Shown: positions 1-64,000 of the stretch, piece by piece
Layout of the letters: each line of letters starts with the position of its first letter
Numbering within the stretch: position 1 is the first letter of the stretch
Made by a program: the position numbers and the translations under genes
The notes under the pieces: model-generated
The model's input: the letters and a program-made list of their open reading frames with translations, nothing else
What the model was told of the DNA's origin: nothing
Databases searched by the model: none
Assembly (NCBI GenBank): GCA_902592965.1
Contig: CACJGL010000004.1
Coordinates: 4,624-68,623, forward strand
Source of the DNA: an uncultured Pelagibacteraceae bacterium
GTDB lineage: Bacteria; Pseudomonadota; Alphaproteobacteria; Pelagibacterales; Pelagibacteraceae
Direction of reading: 5' to 3'
DNA length: 64,000 nucleotides

Positions 1-438
1 TTCTTAAATTTTATTAACGGAAAAAAAATTATTATTCACAACGCTGAATTTGATATTGGACACTTAAATAATGAATTATCATTAATTAATAAAAAAAAAA
101 TTTCAAAAGATAACGTTATTGATACTCTAGAAATAGCTCGCAATAAATTTCCTGGATCTGGTATAAGTTTAGATGCTTTATGTAAAAGATTTAGAGTAGA
201 TAATTCTAGAAGAAAAAAACATAATGCATTAATTGATTGTGAGCTCTTGTCAAAAGTTTACATTAATTTAATCGATCAGAAAGAACCTATATTTAAATTT
301 CAACAAAACGAAGATAAAAAAATAAATAGTCTTGATTCAATTAAATATTACTCAAAAAAAATTGTTAAAATTTCTGATAAGGAATTTCTAGATCATAAAA
401 ATTTCTTAAAAAAAGATCTTAAGAAAAATTTTTTTTAA
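1..438 (+). CDS. dnaQ: DNA polymerase III epsilon subunit (5' end outside window)
   Basis: Frame 1 is open from base 1: IIHNAEFDIGHL...IDTLEIAR...SLDALCKRF...HNALIDCELL (DEDDh ExoII/ExoIII motifs); dnaQ-secB-fxsA synteny. Confidence 0.92.
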   Translation, partial: FLNFINGKKIIIHNAEFDIGHLNNELSLINKKKISKDNVIDTLEIARNKFPGSGISLDALCKRFRVDNSRRKKHNALIDCELLSKVYINLIDQKEPIFKFQQNEDKKINSLDSIKYYSKKIVKISDKEFLDHKNFLKKDLKKNFF

Positions 439-866
439 TTTAACTTTTGTTGATAAAGTTGTTCAAAATCGACTTTTTTCTCTAATTTTAGCTCTGGAAA
501 TCCTGAGTCCTTAATTAATTGGATTAATATTTTTTCTGCTATTGGATAAATTTCACTTGGAATTTCACACAAAAGTATTTTTTCGAGCTCTTTTTTACTT
601 ATTCCTTTATCTTTAATTTTTACAACAGTTGAATACGAGATCTCAAAATATGATTTTCTTTTATCTTCATTTGGATCTTTATAATTTAATTTAGTTATAA
701 CTTCTATCAATCCATTTTTTAAAGTTTTTGTTGTGATATTTATTCCAAGTGAGTATCTTGTTATTTTTTCTCTAGAATATATAAAAATTTCAGGATTCGG
801 AACTTCAACAGAAAGGTCTTGAATGTATTTTATTACTATTTCATATTTTTTTGTCATCGTTTTCAC
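435..866 (-). CDS. secB: Protein export chaperone SecB
   Basis: KYIQDLSVEVP and C-terminal SGFPELKLEKKVDFEQLY motifs; next to fxsA. Confidence 0.85.
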   Translation of the reverse strand: MKTMTKKYEIVIKYIQDLSVEVPNPEIFIYSREKITRYSLGINITTKTLKNGLIEVITKLNYKDPNEDKRKSYFEISYSTVVKIKDKGISKKELEKILLCEIPSEIYPIAEKILIQLIKDSGFPELKLEKKVDFEQLYQQKLN

Positions 867-1260
867 TTATATCTTCGTACTCACCATCAATATATTTTTT
901 ATTATTAAATTTTTTCTTTGTTCTTATAAATCTGTTTAAGATTAATTTTCTTGTGAAAGGTATTATAAACAATATTCCAACTACATCAGTTGCAAAACCT
1001 GGAAAAATTAGAAGGACAGATGCAAAAGCCAAAGCAGCGCCTGAGATTATTTGGTATATTGGTAACTCATTTTTTAAAATTTGACCAATTCCTGATTTCA
1101 AAGTATTAAAACCCTCATATCTTGCATAAGTTACACCCAATATCGCTGTTGCTAGTATCAACAAAACTGTATTAAATGCGCCAATTTGTGATCCAATTTT
1201 AATAAATAGATATATTTCTAATAATGGAACGCCTATTAATAAAAATAAAACTGTGTTCAT
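841..1260 (-). CDS. fxsA: FxsA family membrane protein
   Basis: PLLEIYLFIKIG, LLIFPGFATD and C-terminal IDGEYE motifs. Confidence 0.9.
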   Translation of the reverse strand: MNTVLFLLIGVPLLEIYLFIKIGSQIGAFNTVLLILATAILGVTYARYEGFNTLKSGIGQILKNELPIYQIISGAALAFASVLLIFPGFATDVVGILFIIPFTRKLILNRFIRTKKKFNNKKYIDGEYEDISENDDKKI

Positions 1261-1318
1261 TTGTCTATAATTTAAATAGCAGGTTGAAATTTTTAAACAT
1301 AGTAAATATTATATATAT

Positions 1319-1907
1319 ATGAGTTATAGTTTTGAATACATTGATATTATTCTACTTGCAATGATAGCAGGTTTCATTTTCCTGAGATTAAGAGGGATAT
1401 TAGGAAAAAAAACTGGATTTGAGGAAGATATCGAATCTAGTTTTGCCCATGAAGCCCCACCTACAAAACCAACAGTTAATTTGAATGCTAGCACATTTGA
1501 CGAAAATGCAAAAAAAAGAATTTGTAAAAGGTGCAAAAATTGCATACGAGACTATCATTACAAATTTTGCAAAAGGAACACTAAAAGATATTAAAACTCT
1601 TTTAGATAAAAGTGTTTACCAGCAATTTGAAGATGCAATTAAAGATAGACAATCTAAAAAACTTTCTTCTGAAACAACATTCATCGGAATTAATTCTGCA
1701 GAAATAAAAAAGCATGAACAAAATAAGAATATGCTAGAAGTAACTGTTGAATTTGTAAGCGAGATAATTTCGTGTGTAAAAGATAAAGATGAAAAAATTA
1801 TATCAGGTGACCCAGAAAAAGTTAAAAAAGTTTTAGATACTTGGAAATTTTCAAAAGATAGTAGATCCTCAAATCCTAACTGGTTATTAATAGATACTCA
1901 AGCTTGA
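1319..1907 (+). CDS. Tim44/TimA family protein, split by a +1 frameshift in A8 at 1510-1517
   Basis: N-terminal IILLAMIAGFIFLRLRGILGKKTGFE and C-terminal DTWKFSKD..SSNPNWLL are in different frames; removing one A joins them. Confidence 0.85.
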
Positions 1908-2317
1908 CAAATAAGCTTTCAGAAAAAGATAAAAAAGATTGGCAAAATTTCTTAAATAGTTCTGAAAAGCTTTATAGTAAAGATGTAGATCAAGTTAACA
2001 ATAGAAAAATTTTAGACAGAACAATTGATCTTCATGGGTATAACTTGGAAGAAGCTAACAGAAAAATTTCAGAGTTTATTGACGACTGTTATTTAAATAA
2101 AGTTAAAAAAATCAATGTGATTACTGGAAAAGGTATGAGATCAAAAAATCTAAATGATCCTTATAAATCTAAAGACTTAAGTATTTTAAAACATTCAGTT
2201 CCAGAACACATAAAAAATAATCCTGAATTAATGAATAAAATTATTAGAATTGATTTTGACTCAATTCATAGTCCCTCAAAAGGAAATTTTGTTATAATTT
2301 TGAAAACTATAAAATAA
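1904..2317 (+). CDS. Smr (small MutS-related) domain protein
   Basis: IDLHGY and VITGKG Smr motifs. Confidence 0.88.
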
Positions 2318-3674
2318 ACTTTGAAATATCAGTATCTTTTACTAATTCTCCAATATTATTTTTAATATATTTGCCGTCGACAGTAATTTTTTCTCCAGCT
2401 CTATCAGTTGCTGTGAAACTAATTTCATCTAATACTCTCTCAATTATTGTATGCAATCTTCTTGCTCCAATATTCTCTACTGATGAATTTACTTCACTTG
2501 CTATATGAGCGATTGTGTTAATTCCGTCCTCTGTAAATTCTAAATCTACATTTTCAGTTTTTAAAAGTGCTTTGTACTGTTTAATTAAACTGTTATCAGG
2601 CTCTTTTAATATTCTTATAAAATCCTCACTATTTAGTGCGTCAAGCTCAACCCTTATTGGTAACCTTCCTTGTAATTCTGGCAAAAGATCTGAGGGCTTA
2701 GCTAACTGAAAAGCGCCCGAAGCAATAAATAAAATATGATCAGTTTTCACTGGCCCATATTTTGTACTAACAGTTGTCCCTTCTATTAATGGTAATAAAT
2801 CTCTTTGAACACCTTCTCTTGATACATCACCACCAACTCTATCTGTTCTTGCAGAAATTTTATCTATTTCGTCTAAGAAAACTATCCCATTATTTTCTGT
2901 TGAATCCTTTGCAGATTTTATAATTTTATCTTGTTCAATAAGTTTGTCTGACTCTTCATTTATTAATATTTCATGAGACTCTTTAACTGTCATTTTCTTT
3001 TTTTTTGGCTTTTGACCCATTGATTTGCCAAGCATGTCTGAAATATTAATCATTCCAACATTTGCGCCAGGCATTCCAGGTATTTCAAAGGACGGCATTT
3101 GATTAGATTCACTAACTGCAACTTCAATTTCATTGTCATCTAAATCACCATCTCTTAATCTTTTTCTAAAACTTTCTCTGGTAGCAACACTTGCTTTATT
3201 ACCTACTAATGCATCCAAAACTCTATCTTCTGCAAACTTTTGGGCTTGGGCATGAACTTCTTTTCTTTTTTTTACTTTTTCCATTGCAATTGCTATTTCT
3301 AATAGGTCCCTTACAATTTGCTCTACATCGCGTCCCACATATCCAACTTCTGTAAATCTCGTTGCTTCGACTTTTACAAATGGTGCTTCTGCTAACTTTG
3401 AAAGTCTTCTAGATATTTCAGTTTTTCCAACGCCAGTTGGTCCAATCATTAATATATTCTTTGGAAGAACTTCATCTTTCATATCATCTTCTAACGCTTG
3501 TCTTCTCCATCTATTTCTAAGTGCAATGGCGACAGCTCTTTTAGCTTTATTTTGCCCAACAACAAATCTGTCTAATTCTGAAACAATTTCTCTAGGTGAT
3601 AATGAGTTTGTTATAGCTGTTTTATCCTTTGCAACTTTGCCTTTTGGAAATGATGTAACATTTGATTTTTCCAC
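2307..3674 (-). CDS. hslU: ATP-dependent protease ATPase subunit HslU
   Basis: [32 protein letters not shown]. Confidence 0.98.
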
Positions 3675-4189
3675 TATATTTTCTCCACACTCAAATTATC
3701 GTTAGTAAACACACAAATATCAGACGCAACTTTAATTGATTTTTTTGCAACTTCCTCAGCAGAGAAATCGGTGTCCATTAATACCTTAGCAGCTGCTAAA
3801 GCATAATTTCCACCAGAACCTATTCCAATTACATCACCTTCTGGCTCTAGAACGTCACCGGTCCCTGAAATTATAAAACTTTTTTCTTTATCAGCAATTG
3901 CCATCAAGGCCTCTAATCTTCTTAAATATTTATCAGTTCTCCAGTCTTTTGCTAATTCAACGGCAGCTCTAGTTAAATTTCCAGCATGTTTTTCAAGCTT
4001 AGACTCTAACCTTTCAAATAATGTTAGCGCATCCGATGTTGATCCTGCAAATCCTGCGATCACATTTCTTTTCTCAATTTTACGAACTTTGTTAGCAGTT
4101 TTCTTAATTACTGTATTACCCATACTAACCTGACCGTCACTGGCCACAACTACGTCATTATTTTTTCTTACAAGTACAATTGTCGTCAT
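3674..4189 (-). CDS. hslV: ATP-dependent protease subunit HslV
   Basis: N-terminal MTTIV (Thr nucleophile), [17 protein letters not shown]. Confidence 0.98.
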
Positions 4190-4194
4190 GTTCT

Positions 4195-4224
4195 ATAAAT
4201 GGATACTAATTTTAATAGTTCAAG
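4195..4224 (-). promoter_or_regulatory. Putative RpoH-type promoter of hslVU
   Basis: Minus strand CTTGAA-N16-CCATTTA ending about 6 nt before the hslV ATG; hslVU is a heat-shock operon. Confidence 0.55.
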
Positions 4225-4279
4225 CCCAGGCTTAGTAATATTGATATAATCAAAAATACCTATATACCTAATCTAAATT

Positions 4280-4870
4280 ATGAAAAGAAAAGCAAAAATA
4301 GCAAGAAAAACAAAAGAAACCAATATAAGTGTCGATCTTAATATTGACGGCAAAGGTAAGTACAAGGTTGACACAGGAATAGGGTTTTTGGATCATATGC
4401 TTGAGCAGTTATCCAAACACTCATCAATGGATTTAACTGTTAAAGCAAAAGGTGATACACACATAGATCTTCATCACACAACCGAAGATACTGGAATTGC
4501 TATTGGAGAATGTTTAAAGAAAGCGTCAAAAAAATTTGTAGGTATTAAAAGATATGCACATATCTTATTACCAATGGATGAAACATTAACAAGAGTTGCA
4601 ATAGATGTTTCAAATAGACCTTATTTGATTTGGAATGTAAAATTAAAAGTTGAGAAACTTGGTGAAATGGACACAGAATTATTTAAAGAATGGTTCCAAG
4701 CATTTTCACAAGCTGCAGGAATTACTTTACATGTTGAAAATATTTACGGTGATAATAGTCACCACATTATAGAGTCTTGTTACAAAGGCTTAGCTAGAAC
4801 TTTAAGAGCTGCATTAGAATTAGATCCAAGAAATAAAAGTACAATTCCTTCGACAAAAGGCTCTTTATAA
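4280..4870 (+). CDS. hisB: Imidazoleglycerol-phosphate dehydratase
   Basis: [31 protein letters not shown]. Confidence 0.97.
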
Positions 4871-4875
4871 AATTC

Positions 4876-5502
4876 ATGGACGTCATAATTGTTGACTATA
4901 AATCGGGAAATATTAGCTCTGTAATTAACTCCTTTAAGGAAGTTGCTAAAAATAAAGTTAATATCGAAGTAACTTCAGATTTAAATAAAATTAAATCTAG
5001 CGATAAAGTAGTTCTGCCAGGGCAGGGATCTTTTAAAAGCTGCATTGACGATTTAAATAGTATAAGTGGTTTAATTGATACTTTAAATGAATTTGCATTA
5101 AATAATAAAAAACCACTTTTTGGTATTTGTGTGGGCCTTCAAATGTTTGCAGATGTTGGATATGAGGAGGTTGAAACAAAAGGATTAGGATTGATTTCTG
5201 GCAAAGTATCTAAAATTGATAATCAAAATGGAAAATATAAACTACCCCACATTGGTTGGAACGAAATTAATATTGTAAAAGAAAGTAAAATTTTTAAAGA
5301 TATAGAAAACAATTCTCATATGTATTTTGTGCACAGTTACGAATTTGTTCCAAATGATAATTCAGTCATTGCTGCAATAACAGATTATGCATCAAATATA
5401 GTTTGTGCAGTAGAAAAAGAAAATATATTTGGAACTCAGTTTCATCCTGAAAAAAGTGACAAAACTGGTCTTAAAATTATTGATAATTTTATAAATTTGT
5501 AA
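4876..5502 (+). CDS. hisH: IGP synthase glutamine amidotransferase subunit
   Basis: GICVGLQ, PHIGWN, QFHPEKS. Confidence 0.97.
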   Translation: MDVIIVDYKSGNISSVINSFKEVAKNKVNIEVTSDLNKIKSSDKVVLPGQGSFKSCIDDLNSISGLIDTLNEFALNNKKPLFGICVGLQMFADVGYEEVETKGLGLISGKVSKIDNQNGKYKLPHIGWNEINIVKESKIFKDIENNSHMYFVHSYEFVPNDNSVIAAITDYASNIVCAVEKENIFGTQFHPEKSDKTGLKIIDNFINL

Positions 5503-5503
5503 A

Positions 5504-5635
5504 ATGAAAAATTACTTATTAATAATATTTTTCCTATTATTTGCGTGCCAAAACCCAAATAATTTTAAAAAAAACACAAAAGAAAACTTAAACAATATGA
5601 AAGTGTCCAGCGAAGCTAATGTAAAGTTAAAATGA
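5504..5635 (+). CDS. Small putative lipoprotein (43 aa), not in ORF track
   Basis: MKNYLLIIFFLLFAC-QNPNNFKKNTKENLNNMKVSSEANVKLK*; lipobox-like LFAC; begins 1 nt after the hisH stop and overlaps the hisA start (ATGA). Confidence 0.6.
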   Translation: MKNYLLIIFFLLFACQNPNNFKKNTKENLNNMKVSSEANVKLK

Positions 5636-6351
5636 AAATTTTTCCTGCAATAGATATCAAAGAAAAAAAATGTGTAAGATTAATTAAAGGAGACTTTGAA
5701 AATAAAACAGAATATGAAATGTCACCTGTGGATCAAGCCGAAAGATATAAAGATAATGGATTTAAAAATTTACATATAGTTGATTTGGATGGTGCATTAA
5801 CTGGAGATCCAATTAATATTGATATTATTCAGGATATTGTTGGAAAATTTGATCTTAAGATTGAAATAGGAGGTGGAGTTAGAAATTTTGAGACTATTCA
5901 AAAATATATTGATGCTGGTGTTGAAAAAGTAATTTTGGGAAGTGCTGCCATAAAAGATAGAAGATTTTTAGAAGAAGCTTGTAAAAAATTTTCAAATCAA
6001 ATTGCACTAGGTTTAGATGCAAAAGATGGTCAACTTGCAATTTCAGGCTGGACAGAAGAGTCGGATAAACTGACAACCGAATATCTAAAAAAAGTAAATA
6101 ATTACGGAGTTAGTAGAATTATCTACACAGATATTAATAGAGATGGAACTAAGCTAAGCCCAAATTTTGAAGAAACACAAAAAGTGGCAGATATTTCAAA
6201 TTGTCCAGTAGTTATATCGGGAGGCGTTTCATCAATTACTGATATTAAAAAAGCTAAAAATTTAAATAATATCGAAGGTGTAATAGTCGGAAAAGCTATA
6301 TACGACGGTGATATAAAGTTGGATGAACTCGCAAAAGAAATAAATGCTTAA
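5632..6351 (+). CDS. hisA: ProFAR isomerase HisA
   Basis: IFPAIDI, LHIVDLDGA, YTDINRDGT, GKAIY. Confidence 0.97.
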   Translation: MKIFPAIDIKEKKCVRLIKGDFENKTEYEMSPVDQAERYKDNGFKNLHIVDLDGALTGDPINIDIIQDIVGKFDLKIEIGGGVRNFETIQKYIDAGVEKVILGSAAIKDRRFLEEACKKFSNQIALGLDAKDGQLAISGWTEESDKLTTEYLKKVNNYGVSRIIYTDINRDGTKLSPNFEETQKVADISNCPVVISGGVSSITDIKKAKNLNNIEGVIVGKAIYDGDIKLDELAKEINA

Positions 6352-7097
6352 AAATAGAATTATTCCTTGTTTAGATGTTAAAAAATGGTCGTGTTGTAAA
6401 AGGTATTAACTTTGTTGATCTCAAAGATGCAGGAGATCCTGTAGAACAAGCAAAAATTTATAGCGATGGTGGAGCTGATGAGATTTGTTTTTTAGATATT
6501 ACCGCTTCAAATGAAAATAGAGATACAATTTATGAAGTGGTAGAGAAAACTTCAAAGAAATGTTTCGTACCATTAACGGTTGGGGGTGGTGTTAGAAGTG
6601 TTGATGATATTAACAAGTTACTTAATTGTGGAGCTGATAAAGTATCAATAAATACAGCTGCGGTTCAAAATTCAAAAGTAGTTGAAGATAGCTCTCGAAA
6701 ATTTGGATCACAGTGCATTGTTGTTGCTATTGATGCCAAAAGAAAAGATGATGGATGGGAAATCTTCACTCATGGTGGGAGAAATCCAACTGCCATAAAT
6801 GCATTAGAATTTGCATCTAAAATGGAAAAATGTGGTGCAGGGGAGCTTCTTGTGACCTCTATGGATAAAGATGGAACTCAGTCAGGTTATGATATTGAAT
6901 TGATGCAAAAGATATCATCCATGGTCAATATTCCAGTTATAGCTTCAGGTGGAGTTGGGACTTTAGATCATTTAGTAGATGGAATAAAATCAGGTGCTAG
7001 TGCTGTTTTAGCTGCATCTATATTCCATTATGGGACATATTCAGTAAATGAAGCTAAGCGATATTTGGCTTCAAAAGATATACCTGTTAGGATTTAG
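6344..7097 (+). CDS. hisF: IGP synthase cyclase subunit; +1 frameshift in A6 at 6380-6385
   Basis: ATG at 6344 gives [13 protein letters not shown], continued in another frame by [29 protein letters not shown]. Confidence 0.95.
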
Positions 7098-7098
7098 T

Positions 7099-7371
7099 AT
7101 GTTAAAGATTTTAGAAGATCTCGTTAACCTTGCAAGAGAACGAAAAAGCAATCCTGTTGAGGGCTCATATACCAATAGGCTTTTAGAAGATAAATCTTTA
7201 GCGAAAGAAAAAGTACTAGAAGAAATTAATGAACTTATAGAAGCTGTAGAGCAAGACTCAAATAAAATTCATGAAGCTGCAGATGTTTTATATCACTTAA
7301 TTATGTATCTAGAAAAAAGTGGTATAAAAATTGAAGAAGTGATGGATGAATTAAATAGTAGAAAAAAATAA
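7099..7371 (+). CDS. hisE: Phosphoribosyl-ATP pyrophosphatase
   Basis: GSYT..L, KVLEEINE, IHEAADVLYHL; likely start is ATG 7099. Confidence 0.93.
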   Translation: MLKILEDLVNLARERKSNPVEGSYTNRLLEDKSLAKEKVLEEINELIEAVEQDSNKIHEAADVLYHLIMYLEKSGIKIEEVMDELNSRKK

Positions 7372-7373
7372 TT

Positions 7374-8639
7374 TTATAATTTACCAGGTAACCATGTTGA
7401 GAATATTGGAAATAGTATCATTAGTATTCCATAAATTATTCCAACGATTGTAAACAAAGGAACTTCTTTGAAAGCTTTGGCTGGATTTTCTTTGATCACA
7501 CCTGCGGCTGTATAAATACCTACGCATACGGGGGGTGTGATCATTCCTATTCCGGCAAATGCTACAAATACTACATAAAGATGAAGCAAGCTTTGATTGA
7601 ATGACAATGTGATGGCTGCAAAAATTGGTACTGTTAAATAAAATACAGGAACTATTTCGATAAAGGTTCCAAGTATTAAACAAATTGCTCCAAGCATTAT
7701 CCAGAACAGATTTACGCTCACACCTTTATCTGTGAAGAAAGTAATAATTTTTTGAGGGGCTTGAGTGTAGGTTAAAACTACACTTAAGAATGTTGCAGTT
7801 GCTATAATTGCAAATATTACTGCTGTTATGATTGCAGTTTCCCTTAAACAGCTCATTAAAGATGAAAAAGTTAGCTCTCTATAAATTAAAAATCCAATTA
7901 GCACTGCATAAACTCCTGCAACAGCAGCAGATTCAGATGGGGTAAGTATTCCAGCATAAATTCCACCTAAAATTATCACCGGAGTGATCAGTGCTGGTAA
8001 CGCAGCGATGAAAGAACTTACTCTTTCTTTCAATGATGCCTTCTCATCTGTTCTAATATGCCTGCATTTAAACAAAACTAGAAGGACCATCAAAACAAGC
8101 AGAACTAGGCCTGGAATAACTCCAGCAGCAAAAGTTTTAGAGACTGGAACATTTGTTAGAGCACTAAATAGTATTGCTGCATTGGAAGGAGGTATCAATG
8201 CCTCTAGTAAGGCAGCTGAAGCTGCTAGAACAACCACAAATGGTGTTGGATAACCTTGTTCAATCATCTTTGGCATCATGATTGTCCCAACAGCAGTGAT
8301 TGCTGCAAGTATTGAACCACAAAAAGCTGCAAAGAAACCCATCGCGATAACCATAGCAACACCTAATCCACCTGGCCAATGACCAACTAGAGTTGTTGTA
8401 AACTTAACTAATCTCGATGCGGCACCACCCTTTAGCATTGCCATTCCAGTGAAAATAAATAATGGAACAGCGATTAGGACATGTTTTGTTAATGCACCAA
8501 ATGAAACTTGGATAAGTACTGACCAAGGTAAATTCAATCCTGCAATTGCAGCTAAAGAACTCCCTAAGCCAAAAACTAAAAATATAGGTACAGAAATAAC
8601 TAATGTTATAATAGAAATAATAAAAGCTAGTCCAAACAT
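7374..8639 (-). CDS. TRAP transporter large permease (DctM family)
   Basis: LIAVPLFIFTG, LIPPS, GILTPSESAAVA, GMITPPV. Confidence 0.95.
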   Translation of the reverse strand: MFGLAFIISIITLVISVPIFLVFGLGSSLAAIAGLNLPWSVLIQVSFGALTKHVLIAVPLFIFTGMAMLKGGAASRLVKFTTTLVGHWPGGLGVAMVIAMGFFAAFCGSILAAITAVGTIMMPKMIEQGYPTPFVVVLAASAALLEALIPPSNAAILFSALTNVPVSKTFAAGVIPGLVLLVLMVLLVLFKCRHIRTDEKASLKERVSSFIAALPALITPVIILGGIYAGILTPSESAAVAGVYAVLIGFLIYRELTFSSLMSCLRETAIITAVIFAIIATATFLSVVLTYTQAPQKIITFFTDKGVSVNLFWIMLGAICLILGTFIEIVPVFYLTVPIFAAITLSFNQSLLHLYVVFVAFAGIGMITPPVCVGIYTAAGVIKENPAKAFKEVPLFTIVGIIYGILMILFPIFSTWLPGKL

Positions 8640-9134
8640 TTATTCTTTCCCTAAAAGTTTTTTAAAATTATCTAAAATAAGTTCTAATGAGGTTAACGCT
8701 AAAATTAAAAAACCAACCGGAAATGCTAAAAACATCCACCAGATAGGAATATTAATTTCTAATTCCATCATTTGTCCTAAATTGTAATACATTGTAGTTG
8801 CATCAACTCCTGCTTTAAAGAAGACGCATGCAGAAATTAAAGCTATTAAATTTACAATTGTTCCAATAATATTTTTTGATTTTTCTGATAAATAATGGCT
8901 TAAAAAATCTACTTTAATATGTTGTCCTTGCTTTAATAAAGGACCAAGTAATGGAAATACTAACCAACTCACCATTACGGGTGGTAATTCAATAAACCAA
9001 GCAAATCCTGTACCTGTGATAAATCTTGTTGTGGCGCTTAGTGCTAAAGCTGCCACCATTAAAAAGACAATGAACATTGCGAGCGAAATTGCAGCTTTTG
9101 CTAGCAAATTATTAATAGCTCGCAATGCCCTCAT
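8640..9134 (-). CDS. TRAP transporter small permease (DctQ family)
   Basis: 4 TM segments, W..EL and HIKVDF motifs. Confidence 0.92.
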   Translation of the reverse strand: MRALRAINNLLAKAAISLAMFIVFLMVAALALSATTRFITGTGFAWFIELPPVMVSWLVFPLLGPLLKQGQHIKVDFLSHYLSEKSKNIIGTIVNLIALISACVFFKAGVDATTMYYNLGQMMELEINIPIWWMFLAFPVGFLILALTSLELILDNFKKLLGKE

Positions 9135-9162
9135 AATCTTTATAGAAAAAGTTTAACTTCTT

Positions 9163-10179
9163 CTAATTGCTCTTAGCATATGCTTGTGCTGCCTCTAAAG
9201 CGTCAGCATCAATCATTTTAGCCATTGCTGGCATTACTTCATCTTTCATAAGCTTATCAAACTTAGCTTTTTCAGCTCCTGAAAGCGTAGTAACAACCCC
9301 ACCTCTTTCTTGGAATTTTTTAAGAGTGCTTTCTCCAGTATCCATAATTAAGTCAGTTGATCTTTTTCCTATTTCTTTACCAACATCCATTATGATTTTT
9401 TGTAAGTCTGGAGACAGACTATTAAACCAAGTTGAGTTTGCCATAATATATGCATCAGCATAATATTGATAAGGCTTCTGAGCGTATTTCAAAAATTCCC
9501 ACCAGCTATATGCCTCAATACTTCCTGGAGGACTATTAATTGTATCAATCATTCCAGTCTGTAATGAAGTATAAACTTCACCAGTTGGTAAAGATACCCT
9601 ATTTGCTCCTAAAGCATCCCACATAGGCTCCTCACTTTTTAAAAGTCTTCTAGCTTTTAGACCTTTCATAGCATCTATACCTGTCAATTCCTTAGCACTT
9701 GAAAAAGTCATTACAGGTCCAACTGGGTTATACATTACTAATGTTGAATTAGTTTTTTTTGTCAATTCACCCCAAATTTCTTTTCCTTTTGGTGAGTTTT
9801 GGAAAAAACCTCTTTGTTGTTCCCATGAATTAAATAGCCCTGGAAATGAAGCAACATTAAAGTTTTTATTTATTGGTGGAAAACTTACTACTCCAACAAT
9901 TCCCCCAAGTTCAACTGCACCAGAAGTTACTGCACCCATTACTTCTCTTATTCCAAATAATTGTTTAGATGGATAAACTTCTATTTTTAATTTTCCTTTT
10001 GCTCTTTTATTAACTTCATCTGCAAAAATTTGTGCATGTTTAGCACTATGGTGTTTCGGGCTCCAGTGAACAGATAAACGTCCAACTATCTCTGAAAAAG
10101 CAGCTGTTGAAGTAAGAACAAATGAAAAAATAAACGTTAAGCAAATAATAGCTTTATAAATTGATTTAAATTTATTCAT
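9163..10179 (-). CDS. TRAP transporter substrate-binding protein (DctP family)
   Basis: Signal peptide, IEVYPSKQLF, MKGLKAR, EVYTSLQTGMID; AGAGG SD upstream. Confidence 0.93.
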   Translation of the reverse strand: MNKFKSIYKAIICLTFIFSFVLTSTAAFSEIVGRLSVHWSPKHHSAKHAQIFADEVNKRAKGKLKIEVYPSKQLFGIREVMGAVTSGAVELGGIVGVVSFPPINKNFNVASFPGLFNSWEQQRGFFQNSPKGKEIWGELTKKTNSTLVMYNPVGPVMTFSSAKELTGIDAMKGLKARRLLKSEEPMWDALGANRVSLPTGEVYTSLQTGMIDTINSPPGSIEAYSWWEFLKYAQKPYQYYADAYIMANSTWFNSLSPDLQKIIMDVGKEIGKRSTDLIMDTGESTLKKFQERGGVVTTLSGAEKAKFDKLMKDEVMPAMAKMIDADALEAAQAYAKSN

Positions 10180-10271
10180 TTTTCCTCTCTTTTTTTAAAA
10201 ATTGATCTTATTAGTTGCATATATTTTAACAATGCAAAAATTTAAAAAATTAAATAAAATATATTTATAAT

Positions 10272-10754
10272 ATGAACCAAAAAGGTTTTACACTCATTGA
10301 ACTTTTAGTTGTAGTAGCAATAATTGGTATCTTGGCAGCAGTTGGTGTTGTTGCTTATAGTGGATACACTTCTGGTGCAAAGAAATCTGCAGCAAAGTCT
10401 AATCATAATGCAATTGTTAAATACATTATGAGCGAGTCCATGAAATGTTCATTGGGAGAAACTAAAGCGATGAACGGCGAATTAGATTGTTCAAAACAAA
10501 GTCAAGCTGATTGGAAAGATGTTGTTGCAAAAGCAACCGAAAAGGCATTAGTGGATTTTAAGAACCCTTACGATAGTTCAAAAACTTCTGTGACTCATGG
10601 TGGAGGTGTTTCAAACGATACTGATGTCGGATTTAACAGAATGAGGTCGCCTGGAACCACTATTAAAGTTATGACTTGTATTACAACTCCTTGTACAGGA
10701 ACCATGTGTACTGTTCTAAATCATCTTTGTAGCAAAGATATAACAATTAAATAA
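10272..10754 (+). CDS. Type IV pilin-like protein 1
   Basis: Class III signal KG|FTLIELLVVVAIIGILAAVG; FKNPY motif; Cys-rich C-terminus. Confidence 0.92.
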   Translation: MNQKGFTLIELLVVVAIIGILAAVGVVAYSGYTSGAKKSAAKSNHNAIVKYIMSESMKCSLGETKAMNGELDCSKQSQADWKDVVAKATEKALVDFKNPYDSSKTSVTHGGGVSNDTDVGFNRMRSPGTTIKVMTCITTPCTGTMCTVLNHLCSKDITIK

Positions 10755-11305
10755 TGAAACAAAAAGGTTTCACGTTAATTGAATTACTTGTTGTTGTAGC
10801 AATCATTGGTATTTTAGCTGCCGTTGGTGTAGTTGCTTACAGCGGTTATACAAAAGGTGCTAAATTAAAGACAGCTCAACAAAATTTGAGAACTATTTCT
10901 AAATGGTTAGCAGCTGAGTCAACAAAAGTTTGTTCAGCCTATCAAGGCAACTATAATAATGGCATGTATTTAAATAATGATAGTAGTAATTATAGATATT
11001 TTATAAAATGCTCAGATGATGGTACAGCCTTAGCATATGCAGCAAGCCATTTCTTTCACAATAATGGGGATTTTAAAAACCCTTACAATGGAAATAATGC
11101 AATTGCATCAAAAGCAACAACAAGCTCATTTAATATTACTAGAGGAGGTACCAAGACCCTTTCCAACACTTATGTTCAGAAAGGTGAAATTATGTTTTTC
11201 AATTTAGGAGGAGAAAATAAAACCGCAATATTATCAAACATAGGTGATAATGATGGTAACGATAAAAATGAATGGGTCTTTATTGACTCGCCAGTAAACT
11301 ATTAA
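10754..11305 (+). CDS. Type IV pilin-like protein 2
   Basis: Same N-terminal helix as pilin 1, FKNPY motif, divergent globular domain. Confidence 0.92.
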   Translation: MKQKGFTLIELLVVVAIIGILAAVGVVAYSGYTKGAKLKTAQQNLRTISKWLAAESTKVCSAYQGNYNNGMYLNNDSSNYRYFIKCSDDGTALAYAASHFFHNNGDFKNPYNGNNAIASKATTSSFNITRGGTKTLSNTYVQKGEIMFFNLGGENKTAILSNIGDNDGNDKNEWVFIDSPVNY

Positions 11306-11327
11306 GTATTATTTAAATTATTAATAT

Positions 11328-11630
11328 ATGTTAAAACTGTCTTTATTTATTGCTGCAATTATATTTAGCATACTTACTTGGGCTACTGCTAATGTATGCA
11401 GCTATAATTATGTTATCAAAAAAAAAAGTAATATAATTGAAGAATTGAGTAAAGAGATTGATATTTCATTGGGTAATACGAGAGTATATTATTTTAGAGA
11501 ATTAAATTGTAAAAAAGCTGATTTAAGTTTTGATATGATTAGAATGATGGAAAATATTGAAGTTATATCTGTGATGTTTTATCAATATTTTACAACGGAC
11601 ATAACAGGAAAACCTTTGGGAGATAAATAA
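11328..11630 (+). CDS. Hypothetical exported/membrane-anchored protein
   Basis: Hydrophobic N-terminus, two Cys, fills the gap between pilins and HIT gene. Confidence 0.6.
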   Translation: MLKLSLFIAAIIFSILTWATANVCSYNYVIKKKSNIIEELSKEIDISLGNTRVYYFRELNCKKADLSFDMIRMMENIEVISVMFYQYFTTDITGKPLGDK

Positions 11631-11636
11631 TAATCT

Positions 11637-12002
11637 ATGAAATATGATGAGAATAACATATTTGCAAAAATCTTAAGAGGTGAAATATCTTGTAATAAAA
11701 TTTATGAAGATGATTTTGTATTATCTTTTTATGACATAAATCCTCAAAAAAAAATTCATGCATTAGTAATTCCAAAAGGAAAATATATAGACTTAGACGA
11801 CTTCAGTACAAATGCATCCAATGAAGAAATAATTGGTTTAATGAAAGGTGTTACAACTGTTGCAAAAAAATTAGGTATCTCGTCCGTTGATGGTAAAGGT
11901 TATAGAGCTCTGGCCAATATAAGTGATTACGGTGGTCAAGAAGTTCCGCATCTGCATTTCCATTTATTTGGTGGTGAAAAAGTTGGAAAAATGGTTTCGT
12001 GA
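11637..12002 (+). CDS. HIT (histidine triad) nucleotide-binding protein
   Basis: NIFAKILRGEI, GGQEVPHLHFHL. Confidence 0.95.
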   Translation: MKYDENNIFAKILRGEISCNKIYEDDFVLSFYDINPQKKIHALVIPKGKYIDLDDFSTNASNEEIIGLMKGVTTVAKKLGISSVDGKGYRALANISDYGGQEVPHLHFHLFGGEKVGKMVS

Positions 12003-12511
12003 TAACTAGGGTTGATAGAAAATATTTAGAGATAGACTCACCAGATAAAATTAATTTATCTGAAAAGCCTCAAAATTCGTGCAAGATAGAAAAAAAAAAT
12101 CCACCAGATTTTCAAATCAATAAATTTTTTTATAAGAACATTGGTAAAAGTTATCGTTGGATCGATAGATTAGTTTGGAATGACACTAAATGGATGGATT
12201 ATACTAACAATTCAAATTTAGAGACTTACATACTTTCTGAAAATGACAATTTAATTGGTTTTTTTGAGCTTTTGTTTCATCCAGAGACAAGAAAATGCGA
12301 AGTAGCCTATTTTGGAGTTCTAGACGAATTTATAGGTAAAAAATATGGTGGTTATCTTTTATCTGAAGCATTGAAGTTAGGATTTAGAAAAAATACCAAA
12401 AAAGTTTGGTTACACACCTGCTCATTAGATCACAAACATGCCCTAAAAAATTATTTAGGAAGGGGAATGAAAATTTTTAAATCAGAGACTATTAATTTAG
12501 ATATTAGTTAA
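11999..12511 (+). CDS. GNAT family acetyltransferase
   Basis: YFGV..FIGKKYGGYLL, VWLHTCSLDH..AL.NY..RG. Confidence 0.9.
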   Translation: MITRVDRKYLEIDSPDKINLSEKPQNSCKIEKKNPPDFQINKFFYKNIGKSYRWIDRLVWNDTKWMDYTNNSNLETYILSENDNLIGFFELLFHPETRKCEVAYFGVLDEFIGKKYGGYLLSEALKLGFRKNTKKVWLHTCSLDHKHALKNYLGRGMKIFKSETINLDIS

Positions 12512-13058
12512 TATAATTTTGAATCTTAAATACTTTTTGATCAATCATCATATTTGTTTTCATATCAGTTAACTTTGTTTCAACTCTATTTAGATAAATA
12601 TCTGTTGTTGTCCACCCCTTTATCTCATAACTTATTTTATCAAAAAAAATGTTTAATAAATTGTTATTATGTATAATTTCAAAAGAAAGGGTTTCATCAT
12701 TTTCTTGAACAATTTTTACCTTATCTAACTTATCAAGAAGAAATTTTTTATCTAAAATTAAATTAAGGGGTGTATCCTTAAGTTGGTATCTTAAATAATT
12801 TTTAATTTTTTTACTATTTATCACGAGCGATTTTCCGTTAGATACTAAAATTTTATTATAAATATCATCATATTTACAAAATATTTTTTTTGGATATGAA
12901 ATTATACATTCGCCTTGTTCAGTTTTTTTTCCAATTTTTTGTACGAATTTAAAAGATATATTATCTGTTTCTTCTAGTTTATTTTTTATTAGTTGCTTCG
13001 TTGATGCAAAAATATTTAATGGATAAAAAAAAATAAAAATAAAAATTATATATTTCAC
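12504..13058 (-). CDS. lolA: Outer-membrane lipoprotein carrier LolA family
   Basis: Signal peptide, F.Q..G...P.K...Y, LVSNGK, TPL; directly downstream of ftsK. Confidence 0.8.
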   Translation of the reverse strand: MKYIIFIFIFFYPLNIFASTKQLIKNKLEETDNISFKFVQKIGKKTEQGECIISYPKKIFCKYDDIYNKILVSNGKSLVINSKKIKNYLRYQLKDTPLNLILDKKFLLDKLDKVKIVQENDETLSFEIIHNNNLLNIFFDKISYEIKGWTTTDIYLNRVETKLTDMKTNMMIDQKVFKIQNYIN

Positions 13059-15137
13059 TATTTTAAAACTTCTCTTTTGCCGACATGGTTAGCTTTACTT
13101 ACTTCACCATTTAATTCCATTTGATCAATAATTCTAGCAGCTCTATTATATCCAATTTGTAATTTTCTTTGCAAAAATGAGGTAGATGCTTTTCTTTCTG
13201 ATTTAATTATTTCTAAAGCTTCATTATACAATTCATCAGTATCAGAATTATCCTTATTTTTATCATTAATCTCTTTCTCATCAGCGAAGTTTAAAATTTC
13301 ATCAACATAATCTGGCTCTGCTTGGTTTCTGAGAAAGTTATTTACTTTATCTATTTCTATCTCTGAAACGTAGGGTGCGTGTATCCTTGTTATCCTGTTT
13401 GCAGAAGACATATACAACATGTCTCCTCTCCCTAAGAGTTGCTCAGCTCCCTGTTCACCCAAAATTGTTCTGCTATCAATTTTAGAAGTTACTTGGAATG
13501 AAATACGAGTAGGAAAATTAGCTTTTATAGTTCCAGTTATCACGTCAACACTTGGTCTTTGTGTAGCCATTATTATATGAATTCCAGCAGCTCTAGCCAT
13601 TTGTGATAATTTTTGAATATAGTTTTCAATTTCTTTTCCAGCTACCAACATGAGATCTGACATTTCATCAACTATTACAACAATATAAGGCATCTTAACT
13701 TTATGCTTCTCGTTATATCCATCAATGTTCCTCACACCCACTTTTGTCATTAACCTGTATCTACTCTCCATTTCTTTAACTACCCAACCCAAAACAGATG
13801 CTGCTTTTTTTGCTTCAGTAATAACAGGACATAATAAATGTGGTATCCCTTCATAGGTCGAAAGTTCTAGCATTTTTGGATCGATCAAAATAAATTTACA
13901 GACGTCAGGTGTATGTTTGTAAATAAGTGATAGGATAATTGTATTAATACATACTGATTTCCCTGAACCAGTAGTCCCTGCTATTAATAAATGAGGCATT
14001 GAACTTAAATCACTAGTTATTGGTTCTCCAGATATACTCTTACCAAGAGCAATAGGTAATTTAATTTCTCTTTTTTTAAAATTCTTATCTGAAATTATTT
14101 CTCTTAAAAAAAACATTTTCTCTGGATATCTTTGGTAGTTCAATGCCAACAGTATTACTTCCAGGTATTGTGGCTATTCTTGCAGACTCTGAACTTGTAT
14201 TTCTAGCTATATCTTCTGCTAAATTTATTATTTTGGAAACTTTAACTCCAGCCGCAGGCTCAAATTCATTGAGAGAAACAACGGGTCCATTACTGATTTT
14301 TTTTATTTTTCCTTCAACACCAAAATCAAGAAGTATTTTTTCTAAACCTTCTGCATTTATTTTAATATCATCTTTTTTATTAGAGCCTTTTTCTGGTTTT
14401 TTTAAAAAATCAATTAAAGGTAATTTAATTTTTACGTCACTTAAAATTGATTTTTTATTAGAAAACAAATCTTTTTGAACGGGTGGTTCTTTAGATCTTT
14501 CAATTGTAGTATTTTCTTTAAAAATATTTTCTTGAGTAATTAAATTATCTTTTTTTGATGAAAACAATTTTTTTATCATAGTAAAAAAACTTATAATATG
14601 AGTAATTTTAAAATTACTGCTTAGTAAAAAAAATAATAAAATAAAAAATATTAACAAATAGTAACTTAATGTTTGATTAATTTTCAAAAAATCTGCAATT
14701 ACAGTTTCTGACATTAAATCACCAACAAAACCGTTATTTCCATTTATTATTAACCAATAGGTTTCCTTATGAAAAATACTAAAGAAAAATGTTGCAACAA
14801 TAATGTAAAGAATTGTGAAAAAAACATTTTCTATAATAATAATAAATTTTTTGTTAATTGTTATTGATACTCCAGTAAATAGAAGAGAAAAAGGAATCAA
14901 AAGTGAAATTAAGCCAACTGACTGAAAAAATATATCAGCTATGAAGCTTCCCCTAAATCCAAGAAAATTTTTTATCTCCTGACTTTCTGGAAATATAAAA
15001 TTTGGATCATCTGGAGAATAGCTAATTAAAGATATAAAAAGCAATATTGAGATAACTACTAGAAAAATACCTACTAATTCGGCTAATCTCCTTATAATAA
15101 AATCGCTTAATTTATTGATATAATTTTTAAATACCAT
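13058..15137 (-). CDS. ftsK: DNA translocase FtsK; +1 frameshift in T8 (A8 at 14106-14113)
   Basis: 4TM N-terminus and alpha domain in one frame; GTTGSGKS, IVDEMSDLM, ATQRPS and gamma domain LQIGYNRAAR in the next. Confidence 0.95.
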
Positions 15138-15198
15138 GAATCAAAACTACTTTTGTCACTTTGTATCATTTAATTTTTATTGTTAAAATTATTTTGTT

Positions 15199-16281
15199 AT
15201 GAAAATTTGTCTTATAGGCCAAAATTTAACAAATTTGATTCTCGCTAACGTTTTTGAGCAAAAAAAACTTAATGTTGACATATATATAAATAAAAAATTT
15301 CAAAACATTAAAACAAATAGAACAATAGCTTTATCAAGCGAAAATTTTGATTATTTAAAATTTGTAGCAAAATCTAATATTATATCTTGGAAAAGCAGGG
15401 AAATTAAAATTTTTACAGAAAGTTCACAATCCAAAGAGATAATCAACTTTAATAGAAAAAATAAAGAGGTTTTTAATTTAGTATCTTACTCAAAATTAAA
15501 TGAAATTTTTTTTAAAAAAATAAAAAAATCAAAATTTATAAAATTATATTATTCAAATACTTCTAGTTCACTTATTGTAAATAAAATTAAAAAATATGAT
15601 TTAGTTATTAATAGTGAAAACAAAAATTTTATTTCAAATAAATTTTTTACAAATAAAATAAAAAAAAATTACAAAAGTAGAGCATATACATTTCTAATAA
15701 ATCATCGTCGAAAAGATAATAATACTGCCATTCAAGTTTTTACAAAATTTGGACCTTTGGCATTTCTGCCATTATCTAATACTAAAACTTCAGTAGTTTT
15801 TTCTTATAAGGGAGTGAAAATAGATGATAAGAAAATTCTCGATATATTTAAAAAATATAATTCTTTTTATGCATTTACTAAAATTAATAAAATTGAAAAT
15901 TTTAGTTTGAGTTTTGAAATGCTTAGAAATTATACTTCTGGTAATATCCTTGCTTTTGGTGATTTAATACATCGTATACATCCCCTTGCAGGGCAAGGAT
16001 TTAACATGACAATTAGAGATATTAAAATAATTTCAAAAATATTAAATGATAGAATGTCACTAGGTCTTCCAATAGATATCTCTGTTGCTGAAGATTTCCA
16101 GAATTCTACTAAACATTTAAATTATCTTTATGGAAAAGCAATCGACGGTATTTATGAATTTTTTCGATTAGATAGCAATATTAATAATTCAATTTCAAAA
16201 CCAGTTTTTAGTATTTTAAATAAAAATTCTATTTTTAAAAAGTATTCTAATATTTTATCGGATAAAGGATTAAACCTATAA
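15199..16281 (+). CDS. UbiH/UbiL-like FAD-dependent monooxygenase
   Basis: F...GPLAFLP, GD..H.IHPLAGQGFNM..RD; divergent from ftsK as in other alphaproteobacteria. Confidence 0.82.
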   Translation: MKICLIGQNLTNLILANVFEQKKLNVDIYINKKFQNIKTNRTIALSSENFDYLKFVAKSNIISWKSREIKIFTESSQSKEIINFNRKNKEVFNLVSYSKLNEIFFKKIKKSKFIKLYYSNTSSSLIVNKIKKYDLVINSENKNFISNKFFTNKIKKNYKSRAYTFLINHRRKDNNTAIQVFTKFGPLAFLPLSNTKTSVVFSYKGVKIDDKKILDIFKKYNSFYAFTKINKIENFSLSFEMLRNYTSGNILAFGDLIHRIHPLAGQGFNMTIRDIKIISKILNDRMSLGLPIDISVAEDFQNSTKHLNYLYGKAIDGIYEFFRLDSNINNSISKPVFSILNKNSIFKKYSNILSDKGLNL

Positions 16282-16282
16282 A

Positions 16283-16924
16283 TTATTGGAGAGTAGTATT
16301 TTCAAACTCGTCTTTAATATAATTATTTAGAATTTGTTCCATTTTTTCTTTTCTTACATTTATATCAAGACTTTCTAATAATATTTGTTTTTCTTCTAAT
16401 GAAAAGGGTGATGCCATCGATAAATCATTAAGAGTTTGGCTTAGATCCTTCTTTTCTAAATCTTTTAAGTTTACAATATACCCTTGTTTTTTGAAAAATG
16501 TTCTCATGTTTTCCATAATTAAACTTAAATCTGAAAAGTTAACTTCGTTACTTCTTTGCATTATATCTTTTGAAAAATGATCATATTGAACATTGCACTC
16601 ACGATACATTTTTTCGGTATTTAACTCTGAGTAAATTTTGTATCTACAAATCCCGTTTAAAATAATAAGTATTCTACCGTCTTCCGTTTCATTGAAACTT
16701 GTGATTTTTCCAACACATCCTATTTCATATAAATCAGGTTTTTTCAAAGAACCTGTTTTTTTTGGCTGTATCATTCCAATCATCCTATGTTTTTTCATAC
16801 TATCATTCACCATTTGTAAATATCGAGGCTCAAAAATGTTCAGCGGAACAGTTGTGCCTGGAAAGATTATAAAATTCGATAAAGGGAAAATTGGTATAGT
16901 TTTCGGTAAATCTGCGAGCTTCAT
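16283..16924 (-). CDS. Lon substrate-binding domain protein
   Basis: IPIFPL..FPG...LNIFEPRY..MV, EKQILLE. Confidence 0.92.
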   Translation of the reverse strand: MKLADLPKTIPIFPLSNFIIFPGTTVPLNIFEPRYLQMVNDSMKKHRMIGMIQPKKTGSLKKPDLYEIGCVGKITSFNETEDGRILIILNGICRYKIYSELNTEKMYRECNVQYDHFSKDIMQRSNEVNFSDLSLIMENMRTFFKKQGYIVNLKDLEKKDLSQTLNDLSMASPFSLEEKQILLESLDINVRKEKMEQILNNYIKDEFENTTLQ

Positions 16925-17046
16925 ATCTTAATTATAATAATTCTTTTCAAGGTTACAACTATACAGAAATGATTAGTAGTCGCATTTAACTATTTAATCA
17001 CTTGCTAAATTCAAAAAAAGCTTTTAGTTTTATCATGAAAGAATAA

Positions 17047-17121
17047 GCGGGCATAGCTCAGTGGTAGAGCGTCTCGTTGCCAACGAGAAGGTCGTGGGTT
17101 CAAGTCCCATTGCCCGCTCCA
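17047..17121 (+). tRNA. tRNA-Gly(GCC)
   Basis: Acceptor stem GCGGGCA/TGCCCGC, anticodon arm TCTCG-TTGCCAA-CGAGA, GGTTCAA T-loop, encoded CCA. Confidence 0.97.
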
Positions 17122-17137
17122 TTGAAGGAATTATATT

Positions 17138-17476
17138 ATGAGTGATTTAGCAAGTAAAAAATGTATCCCGTGCGAAGGCAACATCCCGCCATTTAACACG
17201 GAAGAAATTCATAAATATTTAAAACAAGTTGATGGATGGGAAGTTATAGAGGATAAAATCGATGGATTTCATTTAATAAAAAATTTTAAATTTGATGATT
17301 TTTTACAAAGTCAAGAATTTGTGAATAAAGTTGGAGAAATTGCTGAAACAGAGGGACATCACCCTGATCTATGGTTTGGATGGGGCTATGCAAGAATTAA
17401 AATATTTACTCATGCAATTAAAGGTCTTGCTGAAAGTGATTTTATTTTAGCCGCTAAAATAGATAAGATAAATTGA
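17138..17476 (+). CDS. phhB: Pterin-4a-carbinolamine dehydratase
   Basis: CIPCEG, AETEGHHPD, THAIKGL..DFILAAKID. Confidence 0.93.
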   Translation: MSDLASKKCIPCEGNIPPFNTEEIHKYLKQVDGWEVIEDKIDGFHLIKNFKFDDFLQSQEFVNKVGEIAETEGHHPDLWFGWGYARIKIFTHAIKGLAESDFILAAKIDKIN

Positions 17477-19036
17477 TTAGTGACTAAAGTGTCTTGTTTT
17501 GGAAAATACTAAAATAGTATTTGTTTGGTCAGCAAATTTAATAATTTCTTTATCATTTTTTGAACCCGACGGTTGAATGACCGCTGAAATTCCTGCTTGT
17601 ACCAATTTTTCTATACCATCCACAAACGGGAAAAACGCATCAGATGCTGCTAAGATTTCATCGCTATCGCTTATTTTCTGAAACTTTTTCATTTTATCAA
17701 TTGCTATTTTGCAACTATCTAACCTACTTGGTTGACCAGAACCTATGCCTATTGTCTTGTAATCTTTTGTAATGACTATTGCATTCGATTTTACACTTCT
17801 GCATATATTAAATGCAAAAATAAGTTTGCTTAAAGTTTTATTCGTAGGTTTTAATTTTGATACAATTTTAAAATCTTTTTTAGAAAAATGTTGATTATCT
17901 GGATCTTGAACTAAAATAGAATTAAATTTATTCATAAAATTAAATCTAAAATTTTTTTCTACTTTACTAGAATCAATTAGCCTTAGGTTTTTTTTCTTTT
18001 TTAAAAGTTTGAATGATTTTTCGTCGAATCCATTTGCAACTATTACTTCAAAAAATATTTTATTAATCTCCTTAGCTAAACTAATATTTAATTTAAAGTT
18101 ACATGATACAATACCACCATAGGCACTAATTGGGTCACTTTCTAAAGCCTCTTTAAATGATTTGACTTTGTTTGTATCAATGGAAACTCCACAAGGATTA
18201 GCATGCTTAATTATTGCTACACCCTTATTTTTTGGTAAAGTTTTAGATATACTTAGGGCAGAATAAAGATCGTTATAGTTGTTGTAACTGAGTTGTTTTC
18301 CACTGATTTGAATAATTTCCTGCTTGTTATTTTGTGAATATATTGCCGCCTTTTGATGAGGGTTTTCACCATATCTTGTTTTCTCAACTAATTTTCCAGA
18401 AAATATATTCTTGATTGGGAAAAGGTTTTCAGACTTCTGGTTGAAATAATTAAAAATTTTTGATTCGTAATATGCTGTTTCCATAAATGCTTCTTCAGCC
18501 AATTTTTCTCTAAATTTTAAATTCGTTGAACCTTTATTTTTATTTAATTCAATAGTTAAATCTTCATACTGTTTTGTGTTACTTAGGATAACTACATCAT
18601 TATAATTTTTTGCAGCTGCTCTAACCATTGTTGGTCCTCCAATATCAATATTTTGAATTATATTTTTGTGACCAGAATTACTTGATAAAACTTTTTCAAA
18701 TGGATAAAAATTTATAATAACTAGATCTATATTTTCATAATTGTTAATTTTCATTTCTTCTTGATGTTTTTTATTCTGCCTAATATTCAAAATCCCAGAA
18801 TGAATTTTTGGATGCAATGTTTTTACTCTTCCATCTAGCAGCTCTTTTGAATTTGTAAATTTAGATACTTCTAAGCATTTAAAACCCATGCTTTTAATTT
18901 TTTTGTATGTACCACCTGAGCTTATTATTTTGATTTTATATTTTTTTAGTAAATTTAATAATGGCCTTAAATTGGATTTATCTGACAATGAAATTAAAGC
19001 AGTCCTAATTTTTATTGTATTTTTTCGAATGCCCAT
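17477..19036 (-). CDS. purH: Bifunctional AICAR transformylase/IMP cyclohydrolase
   Basis: GRVKTLHP, IDIGGPTMVRAAAKN, RYGENPHQ, ASDAFFPF, RHFSH. Confidence 0.98.
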   Translation of the reverse strand: MGIRKNTIKIRTALISLSDKSNLRPLLNLLKKYKIKIISSGGTYKKIKSMGFKCLEVSKFTNSKELLDGRVKTLHPKIHSGILNIRQNKKHQEEMKINNYENIDLVIINFYPFEKVLSSNSGHKNIIQNIDIGGPTMVRAAAKNYNDVVILSNTKQYEDLTIELNKNKGSTNLKFREKLAEEAFMETAYYESKIFNYFNQKSENLFPIKNIFSGKLVEKTRYGENPHQKAAIYSQNNKQEIIQISGKQLSYNNYNDLYSALSISKTLPKNKGVAIIKHANPCGVSIDTNKVKSFKEALESDPISAYGGIVSCNFKLNISLAKEINKIFFEVIVANGFDEKSFKLLKKKKNLRLIDSSKVEKNFRFNFMNKFNSILVQDPDNQHFSKKDFKIVSKLKPTNKTLSKLIFAFNICRSVKSNAIVITKDYKTIGIGSGQPSRLDSCKIAIDKMKKFQKISDSDEILAASDAFFPFVDGIEKLVQAGISAVIQPSGSKNDKEIIKFADQTNTILVFSKTRHFSH

Positions 19037-20637
19037 TTAATTTCCTGAGTTATACCTTTTATTTTGCCTGATAAACATATATTTTGGTTTTCACTAGTTA
19101 CATTTTTATTACCGAAATATATACCCGTTTCAATATTTATAATCTCGCAGTTAGTTGAAAATTTCCATCCAGAATTTTCAATTTCAATTAGTATAGTTTT
19201 GTTATCTAGAGTTTTTGTTAATTTAACACCTGGTTCCATATGAAATCTGATGTCATACTTTTTTGTTTCTAACTTGTTTTTTGAAATTATTATATCGGTT
19301 CCTATCAATTTATTTTTTTCAACGAAATATTCTAAAGATCTTTCATATAAAATTCCAAATTTTTTTAAAAAACCATTATGAGATGCTTTGATTAACCAAT
19401 AGTTTTTTTCATTAACAATATTTTTACCACTAATTTTCAAACCGTTTTCTAATGTTTTATAGTTTCCATTGTTTCTAAATGAACAACTTGAATGATTATT
19501 AATTATAAGTGCTGAATGAGCAGCAGTAGATTTTGAAATTAGATTTAATTTGTTTTTATAATCCTGAAAGTAACCAGAATTTGAAATAAGTTTTTTATCC
19601 TTGTAGAAGAATTCAAATGAAAGAGCTCCACTTTGATAATTATGTGAAAAGGTTTTTTGAGGTGAATTTCCAACATCCATTGCAAGAATACAATTTTTGT
19701 TTTTTAAAATGGCATATCCTCCTACTTCATTATTTGAATTTTCAAACTTATATTTATAAAGCGAAAGGTATTTATTAAATTCCTTTAAATCATTTTGATG
19801 ATTCCCATTGAATAGCAAACTTTGTTCGATTTTAGAAAAAACAGAATAAGATTTTCCTAGATAGAAAATTATTTCATCAAGGTACTCAGGTATATCATTA
19901 AAAGACTCCTTTAATAATTCTCTAACAAGAACAAAATATTTTAAATAAAAATTTAATTGCCTGATACTTCTCGTTTTCGGAAAATACTCATTATCAAAAG
20001 AATTAATAATAATTTTTCTTAGTAATTCTAATCCATAATTTAAAATTTTTTCATTTGCGTATGATAATCCAGTAATTATTATTGCTATACAGCCTAATAA
20101 TTTATCATTAACAGATCGAGATTTGCTTATTTCATTTATTAAATGATTAATCTGTTTATTTACAGAAAAATTAAATTTATTTTTATATTTAGTATCACTT
20201 TCATCATAAGATAATTTAGAGTTTGCAATCCAAGATATTATTCTCTTTGATAAAATATCTGTTTGCCATGTTAATGAATTATAACTTTGATTTTTTTCAA
20301 TCCATTTAATAATTATTGATTGTGTAATACTTGGGGAAGATTTTAAATCAATACTAAATAACCAATAAAAATTATTTAGTTTATTGAGGTTATTACTACT
20401 TAAAAATTTACTTTCCCAAATATTATCTTTATCTAATTCTTCAATTTTAATTTTTTTTTTATCATATTTAACCAGGCAGCTTAAAATACTTAGACTTGGT
20501 CTATAGGAAATGTTGCTTATCTCAATTTTTGAAATTTTATTATTATAAAACCTTGATTTTAAGTATAAATCTCTTATTTGATTTTTAGTGTAGTAAAAAA
20601 ATTCATTTATTAAAATTAAAGAATTTTTTAAATACAT
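19012..20637 (-). CDS. Heparinase II/III-like protein
   Basis: LFNG, GALSFEF, STAAHSAL, ASHNGF, IRFH; conserved position between rpe and purH. Confidence 0.8.
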   Translation of the reverse strand: MYLKNSLILINEFFYYTKNQIRDLYLKSRFYNNKISKIEISNISYRPSLSILSCLVKYDKKKIKIEELDKDNIWESKFLSSNNLNKLNNFYWLFSIDLKSSPSITQSIIIKWIEKNQSYNSLTWQTDILSKRIISWIANSKLSYDESDTKYKNKFNFSVNKQINHLINEISKSRSVNDKLLGCIAIIITGLSYANEKILNYGLELLRKIIINSFDNEYFPKTRSIRQLNFYLKYFVLVRELLKESFNDIPEYLDEIIFYLGKSYSVFSKIEQSLLFNGNHQNDLKEFNKYLSLYKYKFENSNNEVGGYAILKNKNCILAMDVGNSPQKTFSHNYQSGALSFEFFYKDKKLISNSGYFQDYKNKLNLISKSTAAHSALIINNHSSCSFRNNGNYKTLENGLKISGKNIVNEKNYWLIKASHNGFLKKFGILYERSLEYFVEKNKLIGTDIIISKNKLETKKYDIRFHMEPGVKLTKTLDNKTILIEIENSGWKFSTNCEIINIETGIYFGNKNVTSENQNICLSGKIKGITQEIKWAFEKIQ

Positions 20638-20638
20638 C

Positions 20639-21298
20639 TTACATTGATTTTAGAGTTTCTATATTTTTTTTAATATCACCATTGTTTTCTTTGAATATTG
20701 TTGTTCCAGAAACTAATATATTTGCTCCCGCTGATATAACTTCTTTTGAATTAGAGAAATTTATTCCACCATCAACTTCAATATCAAATTTTAATTTCTT
20801 ATCTTTTTTTATTTGATAAAGTTTTTTAATTTTTTCAATTACTTCTGGAATAAATTTTTGACCACCAAAACCAGGATATACACTCATAATTAAAACTAAA
20901 TCTATTTCTTTTAATAGTTTTTCAATGACACTTACTTCCGTATTTGGATTTAAAGATATGCCTACTTTTTTATTTAATTGTTTTATAAGTTTAATCGACT
21001 CAATCAAATTATCGGTTGCTTCAGGGTGAATTGTTATTATATCAGATCCTGCTTCAGCAAAATTTTTTATATATTTATGAACTGGTGAGATCATTAAATG
21101 TACATCAAAAGGTAATTTTGTGTAATTTCTAAGTGTTTTTATCACTGGGGGACCAATTGTAATATTGGGAACAAAATGTCCATCCATTACATCGACATGA
21201 ATTAAGTCAGCGCCACCACCTTCTAATCTTTTAATTTCCTCACCTAATTGGCTAAAATCTGCAGAAAGTATTGATGGCGAAATTTGTATATTTTTCAT
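20639..21298 (-). CDS. rpe: Ribulose-phosphate 3-epimerase
   Basis: SPSILSADF, HVDVMDGHFVPN, MSVYPGFGGQ, EVDGG. Confidence 0.98.
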   Translation of the reverse strand: MKNIQISPSILSADFSQLGEEIKRLEGGGADLIHVDVMDGHFVPNITIGPPVIKTLRNYTKLPFDVHLMISPVHKYIKNFAEAGSDIITIHPEATDNLIESIKLIKQLNKKVGISLNPNTEVSVIEKLLKEIDLVLIMSVYPGFGGQKFIPEVIEKIKKLYQIKKDKKLKFDIEVDGGINFSNSKEVISAGANILVSGTTIFKENNGDIKKNIETLKSM

Positions 21299-21345
21299 TA
21301 ATATATAAAAACTAGTACTATCAATTTTTTAATATATTTGAATTA

Positions 21346-21681
21346 TTATTTACCAAATATTTTATAGATTTCTGCAGCTATTTCACTTTCTAATGGAAAC
21401 GATAACATTCCCATAACAGAATAACCCATTAAATAAGGCATTAAATAAAATCTAAACATATAAAAAAACCACGCTACATAAAGTGGAACTAATGGTCCTA
21501 TAATGAAACTAGGAGTTATGAATTTAAAAATTTTAATAATTGGATTTGTGTATTTTACAAATACTTTCATAAAAAAGAATTCAGAATCTTCTTTTTGAAA
21601 AATATTCATTGCAGATCTTCCAATTAAAGTCCACATAATGATACCTAAAATGTAGTCTATTACTAAAATATATAAAGGCAT
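21346..21681 (-). CDS. Small membrane protein (distantly YggT-like)
   Basis: Hydrophobic helices; MWTLIGR..F...TNPII pattern. Confidence 0.6.
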   Translation of the reverse strand: MPLYILVIDYILGIIMWTLIGRSAMNIFQKEDSEFFFMKVFVKYTNPIIKIFKFITPSFIIGPLVPLYVAWFFYMFRFYLMPYLMGYSVMGMLSFPLESEIAAEIYKIFGK

Positions 21682-21688
21682 TTATCTG

Positions 21689-21715
21689 AAAAAATGGGGG
21701 CGGTATCCGCCCCCA
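21689..21715 (-). terminator. Rho-independent terminator after the symporter
   Basis: Perfect stem TGGGGGCGG-N3-CCGCCCCCA followed by T6 on the minus strand. Confidence 0.85.
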
Positions 21716-21726
21716 AAAAGTTTAAT

Positions 21727-24700
21727 TTAGTGTTGCTTACCAAGTATTGTTTTACCTGATGGAACACGAACTTCGTCTACCATTTGCTGTGTAGCTTTAT
21801 CTGGTTCTTCAGTCATTAAACTTACTACAACCATTACAACTAAACAGACCGACGCTCCAATTATACCAAAACGTAAATGGTCAATACCTAACCAAGGTGC
21901 ATTACCCATAAACTTAGGATACACATAAATTAGATAAGCTGTTCCTGATGCAAGACCTGCTATCATACCTGCTATTGCTCCTTGTCTTGTTGCTCTCTTC
22001 CACCATACACCAAGTATTAATGGGAAGAACAATCCTGACATTGCAAAGTCAAATGCCCAAGCAACTGCACCAAGGATACTAGTGATTCTCATCGATGCAA
22101 TGTATGCTCCAGCGGCTCCAATAACTATTAGAAGTGCTCTAGCAACCAACAATCTTTTTCTTACATCCGCTTTTGGATCAATGATTTTGTAATAGATATC
22201 ATGTGATAAAGCGTTTGCGATAGCAAGAATTAGACCATCAGCAGTTGACATCGCAGCAGCCATTCCTCCTGCAGCAACTAGTCCAGAAATTACGTATGGT
22301 AATCCAGCAACTTCAGGAGTTGCCAGTACAACTACGTCACCTCTCATAAACCATTCGTTCAACTGAAGAATACCATCCCCGTTAAAGTCTGCTATGTAGG
22401 CTTGTTTTACATTAATCCAAGCATTTACCCACTCAATTTGCATAATTTCAGCAATTGGTTTTCCAATAATACCTGTTGGTAAGTTTGGATCTATTAGTGA
22501 GATTTTGGATAATGTTGCAAGCATTGGCGCTGAAGTATAAAGCAATGCAATAAAGAATAGTGACCATGCCACTGATTTTCTTGCAGCTTTAACACTTGGA
22601 GTAGTGAAGTATCTCATTAAAATATGTGGTAAAGAAGCCGTTCCTACCATCATACATAGTGCTAATGAAATAAATTTCCATGCAGCCATTCCACCTTCTG
22701 GCACACCTGCGTGTGATACAGCGATAGATTTTAGACCACCTGGTACACCTGCAGCTTTGACGTCTGCAGCAGCATTTTTGACTAATCCAAATTGAGCTTC
22801 AAGATCACCTAATCTAGCCACTTCCTCACCTAACATAAAGTGTGGAAAGAAACCAAATCCAGATTTGTTACTAATCCAGAATACTGGAATTAGGTAAGCA
22901 ATAATCAATACTATGTATTGTGCAACCTGTGTCCAAGTTACCGCTCTCATTCCGCCTAGCATTGAACAAAGTAAAATACTTACTAGTCCAACCCAAACTC
23001 CTAATTCAAATGGAATACTTAGTGCTCTTGATGCAATTGTTCCTGTTGCGTTAATTTGAGCTGTTACATACGTGAAAGATGCCAATGTTAAAACAACTAC
23101 AGCAGCTTCTGCTACTTTTGGATGAGCAACAAACGCACTTTCTATTTCTGCAGTTCCAAGATTATGTCCTGAAACAATAATTACATCATCAACTCTTCCA
23201 GTGATCCAATAATATCCATCTTTATCTCTTCTGCACCCGTCCCCTGTAAAATATTTGCCATCAAATTGAGAAAAATAAGTATCAATAAATCTTTGATGAT
23301 CTCCATAAACTGTACGCATTTGACCAGGCCATGATTGTGCTATACACAAACGACCTTCAGCTTCTCCTTTCAAAACTTTCCCTTCTTTATTTACTATTAC
23401 TGGTTTAATCCCATAAAATGGTTTTGTTGCTGAACCTGGTTTTAAATTTATAGCTCCTGTTTGTGGACTAATTAATATTCCACCAGTTTCAGTTTGCCAC
23501 CAAGTATCAACAATTGGACAATTAGAATCTCCAACAGTTTTATAATACCACTCCCATGCCTCGGGATTGATTGGTTCCCCTACGGTTCCTAATAATTTTA
23601 ATGTTTTTCTTGAAGTTTTTTTAACAGGCTTATCACCTTCTCTCATTAAAGCTCTAATAGCAGTTGGGGCAGTATAAAAAATATTTACTTTATATTTATC
23701 AACGATTTGCCACCATCTTGAACTGTCGGGATAAGTTGGAATTCCCTCAAACATTATTGTTGTTGCCCCATTTGATAATGGTCCATAAATAATATAGCTA
23801 TGACCAGTTACCCAACCAATGTCAGCAGTACACCAATAAATATCTTTAGTTTTATAATTGAATATATATTGATGGGTCATAGATGCATAAACCATATATC
23901 CACCAGTTGTATGCATTACACCTTTTGGTTTTCCTGTTGATCCTGAAGTATACAAAATAAATAAAGGATCTTCTGCATTCATTTCTTCGGGTTCACATTT
24001 GTTTGAAACTTTTTTTATTAACTCGTGGTACCAAACATCTCTTCGTTCATCCCAATTAATTCTATTGCCTGTTCTTTTGACTACTACACATTTTTTCACA
24101 TTTGGACAATTTACCAAAGCCTCGTCAGCTATTGATTTCAGAGGTATTATTTTTCCACCTCTTACACCCTCATCGGCAGTAATTAGATAATCAGACTCAC
24201 AATCGTTTATTCGTCCAGAAATACTATCAGGAGAAAATCCTCCAAAGATTATTGAGTGCACTGCTCCTATTCTTGCACAAGCTAACATAGTATACGCAAG
24301 TTCTGGTATCATAGTTAAATAAATTGTTACTCTATCACCTTTTTTAACTCCTAATTCTTTAAGACCATTTGCAGCTTTAGAAACTTCTTTGTGTAATTCT
24401 TTATAAGAAATTTTCTTTTGAACCTTTGGATCATCTCCAACCCATATAATCGCAGTTTTATCTTTATTCTTCTTTAAGTGTCTATCAATACAATTTGCTG
24501 ATGCATTAAGAGTACCATCATAAAACCATTTTATCTTAACATCTGATTTACTATATTTAACATCTTTAATTTTTGTATATGGTTTTATCCAATTAATTCT
24601 TTTTCCTTCTTTTTTCCAAAATCCATCATTATCTTTTATTGAAGCTTTATATTTTTTTTCATACTGAGATTTATTTACTAGAGCTTTGCTGATCCAGTCT

Positions 24701-24813
24701 TTCTTTGTTCTATATATAAGTTCTTTTTCTTGCTTTGGTGCAAAAGACTTTATCTTAGATTTTCTTTTAGTGATTATTTTCTTCTTTTTTTTTTTAACTT
24801 TTTTTTTTGGCAT
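21727..24813 (-). CDS. acs: In-frame chimera: acetyl-CoA synthetase (aa 1-~573, C-terminus missing) fused to an ActP-like sodium:solute symporter (N-terminus missing)
   Basis: [37 protein letters not shown]; then ...AEAAVV|[45 protein letters not shown]. Confidence 0.9.
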
Positions 24814-24827
24814 GGATTATAAATTTT

Positions 24828-25241
24828 TCAGATACTACCCATCTTCAAAATAATTTTCCAGCATTTAGTGTTAATTGGCATAACAGACAATCTGCTTTGT
24901 TTTATTAGTGCAATATCTTTTAAATCTTTATTTTTTTTAATGTTTTCAAGAGAAACTGGTGTTTTTAGTTTGCTTTTATACTTAACTTTTACTGCTACAA
25001 ATCGCTTATCTTTATCTGTTGGGTCAATAAATGCTGTTTTAATTACCTCAACAATTCCAACGATTTCTTTACCAATATTTGAATGGTAAAAAAAACAAAG
25101 ATCACCCTTCTTCATTTTTTTCAAATTATTGGCTGCTTGATAATTTCTTACTCCATCCCAGTCAGCACCTTTTGGACCAACCATAAATTGTTGATCTATC
25201 GACCAAACATTAGGCTCTGACTTTAACAACCAGTATTTCAT
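24828..25241 (-). CDS. EVE domain protein
   Basis: YWLLKSEP, WDGVRNYQA.N, FFYHS, SRLSV. Confidence 0.95.
   Translation of the reverse strand: MKYWLLKSEPNVWSIDQQFMVGPKGADWDGVRNYQAANNLKKMKKGDLCFFYHSNIGKEIVGIVEVIKTAFIDPTDKDKRFVAVKVKYKSKLKTPVSLENIKKNKDLKDIALIKQSRLSVMPINTKCWKIILKMGSI
25103..25241 (-). repeat. Direct repeat copy 1 (EVE 5' 139 bp)
   Basis: Aligns ungapped with 31886-32024, about 10 mismatches by manual alignment. Confidence 0.95.
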
Positions 25242-25326
25242 TAATTTACAATTTCCTTAAATTAAAATCAAAATTTATTAAATATTAATATATAAGATAT
25301 TTAAAACTATTTTTTCCTTCAAAAAA

Positions 25327-26985
25327 TTAGTCAATTATATTCCTAAGTCTTAACTCTTTCTCCCAATTAATTATTTCATCATTTTTATTATACAATTGAG
25401 TAATTTTTTTTTTTTTATTTCCTTTATCAATAAAAAAACTTTTTTTAGCCAGTAGTTTGAAGTTGTAATCTGTAGAACAACTTAAAAGAGACCTCGCTGC
25501 ATTTGGTAAATTCATAGTATTTTCAGCATTTATCAGACAACTTTTATCAAATTTTACAATCGTGAAAGTATCATATTTAGAAGTTTTATAGTTATTTTTG
25601 TTAATATATTCTCCATGATCAGATGTGATCACGATATTTGCATTATTGTCGTTATTATAAATATAACTAAAAAATTCTTCTAATTTTTTTAACATGCATT
25701 CGTAATTTTTTTTATAGCCATAATGTTCATCATTGGGTGAATAAGTTGTATTTATTTTTTTAAACTTACAATCTGAATCGTAAACAAATGGTTCGTGTGG
25801 TATCATCAAGTGCATAAAAATAAACTTTTTTGAGTCTTGTTTTATATTTGTTTTATAAAACTTTTTAAAAGAATCATTATTTTCAAAACTTCTCTTTTTA
25901 AAATTATCTTCAACACTTTTGTAAGATTTAAATAAATTTCTAATTCTATTTTCAATAGAATAAAATGGACTAGACTTATAAAATGTTAAAATTACATTAT
26001 ATGAAAATAGTATATTTTTTTCATTTTTTAAATAATTAGAATGACAAAGTTTTTGGTTATATAACTCACAGTTTTTAGTAGCATTCCCAAACCAAAAAAA
26101 ATCATAATCAATATCATCTAAATATTTTATTAAAGGTAGTTTATATATGAATGGTTCTGCTAAAATCTTCGGATAAATTAAATCTTCAGGATAATCATTA
26201 ATATTTTTTTCATTGAGATGGTATTTCATAAAAAAAGCAGATGCTATGCTATTTGAGCTGTAGGGATAAGCTGTTTTTGTGCCAGAAATATATTTAAATC
26301 CATACTTTGATGCTGTATTTAAGAATTTATCTGAATAATTCCTTTTATAAACTTTTTCAAACTCATTTAAGTCAACTGCGTCATCTACGATAATTAAATA
26401 AATATTCCTCTTAGAATTTATTGATGATATTTTTTTCTTATCTATAGCTGTTACAAAATTTTGCTTGCTAGATTTCAATTTATATAAATTATAAATTAAA
26501 AAATATGCTTCAGTAAAAAAACAAATAGCTATAAATATAGATATAAACCTTTTTGCAAATGAGTTATTTTTAAATAGAACTAATATTATGAAAATTAAAT
26601 ATATAAATAATAATATAATAAATGATATCTCTCCAGAGATAGAAGATAAATCATAATCTGATATATCATAAATTACTATAACTAAATTTTTTTTTAAAGA
26701 TGAAAAAAAATAAAAAAAAATAAAAAAAAATAAAGCTATCGCAATTAGTAACTTGTTAAAAATTTTTTTTTTAAAAACAAAATTAATAAATATTGCAGAA
26801 ATAGTAATTAAAAAAAGATAGAAAAAAAAATTAATAATAATCGATTTAATAAAAACATTATCTATTTCTAGATAATTTCTATTCATAAAAGAGATATTCG
26901 GAATTATTATAATTATTGCGCTCAGAATAAAGTATAAAATATAACTTTTAACGCCTAAATTATTAAAAAGTTTTTTAAATAACAT
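25327..26985 (-). CDS. Membrane-anchored alkaline-phosphatase-superfamily protein (LtaS/sulfatase-like transferase)
   Basis: About 5 N-terminal TM helices; NIYLIIVDD, HLMIPHEPF and ITSDHG metal-binding motifs; very AT-rich. Confidence 0.8.
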   Translation of the reverse strand: MLFKKLFNNLGVKSYILYFILSAIIIIIPNISFMNRNYLEIDNVFIKSIIINFFFYLFLITISAIFINFVFKKKIFNKLLIAIALFFFIFFYFFSSLKKNLVIVIYDISDYDLSSISGEISFIILLFIYLIFIILVLFKNNSFAKRFISIFIAICFFTEAYFLIYNLYKLKSSKQNFVTAIDKKKISSINSKRNIYLIIVDDAVDLNEFEKVYKRNYSDKFLNTASKYGFKYISGTKTAYPYSSNSIASAFFMKYHLNEKNINDYPEDLIYPKILAEPFIYKLPLIKYLDDIDYDFFWFGNATKNCELYNQKLCHSNYLKNEKNILFSYNVILTFYKSSPFYSIENRIRNLFKSYKSVEDNFKKRSFENNDSFKKFYKTNIKQDSKKFIFMHLMIPHEPFVYDSDCKFKKINTTYSPNDEHYGYKKNYECMLKKLEEFFSYIYNNDNNANIVITSDHGEYINKNNYKTSKYDTFTIVKFDKSCLINAENTMNLPNAARSLLSCSTDYNFKLLAKKSFFIDKGNKKKKITQLYNKNDEIINWEKELRLRNIID

Positions 26986-27039
26986 TTGAATTATTTTATC
27001 GCTATTATTAGTAGTCTAATATATTAAAATATATTTTAC

Positions 27040-28341
27040 ATGAAGAATAAAAAAAAAAAAATAGTATACGCTGCTTTGTCCGCGGATATATTGCATGAAG
27101 GTCATATTAATATTTTAAAATATGCTAACAAACTTGGCGATGTCATCGTTGGTCTTTTGACTGATGAAGCAATTGCGTCTTATAAAAATATACCAACTTT
27201 AAATTATAGACAGAGAGAAATTGTTTTAAAAAATATTAGATATGTAAAAAAAGTTATTCCTCAAAAAACTCTAGATTATAGGCCTAATTTATACTTTATT
27301 AAGCCAAATTATGTAGTTCATGGTGACGATTGGAAAACAGGTGTTCAAAAAAATACTAGAAGACAAGTAATTTTAACAATTAAAAAATGGGGTGGTAAAT
27401 TAATAGAACCAAATTATACAAAAAATATTTCTTCAACCAAAATTAAATCAAATCTTATAAGTCAATTAACTCCTACATCAAGAGTTTCAAATTTAAGAAG
27501 ACTATTGAAAACCAAAAAGCTGGTAAGAGTTTTAGAAGCCCACAGTCCACTATCAGGTTTACTTATTGAAAATACAAAAATTGAAAAAAAAAATAAAATT
27601 GAACAGTTTGATGCTATGTGGTCTTCGAGCTTAACAGACTCTAGCTTAAAAGGTAAACCAGATAATCAATCATTAGATTTTTCTTCAAGATTTAATGGAT
27701 TAGGTGATTTATTAGATGTAACCACAAAACCTATAATTTTCGATGCAGACAACGGAGGAAGATTAGAACATCTTTCATTTACTATAAGAACTCTTGAGAG
27801 ATTAGGAGTTTCAGCAATTATCATAGAAGATAAAGTTGGTTTAAAAAAGAATTCGCTATTCAAAAATCAATCAGGATCTAAGCAAGATAATATTAATGAA
27901 TTTTGCAAAAAAATTAAACTGATAAAAAAAACAAGAAAGTCCAAAGATTTCTTAATAGGTGCAAGAATAGAAAGTTTTATTTTAGGCAAGGGGTTAAATG
28001 ATGCATTAAAACGAGCTAAAGCATATTCGAATTCTGGTGCAGATTTAATTTTAATTCATAGTAAAGAAACAACTCCCAAAGAAATATTTTCATTTTCTAA
28101 AATTTTTAGAAAAACAAAATGGAATAAACCTTTAGTATCAGTACCCTCAACATATTCGAGGACTACCGAAAACGAATTATTTAAAAATGGTTTCAGAATT
28201 GTTATATATGCAAATCATATGCTAAGAGCAGCATACCCAGCTATGCAAAGTGCTGTTAAAAGTATACTTAAAAATAAAAGATCTTACGATTTAGAAAATA
28301 AAATTAGCTCAGTAAATGAAATAATTAATTTAATTAAATAA
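27040..28341 (+). CDS. pepM: Phosphoenolpyruvate mutase with N-terminal cytidylyltransferase domain
   Basis: DILHEGH (HxGH) and VVHGDDW NTase motifs; PepM signature EDKVGLKKNS (EDK-X5-NS), ARIES, IYANH..RAAY. Confidence 0.96.
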   Translation: MKNKKKKIVYAALSADILHEGHINILKYANKLGDVIVGLLTDEAIASYKNIPTLNYRQREIVLKNIRYVKKVIPQKTLDYRPNLYFIKPNYVVHGDDWKTGVQKNTRRQVILTIKKWGGKLIEPNYTKNISSTKIKSNLISQLTPTSRVSNLRRLLKTKKLVRVLEAHSPLSGLLIENTKIEKKNKIEQFDAMWSSSLTDSSLKGKPDNQSLDFSSRFNGLGDLLDVTTKPIIFDADNGGRLEHLSFTIRTLERLGVSAIIIEDKVGLKKNSLFKNQSGSKQDNINEFCKKIKLIKKTRKSKDFLIGARIESFILGKGLNDALKRAKAYSNSGADLILIHSKETTPKEIFSFSKIFRKTKWNKPLVSVPSTYSRTTENELFKNGFRIVIYANHMLRAAYPAMQSAVKSILKNKRSYDLENKISSVNEIINLIK

Positions 28342-29450
28342 TGATATTAGTAAATAAACTAATTGAAGTTTTAAAAAAAAACAAAATAGAATTTTTTACC
28401 GGAGTTCCTGACAGCATTTTAAAAAATTTTTCTTTATATTTAGAAAAATTACCAAAACAAATGCATGTTATAGCTACAAATGAAGGTTTGGCTACATCTT
28501 TAGGAATTGGTTATTATTTATCTACAAAAAAAATACCATGTATATATTTACAAAACTCAGGATTAAGTAATGCAATAAATCCTCTAATTTCAATTGCAAA
28601 TAAAGCAGTTTATTCAATACCATTATTTTTAATGATAGGATGGAGAGGTTCTCCAAAAAAATTTGACGAGCCACAACATAATGCAAAGGGCAAAATAACC
28701 ACTAAATTATTAAAACTTTTAAAAATTGAATACTGCATTTTAAGAGAAGAAGAAGACTTAAAAAAACTAAATAAAATAATTAAAACAGCAAAAAAAAACC
28801 AAAGCATAGTTGCCTGCCTGGTAGAAAAAAATACTTTAAAATTTGGTCAAATAATAAATAAGAAAAAGGAAAAAAATTATATCTTTCGTCACGAATTTAT
28901 TGAGGAGTTTTTAAAATTAGTACCAAAAAAAAGTAAAATAATTTCTACAACTGGATTTACCTCAAGAGAGTTAATGGATTTAAGAAAAAAAAATAAAATT
29001 AAAAATGGAAAAGATTTTTATATGGTAGGTGGGATGGGTCATTCAGCGAGTGTAGCATCAGGTTATGCTTTACATTCAAAAAAAAAAATATTTTGTTTAG
29101 ATGGTGATGGTTCAATATTGATGCATATGGGTGCATTAAGGACAATAGGCTATCTTAAGAAAAAAAATTTAAGCCATATATTATTAAATAATAATTCGCA
29201 TGAATCTGTTGGTGGCCAACCCACGTCAGCTTTTGGAATAGATTTTAAAAAATTATGTATTAGTCTTGGATACAAGAATTATTTTTTTATAAATAATAAA
29301 AAAAATTTAAAAATAAAGATCAAATCTTTCATCAAATCTAAAGGTCCGAGTTTTTTAGAGGTAAAAATAAATAATGGCTCTTTAAAGAATTTGTCTAGAC
29401 CAAAAAATCTAAATAAAATAAAGAAAAATTTTATGTCAACTTATGATTAA
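28341..29450 (+). CDS. ppd: Phosphonopyruvate decarboxylase
   Basis: FTGVPDS, QNSGL.NAINPL, DEPQH, VGGMGH, ThDP motif DGDG..NN..HESVGGQ. Confidence 0.95.
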   Translation: MILVNKLIEVLKKNKIEFFTGVPDSILKNFSLYLEKLPKQMHVIATNEGLATSLGIGYYLSTKKIPCIYLQNSGLSNAINPLISIANKAVYSIPLFLMIGWRGSPKKFDEPQHNAKGKITTKLLKLLKIEYCILREEEDLKKLNKIIKTAKKNQSIVACLVEKNTLKFGQIINKKKEKNYIFRHEFIEEFLKLVPKKSKIISTTGFTSRELMDLRKKNKIKNGKDFYMVGGMGHSASVASGYALHSKKKIFCLDGDGSILMHMGALRTIGYLKKKNLSHILLNNNSHESVGGQPTSAFGIDFKKLCISLGYKNYFFINNKKNLKIKIKSFIKSKGPSFLEVKINNGSLKNLSRPKNLNKIKKNFMSTYD

Positions 29451-30561
29451 TTTTAATATTTCATCAAATAAAGATCTTAACAACTTTCTAAAAGATTCAA
29501 AATTCAAAAATATATTTATAATATCTGGCAAAAAATCATTTGAAGCCTCAGGATCGAAAAAAATTATGAAAAAATTCTTGATAAATAAGAATGTAAAATA
29601 TTATTTTAAAATAAATTCATATCCTGAACTTAACGAGTTAAAAAAAATAATTAAAGAAATCAAAATATTTAGTCCCGATTTAATTATTGCAATTGGCGGC
29701 GGATCGGTAATCGATTATGCTAAAATTGCAAATGTTTTAACAAGTAGTAAAAATTTAAAATATGAAATTTTAAATTCCTCTTACAATGTAAAAAATAAAT
29801 TTACTAAATTAGTTGCAATACCAACTACTGCAGGATCTGGAGCAGAAGTTACCACAAATGCAGTAATATATATAAACAAAATTAAATATTCAGTTGAAGG
29901 AGATAAATTAAGACCTGATTTTTTTTTTTTAATTCCCGAGTTAGTTTTGGGTGCTTCCAATAAAATTAAATCATCAGCAGGTTTTGATGCTATTGCCCAA
30001 GCAATGGAGTCACTCATTTCAAAAAAATCAAATTCTAAAAGTGTAGCTTTTGCAAAAAAATCTCTCAAAATCTCTTTAAAATATTATTTAGATTTTTTAT
30101 CAAATCCAAATAAAGAAAATTCATATGCAATGTGTTTGGCCTCAAATTTAGCTGGTGAAGCAATTAGTATATCTAAAACAACGGCACCTCATGCAGTATC
30201 TTACCCTTTTACAGCAATTTATAATATTAGTCATGGACATGCTGTTTCTTTAACTCTTGATAAATTTTTTAAATTTAACTTTAAAAATATTAAAAACGCA
30301 AAATGTAATTTTAACCTCAATGATAGATATAAAATAATGTTTGATATTACCAAAAGTAAAGATATTGACAGTTTTAATGGGTATATTAAAAATATTAAAA
30401 AAGAAGCAAATCTTGAAAGTAATTTTATTAAATTAGGAATTGATTTAAAGAAAGATTATTCAAAGATTATCTCAGGTATTAATATAATGAGATTATCAAA
30501 CAATCCGGTGCAATTAAAAAAAAATGATTTAAAAGAAATTATTCTTAAAGATAATGTTTAA
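29443..30561 (+). CDS. Phosphonoacetaldehyde reductase (iron-containing alcohol dehydrogenase)
   Basis: GGGSVID.AK, IPTTAGSGAE, TTAPHAVSYP, HGHAV; follows pepM-ppd. Confidence 0.88.
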   Translation: MINFNISSNKDLNNFLKDSKFKNIFIISGKKSFEASGSKKIMKKFLINKNVKYYFKINSYPELNELKKIIKEIKIFSPDLIIAIGGGSVIDYAKIANVLTSSKNLKYEILNSSYNVKNKFTKLVAIPTTAGSGAEVTTNAVIYINKIKYSVEGDKLRPDFFFLIPELVLGASNKIKSSAGFDAIAQAMESLISKKSNSKSVAFAKKSLKISLKYYLDFLSNPNKENSYAMCLASNLAGEAISISKTTAPHAVSYPFTAIYNISHGHAVSLTLDKFFKFNFKNIKNAKCNFNLNDRYKIMFDITKSKDIDSFNGYIKNIKKEANLESNFIKLGIDLKKDYSKIISGINIMRLSNNPVQLKKNDLKEIILKDNV

Positions 30562-31864
30562 AAAGAAATACTTTTCACTAAATTTAGTTTTAATTATTTA
30601 TTTTTTAATTACTAGTAGTTCATATGCATATCTTGATCCAGTAACTGGATCTTTTATTATACAGATTATTGTTGCCACCTTTGCAGCAATAATTACTTTT
30701 CTATCTTTTTTTTGGTCTAAAACTAAAGAATTTTTTTATAATTTTTTTTTTAAAAGAGAGAATTTAGCTAAATCTTTAAGAGGTTATGTTAAATTTTTAA
30801 AATTGAAGAAAAATGATGATCTCATATTTTATAGCGAGTCTAAAAATTATAGAAATTATTTTATAGAATTAATAAATAATCTAGGTAAAAGTCATAAAAT
30901 TATTTATCTTACATCTGATGAAGAAGACTTAGATCATATTAATGATGTAAAACCTATATTTATAGGCGATGGTATAATAAGATTAATTCTTTTTAAATTT
31001 CTTAAGTGCAAAATAATTTTTTTAACACTGACAAATCTTAATTATCATCAATTAAAAAAATCAAAAAAATGTGAAAATTATATATATATATTTCATTCTT
31101 TGGTTAGCACTCATAAATGTTACGAAAAAAATTCGTTTGAAGCTTATGATATTATCTTTTCCAATGGTCCATATCAAACTCGAGAACTTAAAAAGGCGGA
31201 AGAGATTTATAATTTTAAACAAAAAAAAATATTTGAAACCGGATATTTATATTATGAGTTTTTAAAGAAAAATAAAAAAAATTTACCTGTTAAAAAAGGA
31301 ACAATACTTTTTGCTCCATCTTGGAATAGAAATAATAAAAATTTATTTGATGATTATTCTCATGAACTTATATCATCTCTTTTAAAGCAAAATTTCAAAG
31401 TAATATTTAGACCCCACCCCGAGTTATTGAAAAGATCTAATAAAACCTTAAAAAAATTAGTTACTTCTTTTAAAGATAATAAGAATTTTAGATTAAATAA
31501 AGATATTACTGATGTTCAATACTTAGAAGAGTCTGAATTTCTAATAACTGATAATGGTGGTATGGCTTTAGAATATTCTACAATATTTGAAAAGCCCACA
31601 ATGTATATTAATTATTCTGAAAAAATTCATAACAAGGATTTTAAAGAAATTGATGTGAGTACAATTGAAGATACCTTTAAAGAAATGTTTTGTTTATCAA
31701 TAAAAATTGATCAAATTGATGAAATACAATCTTTGAAAAAAAAAATGGATAGTAATTTTATTGAACAAAAAGATAAAATTAAATTATTTGTTTCAGAGAA
31801 TTTTAATTTTGATATCCCACCTTCGAAAAAATGTAAATCTTTGATTGAAGATATTATAAAATAA
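30554..31864 (+). CDS. TagF/CDP-glycerol glycerophosphotransferase-like protein with N-terminal YLDPxTGS membrane segment
   Basis: IFHS, ETGY, LFAPSW, FRPHP, LITD.GG..EY motifs. Confidence 0.8.
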   Translation: MFKKKYFSLNLVLIIYFLITSSSYAYLDPVTGSFIIQIIVATFAAIITFLSFFWSKTKEFFYNFFFKRENLAKSLRGYVKFLKLKKNDDLIFYSESKNYRNYFIELINNLGKSHKIIYLTSDEEDLDHINDVKPIFIGDGIIRLILFKFLKCKIIFLTLTNLNYHQLKKSKKCENYIYIFHSLVSTHKCYEKNSFEAYDIIFSNGPYQTRELKKAEEIYNFKQKKIFETGYLYYEFLKKNKKNLPVKKGTILFAPSWNRNNKNLFDDYSHELISSLLKQNFKVIFRPHPELLKRSNKTLKKLVTSFKDNKNFRLNKDITDVQYLEESEFLITDNGGMALEYSTIFEKPTMYINYSEKIHNKDFKEIDVSTIEDTFKEMFCLSIKIDQIDEIQSLKKKMDSNFIEQKDKIKLFVSENFNFDIPPSKKCKSLIEDIIK

Positions 31865-31868
31865 AATA

Positions 31869-32024
31869 TTATAATTTTACTCCAGCACCCTTCTTCATTT
31901 TTTTAAAATTATTTGCTGCTTGATAATTTCTTACTCCATCCCAGTCAGCACCTTTTGGACCAACCTTTAATTGTTGATCTATCGACCAAACATTAGGCTC
32001 TGATTTGAGTAACCAATATTGCAT
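31869..32024 (-). pseudogene. Truncated EVE duplicate (46 EVE codons plus AGVKL*); direct repeat copy 2
   Basis: MQYWLLKSEPNVWSIDQQLKVGPKGADWDGVRNYQAANNFKKMKKG-AGVKL*; about 93% identical to 25103-25241. Confidence 0.92.
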
Positions 32025-32038
32025 TTAAATAATTTATA

Positions 32039-32200
32039 TTAAATTGCTATGTAAGTAAAAGGTATAAAAACTTGAACAAAAACAAAAATAGAAAAAATTA
32101 AAACTAAAAAAATAAACATTATAAAAAATATTAATTTTACATAACCATATTTTTTTTTAAAGTCATTAATTAGGTAAATATAATTTAAAATTTTTTTCAT
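32039..32200 (-). CDS. DUF5989/SxtK-like small membrane protein (53 aa), not in ORF track
   Basis: MKKILNYIYLINDFKKKYGYVKLIFFIMFIFLVLIFSIFVFVQVFIPFTYIAI*; ATGA overlap with the carbamoyltransferase stop; PFxY C-terminus. Confidence 0.72.
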   Translation of the reverse strand: MKKILNYIYLINDFKKKYGYVKLIFFIMFIFLVLIFSIFVFVQVFIPFTYIAI

Positions 32201-33888
32201 ATCTTTTTTACTTTAAATATACCGTTATTCATTACGACATATTCAATATTCATTCTTATCATATTTGTATAAACGTCAAACAAATCAAACACCATTGGAT
32301 CTTTTGATATATTAAAAGATGTATTTACTAGTATGTTAACATTATTTTCTTCTAGCTTTTTTAATAATTTAAAAATAAATGAATTTTCATCATCAATAAC
32401 TTGAGTTCTGCAGGTGTTGTCAGTGTGAATTACAGGTAAGTAATCATTTTTTAATTCTTCTTTCGCCTCACATAGAGTTCCCATTGAATATAAATTTTTT
32501 TTAATACTATTTTGAATAGAAAAATATCTTTCAAATTTTTCTTTAAGTAACATCGGAGCAAGTGGTTGATAAAATTCCCTTTTTTTTATTCTGTTATTTA
32601 AATTTTCAACAGCTAATTTATCTTTAGCATTACAAATTATAGAAGTATTGCCCAATGCGCGAGGTCCTGTTTCCATTTTATCAATATAAGTTGTAAGAAT
32701 GTGGCCTTTGATTATTAGATTAGAAGCTATTTCTAAAGAGTTTTCCTTTTGAGAAATTTTTTCAAAAAATTCACTCAATTTGAATCCTTTATTGATATCC
32801 TCTTTATCTGGTCCAGGAAATAGACCTATATGTTTTAAGAATTTATTATTTTCATAAAAATACGAAAAATTCGCAGCCCCAATTGCTGAGCCCGAATCTC
32901 CCGGTGAAGGAGGAACAATTAATTCTTCAAATATGTTTTGTTTAGATAATTCGTGTATCATTTTACAATTTAATGCTACACCACCCGTTAGAACAATTTT
33001 GTTTTTACCTGTTAGTTGTTTTGCTTTTAAAATAAGATTTTTTACCGATTTTTTTAATATTAGTTGAGCTGAACTTGCAATATTAGAATACTTTTGAAAA
33101 TTTTCTTTAATTCCCAAATTTAAATAAGGCTTTCCAAAAATTTTTATAATTATTTCAGAGAACGATCTTTCAGGATTTTTTTGAAATTCAAAGTACGACG
33201 AATTTATCTTTAATTGTTCACAATCAAAAATTTTTTCCATTTCTTTCTCATAAATTGGATTACCATATGAACTTAAACTCATTACTTTAAACTCACCTTC
33301 ATTTGTGTCAAAACCTAGAAAATCAGTTATAGTAGAATAAAATAATCCAATTGAATTAGGATAAAAGTTTGTCCAATGTTTTTTTATTAAATTTTCAGAG
33401 TTGATTGTGTATATGGTCATTGTTTCACCTTCTCCTACCCCGTCACAACTTACAAATGCATAATCATCAATATTATCTACGTATAATGAACCATACAAAC
33501 AATGGCTGAGATGATGCGATGAATATAAAATTTTATCTTTAGATATTTTTATTACTTCATTTAAATGAGTATAAAAAAATATAGACCCTGTATTAAAATT
33601 TTTTAGATGGTGTGTTAATAATTTTTTATTCTCCAGAGGTTTTTTTATTGAATAAATAAAGATTTCCCACCATGATTTGAAAGGTTTTTCATAAAAACAT
33701 ACTGATTTTATATTGCTTTCGTTTAAAGAATATTTTTTTTTTAAAAATTCTAAGCATCTTTTCGGGAAACTTTTGTCACCTTTTATTCTTGTAAAATACT
33801 CTTCTTTAATAAAACAATTGATATTTATTCCATCTGTTAAGAAAATAGAAGATTCGTGATAATAAGCTGAAATACCAATATAAAACAT
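32197..33888 (-). CDS. O-carbamoyltransferase (NodU/CmcH/TobZ/SxtI family)
   Basis: GISAYYHES, HHLSH, GEFKVM, GGVALNC, GDSGSAIGAA, GPRALGN, NTSFN. Confidence 0.93.
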   Translation of the reverse strand: MFYIGISAYYHESSIFLTDGININCFIKEEYFTRIKGDKSFPKRCLEFLKKKYSLNESNIKSVCFYEKPFKSWWEIFIYSIKKPLENKKLLTHHLKNFNTGSIFFYTHLNEVIKISKDKILYSSHHLSHCLYGSLYVDNIDDYAFVSCDGVGEGETMTIYTINSENLIKKHWTNFYPNSIGLFYSTITDFLGFDTNEGEFKVMSLSSYGNPIYEKEMEKIFDCEQLKINSSYFEFQKNPERSFSEIIIKIFGKPYLNLGIKENFQKYSNIASSAQLILKKSVKNLILKAKQLTGKNKIVLTGGVALNCKMIHELSKQNIFEELIVPPSPGDSGSAIGAANFSYFYENNKFLKHIGLFPGPDKEDINKGFKLSEFFEKISQKENSLEIASNLIIKGHILTTYIDKMETGPRALGNTSIICNAKDKLAVENLNNRIKKREFYQPLAPMLLKEKFERYFSIQNSIKKNLYSMGTLCEAKEELKNDYLPVIHTDNTCRTQVIDDENSFIFKLLKKLEENNVNILVNTSFNISKDPMVFDLFDVYTNMIRMNIEYVVMNNGIFKVKKI

Positions 33889-33893
33889 TAAAG

Positions 33894-34610
33894 TTATAGT
33901 ATTGATTTTGGATTAATATTTTTTAAAACATCATTGTCCATTTTGGATTTATCCAAATCCAAAAATCTTACAGGTAAAGACATAATTAAAATTAATAAGT
34001 ATAAAATTGGATTAAAAATTTTTGAAACTTTAGTTAAGCTATTAGCATAAAGATGCCTTAACTTACTTATTAAATTCTCTTTTGAGAATTTAATAAAATA
34101 ACTGAATTTGGAATTATTTTTTTTTGCAAATTTAAGTGAATACTTGGCATGTCGTTCTTCATCTAACAAAATTTTGTCAATTTGCTTTGAGTGATCCGGT
34201 TTAAATTTTCTAATATTTTTGAGAAAATCATGCAATTTTTTTTCTGCAATTTCCTCATTTGCACCAATAAAAATTGCAAAGTCTTTAATATTTTTTTTCT
34301 CAAAAATAAATTTATCTTTATATATATATCCTTTAGCAAATAGATGAATTGGTACAAATCTTATTTCTCTATTATTTAATTGGTGTTCTAAGGAAATTTG
34401 GTTTTTGATATTTGTAAATATAGAAAAATGTTTATACTCATCTAATGAATGTCTTATGAAACCTTTGCTTAATTTTAAATCATCTACATTTTTAGCTGCA
34501 AATAACATTTCTAACGCAGATGCAAATTCTGCTGCAGAAAATTCATTTAAAACAAAACAACATCTTAAAGGTTCAAATTTTTCTAGCTTATTTTTTGGTA
34601 TTAAAAACAT
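33894..34610 (-). CDS. Ferritin-like diiron protein with C-terminal membrane helix
   Basis: Two E...ExxH pairs (AAEF...DEYKH; NEEI...DEERH); C-terminal NPILYLLILIMSLPVR. Confidence 0.72.
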   Translation of the reverse strand: MFLIPKNKLEKFEPLRCCFVLNEFSAAEFASALEMLFAAKNVDDLKLSKGFIRHSLDEYKHFSIFTNIKNQISLEHQLNNREIRFVPIHLFAKGYIYKDKFIFEKKNIKDFAIFIGANEEIAEKKLHDFLKNIRKFKPDHSKQIDKILLDEERHAKYSLKFAKKNNSKFSYFIKFSKENLISKLRHLYANSLTKVSKIFNPILYLLILIMSLPVRFLDLDKSKMDNDVLKNINPKSIL

Positions 34611-35529
34611 TTTATTAATAATTTTTCTTTTAATTTTAACAACAAGTTCCTTAAAATCAAAAGAATGTTTAGATTTTTTACCATTTGGTCATAACGAAAA
34701 TTATGTTCAATTACCTGAAGAAACTCAATTTTGTATTAAATACGGCAAGCAGAATTTGATTTTTAAAACAGATAATAAAGGTGGAAGATTTTTCAAAAAA
34801 AAAAATGAAAATACAATTCAGGTTTTTGGGGATAGTCAAATTTTAGGTATTGATATACAAAATCAGAAAGATCATTTCTTGTCAAAATTTTATAACAAAG
34901 ATTTAGTAATCTATGCTGCTCCTAATAATGGTCCCTACCAAGTTTTAAATTTCATTATCTTAAATCAAGAAAAAATAAATAAAAAAATAATTATTAGTTT
35001 TAATTTGTCTGTTGATATTTTTCGTTTACATCCTGATTATAACATCCAAAATTATGTAGCGCTTAGACAGGATCAATTAAATGATATAATTGAAAAACCA
35101 TTTAAATACAGACTTATTATTCTAAAAAGTTTAATCACAAATAAATTTTTCACAATTTCTAGAAAAAATCAAAAAAAAATGCAAATTCTTTTTGAAAATA
35201 AAAATACCAAAGAGCTTGAAAAAAACTTAAATATATATTTTGAAAACTTAAATGAAATTATTGATAAACTTGATATTGAAGTAGATTATATCTTAACAAT
35301 GCCTTATTGGATTTATGAGCAAGATGAAAATAATAAAAGTTTTTTTATTAACTCTAATTTAGAGCTTAAGTTGAAGAATTTAGTTTGTAGAACATTTCAC
35401 AAAAATAATAAATTACAAAATAAATATGTCTCTATTTTAGACAACAATAATAAAATTCTCACTAAGGATAATAGGCATTTAAGATTAGATAAATTAGTTT
35501 TGACTGATTTAGTAAATTATTGTAAATGA
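34600..35529 (+). CDS. Exported SGNH/GDSL-like protein (start uncertain; ORF open from 34405)
   Basis: Signal-like KNILLIIFLLILTTSSLKS, FGDS block I, PNNGP, late D..H (DNRH). Confidence 0.6.
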   Translation: MKNILLIIFLLILTTSSLKSKECLDFLPFGHNENYVQLPEETQFCIKYGKQNLIFKTDNKGGRFFKKKNENTIQVFGDSQILGIDIQNQKDHFLSKFYNKDLVIYAAPNNGPYQVLNFIILNQEKINKKIIISFNLSVDIFRLHPDYNIQNYVALRQDQLNDIIEKPFKYRLIILKSLITNKFFTISRKNQKKMQILFENKNTKELEKNLNIYFENLNEIIDKLDIEVDYILTMPYWIYEQDENNKSFFINSNLELKLKNLVCRTFHKNNKLQNKYVSILDNNNKILTKDNRHLRLDKLVLTDLVNYCK

Positions 35530-35533
35530 TAGT

Positions 35534-36043
35534 ATGATCAAAAAAATATTCTGTATAACGCTTTTTTCATTATTAACTTTTTCATTCAATGTTAATTCAG
35601 CAGAAATAAAATGTGATGCAGTAGTTATTAGTTCACCAGACATTAAAGGCGATGAGGATTGTAAAAAGAATAAGATTTCAACGAAAAATGCAGAAGTTAA
35701 ATTTGATGATGGATCGATATACCAAGGACCAATTAAAAAAAATAAGATAAATGGCAAAGGAAAATTAACTCTTAATGATGGCTCTGTTTATGAAGGTAAA
35801 TTTAAAAGTAATAAATTTATACAAAAATTTGATAGGAAAAGTAGAATCTTTATTAAATTTAATTTCAAAAAACCAATAAACATTAAAAATCAAATGAAAG
35901 TTACCGGTTTAACAAAATGGTATCCTGCAGATGTTGTTAATGGAGAATTCAAACTTTCAAAAAAAGGAAAGTTGATGGTGTCTCAAGATAAAAAAGCTGC
36001 ACAAGGTGGTGATAGCGGTGGAAGCGGTGGAAGCGGCTGCTAA
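35534..36043 (+). CDS. Exported MORN-repeat protein with Gly/Ser-rich Cys-terminated tail
   Basis: Signal peptide; DGSIYQG..KINGKG.L..DGSVYEGKF; ends GGDSGGSGGSGC. Confidence 0.75.
   Translation: MIKKIFCITLFSLLTFSFNVNSAEIKCDAVVISSPDIKGDEDCKKNKISTKNAEVKFDDGSIYQGPIKKNKINGKGKLTLNDGSVYEGKFKSNKFIQKFDRKSRIFIKFNFKKPINIKNQMKVTGLTKWYPADVVNGEFKLSKKGKLMVSQDKKAAQGGDSGGSGGSGC
36014..36036 (+). repeat. 9-bp tandem repeat (AGCGGTGGA x2 + AGCGG) encoding SGG repeats
   Basis: Read directly from sequence. Confidence 0.8.
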
Positions 36044-36046
36044 AAA

Positions 36047-37117
36047 TTAATAAATTAATCCAGATCCTTTTAAAAATTTAGCACTAGCATCTAAGGCTAA
36101 TCTTGGATTAGCTTCTAAATCCATATTATCAAATTTCTTTATTTTATATTTTTCTAGACCTACCAATGCGATCATTGCTGCGTTGTCTCCACATAGTTTA
36201 ATATCTGGAAAAATTGCCTTAAAGCCATTCTCATTACTCACTTCGGTTAGTTTTTTTCTTATACCATTGTTTGCAGCAACTCCTCCCGCAACAACAAAAG
36301 ACTTTTCTTCAAATGGGTTTTTTAAAAATTCCTTAAAAGCGATCTTAGATTTAATATACAATATTTCTTCGATAGTTTTTTGAAAAGACGCTGCTAAATC
36401 ATATTTTTCTTGTTCTGAATTTATATATTTTGTTATTCTTAGTATTGCAGTTTTAAGTCCTGCAAAAGATAAATTGCATCCACCTTTATTAATTATTGGT
36501 TTGGGTAATTTATATTTATTTGGATCACCTTTTTCAGCAAATTTTTCTAACTTTGGACCACCTGGAAATTCTATTCCTAAAAGCTTTGCAGTTTTGTCAA
36601 ATGCCTCTCCTAAAGCATCATCAATTGTAGTGCCTAATCTTGTGTAACTACCTAATCCATTCACACTTAAAAATTGACTGTGTCCACCCGATATCAACAG
36701 AAGTAAATAAGGATAATTAATATTAGTTTGAAGTCTTGGACTTAAAGCATGACCCTCTAGATGATTGACACCAATAAATGGAATTTTTAAGGATGATGCA
36801 AGTGATTTTGCAAAATTTAAACCAACACTAAGACAAATTATTAAACCAGGTCCAGATGTTGCGGCAACAGCAGATATTTTATCAAGAGATACACCACTCT
36901 CATCCAAAGCTTTTTTTGCAATTAAATTAATTTTTTCAACATGTGACCTTGCAGCCAATTCTGGCACAACTCCTCCAAATTCTTTATGAATGTCAAATTG
37001 ACTTGAAACGATATTTGATAAAATTTTTGGTATACCACTCTCGTTATCTTGAATAATTGAAACCGCTGTTTCATCACAACTTGTCTCAATTCCTAATATT
37101 ATTGGGCTTTTATTCAT
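36047..37117 (-). CDS. tsaD: t6A37 threonylcarbamoyltransferase TsaD
   Basis: GIETSCDET, GGVVPELAARSH, HLEGH, DDALGEAFDK, GGVAAN, DNAAMI. Confidence 0.98.
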   Translation of the reverse strand: MNKSPIILGIETSCDETAVSIIQDNESGIPKILSNIVSSQFDIHKEFGGVVPELAARSHVEKINLIAKKALDESGVSLDKISAVAATSGPGLIICLSVGLNFAKSLASSLKIPFIGVNHLEGHALSPRLQTNINYPYLLLLISGGHSQFLSVNGLGSYTRLGTTIDDALGEAFDKTAKLLGIEFPGGPKLEKFAEKGDPNKYKLPKPIINKGGCNLSFAGLKTAILRITKYINSEQEKYDLAASFQKTIEEILYIKSKIAFKEFLKNPFEEKSFVVAGGVAANNGIRKKLTEVSNENGFKAIFPDIKLCGDNAAMIALVGLEKYKIKKFDNMDLEANPRLALDASAKFLKGSGLIY

Positions 37118-37175
37118 AAATTATTTTTTATAATTAATACAATTAATCTATAAGAATGTAATAAAAATAACTTTT

Positions 37176-38087
37176 ATGAAAAGAGCTAATCTTGTAATTG
37201 GGACACGTGGAAGTAAGTTAGCAATGATTTACGCAGAAAATGTGAAAAAAGAACTAAAAAAATATTTTTCTAAAGAGATTGAATTAAAAAAAATAGTAAC
37301 AACAGGAGATCAAAAGCAAGATGAGAGATTATCTGAAATAGGAGGCAAAGGATTATTTTCAAAACAAATTGAAAAAGATTTATTAGATAAAAATATAGAT
37401 ATTGCAGTACATGCTTTCAAAGACATGCCTACTGAAGAAACTGAAAATCTTTTAACTAATAATTTTTTAAAAAGAAATTCTCCTAATGAAATTTTAATAA
37501 GTAAAAATAACATAAAATTTGAAGATTTAGAGCCAAACTCAATTATTGGTACATCATCATATAGACGAGAATATCAACTTAAGAAAAAAAGACCCAACTT
37601 AAAATATAAACTTATCAGAGGAAATGTTGATACTAGAGTTCAAAAGTTAGAAAAAGGCGAATATGATGCAATAATTCTCTCAAAAGCAGGAGTAGATGCT
37701 TTAAATTTACAACATAAAATTTCACAAGAATTCAGTGTTGACGAGCTTATACCTTGTGCAGGTCAAGGAATTATCGCAATTCAATGTAGAGAAGATGATA
37801 ATGAAATTAAAAAATTACTTGAAAACATTAATGATCAAGAAACAAGAACTATCGCAAAAGCAGAAAGAGAGATCTTAAAAGTTCTTGAAGGAGATTGTGA
37901 CACTGCAGTTGGTGTATATGCAAAATCAAATGGTAATAAAGTAGACCTATTGACCGAATTGTTTTCTGTGGATGGAAAAAATAGATATTTCATAAAAAAA
38001 AGTCTTCAAAAAGAAAATATCGAGTCTACTAGTAGAATGGTGGGAGAAGAGCTAAAATTAAAATCAAAAGGTTCTTATAAAAATTAA
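37176..38087 (+). CDS. hemC: Porphobilinogen deaminase
   Basis: GTRGSKLA, GGKGLF, IRGNVDTR, LEGDC. Confidence 0.97.
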   Translation: MKRANLVIGTRGSKLAMIYAENVKKELKKYFSKEIELKKIVTTGDQKQDERLSEIGGKGLFSKQIEKDLLDKNIDIAVHAFKDMPTEETENLLTNNFLKRNSPNEILISKNNIKFEDLEPNSIIGTSSYRREYQLKKKRPNLKYKLIRGNVDTRVQKLEKGEYDAIILSKAGVDALNLQHKISQEFSVDELIPCAGQGIIAIQCREDDNEIKKLLENINDQETRTIAKAEREILKVLEGDCDTAVGVYAKSNGNKVDLLTELFSVDGKNRYFIKKSLQKENIESTSRMVGEELKLKSKGSYKN

Positions 38088-38088
38088 A

Positions 38089-38787
38089 ATGCATATTTTA
38101 TTAACCAGACCATTAGATGATAGCAAAGAATTAATTTTAAAATTTACTTCCATGAAACATAAAGTTTCTCATTTACCGTTATTACAAATAAAAAAAATAG
38201 AAACACAAGAAATAGATTTTAGCCAGTTCAAAGGCGTCATTTTCACGAGTGCTAATTCTTTAAAAAATTTAAATATTTCAAAAATAGATAAAAAAATAAT
38301 CTGTTTTTGTGTTGGTCTTGCAACAGAAAGAAAGGCAAAAGAATTAGGATTTCAAAATATTTTCTGCGCTGAAGGTAATGTGAATAATCTTAAAGAATTA
38401 ATTTTACAAAACTTTGACCCAAAAATTGGACCAATGGCCTACATTAGTGGAGAAATCGTTTCTTTTAATCTTGATCAAGACTTAATTTCAGAAAACTATG
38501 TCATCAAGAGAATTATAAATTATACTGCAATACCAAATGAAAATTTAAGTGATGACTTTTTAAGAGATATCAAATTTTCTGTGCCAGAAATTGTTTACAT
38601 ATATTCTGAAAACAGTGCGAAGACATTTTTTAAGTTAATAAAAAAATATAATTTAGATAATATTTGGATGGAAACTAACCTAATGTGTATGGGCGAAAAA
38701 GCATCATCAGCATTGAATGACATAAAATGGAAAAAAATTTTTCTTTTTAACCCTGGTGAAGAGGAGTTTTTGCTATATAAAATTTAA
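38089..38787 (+). CDS. hemD: Uroporphyrinogen-III synthase
   Basis: ILLTRP, FTSAN, CVG.AT, YS; follows hemC. Confidence 0.9.
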   Translation: MHILLTRPLDDSKELILKFTSMKHKVSHLPLLQIKKIETQEIDFSQFKGVIFTSANSLKNLNISKIDKKIICFCVGLATERKAKELGFQNIFCAEGNVNNLKELILQNFDPKIGPMAYISGEIVSFNLDQDLISENYVIKRIINYTAIPNENLSDDFLRDIKFSVPEIVYIYSENSAKTFFKLIKKYNLDNIWMETNLMCMGEKASSALNDIKWKKIFLFNPGEEEFLLYKI

Positions 38788-38789
38788 AA

Positions 38790-39875
38790 ATGGACGTTTT
38801 AAATAAACTAAATGAGTTATTTTTATCTGTTTGGAAGCAGGGAATTCTTGGGGTAGATTTCTTTCAGATAATAGTAGGTCTTGGAATATTTGTATTATTT
38901 TTAATATTTAGAGGTCTAATAAGCAAACTTGTAATAAAAAAATTAGAATTAATTTCAAAAAGGACAACTAATAAATTAGATGATACTTTTGTAAAATCTA
39001 TGGAAGGTCCTGCAAGGTTTCTTCCAATTGTTCTTGGTGTATTTTTTGCCAGTTACTATATGTCATTTGATAATGAGACTAGGGGTTTCATAGATAACGT
39101 TAATAGAACTTTAATAACAATTTTAATATTTTGGATAATACATCAGATAATTGAGCCAATATCATATATTTTGAGTGGATTAGATAAAGTACTGACAAAA
39201 GAATTAATAGGCTGGATCATAAAGTCTCTTAAAATCTTAATTTTTATTTTAGGAGCAGCTGCTGTTCTTGAGTTATGGGGAATTAAAATTGGACCAATAA
39301 TTGCAGGCTTAGGTTTATTTGGAGTAGCAGTAGCATTAGGCGCTCAGGATTTATTTAAAAATTTAATTTCTGGAATTTTAGTTTTAGTTGAAAAAAGATT
39401 TAGAATTGGTGATTGGATCAAGGTAGATGGAGTAATTGAAGGGGTGGTTGAAAATATTGGATTTAGATCAACAGTTATAAGAAAATTTGATAAATCACTG
39501 GCAATTATTCCTAATTTTCAATTTGCAGAAAATGCAGTGATTAATAACACAAGAAAGACTAACTGGGCTATTAGTTGGATAATAACTCTTCAATATGACA
39601 CTACAATTGATCAATTAAAAACAATTAGAGACGAAATTGAAGATCATATTAATAAAGGTGAAGATTATGACCAATCTGTAGGAGTCGCCGTAAGAATAGA
39701 TAAGTTTTCAGATAGCTCGATTGATATGTATGTTAGATGTTTTACAAAAACAAATAGTTGGACTAATTATTTACAAGTAAAAGAAAATTTGGCACTTGAA
39801 ATAAAAAAAATTGTTGAAGGTAAGGGAGCTGCTTTTGCATTTCCAAGTCAGTCTATTTATGTTGAAAAAAAATGA
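38790..39875 (+). CDS. MscS family mechanosensitive channel
   Basis: GLGLFGVAVALGAQD..N, FRIGDWI, IGFRST, IPN, FAFPS. Confidence 0.95.
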   Translation: MDVLNKLNELFLSVWKQGILGVDFFQIIVGLGIFVLFLIFRGLISKLVIKKLELISKRTTNKLDDTFVKSMEGPARFLPIVLGVFFASYYMSFDNETRGFIDNVNRTLITILIFWIIHQIIEPISYILSGLDKVLTKELIGWIIKSLKILIFILGAAAVLELWGIKIGPIIAGLGLFGVAVALGAQDLFKNLISGILVLVEKRFRIGDWIKVDGVIEGVVENIGFRSTVIRKFDKSLAIIPNFQFAENAVINNTRKTNWAISWIITLQYDTTIDQLKTIRDEIEDHINKGEDYDQSVGVAVRIDKFSDSSIDMYVRCFTKTNSWTNYLQVKENLALEIKKIVEGKGAAFAFPSQSIYVEKK

Positions 39876-40162
39876 TTGCTATATTTTATTTAGCTCTTCA
39901 AATTTTAAAACTTTATTCATATGTTGTAATTGGCAATGTCGTTATAAGTTGGTTGGTTGCTTTTAATGTACTAAATACAAGCAATCGGTTTGTATATTTA
40001 ATATTAGATTTCACTTATAAAATGACAGAACCGATTTTAATGAGGATTAGAAGATTTTTACCTAACCTTGGTGCTTTTGATATTTCACCTATCGTACTTC
40101 TTTTGTTGATATGGTTCATAGAAATGTGTATGAAGCTCTACATTGCACCGCTAATATTTTAA
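39872..40162 (+). CDS. yggT: YggT family protein
   Basis: ISWL..N, TEP....RR..P..G.FDISPI. Confidence 0.92.
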   Translation: MIAIFYLALQILKLYSYVVIGNVVISWLVAFNVLNTSNRFVYLILDFTYKMTEPILMRIRRFLPNLGAFDISPIVLLLLIWFIEMCMKLYIAPLIF

Positions 40163-40165
40163 TAA

Positions 40166-41011
40166 ATGATTTTAATTGATGGAAAAAAAGCTGCTGCTGA
40201 TTTAAGAGAAGAGCTCAAGAAGGAAGTCTTATCTTTAAAAGATAAGCATAATAAAGTTCCAGGTTTAACAGTCATATTGATTGGTGATTTAGCACCTAGT
40301 CAAATTTATGTTAGAAATAAAGAGAAATCTGCCAATGAAGTAGGTCTTAAATCAGAGGTGATTAGATACCCTGACAGTGTTGAGGAAAGTGAAATTTTAA
40401 AAAAAATTGATGAACTTAACAATGATGATTCTATTTCAGGAATTTTAGTTCAGCTACCACTTCCAAAGCATATTGATAAACAAAAAGTTATAGAGGCAAT
40501 TAAGCCAGAGAAAGATGTAGATGGATTTCATCCCATGAATGTTGGTAATCTGTCTTCAGGTTATGAAAGTTCTATTCCATGCACTCCTTTAGGTTGTTAT
40601 TTATTAATAAAAAAAATTGAACCAAACCTTAATGGAAAAAAAGCCGTAATTGTCGGAAGATCAAATTTAAATGGTAAGCCAATGACACAGTTGTTGTTGA
40701 AAGAAAATTGCACAGTTACAATTACTCACTCAAAAACAAATGATCTAAAGGGTGAATGTTTAAAAGGAGACATTATAGTTGCTGCTGTTGGGATCCCTGA
40801 GCTTGTAAAAGGTGATTGGGTTAAAAAAGATGCAATTGTGATTGACGTTGGTATTAATAAAACTGAAAATGGCCTAGTTGGCGATGTTGCATTTGACGAA
40901 GTATCAAAAGTTGCAAAAGCTTTAACTCCAGTTCCAGGTGGAGTTGGACCTATGACTATTGCATGTTTACTTAAAAATACAATCGAATGTTTTAAAAGAG
41001 CGAATAAATAA
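40166..41011 (+). CDS. folD: Methylene-THF dehydrogenase/cyclohydrolase
   Basis: YVRNK, VQLPLP, KDVDGFH, PCTP, TPVPGGVGPMT. Confidence 0.98.
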   Translation: MILIDGKKAAADLREELKKEVLSLKDKHNKVPGLTVILIGDLAPSQIYVRNKEKSANEVGLKSEVIRYPDSVEESEILKKIDELNNDDSISGILVQLPLPKHIDKQKVIEAIKPEKDVDGFHPMNVGNLSSGYESSIPCTPLGCYLLIKKIEPNLNGKKAVIVGRSNLNGKPMTQLLLKENCTVTITHSKTNDLKGECLKGDIIVAAVGIPELVKGDWVKKDAIVIDVGINKTENGLVGDVAFDEVSKVAKALTPVPGGVGPMTIACLLKNTIECFKRANK

Positions 41012-41017
41012 AATTTA

Positions 41018-43555
41018 CTATTGATTTCTAATTAATGGATAAACTTTAGGACTTAAGTATTTAAGATTAGTTAACATAATTAAAATCAAGGTCACAATTC
41101 CTATAGAGGTGCCAAGGTAAATTAATACTTTAAAATCAAATTGCCAAACTAATTCAAAAATATTCTCCATAATAAACTTTGATCCAATTACTGCAAAAAA
41201 AATTGCAATTAATATTACCGACATAAAGATAATTATAAATTCTATCAAAGACGAAAATATAATTTCTTTTTTTGAAAAACCTAAAATTTTAAATACAAGA
41301 TTTTGGTACTCTTTTACTTTTCCTTGGACCATTATAGCACTTGAGATAACAATCAATCCAATGACAATTGTTACACCAGAAATTAGGGTTACAGCTATGA
41401 AGACTTTATTTAAAACTGATGTTACTTTATTTAAGTAATCAGCAATTTTTATCATAGACAAACTCGGTAATACTTCTAACATTTTGGTTTCATCAAAATT
41501 ATCTGGATTTTTAAATTTAGCAGTTGCTAAATATTCATGAGGAATTTTTTTTGCAAATTGTGGATTAAATAACATGGCAAAATTAATACTTAGATCACGA
41601 TAATCAACTTCTCTAAAATTAACTATTTCTCCATCAATTTCTCGACCATAAATGTTTAAAGTAAAAATATCTCCCAACTCAATATTAAAATCTTTAGCCA
41701 CTTTTGCATCAAGTGATATCTGAAGTTGGTTAGGTTTAGATAAATCCCACCATTCTCCTTTTAAAATTGGGTTATCTTTAGGAATATTTTCAACCCAAGA
41801 AGATCTTCTTTCACTTCCAATTACCCAATAACTATCATTATCTGGTTTAATATAGCTATTTGGATTCACACCATTAATTTTTACTATTCCGGAAGAAACC
41901 ATAGGTACTATTTCAATGTTCGCATCAGGGTTCATTTTGTAAACACCTTGTTCAAATTTTTTCTTTTCACCCTTTTGAATTCCAACAAAAAAATAATCAG
42001 GTGCAATATCTGGAATAGATCTTGCAATTTCTCTTTTAAAATTTGTTCCAACCAAAGCTAAAGTTAATAATAAAGTTACACCTAAGCCTAAAGACATAAT
42101 TGTGATAGGAGTGATACTTTTTGTTTGAGTTATATTTTTAATCGATACTTTTAAAGAGATATTTGAAATAAAATTAAACTTTTTTAGTAAATAAATTATA
42201 ATCTTTGAAAGTAAAAAAAATACAATTAGACATATAAAAAAAGCCAGAAAATAACCCAAACTATAAGAAGGTCTTTCAGATCCCAGCGTAAACAATAAAA
42301 CTAAAAATGATAATAAGATAAAACTTAAAATAACTGACTTTTTTGAGTAATAAAATTGTAGGTTTTGGAATACATTTCTAAATAGGTTTGATGCTTTAAC
42401 TTGATCAATTGAACTTATTGTTGGTATTGAAAAAATTATAAGAACTAACAAACCTACAATAAATATTTTTATAAAATTAATTAAAGAGAATTTTGGATAA
42501 ACATTTAATCCCAACCCATCAGATAAATATTTGTCTGCAATTGGTACAATTAAAAAACTTGAGCCATAAGAAATTACAGTAATAATAAATAATAATATAA
42601 ATAATTGAAGATAATAAAGTATTTTTATATTCCCTGAATAAAATCCTACAGCTTTTCTTACAGCTATAGACATATTGTTCTGGTTTATAAATGACAACAA
42701 TGTATTAGCGATACCTATTCCAGCAATTAACATTGCACTAATTGAAACTAAAGAGAGAAATTGGGAAAAATTATTAATTATCCTTTTTAAGCCACTTGCT
42801 GAATTTTCTGGAAATCTAAGTTTTACTTTTTGGTCATCTTTAAAAATATCTTTGATCTTACTTTCTATTTTTTCTGGATCATCACTTTGATTAAATTTTA
42901 CTTTATATTCATAATTTAAAAAACTACCTATTCCATTTAGTTTTAGTATCTCCAAAGTTTGTTTTCCTGCTAATGCCCAATCTCCAAAAGCTACAAACCC
43001 ACTGACATCAGGTACAGATTTTATAATTCCAACAACTATGAAACTTTGATCTTGTACCTTAACTTTGTCATTTATTTTTATCTTTAAAGTTTTTGATAAA
43101 CTTTCATTAATCAAAATTGTCTTTGGTTCCTTTTGCATTCTTTCATAAGCATCTTCTGGCTCATAAACAACTTCACCGTAAAGTGGATATTTTTCATCAA
43201 CTGTTTTAATCCTTGTAAATAATGATTTATTTTTTTCTCTGCCTGTCGTAGAAAGCATTGTACTGAACTCTATCATTTGTGAGACAATTGAAAATTCCTT
43301 TACTTTATTGACTAAATTAAGATCCCCCTGATTACGGTTATAATCGATTTCGAGATCTCCACCCAAAAGAACTTTTGCATTATCATTAAGCTCTTTTTTT
43401 AAACTATCTTCGATTGTAAAGATGGCACTTAAAATAAAAAGACTGATAAACAGCGTTACAATAATGCTTGAAATTTTTTTATAATTTCTGCTTAAATCCT
43501 TTAAAGCATACTTGAATATTAAACTTAACTCCGAAGAATTATTTAATTTTTCCAT
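41018..43555 (-). CDS. ABC transporter permease (YbbP/FtsX-like)
   Basis: LLGGD, YPLYG, two FtsX-like TM blocks. Confidence 0.9.
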   Translation of the reverse strand: MEKLNNSSELSLIFKYALKDLSRNYKKISSIIVTLFISLFILSAIFTIEDSLKKELNDNAKVLLGGDLEIDYNRNQGDLNLVNKVKEFSIVSQMIEFSTMLSTTGREKNKSLFTRIKTVDEKYPLYGEVVYEPEDAYERMQKEPKTILINESLSKTLKIKINDKVKVQDQSFIVVGIIKSVPDVSGFVAFGDWALAGKQTLEILKLNGIGSFLNYEYKVKFNQSDDPEKIESKIKDIFKDDQKVKLRFPENSASGLKRIINNFSQFLSLVSISAMLIAGIGIANTLLSFINQNNMSIAVRKAVGFYSGNIKILYYLQLFILLFIITVISYGSSFLIVPIADKYLSDGLGLNVYPKFSLINFIKIFIVGLLVLIIFSIPTISSIDQVKASNLFRNVFQNLQFYYSKKSVILSFILLSFLVLLFTLGSERPSYSLGYFLAFFICLIVFFLLSKIIIYLLKKFNFISNISLKVSIKNITQTKSITPITIMSLGLGVTLLLTLALVGTNFKREIARSIPDIAPDYFFVGIQKGEKKKFEQGVYKMNPDANIEIVPMVSSGIVKINGVNPNSYIKPDNDSYWVIGSERRSSWVENIPKDNPILKGEWWDLSKPNQLQISLDAKVAKDFNIELGDIFTLNIYGREIDGEIVNFREVDYRDLSINFAMLFNPQFAKKIPHEYLATAKFKNPDNFDETKMLEVLPSLSMIKIADYLNKVTSVLNKVFIAVTLISGVTIVIGLIVISSAIMVQGKVKEYQNLVFKILGFSKKEIIFSSLIEFIIIFMSVILIAIFFAVIGSKFIMENIFELVWQFDFKVLIYLGTSIGIVTLILIMLTNLKYLSPKVYPLIRNQ

Positions 43556-44204
43556 CTTTGATTTTAATTTTTCGTTTTGCTTTGTCTGCTAATTTTGGAT
43601 CATGTGTGACCATTATTAAAGAAGACCCTTCCTCTTTGATGTATTTAAATAAAATTTCAGAGATCATTATTGAGTTTTCGGTATCTAGATTACCAGTTGG
43701 TTCATCAGCTAAAATCAAATCTGGTTTCATTGCAATAGCTCTTGCAATCGCCACACGTTGTTGCTCTCCGCCAGATAATTGACTTGGAAGATTATTGAAT
43801 CTATGTTTTAGACCAAATCGATCTAATAAACTTTTTGCTTCTTTCTCTGGATTTTTAAATTCATTAAGTTCAAGTGTTAAAGCTACATTTTCAACAGCTG
43901 TATAATTTGGAATTAAATAGAAAGATTGAAATATAATTCCTATATTTTGCTTTCTAATTTCAGATACTTCGTCTTCATTAAGATTTGTTATTTCCCTGTC
44001 TTGAAATATAATTTTCCCTGAGGTTGGACGTTCTAGTCCACCAATAAGCATAATCAAGCTTGTTTTTCCTGACCCACTTTCTCCAACCACAGATACAGTT
44101 TCTTTTTTTTTTATAGTTAAATCAATATTTTTTAAAACATTTATATTGTCCTTCCCAGTTTGGTATTTGAGATTTATTTTTTTTAATTTAAGAAGTGTGT
44201 TCAT
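43539..44204 (-). CDS. ABC transporter ATP-binding protein (YbbA-like)
   Basis: GESGSGKT, LSGGEQQRVAIARA, ADEPTGNLD; likely start ATG 44204. Confidence 0.95.
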   Translation of the reverse strand: MNTLLKLKKINLKYQTGKDNINVLKNIDLTIKKKETVSVVGESGSGKTSLIMLIGGLERPTSGKIIFQDREITNLNEDEVSEIRKQNIGIIFQSFYLIPNYTAVENVALTLELNEFKNPEKEAKSLLDRFGLKHRFNNLPSQLSGGEQQRVAIARAIAMKPDLILADEPTGNLDTENSIMISEILFKYIKEEGSSLIMVTHDPKLADKAKRKIKIKDGKIK

Positions 44205-44811
44205 GAATAAAAGTTTATTTATAAAAATATTGTTATTCTTTCTAGTGCACATAAATGCAAGTGCAATAGAAAAGGTTATATTATTCGGCGATAGTTTAAT
44301 GGCGGGTTATGGTCTACCTAAAGAGCAACACTTATCTTTGGTTTTAGAAAGTAATCTCGTTAGGAGTGGTTTAAATATTAAGGTAATAAATGGAAGTGTG
44401 TCAGGAAGTACTTCTTCTGGTGGATTGAATAGAGCAGAATGGAGTTTATCAGAACCTGGTATTGATCTAATCATCCTTGGTCTTGGGGCAAATGATATGC
44501 TTAGAGGAATTCAACCAGATGAAACTGAGAGAAATTTAGAAGAAATAATTAAAATCGCTAACAGTAAAAAAATAAAAATTATAATAGCTGGGATGGTTGC
44601 GCCAACAACTCATGGAACTAAATATAAAAAAAATTTTGATGCTATTTATCCTAAATTGTCAAAAAAATATAATTTACCCTTAATTCCATTTTTGCTAGAG
44701 GGTGTTGCTCTTGATCCAAATCTAAATCAACAAGATGGCATACATCCTAACAAAGCTGGAACAATAGTTATAAGTAATACAATTCAAGATATTATTTCAA
44801 AAAATTATTAA
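44203..44811 (+). CDS. tesA: Arylesterase/acyl-CoA thioesterase I (SGNH)
   Basis: FGDSLMAGYG, LGANDMLRG, DGIHPN; likely start ATG 44203. Confidence 0.92.
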   Translation: MNKSLFIKILLFFLVHINASAIEKVILFGDSLMAGYGLPKEQHLSLVLESNLVRSGLNIKVINGSVSGSTSSGGLNRAEWSLSEPGIDLIILGLGANDMLRGIQPDETERNLEEIIKIANSKKIKIIIAGMVAPTTHGTKYKKNFDAIYPKLSKKYNLPLIPFLLEGVALDPNLNQQDGIHPNKAGTIVISNTIQDIISKNY

Positions 44812-44817
44812 TCGGAT

Positions 44818-45819
44818 ATGAAAAAAAAATATCATCATTTAGCAAATGGCACATTTCGTAATCCTGAAGGATCAAAGGTGATTGATATGAATTTCAATTG
44901 GTCGTTTAAGGTATTTAACCAAGAAAAAAAAAAATTAGATATGACTTTTCCTGAAAGTAATATCATTAAAAAAGAAAAAGTTTTATTGGATTTAAATAAT
45001 TTCCAAAAAGAAGATTATGTAGCGTGGATAGGTCATGCAACATTTTTATTAAAATTAGGGGAAATAACAATAATAACAGATCCAGTTTTTTCAAAAAATG
45101 CAGGACCTTTATTTTTTGGGCCAAAGAGATTTACCGAACCAGCATTAAAACTTAATGAGATACCAAGAACAGATATTTTTCTACTAACTCACAATCACTA
45201 CGATCATCAAGACATGAAAACAATAATGAGATTTCCTTATAAAGCATCTAAAGTCCTGTTACCTTTAGGACTAAAAAAATATTTTAAAATTAATAGATTT
45301 AAAGATGTAAATGAAATGGATTGGTATGATCAAATAAGAATAAATCAGAATTTAAATATTACTTTTTTGCCATCAGTCCACTGGTCAAAAAGGAGTTTAA
45401 CGGATACTAACAAAACTTTATGGGGCAGCTATTTGATTGAATACAAAGGAAAAAAAATATTATTTTCATGTGATACTGGTGTTGGAAAAATATATAAAGA
45501 ATTGGGAGATAAGTATGGTCCAATTGATTTAACATTTATTAACATTGGCGCATATAATTTTTATCCTATGGCTTCAATTAAAGATTCTTCTGCTTACCAC
45601 ACTAACCCTGAAGAAGCCCTTGAACTTGCTAAAGATTTAAAAAGTAAAAAAGTAATTGGAATGCATTGGGGAACTTTTGTCTTATCACTTGAACCAATAT
45701 TAGAGCCCCCTTTAAGGTTTAAGCAAAATGCAGAAAAATTTGGATTTAAAAAAGATGATGCAATTATTTTTAAAATTGGTGAATTTAAATTATTTAAAGA
45801 GCTTTTTGATACTAACTAG
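44818..45819 (+). CDS. Metallo-beta-lactamase fold hydrolase (NAPE-PLD/RomA-like)
   Basis: WIGHAT, THNHYDH, HWS.R, IGAY, HWGTF. Confidence 0.9.
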   Translation: MKKKYHHLANGTFRNPEGSKVIDMNFNWSFKVFNQEKKKLDMTFPESNIIKKEKVLLDLNNFQKEDYVAWIGHATFLLKLGEITIITDPVFSKNAGPLFFGPKRFTEPALKLNEIPRTDIFLLTHNHYDHQDMKTIMRFPYKASKVLLPLGLKKYFKINRFKDVNEMDWYDQIRINQNLNITFLPSVHWSKRSLTDTNKTLWGSYLIEYKGKKILFSCDTGVGKIYKELGDKYGPIDLTFINIGAYNFYPMASIKDSSAYHTNPEEALELAKDLKSKKVIGMHWGTFVLSLEPILEPPLRFKQNAEKFGFKKDDAIIFKIGEFKLFKELFDTN

Positions 45820-46876
45820 AATTTTCCATCAACCACAATCCATCTTGATTTAAAAAATATAGTTTACCATTTATAGGATGAATTTGTATGTCTCTGATTC
45901 TTCCAATTTTATCTTTAAATATTATTTCCTCTTTTACGTTTGATAAATCATTAAACTCTAATTTTCTTAAAGACTTATCTTTAAGAGAAGTAATTAATGC
46001 ATTACCATTCCATTCTTTAAATTCATTACCTTTATAAATTGTGATTGCACTTGTGGCTATAGATGGAACCCAATATTGAATGGCTTTTGTAAAGCCAGGT
46101 TTCCATTTTGGCCCTATTGGTATACCTGAATAATTTGTGCCACCCCATCCAAGAATTTTCCAACCATAATTTTCACCTTTCTTTGCTTCACCAAACCAAT
46201 CGCCTCCTTTTGCACCATGATTGCTCATATAAATTTTTCCATCAAAAGGTGATAAAGCTAAACCTTGAGGATTTCTTACACCAATTTGATATATTTCAGG
46301 TAGCCAGTTTGATTTCCCCTCAAAACTAGGATTGTCTTTTGGAATGCCACCATCTAGATAAATTCTAATTATACTTCCTGGATGTTTATTTCCATCTTGA
46401 GCAATCATTCCCCCACCTCTTTCACCTGCAGAAGCAAATAAATAGTTGTCTTTAATTACAAGTCTTGAACCAAAATGATAAGGCGAGTCAATTGGTGGAT
46501 TGGCTTGAAAAATATTTTTAAAATTTAATTTGTTTTTATTAAATTTTGCACGTGCAATTGAAGTACTAGTCTTCCAATTATTTCTATTTTCTGTGTATGA
46601 GATGTAAATGTAATCTTCATGATACAGAATATCCAATAATCCTCCCTGTCCATATTCTACAAAATTTAAGTTATGATCAATTTCATTTATCTCTCTTGTA
46701 GAAATGTTTATAAATTTTATTTTGCCACCTTTCTCGGTAACAATCATTTCATTTTCATTAACGAACGACGAACCCCAAGGTGCTTCTAATTCAATAATTT
46801 TATTAAAATTAAAATTTTTACTAAATGAATTAGTTGAGAATAGTATTAATGATAAAAGAAATAATAATTTCTTCAC
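45812..46876 (-). CDS. PQQ-dependent soluble sugar dehydrogenase (YliI-like)
   Basis: GQGGLLD, HFGSRL, GVRNPQG, NYGW, GRIRD; likely GTG start 46876. Confidence 0.9.
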   Translation of the reverse strand: MKKLLFLLSLILFSTNSFSKNFNFNKIIELEAPWGSSFVNENEMIVTEKGGKIKFINISTREINEIDHNLNFVEYGQGGLLDILYHEDYIYISYTENRNNWKTSTSIARAKFNKNKLNFKNIFQANPPIDSPYHFGSRLVIKDNYLFASAGERGGGMIAQDGNKHPGSIIRIYLDGGIPKDNPSFEGKSNWLPEIYQIGVRNPQGLALSPFDGKIYMSNHGAKGGDWFGEAKKGENYGWKILGWGGTNYSGIPIGPKWKPGFTKAIQYWVPSIATSAITIYKGNEFKEWNGNALITSLKDKSLRKLEFNDLSNVKEEIIFKDKIGRIRDIQIHPINGKLYFLNQDGLWLMENSS

Positions 46877-46877
46877 T

Positions 46878-47588
46878 CTATGAAAGTTTTGATCTACCAC
46901 CATCGACAGCAATAATTTGTCCTGTAACCCAAGAACTGTCTTCAGTTATTAGAAATTTTGCAAGCGAAGCTGAATCTTTACCTTCTCCAAGTCTTTTTAA
47001 TGGATGGGCTTTTGCAATACCATCAGCTAAAACTTTATTTTTAAGCATTGGCTCTGCAATTTTTGAATTAGTTAAACTTGGAGCAATGCAATTTACTCTT
47101 ATATTAGGAGCAAATTCTGCTGCTAAAGAAACAGTTAATCCTTCAACAGCTGCTTTAGTTGAAGCTATAATTGCATGATTTGTAAAACCTCTTTGAGCAG
47201 CTACAGTTGAAAACAAGACAATTGATCCTTTATTTTTTTTTAAACTTTCTTGATAACCTTTAATTAAATCTACTGCAGAATATAAATTTAGTTTCATACA
47301 TTTTGTAAAATCTTGTTCTGAAACCATTCTCAAAGGCTTTAAATCAATTGAACCAACACAATAAGCTATACCTTTGATATCATCTATTTCGGACTTAATC
47401 TTTTCAACAAAACCATTTTCTAAAACATCAGAGACTGTATATTTACAATTTAGTTTTTCAGACAAAGATTTTGTTCTTTCTTCATCCCTACCGATTAAAT
47501 GTACTTCTTTCCCAGCTGCGTATAACTGTTCGGCTAAATTAGATCCGATAGATCCTGTCGCACCTACTACTAAATATTTTTCTGACAT
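46878..47588 (-). CDS. SDR family oxidoreductase
   Basis: GATGSIG, RVNCIAPS, VTGQ...VDGG; catalytic position reads IASTK rather than YxxxK. Confidence 0.9.
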   Translation of the reverse strand: MSEKYLVVGATGSIGSNLAEQLYAAGKEVHLIGRDEERTKSLSEKLNCKYTVSDVLENGFVEKIKSEIDDIKGIAYCVGSIDLKPLRMVSEQDFTKCMKLNLYSAVDLIKGYQESLKKNKGSIVLFSTVAAQRGFTNHAIIASTKAAVEGLTVSLAAEFAPNIRVNCIAPSLTNSKIAEPMLKNKVLADGIAKAHPLKRLGEGKDSASLAKFLITEDSSWVTGQIIAVDGGRSKLS

Positions 47589-47615
47589 AAATTTTTAAAG
47601 AGTTATATATAGTTA

Positions 47616-49106
47616 ATGAAATTATTTTTTCTACTTGGAAATCAGCTTTTCTCAGAGAAATATCTAGAAAAGTACAGAAAAGACCACTTTTTCTTTATGG
47701 CTGAAGATTATCAGCTCTGTACGTACGAAAAGCATCATAAACAAAAGATATTATTGTTCTTATCTTGCATGCGATCTCACGCAGATAGACTAAAAAAAAA
47801 TAAATTTAAATTAGAATATTCTTCGATCGAGGATAAATCTTTCAAGCTGGATTACACAGAAAAATTAAAAAAAATAATTAAAGCAAAAAAAATTAAAGAA
47901 ATTTCAAGTTTCGAAATTGAGGATAAGTTTTTTGAAAATAAAATTACCAATTTTTTAAAAAAGGAAAAAATTAAATGGAATATTATTCAAACACCAATGT
48001 TTTTAAATTCTAGAGAAAAATTTAAAAACTATTTATCAAAATCAAAAAAACCTTTTATGGCAGTTTTTTATAAAGAGACTAGAAGAGATTTGGATATACT
48101 CATGAAAAAAGATGGTAATCCAGAAGGAGGCAAATGGAGTTTTGACGAAGAAAATCGAAATAAACTTCCAAAAAATATATCTATACCCAAATTTCCTAAA
48201 ATTACTGAGACTGTTCATACGAAAAAACTAAAAATTTTAACTGATAAAAATTTTAAAAGTCACCCAGGTAATACAAAAGATTTTTGGTTTGCTACGGAAT
48301 ATGATGATGTAATTAAATTATTAAATTTTTTTATTAAAGAGAAATCAAATTTATTTGGGGATTATGAAGATGCAGTTGATCAGAAAGACAATATATTATT
48401 TCATAGTGCTTTAAGTCCTTACATCAATTTAGGTCTTATCACTCCAGAATTTATAATTAAAAAAGTTTTAGATTTTCACAACAAAAATAAAATAAGATTA
48501 AATTCCTTAGAAGGTTATATTCGTCAAGTAATCGGGTGGAGAGAATTTATGAGGGGAATATATCAAAGCTATTCAAAAGAAATGGAAACTAGAAATTTTT
48601 TTAAACAAAATAGAAAAATGAAAAACTCATGGTACGAAGGAACAACAGGATTACCACCTTTAGATTATGCTATTAAAAATGCAGTGAATTATGGTTGGTC
48701 ACATCATATTGAAAGGTTAATGATCTTATCAAACATAATGAATTTATGTGAAGTTAAGCCAACGTATGTTTACAAATGGTTTATGGAAATGTTTGTGGAT
48801 TCCTCTGACTGGGTAATGGTCCCGAATGTTTATGGAATGGGGCTTTTTAGTGATGGAGGAATCTTTGCAACAAAACCATATATTTGCGGCTCCGCTTATT
48901 TCATGAAAATGATGGATTTTAAAAAAGGAGAATGGTGCAATACTATGGATGGTCTTTATTGGAGATTCATAAATAGAAATAGAGCCTTCTTTTTAAAAAA
49001 TCCTAGACTTTCTATGATGGTTAGAATTTTCGATAAAATGAAACCTGATAGAAAAAAATTAATTTTAGCTGAGGCAGAAAAATTTATTAAACAAAATACT
49101 GCATAG
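47616..49106 (+). CDS. PhrB/CryB-type bacterial (6-4) photolyase, apparently lacking the Fe-S cysteines
   Basis: LGNQLF, GGKWSFDEENR, FGDYEDA, QVIGWREF, HHIERLM, NVYGM..DGG..TKPY. Confidence 0.9.
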   Translation: MKLFFLLGNQLFSEKYLEKYRKDHFFFMAEDYQLCTYEKHHKQKILLFLSCMRSHADRLKKNKFKLEYSSIEDKSFKLDYTEKLKKIIKAKKIKEISSFEIEDKFFENKITNFLKKEKIKWNIIQTPMFLNSREKFKNYLSKSKKPFMAVFYKETRRDLDILMKKDGNPEGGKWSFDEENRNKLPKNISIPKFPKITETVHTKKLKILTDKNFKSHPGNTKDFWFATEYDDVIKLLNFFIKEKSNLFGDYEDAVDQKDNILFHSALSPYINLGLITPEFIIKKVLDFHNKNKIRLNSLEGYIRQVIGWREFMRGIYQSYSKEMETRNFFKQNRKMKNSWYEGTTGLPPLDYAIKNAVNYGWSHHIERLMILSNIMNLCEVKPTYVYKWFMEMFVDSSDWVMVPNVYGMGLFSDGGIFATKPYICGSAYFMKMMDFKKGEWCNTMDGLYWRFINRNRAFFLKNPRLSMMVRIFDKMKPDRKKLILAEAEKFIKQNTA

Positions 49107-49234
49107 TGAGAAAAGAAAATTTACCCACAAAAATTTGCCCTGTATGCAAGAGACCTTTTACTTGGAGAAAAAAATGGAAATTAAACTGGGATAAAGTGAA
49201 ATATTGTTCAAAGAAATGTTCAAAAAATAATTAA
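49106..49234 (+). CDS. DUF2256 family Cys-rich small protein (42 aa), not in ORF track
   Basis: GTG start; LPTKICPVCKRPFTWRKKW..WDKVKYCSKKC. Confidence 0.9.
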   Translation: MRKENLPTKICPVCKRPFTWRKKWKLNWDKVKYCSKKCSKNN

Positions 49235-49465
49235 TTAACAACAAGAGCAGCTTTTCTTTTTTTCTGGTTTTTTTGCTTCAATCACTTCTTCTTTAGGGGC
49301 TGATTGTTCAACAATTTTTGCTGCTTCAGCTTCTTTCTCTTTTAATATTTTATTTTCAATGTATGCGTAAAGAGAGTTGAAACCTAATTTTGAAGCTTTC
49401 TTTTCTTCGTAATTCCTTCTGCCTTTAAGATTTTCAATAATTTCAAGAACTTGCGGGTTATTCAT
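49235..49465 (-). CDS. Hypothetical protein ending KKKSCSCC
   Basis: ORF fills the intergenic space with plausible coding composition. Confidence 0.65.
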   Translation of the reverse strand: MNNPQVLEIIENLKGRRNYEEKKASKLGFNSLYAYIENKILKEKEAEAAKIVEQSAPKEEVIEAKKPEKKKSCSCC

Positions 49466-49506
49466 ATTATTGTTATCTCATAATTTTGATAATTTACAAT
49501 AGTTGT

Positions 49507-50649
49507 TTAAAAAAATTCTTTAATTATAGTTGGTATATACTTTTTGAAATTAAAAAAACCTTTATTGCAATATTTCCAAGAACTTCGGTCTAAATTACGA
49601 TAAAGAAATTTTATATTATTTATTCCTTGAGAAGTTAAAAAATCTAAGTTTTCTCCAACACAAGGATATAAAAAATAACTATTCTCAATTGTTATAAGGT
49701 TACCAATTTCAATAATTTCACAATCTAAAGATTTTTCATCCAACCTTCTTTTTTGATCCTGAATTAAATTAGTCTTAAATTTCAATATTTTTTCACTAAG
49801 TTTAATATTCCTACTGTCGTTATTATTATTAACTAAATAAATCTTTTTAAATTTATGATCTTTGAAATCAGTCAACTCAAAAGAAAGATTATTATCAAAA
49901 ATAATTAAATTTTGCTCATCCAAACTTACTGGATTATTAAAATCTTTTAAGACAGCCTTGTATATTTTCTCGCTAACTTTAGGTGGTGCATTTTCATTTA
50001 AATTAATGTTATTAAATCTGTTATTAGTAAATTTTTTTATATTCCATTCACTTGCCAAATAATGCTTACCTTGTGTTTGTATCCCAGCAACCCATCTCCA
50101 TCCTAATGTATTAGATGCTGCATCTCCATCATAGAGATGCTTCATAAAAAATTCAGCTCCTAATTGCCAAGGTAAATTTAAAGTAAAAATCCAGATACTG
50201 GCAAACCACATTCTTGTATGATTATGAAGGTAATTAAATTCTTTTAATTCTTTAACCCATTCATTAAAACATTCTATATTTGTATTTCCATCAATGGCAT
50301 TTAAATAATCTTTATTATCTTTGTATTTTTCTCTTATAATTTTTAGTTCTATTATGTAATCTGTCCATACATTAGGTCTTAATTCTAACCATCCTTTCCA
50401 ATAAGTACGCCACAAAACCTCCTGAATAAATTTTTCATTTTTAGAAAATGAAAATTTCTTTAAGGCTTTATCTATAACTTCTAACTCATTTAATATTCCA
50501 TGAGATATATATGGAGAAATACAAGATATATTTGATCTTTTATCTGGACCAAAATCAAAATTTCTCAATCTTGAATATTCAGAAAGATTATTTTCAACAA
50601 AGTTATCTAGTTTATTAGTGGCTTGCGCCCGACTTGGTTCAAAATTCAT
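49507..50649 (-). CDS. Photolyase with N-terminal FAD-binding domain (inverted, NewPHL-like architecture)
   Basis: S..SPY, KFIQEVLWR.YW, YLHNHTRMWFASIW, L.DGDAASN...WRWVAG all in the N-terminal half. Confidence 0.85.
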   Translation of the reverse strand: MNFEPSRAQATNKLDNFVENNLSEYSRLRNFDFGPDKRSNISCISPYISHGILNELEVIDKALKKFSFSKNEKFIQEVLWRTYWKGWLELRPNVWTDYIIELKIIREKYKDNKDYLNAIDGNTNIECFNEWVKELKEFNYLHNHTRMWFASIWIFTLNLPWQLGAEFFMKHLYDGDAASNTLGWRWVAGIQTQGKHYLASEWNIKKFTNNRFNNINLNENAPPKVSEKIYKAVLKDFNNPVSLDEQNLIIFDNNLSFELTDFKDHKFKKIYLVNNNNDSRNIKLSEKILKFKTNLIQDQKRRLDEKSLDCEIIEIGNLITIENSYFLYPCVGENLDFLTSQGINNIKFLYRNLDRSSWKYCNKGFFNFKKYIPTIIKEFF

Positions 50650-50655
50650 GATATT

Positions 50656-51840
50656 TTATTTTAATTTTTTCTTGTGAAAATTAATAAATCTTTCAACATT
50701 TGATTTATTAAAAGTTTTATTTTCCTCAAATGAAACTTTTTTCATAGAATAAGCTGAACTTTTAGTTATTCTTGAATGAATAATAACATTCCCTTTATAT
50801 AACCTCAATTTAACTGATCCATTAACTTTACTTCTCTTAAGATCTACAATTCTTTGTAATTTAAATCTCTCTTTAGAAAACCAATATCCATTGTAAATCA
50901 GTTCCGCATATCTAGGCATAATTTTTTCTTTCTTATGCATTGTATCTTTATCAAGTGTAACAGACTCTATAGCCCTATGAGCGTGCATTAATAAAGTTCC
51001 GCCTGGTGTTTCGTATACACCTCTTGATTTTATACCGATAAATCTATTTTCTACTAGATCAACTCTTCCAACAGCATTTTTTCCAGCTATGTCGTTTAAT
51101 TTTCCAAGCAATTTAGATGGAGAGAATTTTTTCCCATTCACTGCAATCGGATCTCCACTTTTAAAGTCTATTTTTACAATTGAAGATTTATTAGGTGCTT
51201 TTTCTGGAGATACCGTTCTTTGAAAGATAAAGTCAGGTGCGGAGTTTTTTGGATTTTCTAACAACTTTCCTTCTGTTGATGTATGAAAAATATTATCGTC
51301 TACTGAAAAAGGTGGCGCTCCTTTCTTGTCTTTAGGTATTTCAATTTTATTTTTTTTTGCATAATTAATTAGATCTGATCTAGATTTCAGCTTCCAAATT
51401 CTCCAAGGTGCAATAACTTTTATTTTAGGACCAAAATAATGATAACCTAACTCAAATCTTACTTGATCATTTCCTTTTCCTGTTGATCCATGAGACACAG
51501 CATAGGCATTAAATTTTTTAGCAATTCTAATTTGATCTTTGGCTATTAAAGGTCTAGCAATTGAGGTTCCAAGCAAATAAACACCTTCATATATTGCATG
51601 GCCCCTAATCATTGGATAAACATAATCTTTTACAAAAATATCTTTTAGATCTTGAATAATAATATTTTTTACGCCAAGTTTTTTTGCGTTTCTGAAAATT
51701 TTATTTCTATCTATTTCTTGACCAATGTCTGCAGTATAACAAATTACTTCTGCATCATAATTTTCCTGTAACCATTTTAATATGATTGATGTGTCCAAAC
51801 CTCCAGAATAGGCAAGAACTATCTTTTTCTTTGATTTCAT
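50656..51840 (-). CDS. argG: Argininosuccinate synthase
   Basis: AYSGGLDTS, HGSTGKGNDQVRF, SRGVYETPGG. Confidence 0.98.
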   Translation of the reverse strand: MKSKKKIVLAYSGGLDTSIILKWLQENYDAEVICYTADIGQEIDRNKIFRNAKKLGVKNIIIQDLKDIFVKDYVYPMIRGHAIYEGVYLLGTSIARPLIAKDQIRIAKKFNAYAVSHGSTGKGNDQVRFELGYHYFGPKIKVIAPWRIWKLKSRSDLINYAKKNKIEIPKDKKGAPPFSVDDNIFHTSTEGKLLENPKNSAPDFIFQRTVSPEKAPNKSSIVKIDFKSGDPIAVNGKKFSPSKLLGKLNDIAGKNAVGRVDLVENRFIGIKSRGVYETPGGTLLMHAHRAIESVTLDKDTMHKKEKIMPRYAELIYNGYWFSKERFKLQRIVDLKRSKVNGSVKLRLYKGNVIIHSRITKSSAYSMKKVSFEENKTFNKSNVERFINFHKKKLK

Positions 51841-51843
51841 TAT

Positions 51844-52344
51844 TTAACTGCAGCTTTTTTTAGCTGCGTTATATGCTTTAGTGAAGCCCATCAAAGAATA
51901 ATGATCAATTGTTTGAGAACCAGATTTATTATATCCAGTAACCATTAATCTTGAGGCCTTTTTCATTCTGCTAACAACTTTTTTTTCAATTTTATTACTT
52001 GAAATCCATGCAAAATTATCTTGAGCTATATCAAATTTATATTTTGATTTACCAGAGCTAGCTGTAATTGAATTTTGACTGTTGTATTCATAGCCTGAGG
52101 TTGTGCTTACTTCGTCTTTAATTTTTTCAGATGGTCTAAAAGTTACAAATAATCTTGCATCTCTATCATTTTTTTTAGGAGATTGAAGAACAGGTTTAGA
52201 TTGAGCAAAACATACTTTGCTATCCCCATTAGTAACAACAATTGCATCCCAGTCTTTAAATGTTCCTATTTTATTTAATTCTTCTGAATAAGAAGTTGAT
52301 CCTAATAAGAGAATAAAAAAAATTATTTTAAAAATTATGGACAT
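51844..52344 (-). CDS. Invasion-associated locus B (IalB)-like exported protein
   Basis: Signal peptide, F.DW...CFA.S.P, D.YSL.GFT.A...C. Confidence 0.8.
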   Translation of the reverse strand: MSIIFKIIFFILLLGSTSYSEELNKIGTFKDWDAIVVTNGDSKVCFAQSKPVLQSPKKNDRDARLFVTFRPSEKIKDEVSTTSGYEYNSQNSITASSGKSKYKFDIAQDNFAWISSNKIEKKVVSRMKKASRLMVTGYNKSGSQTIDHYSLMGFTKAYNAAKKSCS

Positions 52345-53369
52345 GGATTTGGATATTTTTTTTGAATTTCATTAATTTCATTAATTATTTCTTTATCAAG
52401 ATTCACTTTTACACTTTCTATATTTGTTTTCAACTGCTCCATTGTTGTTGCACCAATAATAACGCTAGACATGAAATCCTGTACCTCACAAAATTTTATA
52501 CACATTTGACTCATATCAATGTTGTATTTTTCACTAATATTAAAATACTCATCAACAGCTTCGTTAGTATTTGGTTTTCGATATCTTGTCCAAAAATCCC
52601 AATCTCTTTCCATCCGAGATCCTTTTGGAAATTGCTTATTTCTATATTTACCACTTAAAAAACCACTGGCTAAAGGAGAATAAGATAAACAGCCAATATT
52701 TTCTCTTATAGACACCTCAGCTAATCCAACTTCATATGACCTATTTAATAAACTATAGGGATTTTGTATGGACATCATTCTTGGCAAACTCTTTTCCTTT
52801 GAGAGTTTGAGATAATTCATAACACCCCAAGGAGTTTCATTAGATAAACCTACATGTCTAATTTTACCTTGCTCAATATACTTTTGTAATTCAACCAACA
52901 CGTCTTCGAATTTATTCCATTCATTTTCTTTATGCACATAACCCAGTCTTCCAAAATTGTTTACATTTCTTTCTGGCCAATGAAGCTGATACAAATCTAT
53001 ATAATCAGTTTTAAGTCTTTTAAGACTGTTATGAAGTGCAGTTTCCAGATTCTTCCCTACAAAACTATTTTCACCATTTCTAATATAATCTCTTGCAGGA
53101 CCACAAACTTTAGTTGCGAGTATCACATCTTTTCTTTTTTTTGTTTTTTCAAACCAATTTCCAATTATCGTCTCTGTATGACCAAAAGTTTCAGCTTTAG
53201 GAGGTACCGCATAAAGTTCTGCTGTATCCCAAAAATTAACCCCATTTTCTAGTGAGAAATCCATTTGTTCGAAGGCCTCTTCTTGGCTATTTTGTTCACC
53301 CCAAGTCATGGTGCCGAGACAAATTGTGCTAATATCTATATCAGTTGTTCCTAATTTTTTATAATTCAT
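52335..53369 (-). CDS. Aldo/keto reductase (Tas-like)
   Basis: LGTMTWGEQ, DTAELY, YQLHWP, GLSNETPWG, QNPYSLLNR. Confidence 0.93.
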   Translation of the reverse strand: MNYKKLGTTDIDISTICLGTMTWGEQNSQEEAFEQMDFSLENGVNFWDTAELYAVPPKAETFGHTETIIGNWFEKTKKRKDVILATKVCGPARDYIRNGENSFVGKNLETALHNSLKRLKTDYIDLYQLHWPERNVNNFGRLGYVHKENEWNKFEDVLVELQKYIEQGKIRHVGLSNETPWGVMNYLKLSKEKSLPRMMSIQNPYSLLNRSYEVGLAEVSIRENIGCLSYSPLASGFLSGKYRNKQFPKGSRMERDWDFWTRYRKPNTNEAVDEYFNISEKYNIDMSQMCIKFCEVQDFMSSVIIGATTMEQLKTNIESVKVNLDKEIINEINEIQKKYPNPCP

Positions 53370-53404
53370 TAAATATTAAGTATTTGTTACCTTTATTTTG
53401 ACTG

Positions 53405-53435
53405 CTTGAAAAATTTAAAATTTATTACTATATAT
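53405..53435 (+). promoter_or_regulatory. Putative RpoH-like promoter of the Bax inhibitor-1 gene
   Basis: CTTGAA-N17-CTATATAT, 6 nt before ATG 53442. Confidence 0.4.
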
Positions 53436-53441
53436 TTAATT

Positions 53442-54200
53442 ATGGAATTCAATAGAGACAATATTCTAAATAGATCAACGACAGCAAAAAAAGCTGTTGT
53501 GATGGATGAAGGCCTTAGAGCCTACATGCTTAAAGTTTACAACTACATGGCAACTGGAGTTTTGCTAACAGGAATCATTGCATTGCTATCTTTTAAAATG
53601 TCAGTAGTTACAGATGCAAGTGGATCAATAGTTGCTTTAACTGAGTTCGGAAATGCAATTTATCTATCAGGATTGAAATGGGTGGTTATGTTAGCTCCTC
53701 TCGGAATTGTTTTTTATATGAGTTTTGGGATAAATAAAATGAGTTCTTCAAAAGCTCAAACTACTTTTTGGATTTTTGCAGCCTTGATGGGTTTATCACT
53801 ATCATCAATTTTATTAGTTTACACAGGACTCAGTGTAACGAGAGTATTTTTCATATCTTCAGCAACATTTGGAGCTATGAGTATATATGGTTACACAACT
53901 AAAAGAGACCTCACAAAATTTGGATCATTCTTAATGATGGGTTTGATCGGTATTATAATCGCATCTTTAGTAAATATTTTCTTAAAATCTTCAATGATGT
54001 ACTTTGCTATTTCAATCATTGGAGTTCTTATATTTGTTGGATTAACTGCATACGATACACAAAAAATTAAGAATATGTACGCAGCATCAGATTCAGGTGA
54101 AGTAATAGGCAAGAAAGCTGTTATGGGAGCTTTAACATTATATTTAGATTTTATAAATTTATTTATAATGCTTTTAAGATTGTTTGGTCAAAGAAGATAA
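53442..54200 (+). CDS. Bax inhibitor-1/YccA family protein
   Basis: DEGLRAYMLKVYNYM, YGYTTKRDL, TAYDTQKIK, LYLDFINLF. Confidence 0.95.
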   Translation: MEFNRDNILNRSTTAKKAVVMDEGLRAYMLKVYNYMATGVLLTGIIALLSFKMSVVTDASGSIVALTEFGNAIYLSGLKWVVMLAPLGIVFYMSFGINKMSSSKAQTTFWIFAALMGLSLSSILLVYTGLSVTRVFFISSATFGAMSIYGYTTKRDLTKFGSFLMMGLIGIIIASLVNIFLKSSMMYFAISIIGVLIFVGLTAYDTQKIKNMYAASDSGEVIGKKAVMGALTLYLDFINLFIMLLRLFGQRR

Positions 54201-54207
54201 TCAAAAA

Positions 54208-54543
54208 CTATAGTTTTTTCCAATTTGTTTTTTTTAGAAGTATTTCTAAATCATAAGCATTATTTAAAATTTTACCATTTCTATCAGTTATTAAATATTT
54301 CAAATTCTTATTAGAAGGTTTAAAATTTTTACTAATGTTGTAGATAGCTTTTTCTGCTGCATTTTTAAAAATACTAAAACTTACACTTTTACTTGATATT
54401 GAGAGGCCATAGTCTTTCCATGATCCTTCAGATACCATTTTAGCATATAGGTCTAATATAATTTTTAGTTCTTTTTTTTCAAAAAAATACCTTTGGTTTT
54501 GTTCTTTATTTGAATTATTTATTACTAATTTTAAATTACTCAT
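54208..54543 (-). CDS. DUF2794 family protein
   Basis: F.K.EL..IL.LY..MV..G.WKDY...FSIFK..AE. Confidence 0.85.
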   Translation of the reverse strand: MSNLKLVINNSNKEQNQRYFFEKKELKIILDLYAKMVSEGSWKDYGLSISSKSVSFSIFKNAAEKAIYNISKNFKPSNKNLKYLITDRNGKILNNAYDLEILLKKTNWKKL

Positions 54544-55087
54544 TTAATTTGTGTTTATTAATCAACCCAACTTGTGATGCTGTAAAGATGAATGTAATTG
54601 GTAGCATTCCCCAAACTTTAAAGTTAACCCAAAATTCTTCTGTTTGAGTTCTCCAAACAATTTCATTTAATATAGCTAAAAAAATAAAAAAATAAGTCCA
54701 TCTGTTATTCAAAATTTTCCAACCTTCATCAGACATTGGCAGTGTTTTTCCAAGTATTAATTTTAAAACTGGTTCATTGGTGAAGTATTTTCCAAAGAAT
54801 AAAGCTAAGGCAAATAAAATATTTATAATAGTGGGTTTCATATAAATAAAAATTGGATTATCAAAATAAATTGTTAAACCTCCAAATAGAGTAATTAAAA
54901 TTCCTCCTAACAAAGGAACCATCGGAACTTTCTTTTCCAGTATCCAAACCAAGAGAACAGAAATTATTGTTGCGACAATTAGAGGTGGTATTGCAACTTT
55001 TAAATTTTTATCACTGTTATAATAAAAGAAGAAAAAAATAGCTAAAGGCCCAACGTCTGTAATGAATTTTAGAAGTGATTTATTCAC
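54536..55087 (-). CDS. ispZ: Intracellular septation protein A
   Basis: FGGLT, FIYMKPTI, NEIVWR, WVNFKVWG. Confidence 0.93.
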   Translation of the reverse strand: MNKSLLKFITDVGPLAIFFFFYYNSDKNLKVAIPPLIVATIISVLLVWILEKKVPMVPLLGGILITLFGGLTIYFDNPIFIYMKPTIINILFALALFFGKYFTNEPVLKLILGKTLPMSDEGWKILNNRWTYFFIFLAILNEIVWRTQTEEFWVNFKVWGMLPITFIFTASQVGLINKHKLNE

Positions 55088-55130
55088 TGCTACATATTAA
55101 CAGATTAATAAAACATTTATATTTTTTTTA

Positions 55131-55158
55131 TTGATTTTTTTCATCAAATATCCATATT
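55131..55158 (+). promoter_or_regulatory. Putative RpoH-like promoter of hspQ
   Basis: TTGATT-N15-CCATATT shortly before the GTG start; hspQ is a heat-shock gene. Confidence 0.4.
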
Positions 55159-55165
55159 TAATATC

Positions 55166-55486
55166 GTGAGTACTCAAAAAGCTAAATTTTCAATTGGAGA
55201 CGTTGTAAAACATAGACACTTCGATTTTAGAGGTGTGATTTACGATGTTGACTTTGAATTTAATAACTCAGAGGAGTGGTATCAATCGATTCCAAAAAAC
55301 GTGAGACCTAGAAAGGATCAGCCATTTTATCATTTACTAGCAGAGAATGATGAAATTACTTACGAGGCTTATGTGTCTGAGCAAAATCTATTATTTGATG
55401 ACTCTGAAGAGCCTATAAAACACCCTCTAATTAATGAAATTTTTTCAGGTAAGCGTGGATCAAGCTACTTCAAGCCTTCAAATTAA
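55166..55486 (+). CDS. hspQ: Heat shock protein HspQ
   Basis: AKFSIG.VV.H..F.FRGVIYDVD, QPFYHL, AYVSEQNL. Confidence 0.95.
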   Translation: MSTQKAKFSIGDVVKHRHFDFRGVIYDVDFEFNNSEEWYQSIPKNVRPRKDQPFYHLLAENDEITYEAYVSEQNLLFDDSEEPIKHPLINEIFSGKRGSSYFKPSN

Positions 55487-55554
55487 CTAATAGCCAATAT
55501 TTAAACACAATTGTCCCAAATCTCTGTCATATCTGTCTGTTATAAAATTTTTAA

Positions 55555-55608
55555 TTCTGATCAAGAGTACTGTTTTTCCTCTATCTCCCTCTGTATTCTT
55601 GGTCAGAA
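55555..55608 (+). ncRNA. Candidate structured RNA: 16-bp stem with 22-nt CU-rich loop
   Basis: TTCTGATCAAGAGTAC pairs with GTATTCTTGGTCAGAA using two G-U pairs (plus strand only); lies in an unusually long spacer. Confidence 0.4.
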
Positions 55609-55653
55609 AATTTTGAACAATTTTAATCTAAAATTTATGTGTTATAAAAAATT

Positions 55654-56361
55654 ATGATTAATTATTTCAATCCAAATAATACTTTAAAGATAATTAATAA
55701 AATACAAAAGTTTGTATTTGCGCTATTTATAATTGTATTGTTACTTGGATTAGTTGAAGCTTTAGTTCTTTCTCCTGAGGATTATAAGCAGAGTGACTCA
55801 GTTAGGATTATGTATGTCCATGTTCCATCAGCTTGGATATCACTCGGAATATTTTCATTTATTTCCATTCTTTCTTTTGGAGTTTTTGTTTTTAAAAATA
55901 AAAATTTCTCTTTAATAACAAAAAGTTTAGCACCTTCTGGTTTTGTTTTTAGCATAATAGCTTTAGTTACAGGATCAATTTGGGGAAAACCAACCTGGGG
56001 AACTTGGTGGGCTTGGGATGCAAGAATAACTTCAATGCTCTTACTTTCAATTTTTTATTTATTGTTCATTACTTCTTGGAAGATTACGACAGATACTAGT
56101 AAAGCAGAAAAAATTAGCTCAATAATAGCAATTATTGGTCTTATAAATATTCCAGTTATAAAATTTTCAGTAGAATGGTGGAATACTTTACACCAACCTG
56201 CGTCAGTAAAAATTTTGGAAGAAACAACAATTCATTCTTCAATGTTGACACCATTAGCTATAATGACTGCGGCATTTGCTCTATTTTCACTTTTGATATT
56301 TTTAATGAAATATAATACAGAACTGTTAAAGATTAAAAATAAAGGTCTTAATAGATTATGA
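55654..56361 (+). CDS. ccmC: Heme exporter protein C
   Basis: MYVHVP, TGSIWGKPTWGTWWAWDAR, WWNTLHQ. Confidence 0.97.
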   Translation: MINYFNPNNTLKIINKIQKFVFALFIIVLLLGLVEALVLSPEDYKQSDSVRIMYVHVPSAWISLGIFSFISILSFGVFVFKNKNFSLITKSLAPSGFVFSIIALVTGSIWGKPTWGTWWAWDARITSMLLLSIFYLLFITSWKITTDTSKAEKISSIIAIIGLINIPVIKFSVEWWNTLHQPASVKILEETTIHSSMLTPLAIMTAAFALFSLLIFLMKYNTELLKIKNKGLNRL

Positions 56362-56591
56362 TTAGTGAACTACTAAATATGAATGGATACGGTGTATACG
56401 TTTGGTCATCATTTATATTTACTCTATTTTCTTTTAGCTTCTTGTACGCGATAGTAAAATTAAATTTAATTAAAGAGAAAAAGAAATTTGAGGAAAATTA
56501 TAAATCACTTGATGAAAAGAAACTTGCATCAGTAGCTAAGCAAAAAACGTACAGAGAGATATTAGTAAACACTTCCACATCTAAAGTTTAA
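56358..56591 (+). CDS. ccmD: Heme exporter protein D
   Basis: M.GYG.YVWSS plus TM helix; between ccmC and ccmE. Confidence 0.88.
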
Positions 56592-56602
56592 CTAAAATTC
56601 AC

Positions 56603-57025
56603 ATGTACGGAAAAAAAGTTAAATTTAGAGCCCTTTTTATTTTTTTAATTTTAATTTCATTAGTTCTTGCAATTTTTTTGGTGGTTAAATCTCTTGAGGA
56701 AAACGTAGTATATTTTAAGTCTCCAACAGACATTAAAAATCTTAATGAAATCAAAAATGCTCAAAAAATTAGAGTTGGTGGAATGGTGAAAAAAAATTCT
56801 ATTAAAATAAACGATAAAGAAATTTTTTTCGTAATTACGGATTTCAAAAATGAATTATTAGTAAACTTTAATGGATCAGTGCCTAATTTGTTTGAAGAGG
56901 GTAAGGGTGTAGTTGCTGAAGGTTTCTTAAAGGATAAAAGTTTTCTAAATGCTGACAAGATTTTAGCAAAACATGATGAAAATTATATGCCTCCTGAAGT
57001 CAGCGAAGCTATGAAAAACAATTAA
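56603..57025 (+). CDS. ccmE: Heme chaperone CcmE
   Basis: [23 protein letters not shown]. Confidence 0.97.
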
Positions 57026-57030
57026 TTTGT

Positions 57031-58911
57031 ATGTCTAATTATTTAGGAAATTATTCTTTATATATTGCTTTAATTGCATCTGTTTATTTAATTTTTAAGT
57101 CATACTTGGATGCAAATTCAGAAAATAAATATTTAGATAAAAACTTTATTTTAATTACTTCAATACAAACTTTAATGATTACGATAAGTTTTTTTAGTCT
57201 AGTTGCAGCTTTTGTAATTTCAGATTTTAGTAATGAAACTGTTTTCAACAATTCTCATACTTTAAAACCTTTATTTTACAAAGTTTCAGGCACATGGGGA
57301 AATCACGAGGGAAGTTTATTATTGTGGTTATTGGTTCTTTCAATTTTTCTATTTATTTTTTTATTAAATTCAAGATCACAAGATACTAAATACAAACTTC
57401 TAACGATACTATTTCAACAAATTATTATTTCAGGTTTTCTAGTTTTTATTTTATTAACTTCCAACCCATTCAAAACGCTTTATCCAATTCCTAGCGAGGG
57501 ATTAGGTTTGAACCCTATTTTACAAGACCCTGCTTTAGCTATTCACCCTCCAATTTTATATTTAGGTTATGTTGGAACATCAATTATCTTTTCAGCTTCA
57601 CTTGCCTCAATGATTAGTGGAAATATTGGAGATAAGTGGGCAAGACATATTAAAAGATGGGTTTTGGTATCTTGGGTATTTTTAACGATCGGTATTTTGC
57701 TAGGATCTATATGGGCATATTATGAGCTGGGCTGGGGAGGTTTTTGGTTTTGGGATCCTGTAGAAAATGTTTCATTAATGCCATGGTTTTGCTTAACAGC
57801 ACTCTTGCATACAGTAATTGTATTACAAAAAAGAAATTCTTTTAAAGAGTGGACTATTATTTTGTCAATTACAACTTTTTCACTGAGTATGAGTGGTACT
57901 TTTCTTGTTAGGTCTGGAATTTTAAATTCAATTCACACTTTTGCAAACGATCCATCAAGAGGGTTATTTATATTAAGTTTTCTCTTTATCCTAATATTGA
58001 TGTCTATATTAATTTTCTTTTTTAATCAGAATAAAATATCAAACGCAGCAAAAGAGAATTTTATTTTAAGTAAAGAGACTGCAATATTAGTGAATAATTG
58101 GTTTATGATGTTTTTTTTATCTGTTGTTCTTGTTGGTACAATTTATCCAATTTTTCTTGAAGTTTTAAATGGTTCAAAAATTTCTGTTGGTCCACCTTTT
58201 TATCATAATCTTTTAATACCTTTCTTAATTCCTTTTTTAATATTCATGAGCTTTGGCCCAAGTTTGAAATGGATTAAAGATAAATTAAAGAAATTTAACT
58301 ATAATATTTTAATTATTTTTTTGGTTTCACTACTTATTTCGTATTTCATTTTAACAAAAACAGAAAATTCATTTTTGTTATCTATTCCTCTGATAGTTTT
58401 GAGCACCTACCTTTTGCTGGTAACAATTAAGGATTTTTTTGTTAGTAGATCCTCGATTAGCCAAAAAATTTCGCATTTTGGTTTTAGTTTATTAATTACA
58501 AGTATCTTATTGAATGGCCTTTTTTCCAATGAATTCAATTCAAATATGAAAGTAGGAGATGAAAGAATATTCAACGAAAAAGTTCTAAAATTAAAAGAGG
58601 TTAATGTTACAGATGTGGACAATTATAAATCTCTTAAAGCTAGTTTTGAAGTTACAAATAAAAAGTCCTCTTTTGCTTTATACCCAGAAGTTAGGATTTA
58701 CCAGCAGCCTTTAACTATTACGAGTGAAGCAGATATTAAGACAACATTATTTTCAGATAATTTTTTAGTATTTAATATCCTAAAAGACGATGGTTATTAT
58801 AACGTAAGATATCAATATAAACCCTTAATGATTTGGATATGGATCTCAACTATATTTATTGGTTTTGGTGGTTTATTAAGTGTTATTAGTAAAAATGAGC
58901 AAAAATATTAA
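57031..58911 (+). CDS. ccmF: Cytochrome c heme lyase CcmF
   Basis: WGNHEGS, IHPP, WAYYELGWGGFWFWDPVEN, SIHTF. Confidence 0.97.
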   Translation: MSNYLGNYSLYIALIASVYLIFKSYLDANSENKYLDKNFILITSIQTLMITISFFSLVAAFVISDFSNETVFNNSHTLKPLFYKVSGTWGNHEGSLLLWLLVLSIFLFIFLLNSRSQDTKYKLLTILFQQIIISGFLVFILLTSNPFKTLYPIPSEGLGLNPILQDPALAIHPPILYLGYVGTSIIFSASLASMISGNIGDKWARHIKRWVLVSWVFLTIGILLGSIWAYYELGWGGFWFWDPVENVSLMPWFCLTALLHTVIVLQKRNSFKEWTIILSITTFSLSMSGTFLVRSGILNSIHTFANDPSRGLFILSFLFILILMSILIFFFNQNKISNAAKENFILSKETAILVNNWFMMFFLSVVLVGTIYPIFLEVLNGSKISVGPPFYHNLLIPFLIPFLIFMSFGPSLKWIKDKLKKFNYNILIIFLVSLLISYFILTKTENSFLLSIPLIVLSTYLLLVTIKDFFVSRSSISQKISHFGFSLLITSILLNGLFSNEFNSNMKVGDERIFNEKVLKLKEVNVTDVDNYKSLKASFEVTNKKSSFALYPEVRIYQQPLTITSEADIKTTLFSDNFLVFNILKDDGYYNVRYQYKPLMIWIWISTIFIGFGGLLSVISKNEQKY

Positions 58912-59425
58912 ATTTTTAGGATTACTACTAACACTAATAATAATTTTTATAATCTTGCTCAAGGGATTGAACGTATCGAAAGATTATTCTAACGAGAAAT
59001 TAAAAAGTCAAATAGATTTTTCACTTAATGCAAAAAAACTATTTTCTGATGAAATAATTAATATTTCAGACTTATTTAATAAAAATAGTCCTTCAGTAGT
59101 AAATATTTGGGCATCTTGGTGTGCACCATGTAGAGAAGAGCACCAGTTTTTAATGAAATTAAAAGATATGAACATAAATATAATTGGAATTAATTATAAA
59201 GACAGTCCAAAAAATGCGAAAAATTTTTTAAGCTCACTTGGAAATCCTTATTCAGAAGTTATTACCGATAGTGATGGAACAAAATCAATAGAATTTGGAG
59301 CTATTGGTGTTCCTGAAACTTTTATTATAAGTGGTAAAACAAATGAGATAATAAAAAAGTATATTGGTCCATTGACGAGCGAAAATTTAATAGAAATAAA
59401 AAAATTATTAAAAAAAAATGCTTAA
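58895..59425 (+). CDS. ccmG: Thiol-disulfide oxidoreductase CcmG/DsbE
   Basis: WASWCAPCREEH, GNPY, GVPETF; likely start ATG 58895. Confidence 0.93.
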   Translation: MSKNIKFLGLLLTLIIIFIILLKGLNVSKDYSNEKLKSQIDFSLNAKKLFSDEIINISDLFNKNSPSVVNIWASWCAPCREEHQFLMKLKDMNINIIGINYKDSPKNAKNFLSSLGNPYSEVITDSDGTKSIEFGAIGVPETFIISGKTNEIIKKYIGPLTSENLIEIKKLLKKNA

Positions 59426-59777
59426 AATTTTAAAATTGATATTGCTGCTATATTTTAGTTTTAATTTTTCCTATGCTAATGAAATAAATACCAAAGTAGA
59501 TCAAATTACAAAAAACTTAAGGTGTTTGATATGCCAAGGTCAATCTGTTTACGACTCTCAGTCCGATTTTGCTATTAGTATGAAGCTTGTTGTAAAAAAT
59601 AAGATTGATGAAGGTAAAGAAGAAGAAGAAATATATGATTATTTAAAAAATAAATATGGAGAATGGATTGTATATGAACCAGAATTAAACCAAAATACAT
59701 TTTTACTCTGGTCAATACCTTTGATTTTATTCGCTTTTGGCGGCCTTTTAATTATTAGAAAAGTATCTATAAAGTAA
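59418..59777 (+). CDS. ccmH: Cytochrome c biogenesis protein CcmH
   Basis: LRCLICQGQSV.DS, YGEWI. Confidence 0.95.
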   Translation: MLKILKLILLLYFSFNFSYANEINTKVDQITKNLRCLICQGQSVYDSQSDFAISMKLVVKNKIDEGKEEEEIYDYLKNKYGEWIVYEPELNQNTFLLWSIPLILFAFGGLLIIRKVSIK

Positions 59778-59784
59778 TTTATAT

Positions 59785-60342
59785 ATGAGAATTGCTATTA
59801 GCTTAATTTTTTTATTTCTTTTATCCGTAAAATTCAATTCCGCTTTTGCTGAAGATAAACGACAAGAAGAAACTTATATTAAAGTCGGTGTATTTGATTA
59901 CATTCACCAAACTGATATGTACGCTGTTAACAGAAAAAAAGTTACCGATAATTATTTAAATATTAAATATCTTGGTGAATTAACACAGATTTATGACTTG
60001 ATGCTCATGGGCGATGTCCGAGAAGGATATTCAGATAAAGCAATTCTAAAAGAAAGAGAAGAATATGCAATTTATTTTTCTTCAGGATATCAAAAAAATT
60101 TCAATTTATCTGAAAATGTTATTTTTGCACCCAGTTTTAGCGTTGGTCTATATGAATCATTTGATCAAGGAAAAAAAATGGGTTTACCTATTGAGTTTAA
60201 AACAGAAATTGAATTAAACTACAAAACTAAAAATGATTTAATATTTAACATTACATATAATCATATTTCAAATGCCGACATTGGTAATACTAATCCTGGC
60301 TCGGACAATTTTTTAGTTGGTTTTAGATATAAAACAAATTAA
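59785..60342 (+). CDS. PagL-like lipid A 3-O-deacylase (outer-membrane beta-barrel)
   Basis: Signal peptide, EFKTEIE, HISNA...NPG motif. Confidence 0.78.
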   Translation: MRIAISLIFLFLLSVKFNSAFAEDKRQEETYIKVGVFDYIHQTDMYAVNRKKVTDNYLNIKYLGELTQIYDLMLMGDVREGYSDKAILKEREEYAIYFSSGYQKNFNLSENVIFAPSFSVGLYESFDQGKKMGLPIEFKTEIELNYKTKNDLIFNITYNHISNADIGNTNPGSDNFLVGFRYKTN

Positions 60343-60357
60343 AAATTATAAAAAAAA

Positions 60358-61512
60358 ATGAGATTGAAAGATTGTCATAACTTTAAAGATTTTAGAAAAC
60401 TTGCTAAGCAAAAACTGCCATCTCCAATATTTCATTATATTGATGGCGCTGCCGATGATGAAATAACTTATGGCAGAAATACTAGCGCATTTAATGATGT
60501 AGATTTGGTCCCAAACGTACTAAGGGGAGTTGAGAATGTCGACCTTTCCACAACTATTTTTGGAAAAAAGTTAGATCTACCTTTTTATTGCTCACCAACG
60601 GCACTACAAAGATTATTTCATTATGATGGTGAAAGAGCGGTAGGCAGAGCAGCTCAGAAATTTAACACTATGTTTGGAGTGTCTGCCTTAGCAACAGTTA
60701 GTGTTGAAGAAATATCATCTTTAATAGACACTCCAAAAATGTTTCAATTTTATTTCCATAAAGACAGAGGATTAAATGACTCTTGTTTAGAACGTGCAAA
60801 AGCAGCAAAATTTGATGTGATGGCTTTAACTGTTGATACGATAACAGGAGGAAATCGTGAAAGAGATTTAAGAACTGGATTTACATCACCTCCAAAATTA
60901 ACACTTTCGAGTTTGTTTAGTTTTGCCACAAAACCAATGTGGGGAATAAATTATTTAACCAAAGGAAAATTTGAACTACCACATCTTCAAGATTTCGTTA
61001 AAGAAGGCACTGACACAAATACTTCAATTGGTAATTATTTTTCTACTATGTTGGATCAATCTATGAACTGGGATGACGCAGAAAAATTGTGCTCTCAGTG
61101 GGGTGGCCATTTTGCGCTTAAAGGAGTTATGAGTGTTGAAGATGCTAAAAGAGCGGTTGATATCGGATGCACCGGTATAATGGTATCAAATCATGGAGGA
61201 AGACAACTTGATGGATCTAGATCACCTTTCGATCAATTAGCTGAAATTGTTGATGCAGTTGGTGATAAGTTAGATGTTATTTGTGAAGGTGGATTTCAAA
61301 GAGGCACTCATATGTTAAAAGCTTTATCTATGGGTGCAAAAGCATGTGCTGGTGGAAGATTATATCTCTATGCTTTAGCTGCAGCAGGACAGGAAGGTGT
61401 TGAGAGAGCACTTAACTTATATAAAACTGAATTAGTAAGAGACATGAAATTAATGGGCTGCACAAAGATCAGTGATCTTAATCGCAATAATTTAAGATTC
61501 CGAAATGCATGA
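60358..61512 (+). CDS. FMN-dependent alpha-hydroxy acid dehydrogenase, paralog 1 (LldD-like)
   Basis: FHYIDG, TVD...GNRERD, LKG, SNHGGRQLD. Confidence 0.95.
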   Translation: MRLKDCHNFKDFRKLAKQKLPSPIFHYIDGAADDEITYGRNTSAFNDVDLVPNVLRGVENVDLSTTIFGKKLDLPFYCSPTALQRLFHYDGERAVGRAAQKFNTMFGVSALATVSVEEISSLIDTPKMFQFYFHKDRGLNDSCLERAKAAKFDVMALTVDTITGGNRERDLRTGFTSPPKLTLSSLFSFATKPMWGINYLTKGKFELPHLQDFVKEGTDTNTSIGNYFSTMLDQSMNWDDAEKLCSQWGGHFALKGVMSVEDAKRAVDIGCTGIMVSNHGGRQLDGSRSPFDQLAEIVDAVGDKLDVICEGGFQRGTHMLKALSMGAKACAGGRLYLYALAAAGQEGVERALNLYKTELVRDMKLMGCTKISDLNRNNLRFRNA

Positions 61513-62660
61513 GCTTAAAGAATTGTTATAATTTTGAGGATTTTAGAAAGCTAGCCAAAAAAAAACTACCAGCTCCAATTTTTCATTACATTGATGGTGG
61601 CGCAGATGATGAAACTACTTTAAAGAGAAATACAAATTCATTCGATGATTGTGATTTAGTCCCTAATATTCTTAGAAGTGTAGGAGAACCAGATTTATCA
61701 ACAACAGTTTTTGGCAGAAAAATTGATATGCCAATTTTTTTATCACCTACTGCTATGCAAAGTTTATATCATCCTGATGGAGATAAAGCTTCAGCTAGAG
61801 CTGCAGAAAAATTTGGTACCATGTATAGTATGTCGACAATGGCATCATTTTCGATTGAAGAAATAGCTAACATATCAAGTGGTCCAAAATTATTCCAACT
61901 TTATATTCATAAAGATAAATCATTTACTGATGATTTAATTGATAGGTGCAAAAGAGCAAACTTTGATGGCCTGTGTTTAACAGTTGATACAATTGTTGCT
62001 GGAAATAGAGAAAGAGATCACAGAACTGGATTTACAACTCCTCCTAAATTTACTTTAGAAAGTATAATGAATTTTGCAATGAGACCAGGATGGTTATTTA
62101 GATATTTTACAAACAAAAAATTTGAACTAGCTAATATTAAACACAAAACTGATAAAGGAACTAATATTACAAAATCTGTAATTGATTATGTTAACGAACA
62201 GTATGATCCTAAAATGAACTGGGATGATGCAGAATATTGTATAAAAAAATGGGATGGACCTTTTGCACTAAAGGGTGTGATGTCTGTGGAGGATGCAAAG
62301 AGAGCAGTTGATATTGGTTGTACAGCGATAATAATTTCTAATCATGGAGGAAGACAGCTTGACGGATCTAGAACTCCATTTGATCAACTAAAGGCTATTT
62401 CAGATGCTGTGGGTGACAAGGTTGAGATAATTTTAGATGGAGGTGTTAGACGGGGAACTCATGTTCTCAAGGCTCTAGCTGCAGGTGCAACTGCTTGTAG
62501 TTTTGGTAAAGCTTTTTTGTTCAGTTTGGGAGCAGGTGGACAGCAAGGAGTAGAGAGGCTGCTTCAAAATATGCACGATGAAATTAGAAGAAATATGATC
62601 CTTATGGGCTGCAAAAGTGTAAAAGAGTTAGATAGATCAAAGATAATTTACCGTAATTAA
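61509..62660 (+). CDS. FMN-dependent alpha-hydroxy acid dehydrogenase, paralog 2 (LldD-like)
   Basis: FHYIDGG, SNHGGRQLD, DGGVRRG. Confidence 0.95.
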   Translation: MSLKNCYNFEDFRKLAKKKLPAPIFHYIDGGADDETTLKRNTNSFDDCDLVPNILRSVGEPDLSTTVFGRKIDMPIFLSPTAMQSLYHPDGDKASARAAEKFGTMYSMSTMASFSIEEIANISSGPKLFQLYIHKDKSFTDDLIDRCKRANFDGLCLTVDTIVAGNRERDHRTGFTTPPKFTLESIMNFAMRPGWLFRYFTNKKFELANIKHKTDKGTNITKSVIDYVNEQYDPKMNWDDAEYCIKKWDGPFALKGVMSVEDAKRAVDIGCTAIIISNHGGRQLDGSRTPFDQLKAISDAVGDKVEIILDGGVRRGTHVLKALAAGATACSFGKAFLFSLGAGGQQGVERLLQNMHDEIRRNMILMGCKSVKELDRSKIIYRN

Positions 62661-62749
62661 ATATTTTTTATAAATAATTTTTATTATTATTTTCACTTTA
62701 AATAAATAGACATGAAGTTGCTTTTCAGTTAGTTTGTCGACGAAAAATT

Positions 62750-63919
62750 ATGATTGAATTAGCAAAAGCATTAGATCGTTTAGGAACTGAAAGTGCATTT
62801 TCTGTTTTAGCAGAAGCAAAAAAATTAGAAGCACAAGGCAAACCTATGATTCATTTAGGTCTAGGACAACCTGACTTTAAAACTCCAAAACATGTAGTTG
62901 AAGCTGCAAAAAAAGCTCTAGATGATGGTCATCATGGTTATGTTTTATCAAATGGAATTCCAGAATGTCGAGAAGCTGTCGCAAGATGGGTCAAGAGACT
63001 TTATAATGCTGATATTGATCCAAATAGAGTTTTAATAATGCCAGGTGGTAAACCTACAATGTATTATGCAATTACTTGTTATGGAGAACCAGGTGTTGAA
63101 ATAATTCATCCTACTCCAGCTTTTCCAATTTATGAATCTATGATTAACTACTCTGGAGCGAAAGCTGTTCCATATGATTTAACTGAGGATAAAGATTTAA
63201 AATTTGATCCAGATAAAATTCTATCTTTGATAACTGACAAAACTAGACTTTTAATCTTAATTAATCCAAATAACCCAACTGGAAGTTTTGTTGAAAAACC
63301 TTCAATTGATTACCTGGCAAAAGAATTAGAAAAACATCCGCAGGTCACAATTTTAAGTGATGAAATTTATAGTAGACAAATTTTTGACTATAAAGAAATG
63401 CCAACTTTCTTTAACTATTCTAATTTAAGAGACAGATTAATTGTTCTTGAGGGTTGGAGTAAAGCATATTCTATGACTGGATGGAGACTTGGTTGGAGTT
63501 ACTGGCCAGAGCATTTGGTTGAACATGTAAACAAGCTTTTGATTAATAGTGTATCATGTGTAAATGCAGCAGCCCAATATGCTGGTATAGCTGCATTAGA
63601 TGGTCCAGAAGACTCAATTAAAGATATGTTAGACAAATTTACATTAAGAAGAAATTTAATTCATAAAGGATTAAATGATTTACCAGGAGTTGAGTGTAGT
63701 TTGCCGGGAGGAGCTTTTTATGCTTTTCCGAACATAAAAGGGACTGGCATGAATGGATCTGAGTTTTGCAAAAAAGCTATGCATGAAGCAGGTGTTGCAA
63801 TTGTTCCAGGTACTGCATTCGGTAAAACTTGTAATGATTATGTTAGATTTAGTTTTGCCGCATCTAGAGATAATATAATGCAAGCCTTAGAAAATATAGG
63901 CAAGATGCTTTCTAAATAA
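62750..63919 (+). CDS. Class I PLP-dependent aminotransferase (aspartate aminotransferase-like)
   Basis: GQPDF, NPNNPTG, SDEIY, SKAYSMTGWRLG, GAFY, RFSFA. Confidence 0.95.
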   Translation: MIELAKALDRLGTESAFSVLAEAKKLEAQGKPMIHLGLGQPDFKTPKHVVEAAKKALDDGHHGYVLSNGIPECREAVARWVKRLYNADIDPNRVLIMPGGKPTMYYAITCYGEPGVEIIHPTPAFPIYESMINYSGAKAVPYDLTEDKDLKFDPDKILSLITDKTRLLILINPNNPTGSFVEKPSIDYLAKELEKHPQVTILSDEIYSRQIFDYKEMPTFFNYSNLRDRLIVLEGWSKAYSMTGWRLGWSYWPEHLVEHVNKLLINSVSCVNAAAQYAGIAALDGPEDSIKDMLDKFTLRRNLIHKGLNDLPGVECSLPGGAFYAFPNIKGTGMNGSEFCKKAMHEAGVAIVPGTAFGKTCNDYVRFSFAASRDNIMQALENIGKMLSK

Positions 63920-63956
63920 ACTGTATTTTTAATTAATATTTTTGTATTATTAAAGA

Positions 63957-64000
63957 ATGAACGAAACTGTCCAAGCAGAATTAAAAAAGATATTTAACGG
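63957..64000 (+). CDS. Start of a probable CDS running off the window
   Basis: ATG-MNETVQAELKKIFN open to the end; too short to identify. Confidence 0.4.
   Translation, partial: MNETVQAELKKIFN

Follow-up and report, generated by a model that had tools for sequence, protein, structure and literature searches.

Five genes lie at positions 25327–31864 of the window, a stretch of 64,000 nucleotides from an uncultured Pelagibacteraceae bacterium. One is on the reverse strand (25327–26985, 552 aa) and four are on the forward strand (27040–28341, 28341–29450, 29443–30561 and 30554–31864), with overlaps between the forward genes and 54 bp between the divergent starts. This layout, described in the original prediction, is borne out by the ORF listing, and the gene assignments made there are broadly upheld by families, folds and motifs.

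Synthesis and activation of the phosphonate

The first forward gene (27040–28341) encodes a Fom1-type fusion of a cytidylyltransferase and a PEP mutase (PepM), which matches PF01467 and TIGR02320 above their cut-offs (370 bits for the latter, with a cut-off of 320) and carries the motifs HEGH and, at position 263, EDKVGLKKNS, of the EDKxxxxxNS type. The top PDB match of its N-terminal nucleotidyltransferase domain is entry 5x3d (E = 1.7e-47, compared with 3e-11 for glycerol-3-phosphate cytidylyltransferases), which we take to be the 2-hydroxyethylphosphonate (HEP) cytidylyltransferase domain of Fom1. The domain is likely to be Fom1-like and is predicted to make CMP-HEP. The second gene (28341–29450) encodes the phosphonopyruvate decarboxylase Ppd (TIGR03297, 386 bits, cut-off 312), and the third (29443–30561) an iron-dependent alcohol dehydrogenase (PF00465 and PF25137) that scores under the cut-off of every NCBIfam model. 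At many of the pepM loci in the genus such a gene comes after ppd, a position from which phosphonoacetaldehyde is its likely substrate and phosphonoacetaldehyde reductase its likely function. PEP would thus be converted to phosphonopyruvate, phosphonoacetaldehyde, HEP and CMP-HEP in the cytoplasm, the last being the likely product of the cassette there. The absence of mpnS and of an AEP transaminase, noted at first for the window together with a proposal to search the genome for mpnS, extends to the whole assembly (79% complete), in which neither of these genes, nor phnJ or phnD, was found.

The pepM gene was found in 35 of the 301 genomes of the genus, and the same module with 79–80% identical PepM recurs at three other Pelagibacteraceae loci (L086, L088 and L091). 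Phosphonate synthesis in SAR11, for which surface decoration has been proposed, was already known (PMC8931226), as the original prediction stated.

Two transferase-like proteins

Foldseek, motifs and hydropathy identify the divergent gene product (25327–26985) as an LtaS/EptA/NoeB-like membrane transferase with an alkaline-phosphatase fold. Five N-terminal hydrophobic segments precede a domain predicted to face outward, in which D201, S243, H397, D456 and H457 are candidate active-site residues; the protein thereby combines the predicted membrane N-terminus, fold, Asp/His ligands and Ser/Thr nucleophile of LtaS/EptA-type enzymes. Position 243 is Ser/Thr in all 13 aligned rows, as D456 is Asp in all 13, and D201 is kept in 12. 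From a middling model (pLDDT 68), the best Foldseek matches are EptC, MCR-1, YejM and EptA (E = 3e-6 and weaker), with the phosphonate monoester hydrolase 2w8s also among the matches, and PF00884 stays just below its Pfam cut-off (23 bits versus 25). The gene context, described below, argues for a peptide as the presumed donor of this protein rather than a lipid head group.

The soluble domain at the end of the last forward gene (30764–31864) is of TagF type, with a GT-B fold and two invariant histidines, H181 and H288. Its model (pLDDT 91) has TagF (3l7k), TarL (8va1) and capsule polymerases among its top Foldseek matches, and the ESM Atlas gives PF04464 clusters with a score of 0.98. The protein has no Pfam match above cut-off, PF04464 included, and among the 120 homologs listed two carry PF04464 and more carry PF02350. 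The fold is common to epimerases, VIA-align ranking UDP-GlcNAc 2-epimerases (Z = 21.4) above TagF (Z = 19.6); judging from the model, the fold by itself does not single out TagF. Where TagF-like genes occur without pepM, they adjoin phosphonate-binding ABC genes and an NTP transferase (five loci) or phosphoramidate-type genes (three loci), the donors of which would all be nucleotide-activated. The donor varies across the family, since ATP-sulfurylase genes adjoin six of the TagF-like genes and another three lack any donor gene in their vicinity. The nearest relatives of the pepM-linked copies are at phosphonate-free loci (L085 and L087).

A tyrosine microprotein fused to the TagF-like domain

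The TagF-like protein begins with about 65 residues (30554–30763, forward strand) that correspond to a widespread microprotein without a name, fused here to the enzyme. Family members have a signal-peptide-like leader, A-x-A directly followed by Y-L-D-P-G, and a single membrane helix; here, the leader ends in S-Y-A and is followed by Y26-L-D-P-V-T-G-S (Y26 codon at 30629–30631), a membrane helix (residues 34–52) and a basic tail. The fused copy matches the family profile at E = 2.3e-22, with Val at a position where 127 of 132 rows have Gly. The tyrosine is present in 132/132 rows and Ala at −1 in 129/132, the tyrosine having been invariant in the seed profile already, so that the matches are biased towards it. 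The family comprises 9,416 clusters, has no matching Pfam or NCBIfam family and is procoat-like. At related loci the peptide is a stand-alone gene of 64–98 aa, and three distinct fusions are seen: to the TagF-like domain (here), to a sulfatase-like protein (L127) and to a NoeA-type kinase domain (P0165). The fused copy is the sole one found in this genome, although a free copy may be missing because the assembly is 79% complete.

Loader and transferase change together

Elsewhere the peptide gene is found between genes for a soluble loader and for a transferase that faces outward, and these two partners vary in concert: TagF-like with sulfatase-like, NoeA kinase/methyltransferase with sulfatase-like, and tyrosylprotein-sulfotransferase-like with arylsulfate sulfotransferase (ASST). 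By hydropathy, the loaders have no membrane or signal segments, most ASSTs have a single segment at the N-terminus, and three to five are seen in sulfatase-like proteins of full length. Among 59 peptide loci with the motif, a PAPS-type sulfotransferase and an ASST lie within 5.2 kb of every Y-x-G-P peptide (17/17), whereas the 42 Y-x-[DE]-P peptides include 16 with TagF-like and sulfatase-like genes, 13 with NoeA-type and sulfatase-like genes and one with a sulfotransferase and a sulfatase. In this tally the TagF rows were found through TagF, the same loci contributed to the label profiles, and related loci are not independent. The seven best PDB matches of the sulfotransferase profile are all protein-tyrosine sulfotransferases (E = 1e-16 to 2e-11). 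ASSTs are described as periplasmic enzymes that use aryl sulfate donors and react with tyrosine peptides (PMC13426309); they therefore need an exported aryl sulfate.

The peptide was predicted, and then found, at 3/3 plasmid NoeA loci and 3/3 YidC–TagF loci. The gene order in Sinorhizobium is nodL–peptide–noeA–noeB, the peptide on S. meliloti pSymA being an unnamed 71-aa ORF between nodL and noeA (E = 7e-21), also predicted beforehand. The expected co-occurrence of both transferases with pepM is only partly borne out: the peptide and the sulfatase-like gene lie within about 10 kb of pepM at just one of the 35 other pepM loci of the genus, many of them on short contigs, and pepM is present in only 7 of the 21 genomes with a TagF-like gene. 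With the trio at 1/35 loci, the transferases are not specific to pepM.

A proposed relay through tyrosine

The original prediction of a five-gene relay (make, activate, load, transfer outside) fits the gene content, but it overlooked the tyrosine peptide, and the lipid carrier that it implied is improbable. We lean towards the peptide tyrosine as the carrier of the activated group, on the strength of sequence comparisons. In this scheme, the invariant tyrosine would receive the phosphonate from the TagF-like enzyme, forming an aryl phosphonate ester, and signal peptidase would cut just before this residue; the sulfatase-fold enzyme would then take the phosphonate from the tyrosine via Ser243 and pass it to a surface glycan acceptor. 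The surface phosphonate may help to dodge phage or grazers, as proposed earlier for phosphonate decoration (PMC8931226). How the loaded tyrosine crosses the membrane is the least certain step: it would most likely be made before membrane insertion and exported along with the peptide. At three Bacillota loci, the loader and a dedicated YidC form one fusion protein. Since there is no DltB-like membrane transferase among the five genes of the cassette, the crossing is not explained by a known mechanism. Moreover, if the carrier were used only once, each 436-aa enzyme molecule to which it is fused would deliver a single group, so that an anchor or a cycling shuttle would be the better match for an enzyme-fused peptide.

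More tentatively, and with the balance tipping slightly against it, the microprotein family may act generally as a carrier in the export of anionic surface groups (phosphonate, phosphoramidate, methylphosphate and sulfate). A TagF-like, NoeA kinase-methyltransferase or tyrosylprotein-sulfotransferase-like enzyme would write the group on the tyrosine, protein export and signal peptidase would deliver the activated aryl ester outside, and a sulfatase-fold enzyme or an ASST would move the group to the envelope.

Alternatively, the TagF-like enzyme could load HEP on a membrane lipid, which would flip and serve the LtaS/EptA-like enzyme, leaving the peptide as only an anchor or assembly factor. The chemistry of LtaS and EptA is established, known members taking a lipid head group, EptC, MCR-1 and EptA, the closest folds of the sulfatase-like protein, use lipids, and a peptide fused to one enzyme or the other could well be an anchor. 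We nevertheless consider this unlikely, as it leaves unexplained why the same peptide accompanies an ASST and a tyrosylprotein-sulfotransferase-like enzyme, or a kinase, and why its one invariant residue is a tyrosine directly after the leader; the cassette also contains no flippase or CDP-alcohol transferase, with a single PF01066 gene elsewhere in the assembly. Less probable again is that the pathway ends with the modified peptide itself, as a signal or as a surface microprotein bearing the decoration, and that the partner (sulfatase-fold or ASST) serves to take the group off or to recycle it. The alkaline-phosphatase fold does include hydrolases (2w8s above) and phosphonates have been tied to a protein fraction (PMC8931226), but ASSTs are transferases, the surroundings of the loci are rich in glycan genes such as those for O-antigen ligase, Wzz and glycosyltransferases, and the exposed part of the peptide is shorter than ten residues. 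Direct modification of a glycan precursor in the cytoplasm, with the peptide and sulfatase-like gene as separate passengers, would suit the TagF, TarL and capsule polymerase matches and five loci (L067, L119–L121 and L123) with neither gene within the stretch fetched, but is very improbable, given that four of these five genomes have the peptide elsewhere (in three of these it adjoins a sulfatase-like gene or, in the case of G168, lies at the end of a contig), that the peptide is in 17/21 genomes with a TagF-like gene compared with 49/301 overall, and that it is fused to the TagF-like domain here.

Insertion of the cassette into a variable slot

The cassette is flanked by an intact EVE-domain gene (24828–25241, reverse strand; PF01878, E = 4e-45), the 5′ end of which forms one copy of a 140 nt direct repeat (25103–25242); the second copy (31886–32025, reverse strand, 93% identical, spacing 6783) is the truncated 5′ end of the resident EVE gene, with a 51-aa ORF (31869–32024). 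Neither this repeat nor the foreign tsaD tail described below was noticed in the original prediction. The copies differ at 10 of 139 sites. The empty-site relative G012 agrees with the intact gene at only two of these ten and with the truncated copy at seven, and the 59 bases upstream of the latter agree with those upstream of the G012 EVE gene at 57. By this comparison, the first ~139 bases of the intact gene are the incoming allele, which restores the gene. At the inner edge of the second repeat lies the tail of a foreign tsaD (31869–31889, reverse strand): these 21 bases code for G-A-G-V-K-L-stop and match the tsaD ends of L105, L106 and L111 exactly, whereas the tsaD of this genome ends in KGSGLIY. 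The tail is joined to EVE base ~139 through 4–7 bases of microhomology. Beyond the second repeat, the resident content of the slot (32039–36043) comprises a 53-aa membrane microprotein, a carbamoyltransferase and three further genes, up to the resident tsaD (36047–37117, reverse strand; TIGR03723 over cut-off), the other border. G012 (60–93% identical) and G296 have the same five genes between EVE and tsaD, without the phosphonate cassette.

Because the EVE repeat brackets the 6,783-bp insert and a foreign tsaD tail lies inside, the insert came from the tsaD–EVE slot of another lineage. A single join at a microhomology and a single homologous crossover in EVE placed it next to the resident cassette, without an integrase, none being found within the repeat-bounded unit, which holds only five genes between the repeats. 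Other genomes give no sign that this attachment site is used again, as an integrase-driven element would do. The repeat and the tail could instead reflect an amplification or an assembly chimera of two strains: the EVE 5′ end is duplicated in only one of 317 genomes with an EVE match, no bridging contig for the EVE/tsaD junction was found among the metagenome contigs listed or by an exact-pattern scan of metagenome contigs, and a second microhomology join (acs–actP) lies 8.8 kb away. Such an artefact is improbable, since the ten differing EVE sites and the tsaD tail unlike the genome's own require two alleles; assembly contamination is 0.04%, and an overlap assembler would not make a join on the basis of just 4–7 bases in common. 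A real insertion shows a streamlined genome stacking a second surface cassette in a swap slot without an integrase. SAR11 genomes have additive and replacement flexible islands, with variable surface-related content at a fixed slot and a partial target repeat on addition. The present slot shares the variable surface-related content and the partial repeat, but here a protein-coding gene serves as the target, an integrase is absent and the join bears the tail of a donor gene.

Comparison with known systems

If true, the general carrier role of the peptide family would name the missing step from CMP-phosphonate to the cell surface in marine bacteria, where phosphonates are a large phosphorus pool (PMC8931226). 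It would also supply a natural donor for many periplasmic ASSTs, most of which still lack a known role and natural partners (PMC13426309), and a chemistry for the host-range genes noeA and noeB, whose description in PMC9758233 assigns them none: one small peptide would link all three. The SAR11 and Prochlorococcus pepM clusters share the pepM–ppd–reductase core, a patchy and horizontally moved distribution and proposed surface decoration against phage or grazers (PMC8931226), but the present cassette is self-contained and outside large glycan islands. The words ‘cytidylyl’, ‘nucleotidyl’ and ‘glycosyltransferase’ do not occur in the main text of that paper, whose passages on these clusters name no activation or transfer step. 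Fom1 and PntC likewise have a PF01467 domain fused to PepM, that of Fom1 making CMP-HEP; the next acceptor of the CMP-phosphonate is left open there, with no occurrence of ‘TagF’ or ‘sulfatase’ in the main text (PMC6697681).

TagF and TarL (PF04464) resemble the loader in GT-B fold, two invariant histidines and a nucleotide-activated donor, but the loader is only 15–18% identical, has no Pfam match and no teichoic acid genes, and is fused to the peptide, its Bacillota relatives being fused to YidC. LtaS/EptA/OpgB-type enzymes and NoeB share with the sulfatase-like protein its alkaline-phosphatase fold, the membrane segments at its N-terminus, its metal ligands and its Ser/Thr nucleophile; known members use lipid head groups, whereas the proposed donor of the sulfatase-like protein is a modified tyrosine. 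NoeA–NoeB of Sinorhizobium and Lani_1193–1195 of Legionella also pair a kinase-methyltransferase with an alkaline-phosphatase-fold neighbour; Lani_1193 (about 65 aa), a small neighbour conserved in 65% of 816 neighbourhoods, has been suggested only as a possible effector (PMC9758233), and our guess is that it belongs to the same peptide family.

Tyrosine shuttles are established for acyl groups in DltB–DltX–DltD and PatA–PatB (PMC12148441). These share with the proposed relay a cytoplasmic activated donor, an invariant tyrosine on a membrane microprotein, an outward-facing Ser/Thr enzyme and an envelope polymer, but their MBOAT and SGNH partners are absent from the five genes; the tyrosine of the peptide is at the predicted new N-terminus after an A-x-A leader instead of in a C-terminal FXYXXF motif, its loaders are soluble, its groups are oxyanions instead of acyl groups, and no sequence family is shared. 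Because its logic resembles the DltX shuttle while no part is homologous, the relay would be categorically new if the export step is true as proposed.

Phosphonate biosynthetic core

The biosynthetic core of the cassette is ordinary. Five open reading frames were confirmed at 25327..31864, as the original prediction had them: a divergent sulfatase-like gene, NTase-pepM, ppd, an alcohol dehydrogenase gene (adh) and a TagF-like gene. PepM and Ppd both pass curated cut-offs, the alcohol dehydrogenase is an Fe-ADH matching no named subfamily, and the PepM-fused NTase domain matches PDB entry 5x3d (E 1.7e-47), which we take to be the Fom1 domain that makes CMP-HEP. The genome assembly (79% complete) yielded no mpnS, AEP transaminase, phnJ or phnD; the proposed search for mpnS beyond the window came back empty. 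CMP-HEP formation by the Fom1 domain and cytidylyl activation of phosphonates are already in print (PMC6697681), and the branch points of phosphonate pathways have been catalogued (PMC8942020). Phosphonate synthesis in SAR11 is likewise in print, as had been stated, together with surface phosphonates and the idea of evasion (PMC8931226). A promoter scan of 25200-27200 was uninformative (17 sites versus 19.5 expected).

TagF-like protein and sulfatase-like outer enzyme

The TagF-like protein is modelled with a GT-B fold (pLDDT 91). TagF and TarL rank first in Foldseek, VIA-align places UDP-GlcNAc epimerases slightly above TagF, and the ESM Atlas places the protein among PF04464 clusters. His181 and His288 are invariant in its alignment. 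A search of genome contigs with the single protein returned nothing, whereas an alignment-based search did find relatives; the alignment gave chance matches only in a sequence-profile search against the PDB, and a relative was confirmed in none of 19 candidate stretches of viral contigs. The homologs listed are nearly all about 375 residues long, some 60 shorter than the copy here. The product of the divergent sulfatase-like gene has five hydrophobic segments. Its fold is of the alkaline-phosphatase type and includes the metal ligands, and position 243 is Ser or Thr in 13/13 rows.

A tyrosine peptide fused to the TagF-like protein

The extra N-terminus of the TagF-like protein corresponds to a separate gene of 64-98 residues at related loci. 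This peptide starts with a leader that is both basic and hydrophobic, followed by A-x-A, the motif Y-[LI]-[DE]-P-G, a single membrane helix and a basic tail, and the tyrosine is the sole invariant residue across 132 rows. Searching with a nine-copy profile gives 9,416 clusters at 50% identity, with 1,472 at E 1e-10, and representative copies matched no Pfam or NCBIfam family. Neither the peptide nor a relay of the kind proposed below was described in the literature searched, whose coverage leaves out most subscription journals and preprint supplements. In this cassette the peptide and the TagF-like domain form one protein, and the same fusion recurs in a 99% identical sequence on another contig of 2,005 bases (P0001). 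The peptide is fused to a sulfatase-like protein at locus L127 and, by motif reading, to a NoeA-type kinase domain in protein P0165.

In the Bacillota loci L093, L094 and L095, YidC is fused to the TagF-like domain with the peptide gene directly downstream, and L094 also carries pepM. On Sinorhizobium meliloti pSymA, an unnamed 71-residue gene (L204:2754-2969) in the nodL-noeA-noeB host-range operon encodes the tyrosine peptide, which makes a direct genetic test possible.

Gene company of the peptide and its partners

Among 301 genomes of the genus, the peptide occurs in 49, the TagF-like gene in 21 and pepM in 35; the three draws are treated as one because the same handles appear. The peptide is present in 17 of the 21 TagF genomes. 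The tally covers the TagF loci together with 15 peptide loci found when 300 genomes were drawn from the phylum and 38 more from the genus; a few loci whose peptide the ORF caller missed are left outside. Each of the 17 Y-x-G-P peptides lies within 5.2 kb of both a PF13469 sulfotransferase and a PF14269 arylsulfate sulfotransferase (ASST); of the 64 profile hits, five lacking the motif pattern were dropped, and three of these are G-type peptides with that gene pair alongside. The 42 Y-x-[DE]-P peptides are accompanied by TagF-like and sulfatase-like genes (16), NoeA-type and sulfatase-like genes (13), a sulfotransferase and a sulfatase (1), a sulfatase-like gene only (4), TagF only (3), NoeA only (1) or nothing (4), and the last four all lie at most 806 bases from an end. 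These tallies are patterns and not statistics, because the TagF rows entered through TagF itself and related loci are not independent of one another. At many sulfate-type loci (L184-L197, L157, L158 and L164), a gene for an unnamed two-helix membrane protein of 104-125 residues separates the Y-x-G-P peptide from the sulfotransferase; this protein could assist the peptide in crossing.

The donor genes beside TagF-like genes vary between loci. The combination pepM-ppd-adh is found here and at L086, L088 and L091, whose PepM proteins form one clade with that of the cassette (support 99, quick tree), and L058 and L067 combine a TagF-like gene with pepM and other branch genes. At L090 and L119-L122, the TagF-like gene stands with phosphonate-binding ABC genes and an HTH-NTP transferase gene; pepM was not found in the genomes carrying these loci (G138, G252, G007 and G080, 60-79% complete), and it is possible that outside phosphonates are salvaged there for display rather than for phosphorus. 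At L129, L133 and L153, the trio of TagF-like gene, peptide and sulfatase-like gene has as neighbours genes for an NTP transferase, a glutamine amidotransferase and a PPDK-like protein, a set that resembles O-methyl phosphoramidate synthesis; domain matches confirm all three in L129 and L153, and L133 adds a methyltransferase. At L089, L092 and L125-L128, TagF-like and mostly also sulfatase-like genes have an ATP-sulfurylase gene as neighbour, in many cases together with one for an FAD/NAD-binding protein, and APS or another adenylate is a candidate donor. TagF-like genes at L085, L087 and L116 have no donor genes alongside.

At one chromosomal site, L086, L088 and L091 carry peptide-pepM-ppd-adh-TagF(-sulfatase), and L085 and L087 lack just pepM-ppd-adh; the synthesis block was therefore gained or lost inside the transfer module. 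The expected co-occurrence of the transferases with pepM held in part: the TagF-like gene lies beside pepM at L086, L088, L091, L058 and L067, but of the 35 other pepM loci only one has the peptide and the sulfatase-like gene nearby. The usual SAR11 route does not involve this trio.

Anatomy of the insertion

The cassette is bracketed by a 140-base repeat (93% identical), which corresponds to the EVE gene's 5' end. The relative G012, whose flanking proteins are 94-99% identical, shares the neighbouring module, but its EVE gene is intact and there is no cassette. The insertion is real and well resolved. Judged by its sequence, the truncated EVE copy is the resident one (57/59 upstream bases as in G012, and 7/10 diagnostic sites) and the intact gene begins with an incoming allele. 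The 21 bases closing the truncated copy are identical to the tsaD end of three relatives, unlike the tsaD end of this genome. The interval between tsaD and EVE acts as a small swap slot. Among the 36 slots read, 14 are empty (at most 118 bases) and 22 hold other genes, the scanned contents including glycosyltransferase, O-GlcNAc-transferase-like and methyltransferase genes. The foreign tsaD tail, the EVE alleles and the slot contents therefore point to a donor that held the cassette alone in this slot, an arrangement seen in none of the 36 slots read. The piece from the tsaD tail to about EVE base 139 would have been added by a microhomology join and a crossover in EVE, and either a circle or a linear fragment fits the data. 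A site-specific integrase model is rejected, since there is no integrase, the duplicated EVE 5' end is a one-off (1/317 genomes) and a donor tsaD tail is present.

An exact-pattern scan of metagenome contigs for the junction gave 0 matches. Near-identical pieces of the TagF-like gene occur in contigs of four runs (three studies); the pieces listed include low-depth ones in marine metagenome contigs of two studies. None of the pieces listed bridges the junction, and no RNA dataset is among the sequencing runs listed with a match.

Neighbouring genes

At 21727-24813 (minus strand), an in-frame fusion links residues 1-575 of acetyl-CoA synthetase with the C-terminal region of a sodium:solute symporter. 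Compared with L001, the join misses 1,758 bases (the acs end, two small genes and the symporter start), with about 11 shared bases at 23094-23104; the fusion is either a real deletion or an amplification chimera.

The resident module of the slot (32039-36043) encodes a carbamoyltransferase, a 53-residue membrane microprotein ending in F-T-Y-I-A-I, an ending that recurs in L001 and L099, and a protein bearing the motifs G-D-S and D-x-x-H. The other carbamoyltransferase of the genome (contig C7, about 32850-34840) is preceded by a 49-residue protein ending in F-I-Y-T-I-F, exactly the DltX-type FXYXXF motif. The resident module looks like a second tyrosine shuttle, which suggests carbamoyl transfer via tyrosine without an MBOAT.

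A putative tyrosine relay

The loaders (TagF-like, NoeA-type or sulfotransferase) lack export and membrane segments, whereas the partner enzymes are anchored and outward-facing; therefore, something must cross. The sulfotransferases are closer to protein-tyrosine sulfotransferases than to any other solved enzyme. Sulfated tyrosine is an aryl sulfate, and a protein hydroxyl is likewise a possible kinase acceptor. The periplasmic ASSTs use aryl sulfates as donors and act on tyrosine peptides, and their natural partners are mostly unassigned (PMC13426309). Predictions checked after the idea had formed held: the S. meliloti ORF between nodL and noeA encodes the peptide, two other plasmids likewise carry it ahead of a NoeA homolog, and it lies just downstream in 3/3 Bacillota YidC-TagF-like fusion loci. 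A conserved small neighbour of NoeA homologs has been noted, and no function was assigned to it (PMC9758233).

Acyl groups cross membranes via the invariant tyrosine of DltX or PatA (PMC12148441). By analogy, HEP would be transferred from CMP-HEP to Tyr26 by the TagF-like enzyme and would pass from there to Ser243 of the outer enzyme. We consider such a new tyrosine relay moderately probable, from sequence and analogy. Several observations count against it: the sole peptide copy found here is part of a fusion and lacks the nearly invariant glycine, the nearest folds to the outer enzyme are those of lipid-using enzymes, and no DltB-like channel is present. An anchor role or a cycling shuttle is also possible, because one carrier per enzyme molecule would give a poor yield if used once. 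The proposed tyrosine relay would work like DltX, although it is not a member of the DltX family.

Follow-up and report, generated by a model that had tools for sequence, protein, structure and literature searches.

Several described systems share parts with the locus reported here. The account of the SxtI/SxtJ/SxtK/SxtL module in PMC2679770 lists SxtJ and SxtK as being of unknown function. For DltX and PatA, acyl transfer from the tyrosine of an FXYXXF hexapeptide to the serine of an SGNH protein is described (PMC12148441), and HypF/HypE, as presented in PMC12134894, offers a precedent for S-carbamoylation of a C-terminal cysteine. PMC13174530 describes a carbamoyltransferase in just two peptide pathways, and the crocagin protein CgnD is characterized as a slow leader-peptide protease rather than a transferase (PMC10070186). 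Metal sites of three histidines and four carboxylates are described for AurF, CmlI and DnfA (PMC9478400). The literature that we searched held no description of the five-gene cassette presented below.

The window, a stretch of 64,000 nucleotides from a contig of a Pelagibacter-like genome, carries a cassette of five ORFs at 32039-36043, which together with its boundaries reads as follows.

31869-32024, minus strand: left boundary scar, in which the 5' part of an EVE gene is fused to a 3' end resembling that of tsaD
32039-32200, minus strand: single-pass membrane microprotein of 53 aa (P0003) with the C-terminus PFTYIAI
32197-33888, minus strand: CmcH/NodU-type carbamoyltransferase of 563 aa (P0002), with both domains
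33894-34610, minus strand: ferritin-like di-metal protein of 238 aa (P0001), of an unclassified family
34600-35529, plus strand: predicted exported SGNH hydrolase/transferase (P0004), with a start inferred at ATT 34600 and a signal-like N-terminus
35534-36043, plus strand: exported protein of 169 aa (P0005) with a signal-like N-terminus, a Gly/Ser linker and a terminal Cys; predicted acceptor or carrier
36047-36060, minus strand: right boundary, a tsaD 3' end

All five are genuine genes and together make up a single mobile unit, located at the tsaD/EVE hot spot. The left scar is 93% identical over 140 nt to an intact EVE gene at 24828-25241, an EVE/tsaD stub of the same kind is found in another locus (L025), and one RNA-library contig (depth 2) links 32025 to 36060 without the cassette. 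ORF positions bear out the tightly coupled minus-strand trio described in the earlier note, with a 5-nt gap between the ferritin-like and carbamoyltransferase genes and a 4-nt ATGA overlap between the latter and the 53-aa membrane ORF, whose IPFTYIAI end was found at 32039-32200. The motifs read there as DEYKH and DEERH are residues 57-61 and 150-154 of the ferritin-like protein. The SGNH and MORN genes it described lie on the plus strand, divergent from the trio, and both products have signal-like N-termini, but the MORN repeat is not the conserved feature of the fifth gene, which is a Gly/Ser-Cys C-terminus. The SGNH and ferritin-like genes overlap head to head with no intergenic gap (likely ATT 34600 against ATG 34610). 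Within the five-gene unit there is no glycosyltransferase, export or reductase gene, nor any further gene for the MBOAT partner of a DltX-type shuttle. No Pfam or NCBIfam family was found for P0001, P0003, P0004 or the tail module.

The carbamoyltransferase had been called full, and it has both Pfam domains, Carbam_trans_N and Carbam_trans_C, above cut-off (PF02543, E 4.5e-44; PF16861, E 4.6e-39). As expected of the CmcH/NodU type, it joins Kae1-like and YrdC-like domains and keeps the conserved motifs HHxSH, DGxG, GGVxxN, PGDSG, GPRxL and NTSxN intact; its nearest solved structures are NovN, GdmN and TobZ. On a quick carbamoyltransferase tree it lies far from the same genome's own SxtI-type enzyme.

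The same genes co-occur, beyond chance, in 127 fetched loci at several unrelated chromosomal sites. The carbamoyltransferase follows the ferritin-like gene in 115 of the 116 loci with room, so the linkage on which the earlier note staked its reading recurs; a small membrane gene of the 53-aa type, likewise part of that proposal, is present in 73/73 loci with room, and an SGNH gene in 120/127. The cassette occurs in about 3.5% (14/401) of the sampled genomes of the Pelagibacterales, the most abundant marine bacterial order, as well as in other marine lineages; many marine bacteria share it. A class-wide search found it in 0/400 other genomes of the class, and none was found in viral contigs, phages or plasmids, where five viral pattern matches came without cassette genes. 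One genome match (G395, E 4.7e-4) was dropped, with no cassette genes nearby. Short RNA-library contigs from relatives touch the fifth gene in 4/4 runs and the two enzymes in 2/4, although these do not demonstrate transcription.

The main clue to the acceptor, which the earlier note overlooked, is the Gly/Ser-Cys tail. P0005 consists of a weak MORN repeat (E 0.0028, below cut-off), a shared beta-hairpin/helix module, a Gly/Ser linker and the terminal Cys. Across loci the body of the fifth gene varies, from MORN or FecR-like to larger proteins or a bare lipopeptide of 38-61 aa, and no enzyme domain was found in the tail partner protein. A tail gene nevertheless stands beside the cassette in 43/47 distinct loci with room, and in 19 of the 21 clusters formed at 60% SGNH identity. 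In the source genome 2/330 background ORFs pass the tail rule, and P0005 is the only such protein by profile. Among the 401 genomes of the order, the strict pattern at real ORF ends occurs in five, all of them cassette-bearing; the tail profile found 0/166 genomes without this cassette type. A looser DNA pattern proved to be noise (261/401 genomes, controls as high, and 0/30 fetched loci at ORF ends by the ORF caller), although one of those 30, L165, is a true tail gene of genome G070, missed through a larger opposite-strand ORF. Such a tail favours a protein or peptide as the acceptor over a glycan or lipid.

Not every cassette has this tail. In one Pelagibacter clade (three loci, one branch) the terminal Cys is replaced by Ser while the remaining genes are intact; a second clade (four rows, one branch) carries type II cassettes, which keep both enzymes but contain a different pair of SGNH-like genes and lack the tail gene. 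These type II cassettes bear on the route proposed in the earlier note, by which a surface glycan or lipid would be hydroxylated and O-carbamoylated; on such a route the Cys-tail protein would be an accessory or transient carrier, replaced in type II by a second SGNH protein. Two-step polymer acylation systems such as that of AlgJ and AlgX have two SGNH-like proteins, and type II resembles them in this respect. COQ7-like membrane diiron hydroxylases have the fold of the ferritin-like protein, the architecture is like that of SxtI/J/K/L (PMC2679770), and GDSL/SGNH genes adjoin 5/20 canonical SxtJ/K loci by Pfam, run on 26 of the 29 candidate ORFs (a motif screen was insensitive, at 1/20). We nonetheless consider this route unlikely: a five-gene unit with no glycosyltransferase or export gene sits at several unrelated sites, and the swap between type I and type II happened only once on the tree.

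The second conserved element is the microprotein. All 58 distinct homologues end in PFTYxx[FILV], with P47, F48, T49 and Y50 invariant; F-T-Y is thus present in 58/58, and FxYxxF is kept strictly in 21/58, the final residue being F in only those. It shares the form of SxtK: about 50 aa, one membrane helix, a C-terminal PF-x-Y and an adjoining carbamoyltransferase. The link to DUF5989 (PF19451) suggested by the earlier note is not supported, with a Pfam match in 0/10 members at E<=10 and none at this locus; only the PF-x-Y end aligns, and 4/60 shuffles score as high. The accompanying idea that the tail of the ferritin-like protein is a fused SxtJ (PF19588) fares no better, as hhalign gives a probability of 0.5-0.7% with no Pfam match, and the score of 11.7 compares with 11.2 for a reversed profile, 2/60 column shuffles scoring as high. 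There is, as that note stated, no standalone SxtJ gene within the cassette; the membrane helix of the ferritin-like protein sits in the SxtJ gene slot beside the carbamoyltransferase, by analogy only. We predict that Y50 is a tyrosine acyl shuttle, SxtK-like in position.

Conserved residues and an AF2 model (pLDDT 93) assign P0004 to the SGNH fold, as had been suggested, with its catalytic residues kept in Ser, Gly, Asn and Asp-x-x-His blocks: S78 and G110 are each present in 56/56 sequences, N134 and H292 in 55/56 and D289 in 53/56. Two Cys pairs are also conserved, and Pfam gave no match. The best structure is CgnD of crocagin (8a2n; Foldseek E 8.6e-4; VIA Z 12.8 and rmsd 4.0 over 228 aligned residues, nearly the whole length), the next match having Z 10.5. 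This likeness suggests a RiPP-like cytoplasmic route, in which the membrane-anchored diiron protein and carbamoyltransferase would oxidize and carbamoylate the Cys tail, in either order, before or during export, while the SGNH protein trimmed or released the product as CgnD does and the 53-aa protein served only as an anchor. In crocagin, hydroxylation and carbamoylation go together with an SGNH protease (PMC10070186), and in the std cluster, as described in PMC13174530, a NodU-like enzyme and a multi-iron oxidase both act on a peptide. A candidate ribosomal substrate, the Cys-tail gene, co-occurs with the cassette; eleven of the tail genes are minimal precursor-like peptides, and no membrane crossing has to be explained. 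However, such a route leaves the invariant C-terminal Tyr motif unexplained, the lipopeptides have no conserved leader or recognition sequence in common with the larger proteins beyond the tail, and type II cassettes retain the two enzymes although they lack a tail gene. We regard it as rather unlikely.

For the ferritin-like protein, the four-helix fold anticipated earlier is supported by an AF2 model (pLDDT 84.7) that matches ferritin-like structures at 10-20% identity. After dereplication at 70%, the pattern E...ExxH...E...ExxH holds in 53-54 of 54 sequences, and the candidate ligands E28, H54, E58, H61, E119, E151 and H154 (plus D57) amount to three His and four Glu. An amphipathic helix and then one hydrophobic helix (about 201-219) close the protein, and the predicted membrane helix recurs as a hydrophobic helix in 41/43 homologues. 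No family HMM scored above cut-off; among the weak Pfam matches of 39 members, Rubrerythrin is commonest (20/39) and AurF accounts for 9/39 (best E 0.0019). Assignment to the AurF/CmlI N-oxygenases by family criteria was rejected on the AurF match below cut-off and on an extra His before the first ExxH, the third His of that family lying four residues ahead of the second ExxH. A scan for longer fused forms found none in 7,985 scored candidates with lengths of 490-2000 aa, which is weak evidence. The ligand set resembles that of N-oxygenases, and oxygenase activity is predicted, as the least certain element of our reading.

The protein could instead be a metal-loading, redox-protective or scaffolding subunit, leaving plain carbamoylation only. 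The top structural matches are DpsL (8w1d; VIA Z 16.3, rmsd 2.3, 143 aligned), bacterioferritins and Dps, Rubrerythrin leads the weak matches, and the cassette has no reductase. Storage proteins and enzymes lie within 3 Z units, however (ADO 5ux2, 14.8; COQ7, 13.6), and the enzymes, PaaA-like ones included, align over longer stretches. The invariant extra His and the membrane helix are, to our knowledge, not ferritin features. We judge a subunit of this kind very improbable.

We tentatively propose, at somewhat less than even confidence, that a carbamoyl group, which the diiron enzyme may have oxidized, passes through Tyr50 and then the SGNH serine to reach the terminal cysteine. We infer this cysteine relay because linkage is near-absolute, PFTY is invariant, the SGNH residues are conserved and the Gly/Ser-Cys tail is co-inherited. 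The carbamoyltransferase would form carbamoyl-AMP from carbamoyl phosphate in the fashion of TobZ and HypF. The membrane-anchored diiron protein would activate O2 and oxidize the carbamoyl nitrogen or its amine donor, the least certain step. The group would then be loaded onto Tyr50 of the 53-aa protein, as in DltX, handed to Ser78 of the exported SGNH enzyme and finally transferred to the thiol that terminates the flexible tail; the resulting cysteine, tethered in the envelope, would carry an S-carbamoyl (+43 Da) or an S-(N-hydroxycarbamoyl) group (+59 Da). The tethered product could be an end product, possibly metal-binding, or a swinging-arm carrier. Several observations weigh against this relay. 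The cassette has no reductase gene, and no MBOAT or membrane-crossing catalyst of another known kind that could account for a cytoplasmic enzyme loading an outward-facing Tyr. FxYxxF is strict in only 21/58 of the microproteins, CgnD acts as a protease, and the Ser-ending and type II clades depart from the Cys tail. The extra His (H54, a ligation candidate) precedes the first ExxH, whereas AurF and DnfA have it before the second.

Such a relay onto a terminal cysteine would modify envelope proteins by a mechanism not described before. In a bolder form, which we hold to be doubtful, it would be a novel kind of trans-membrane protein-modification system: an N-hydroxycarbamoyl group built by a carbamoyltransferase and a new diiron N-oxygenase, carried across by a tyrosine microprotein and an SGNH protein without an MBOAT, and attached to a portable Gly-linker-Cys tag that exported proteins and lipopeptides bear. 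Ocean bacteria would thereby gain a metal-binding group that is made ribosomally and tethered in the envelope, and SxtK/DUF5989 proteins in general would, by the same logic, be carbamoyl shuttles. Because a candidate substrate, in some loci of no more than 38 aa, is encoded within the compact unit itself, the role of SxtK-like microproteins, tyrosine carbamoyl relay across a membrane and the function of the new diiron family become testable in one heterologous experiment.

Compared with known systems, the cassette shares with HypF/HypE the carbamoyltransferase and the C-terminal cysteine of its partner (PMC12134894), but HypE is a dehydratase of the cytoplasm that depends on ATP and serves hydrogenase maturation, whereas the cassette partner is predicted to be exported. 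AurF/CmlI/DnfA, ADO and COQ7 share the ferritin-like bundle and the three His/four Glu candidates; P0001 differs in its extra His before the first ExxH and in having no family HMM above cut-off. Crocagin and std place an iron oxygenase and a carbamoyltransferase on a ribosomal peptide, as is predicted for the cassette, and CgnD is the nearest solved SGNH structure, but their oxidase is a 2-oxoglutarate dioxygenase or MNIO, whereas the putative oxidase of the cassette is ferritin-like, its candidate precursor is exported with Gly-linker-Cys as the conserved part, and a membrane microprotein is added. The SxtI/SxtJ/SxtK/SxtL module, which has many non-toxin homologues and a canonical copy on contig C7 of the source genome, shares a CmcH/NodU carbamoyltransferase beside a PF-x-Y membrane protein of about 50 aa and a GDSL/SGNH gene (PMC2679770). 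Where it has SxtJ, the cassette has the ferritin-like protein, and the cassette differs further in a small protein that fails DUF5989, a distant carbamoyltransferase and an added Cys-tail gene; the ferritin-like gene, the cassette SGNH family and the tail module were found at 0/20 canonical SxtJ/K loci. Finally, DltB/DltX/DltD and PatA/PatB likewise have, next to an exported catalytic SGNH protein, a membrane microprotein whose last six residues read F-x-Y-x-x-hydrophobic, whereas the cassette lacks an MBOAT, its donor is a carbamoyltransferase and its predicted acceptor is a protein tail rather than a wall polymer.

The five open reading frames described in the earlier note are all present, at the positions and spacing it gave, between the 3' end of tsaD and a 51-aa stub:

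32039-32200, minus strand: 53-aa membrane microprotein
32197-33888, minus strand: carbamoyltransferase, overlapping the 53-aa gene by 4 nt
33894-34610, minus strand: ferritin-like protein, 5 nt from the carbamoyltransferase gene
about 34600 (ATT, inferred, signal-like N-terminus) to 35529, plus strand: exported SGNH protein, 4 nt before the fifth gene
35534-36043, plus strand: fifth gene, with the tsaD stop 3 nt further on

Because the SGNH start is inferred at about 34600, its 5' end would overlap the ferritin-like gene head to head (34600-34610), with zero intergenic space; the SGNH gene of this clade has no ATG close to the signal-like start. Over 140 nt the stub (31869-32024) matches the intact EVE gene (24828-25241) at 93% identity; its ending is tsaD-like, and a similar stub occurs in locus L025 (6402-6581). 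Such a junction, an EVE 5' end running into a tsaD-like 3' end with an insert on either side, suggests tandem build-up of cassettes between tsaD and EVE. A single contig of depth 2, from an RNA library, connects 32025 to 36060, which is compatible with an empty site. The phosphonate genes in the same hot spot (25327-31864) are a separate insert, absent from relatives that bear the cassette at this site; they encode a sulfatase-fold membrane protein, a cytidylyltransferase-PEP mutase fusion, a phosphonopyruvate decarboxylase-like protein, an Fe-alcohol dehydrogenase and a weakly GT-B-like protein, and look like a hydroxyethylphosphonate surface-decoration cassette.

Elsewhere in the window, an acetyl-CoA synthetase, running to about residue 608 of the 673 in a relative, is fused in frame to an acetate-permease-like gene (from residue 154) at 21727-24813; a search of this genome did not find the two genes that separate the pair in relatives, and the fusion is a deletion or amplification chimera. 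An FtsK-like gene is present as two overlapping ORFs (13058-15137; frameshift or assembly error), and a tandem pair of type IV pilin-like genes with GFTLIEL N-termini lies at 10272-11305.

The ferritin-like protein was matched in 15 of 401 genomes of the order, one match being spurious, and the cassette in none of 400 other genomes of the class. The order-wide tallies count two genomes marked as unpublished, G111 and G316; neither is positive, and their sequences are not used here. We added 34 genome loci and 80 of 83 metagenome loci, with titles naming Pelagibacteraceae, SAR116, a Rhodospirillaceae MAG and a short contig labelled Flavobacteriaceae. Across 127 loci, duplicates included, the predicted linkage of these genes recurs: the carbamoyltransferase gene follows the ferritin-like gene in 115 of 116 loci that extend 150 nt or more downstream (184 nt in the exception), the small membrane gene is found in all 73 loci with room for it, and 120 of 127 loci have an SGNH-like gene. 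All three genes are complete in 67 loci, which dereplicate to 42 below 90% identity; homologues fall to 24% identity with the ferritin-like protein, and the cassette occupies several unrelated chromosomal sites. A second branch in the carbamoyltransferase tree, type II, carries two different SGNH-like genes, with a tail match in none of three genomes. In one such locus (L030:8811-12362) the ferritin-like gene is split into two ORFs and the carbamoyltransferase reads through into an SGNH-like domain (932 aa).

No family model matched the ferritin-like protein. The four-helix fold proposed for it is borne out by its AlphaFold2 model (pLDDT 84.7), a ferritin-like bundle that aligns with DpsL 8w1d (Z 16.3, rmsd 2.3, 143 aligned), ADO 5ux2 (Z 14.8 over 166) and COQ7 (Z 13.6 over 157); no Foldseek match reached E 0.001. 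Among 54 homologues dereplicated at 70%, H54, D57, E58, H61 and E119 are kept in all, and E28, E151 and H154 in 53. The candidate ligand set, three His and four Glu, equals the three-His/four-carboxylate count reported for AurF, CmlI and DnfA (PMC9478400), but here the extra candidate His precedes the first ExxH. That the subunit is non-catalytic seems improbable to us. In many homologues (including those of L027, L028 and L064-L069) an insert of ~20 residues repeats an ExxH-like motif directly before the fourth-helix DExxH. Unnamed ESM Atlas clusters of 234-238 aa (897, 265 and 50 members), two of them commonest in Actinomycetota, score 0.95-0.96 against the protein; the family may thus extend beyond these marine loci. 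A hydrophobic 19-mer (KD >= 1.6) ends 17-28 residues before the C-terminus in 41 of 43 homologues. The proposed SxtJ-like character of this tail was not detected: against a 29-row SxtJ profile it reached a probability of 0.5% (score 11.7), the reversed profile scored 11.2, and 2 of 60 shuffles scored equal or higher.

Both family domains were found in the carbamoyltransferase, which retains the family motifs, is nearest NovN, GdmN and TobZ, and is distant from the genome's own SxtI-type enzyme on contig C7. There, a canonical SxtJ, DUF5989 and carbamoyltransferase trio lies near sugar-nucleotide genes (G000:C7:32467-34840). The earlier note proposed a comparison of the 53-aa protein with DUF5989: the small proteins have no DUF5989 match, and their alignment with that family is confined to the PF-x-Y end. 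Each of the 58 distinct small proteins has the ending PFTYxx[FILV], the last residue being F in 21. In DltX and PatA an FXYXXF hexapeptide with an invariant Tyr acts as an acyl shuttle, passing its cargo to the serine of an SGNH protein (PMC12148441, whose main text does not contain "carbamoyl"). DUF5989 proteins end PFIYT[IL]F, an exact FXYXXF motif, and 28 of 30 canonical SxtJ loci have an ORF ending PF[IVL]Yx[LIV]F.

In the SGNH protein, S78, G110, N134, D289, H292 and two Cys pairs are kept in 50-56 of 56 aligned rows, with GES in place of GDS in about half of the family. The structure closest to its model (pLDDT 93) is crocagin CgnD, a slow leader-removing SGNH enzyme whose cluster also has a carbamoyltransferase (PMC10070186). 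Direct cytoplasmic, RiPP-like modification with trimming by the SGNH protein, for which PMC10070186 and PMC13174530 offer precedents, is a minority reading to which we give some weight.

The fifth-gene product (169 aa) has GGDSGGSGGSGC as its C-terminus. A fixed rule was applied to the 55 loci of this cassette type whose flank is 900 nt or longer: 42 adjoin an exported-type protein closing in Gly/Ser-Cys, 6 have a Gly/Ser end that lacks Cys and 7 have none; 19 of 59 shorter-flank loci likewise have the Cys tail. After removal of 8 duplicate loci and a check of misses by eye, 47 loci gave 43 Cys tails (including the looser tails of L074, L083 and L141), 3 Ser-ended and 1 none; clustered at 60% SGNH identity, the 21 clusters gave 19, 1 and 1. 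Ser-ended tails are confined to one branch of the carbamoyltransferase tree and so count as one event. Background counts are 2 among the 330 ORFs of this genome that have a hydrophobic N-terminus and, for 20 canonical SxtJ/K loci, 1 doubtful case among 57. A strict DNA tail pattern gave 22 matches in 21 of 401 genomes; six are ORF ends, in five genomes, all cassette-bearing (G230 has two of them, on a separate contig). A tail-module profile matched 5 of 171 genomes; all five have this cassette type and match by construction, and the informative result is the absence of matches in the other 166. Among 55 distinct tail proteins called, 42 have a common short hairpin/helix module ahead of the tail and variable N-terminal parts (MORN, FecR-like), and 11 are peptides of 38-61 aa with a lipoprotein-type signal (lipobox pattern), a linker and Cys; of the other two, one is a 930-aa protein lacking Cys and one a spurious call. 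Some tails (L242:405-1187, L021, L041, L043, L074, L137) are His/Met-rich or have two or three Cys, a hint of metal binding.

In one form or another, the tail is probably loaded covalently, as acceptor or carrier. That a glycan or lipid is instead the acceptor, with the tail an accessory or carrier, we consider unlikely. Two cytoplasmic enzymes, an invariant-Tyr microprotein, an exported SGNH protein with catalytic residues and an exported arm ending in a nucleophile lead us to propose, tentatively, a relay from carbamoyl-AMP through Tyr50 and Ser78 to the terminal Cys. The group would be loaded from carbamoyl-AMP onto Tyr50 of the microprotein, handed to Ser78 of the SGNH protein and discharged onto the Cys of the exported tail; HypF is known to S-carbamoylate the C-terminal Cys of HypE (PMC12134894). 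The diiron protein would be restricted to the donor side or to action before export, and oxidation of the carbamoyl nitrogen would be its favoured role and the weakest step. The relay leaves a gap, membrane crossing without an MBOAT.

Full-text search, with subscription papers mostly outside its scope, found no paper joining a carbamoyltransferase with ferritin-like and SGNH proteins. C-terminal cysteine, diiron, RiPP and signal peptide occur together in PMC11252979, which lacks the term carbamoyltransferase, and the sole match for Pelagibacter, carbamoyltransferase and genomic island (10.64898/2026.04.03.716430) refers to ornithine carbamoyltransferase. Neither DUF5989 nor SxtJ is named among the matches listed in a wider search, and those listed for DltX with carbamoyltransferase are genome or transcriptome papers. 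Clusters of this kind could be in supplementary lists of DltX/PatA or crocagin studies. The SxtJ/SxtK papers listed concern toxin or cyanobacterial clusters, in which sxtJ and sxtK are given as of unknown function and sxtL as GDSL-like (PMC2679770). The cassette is a variant of the SxtIJKL-like module; what is new is the diiron family and a co-inherited, Cys-tagged substrate candidate.
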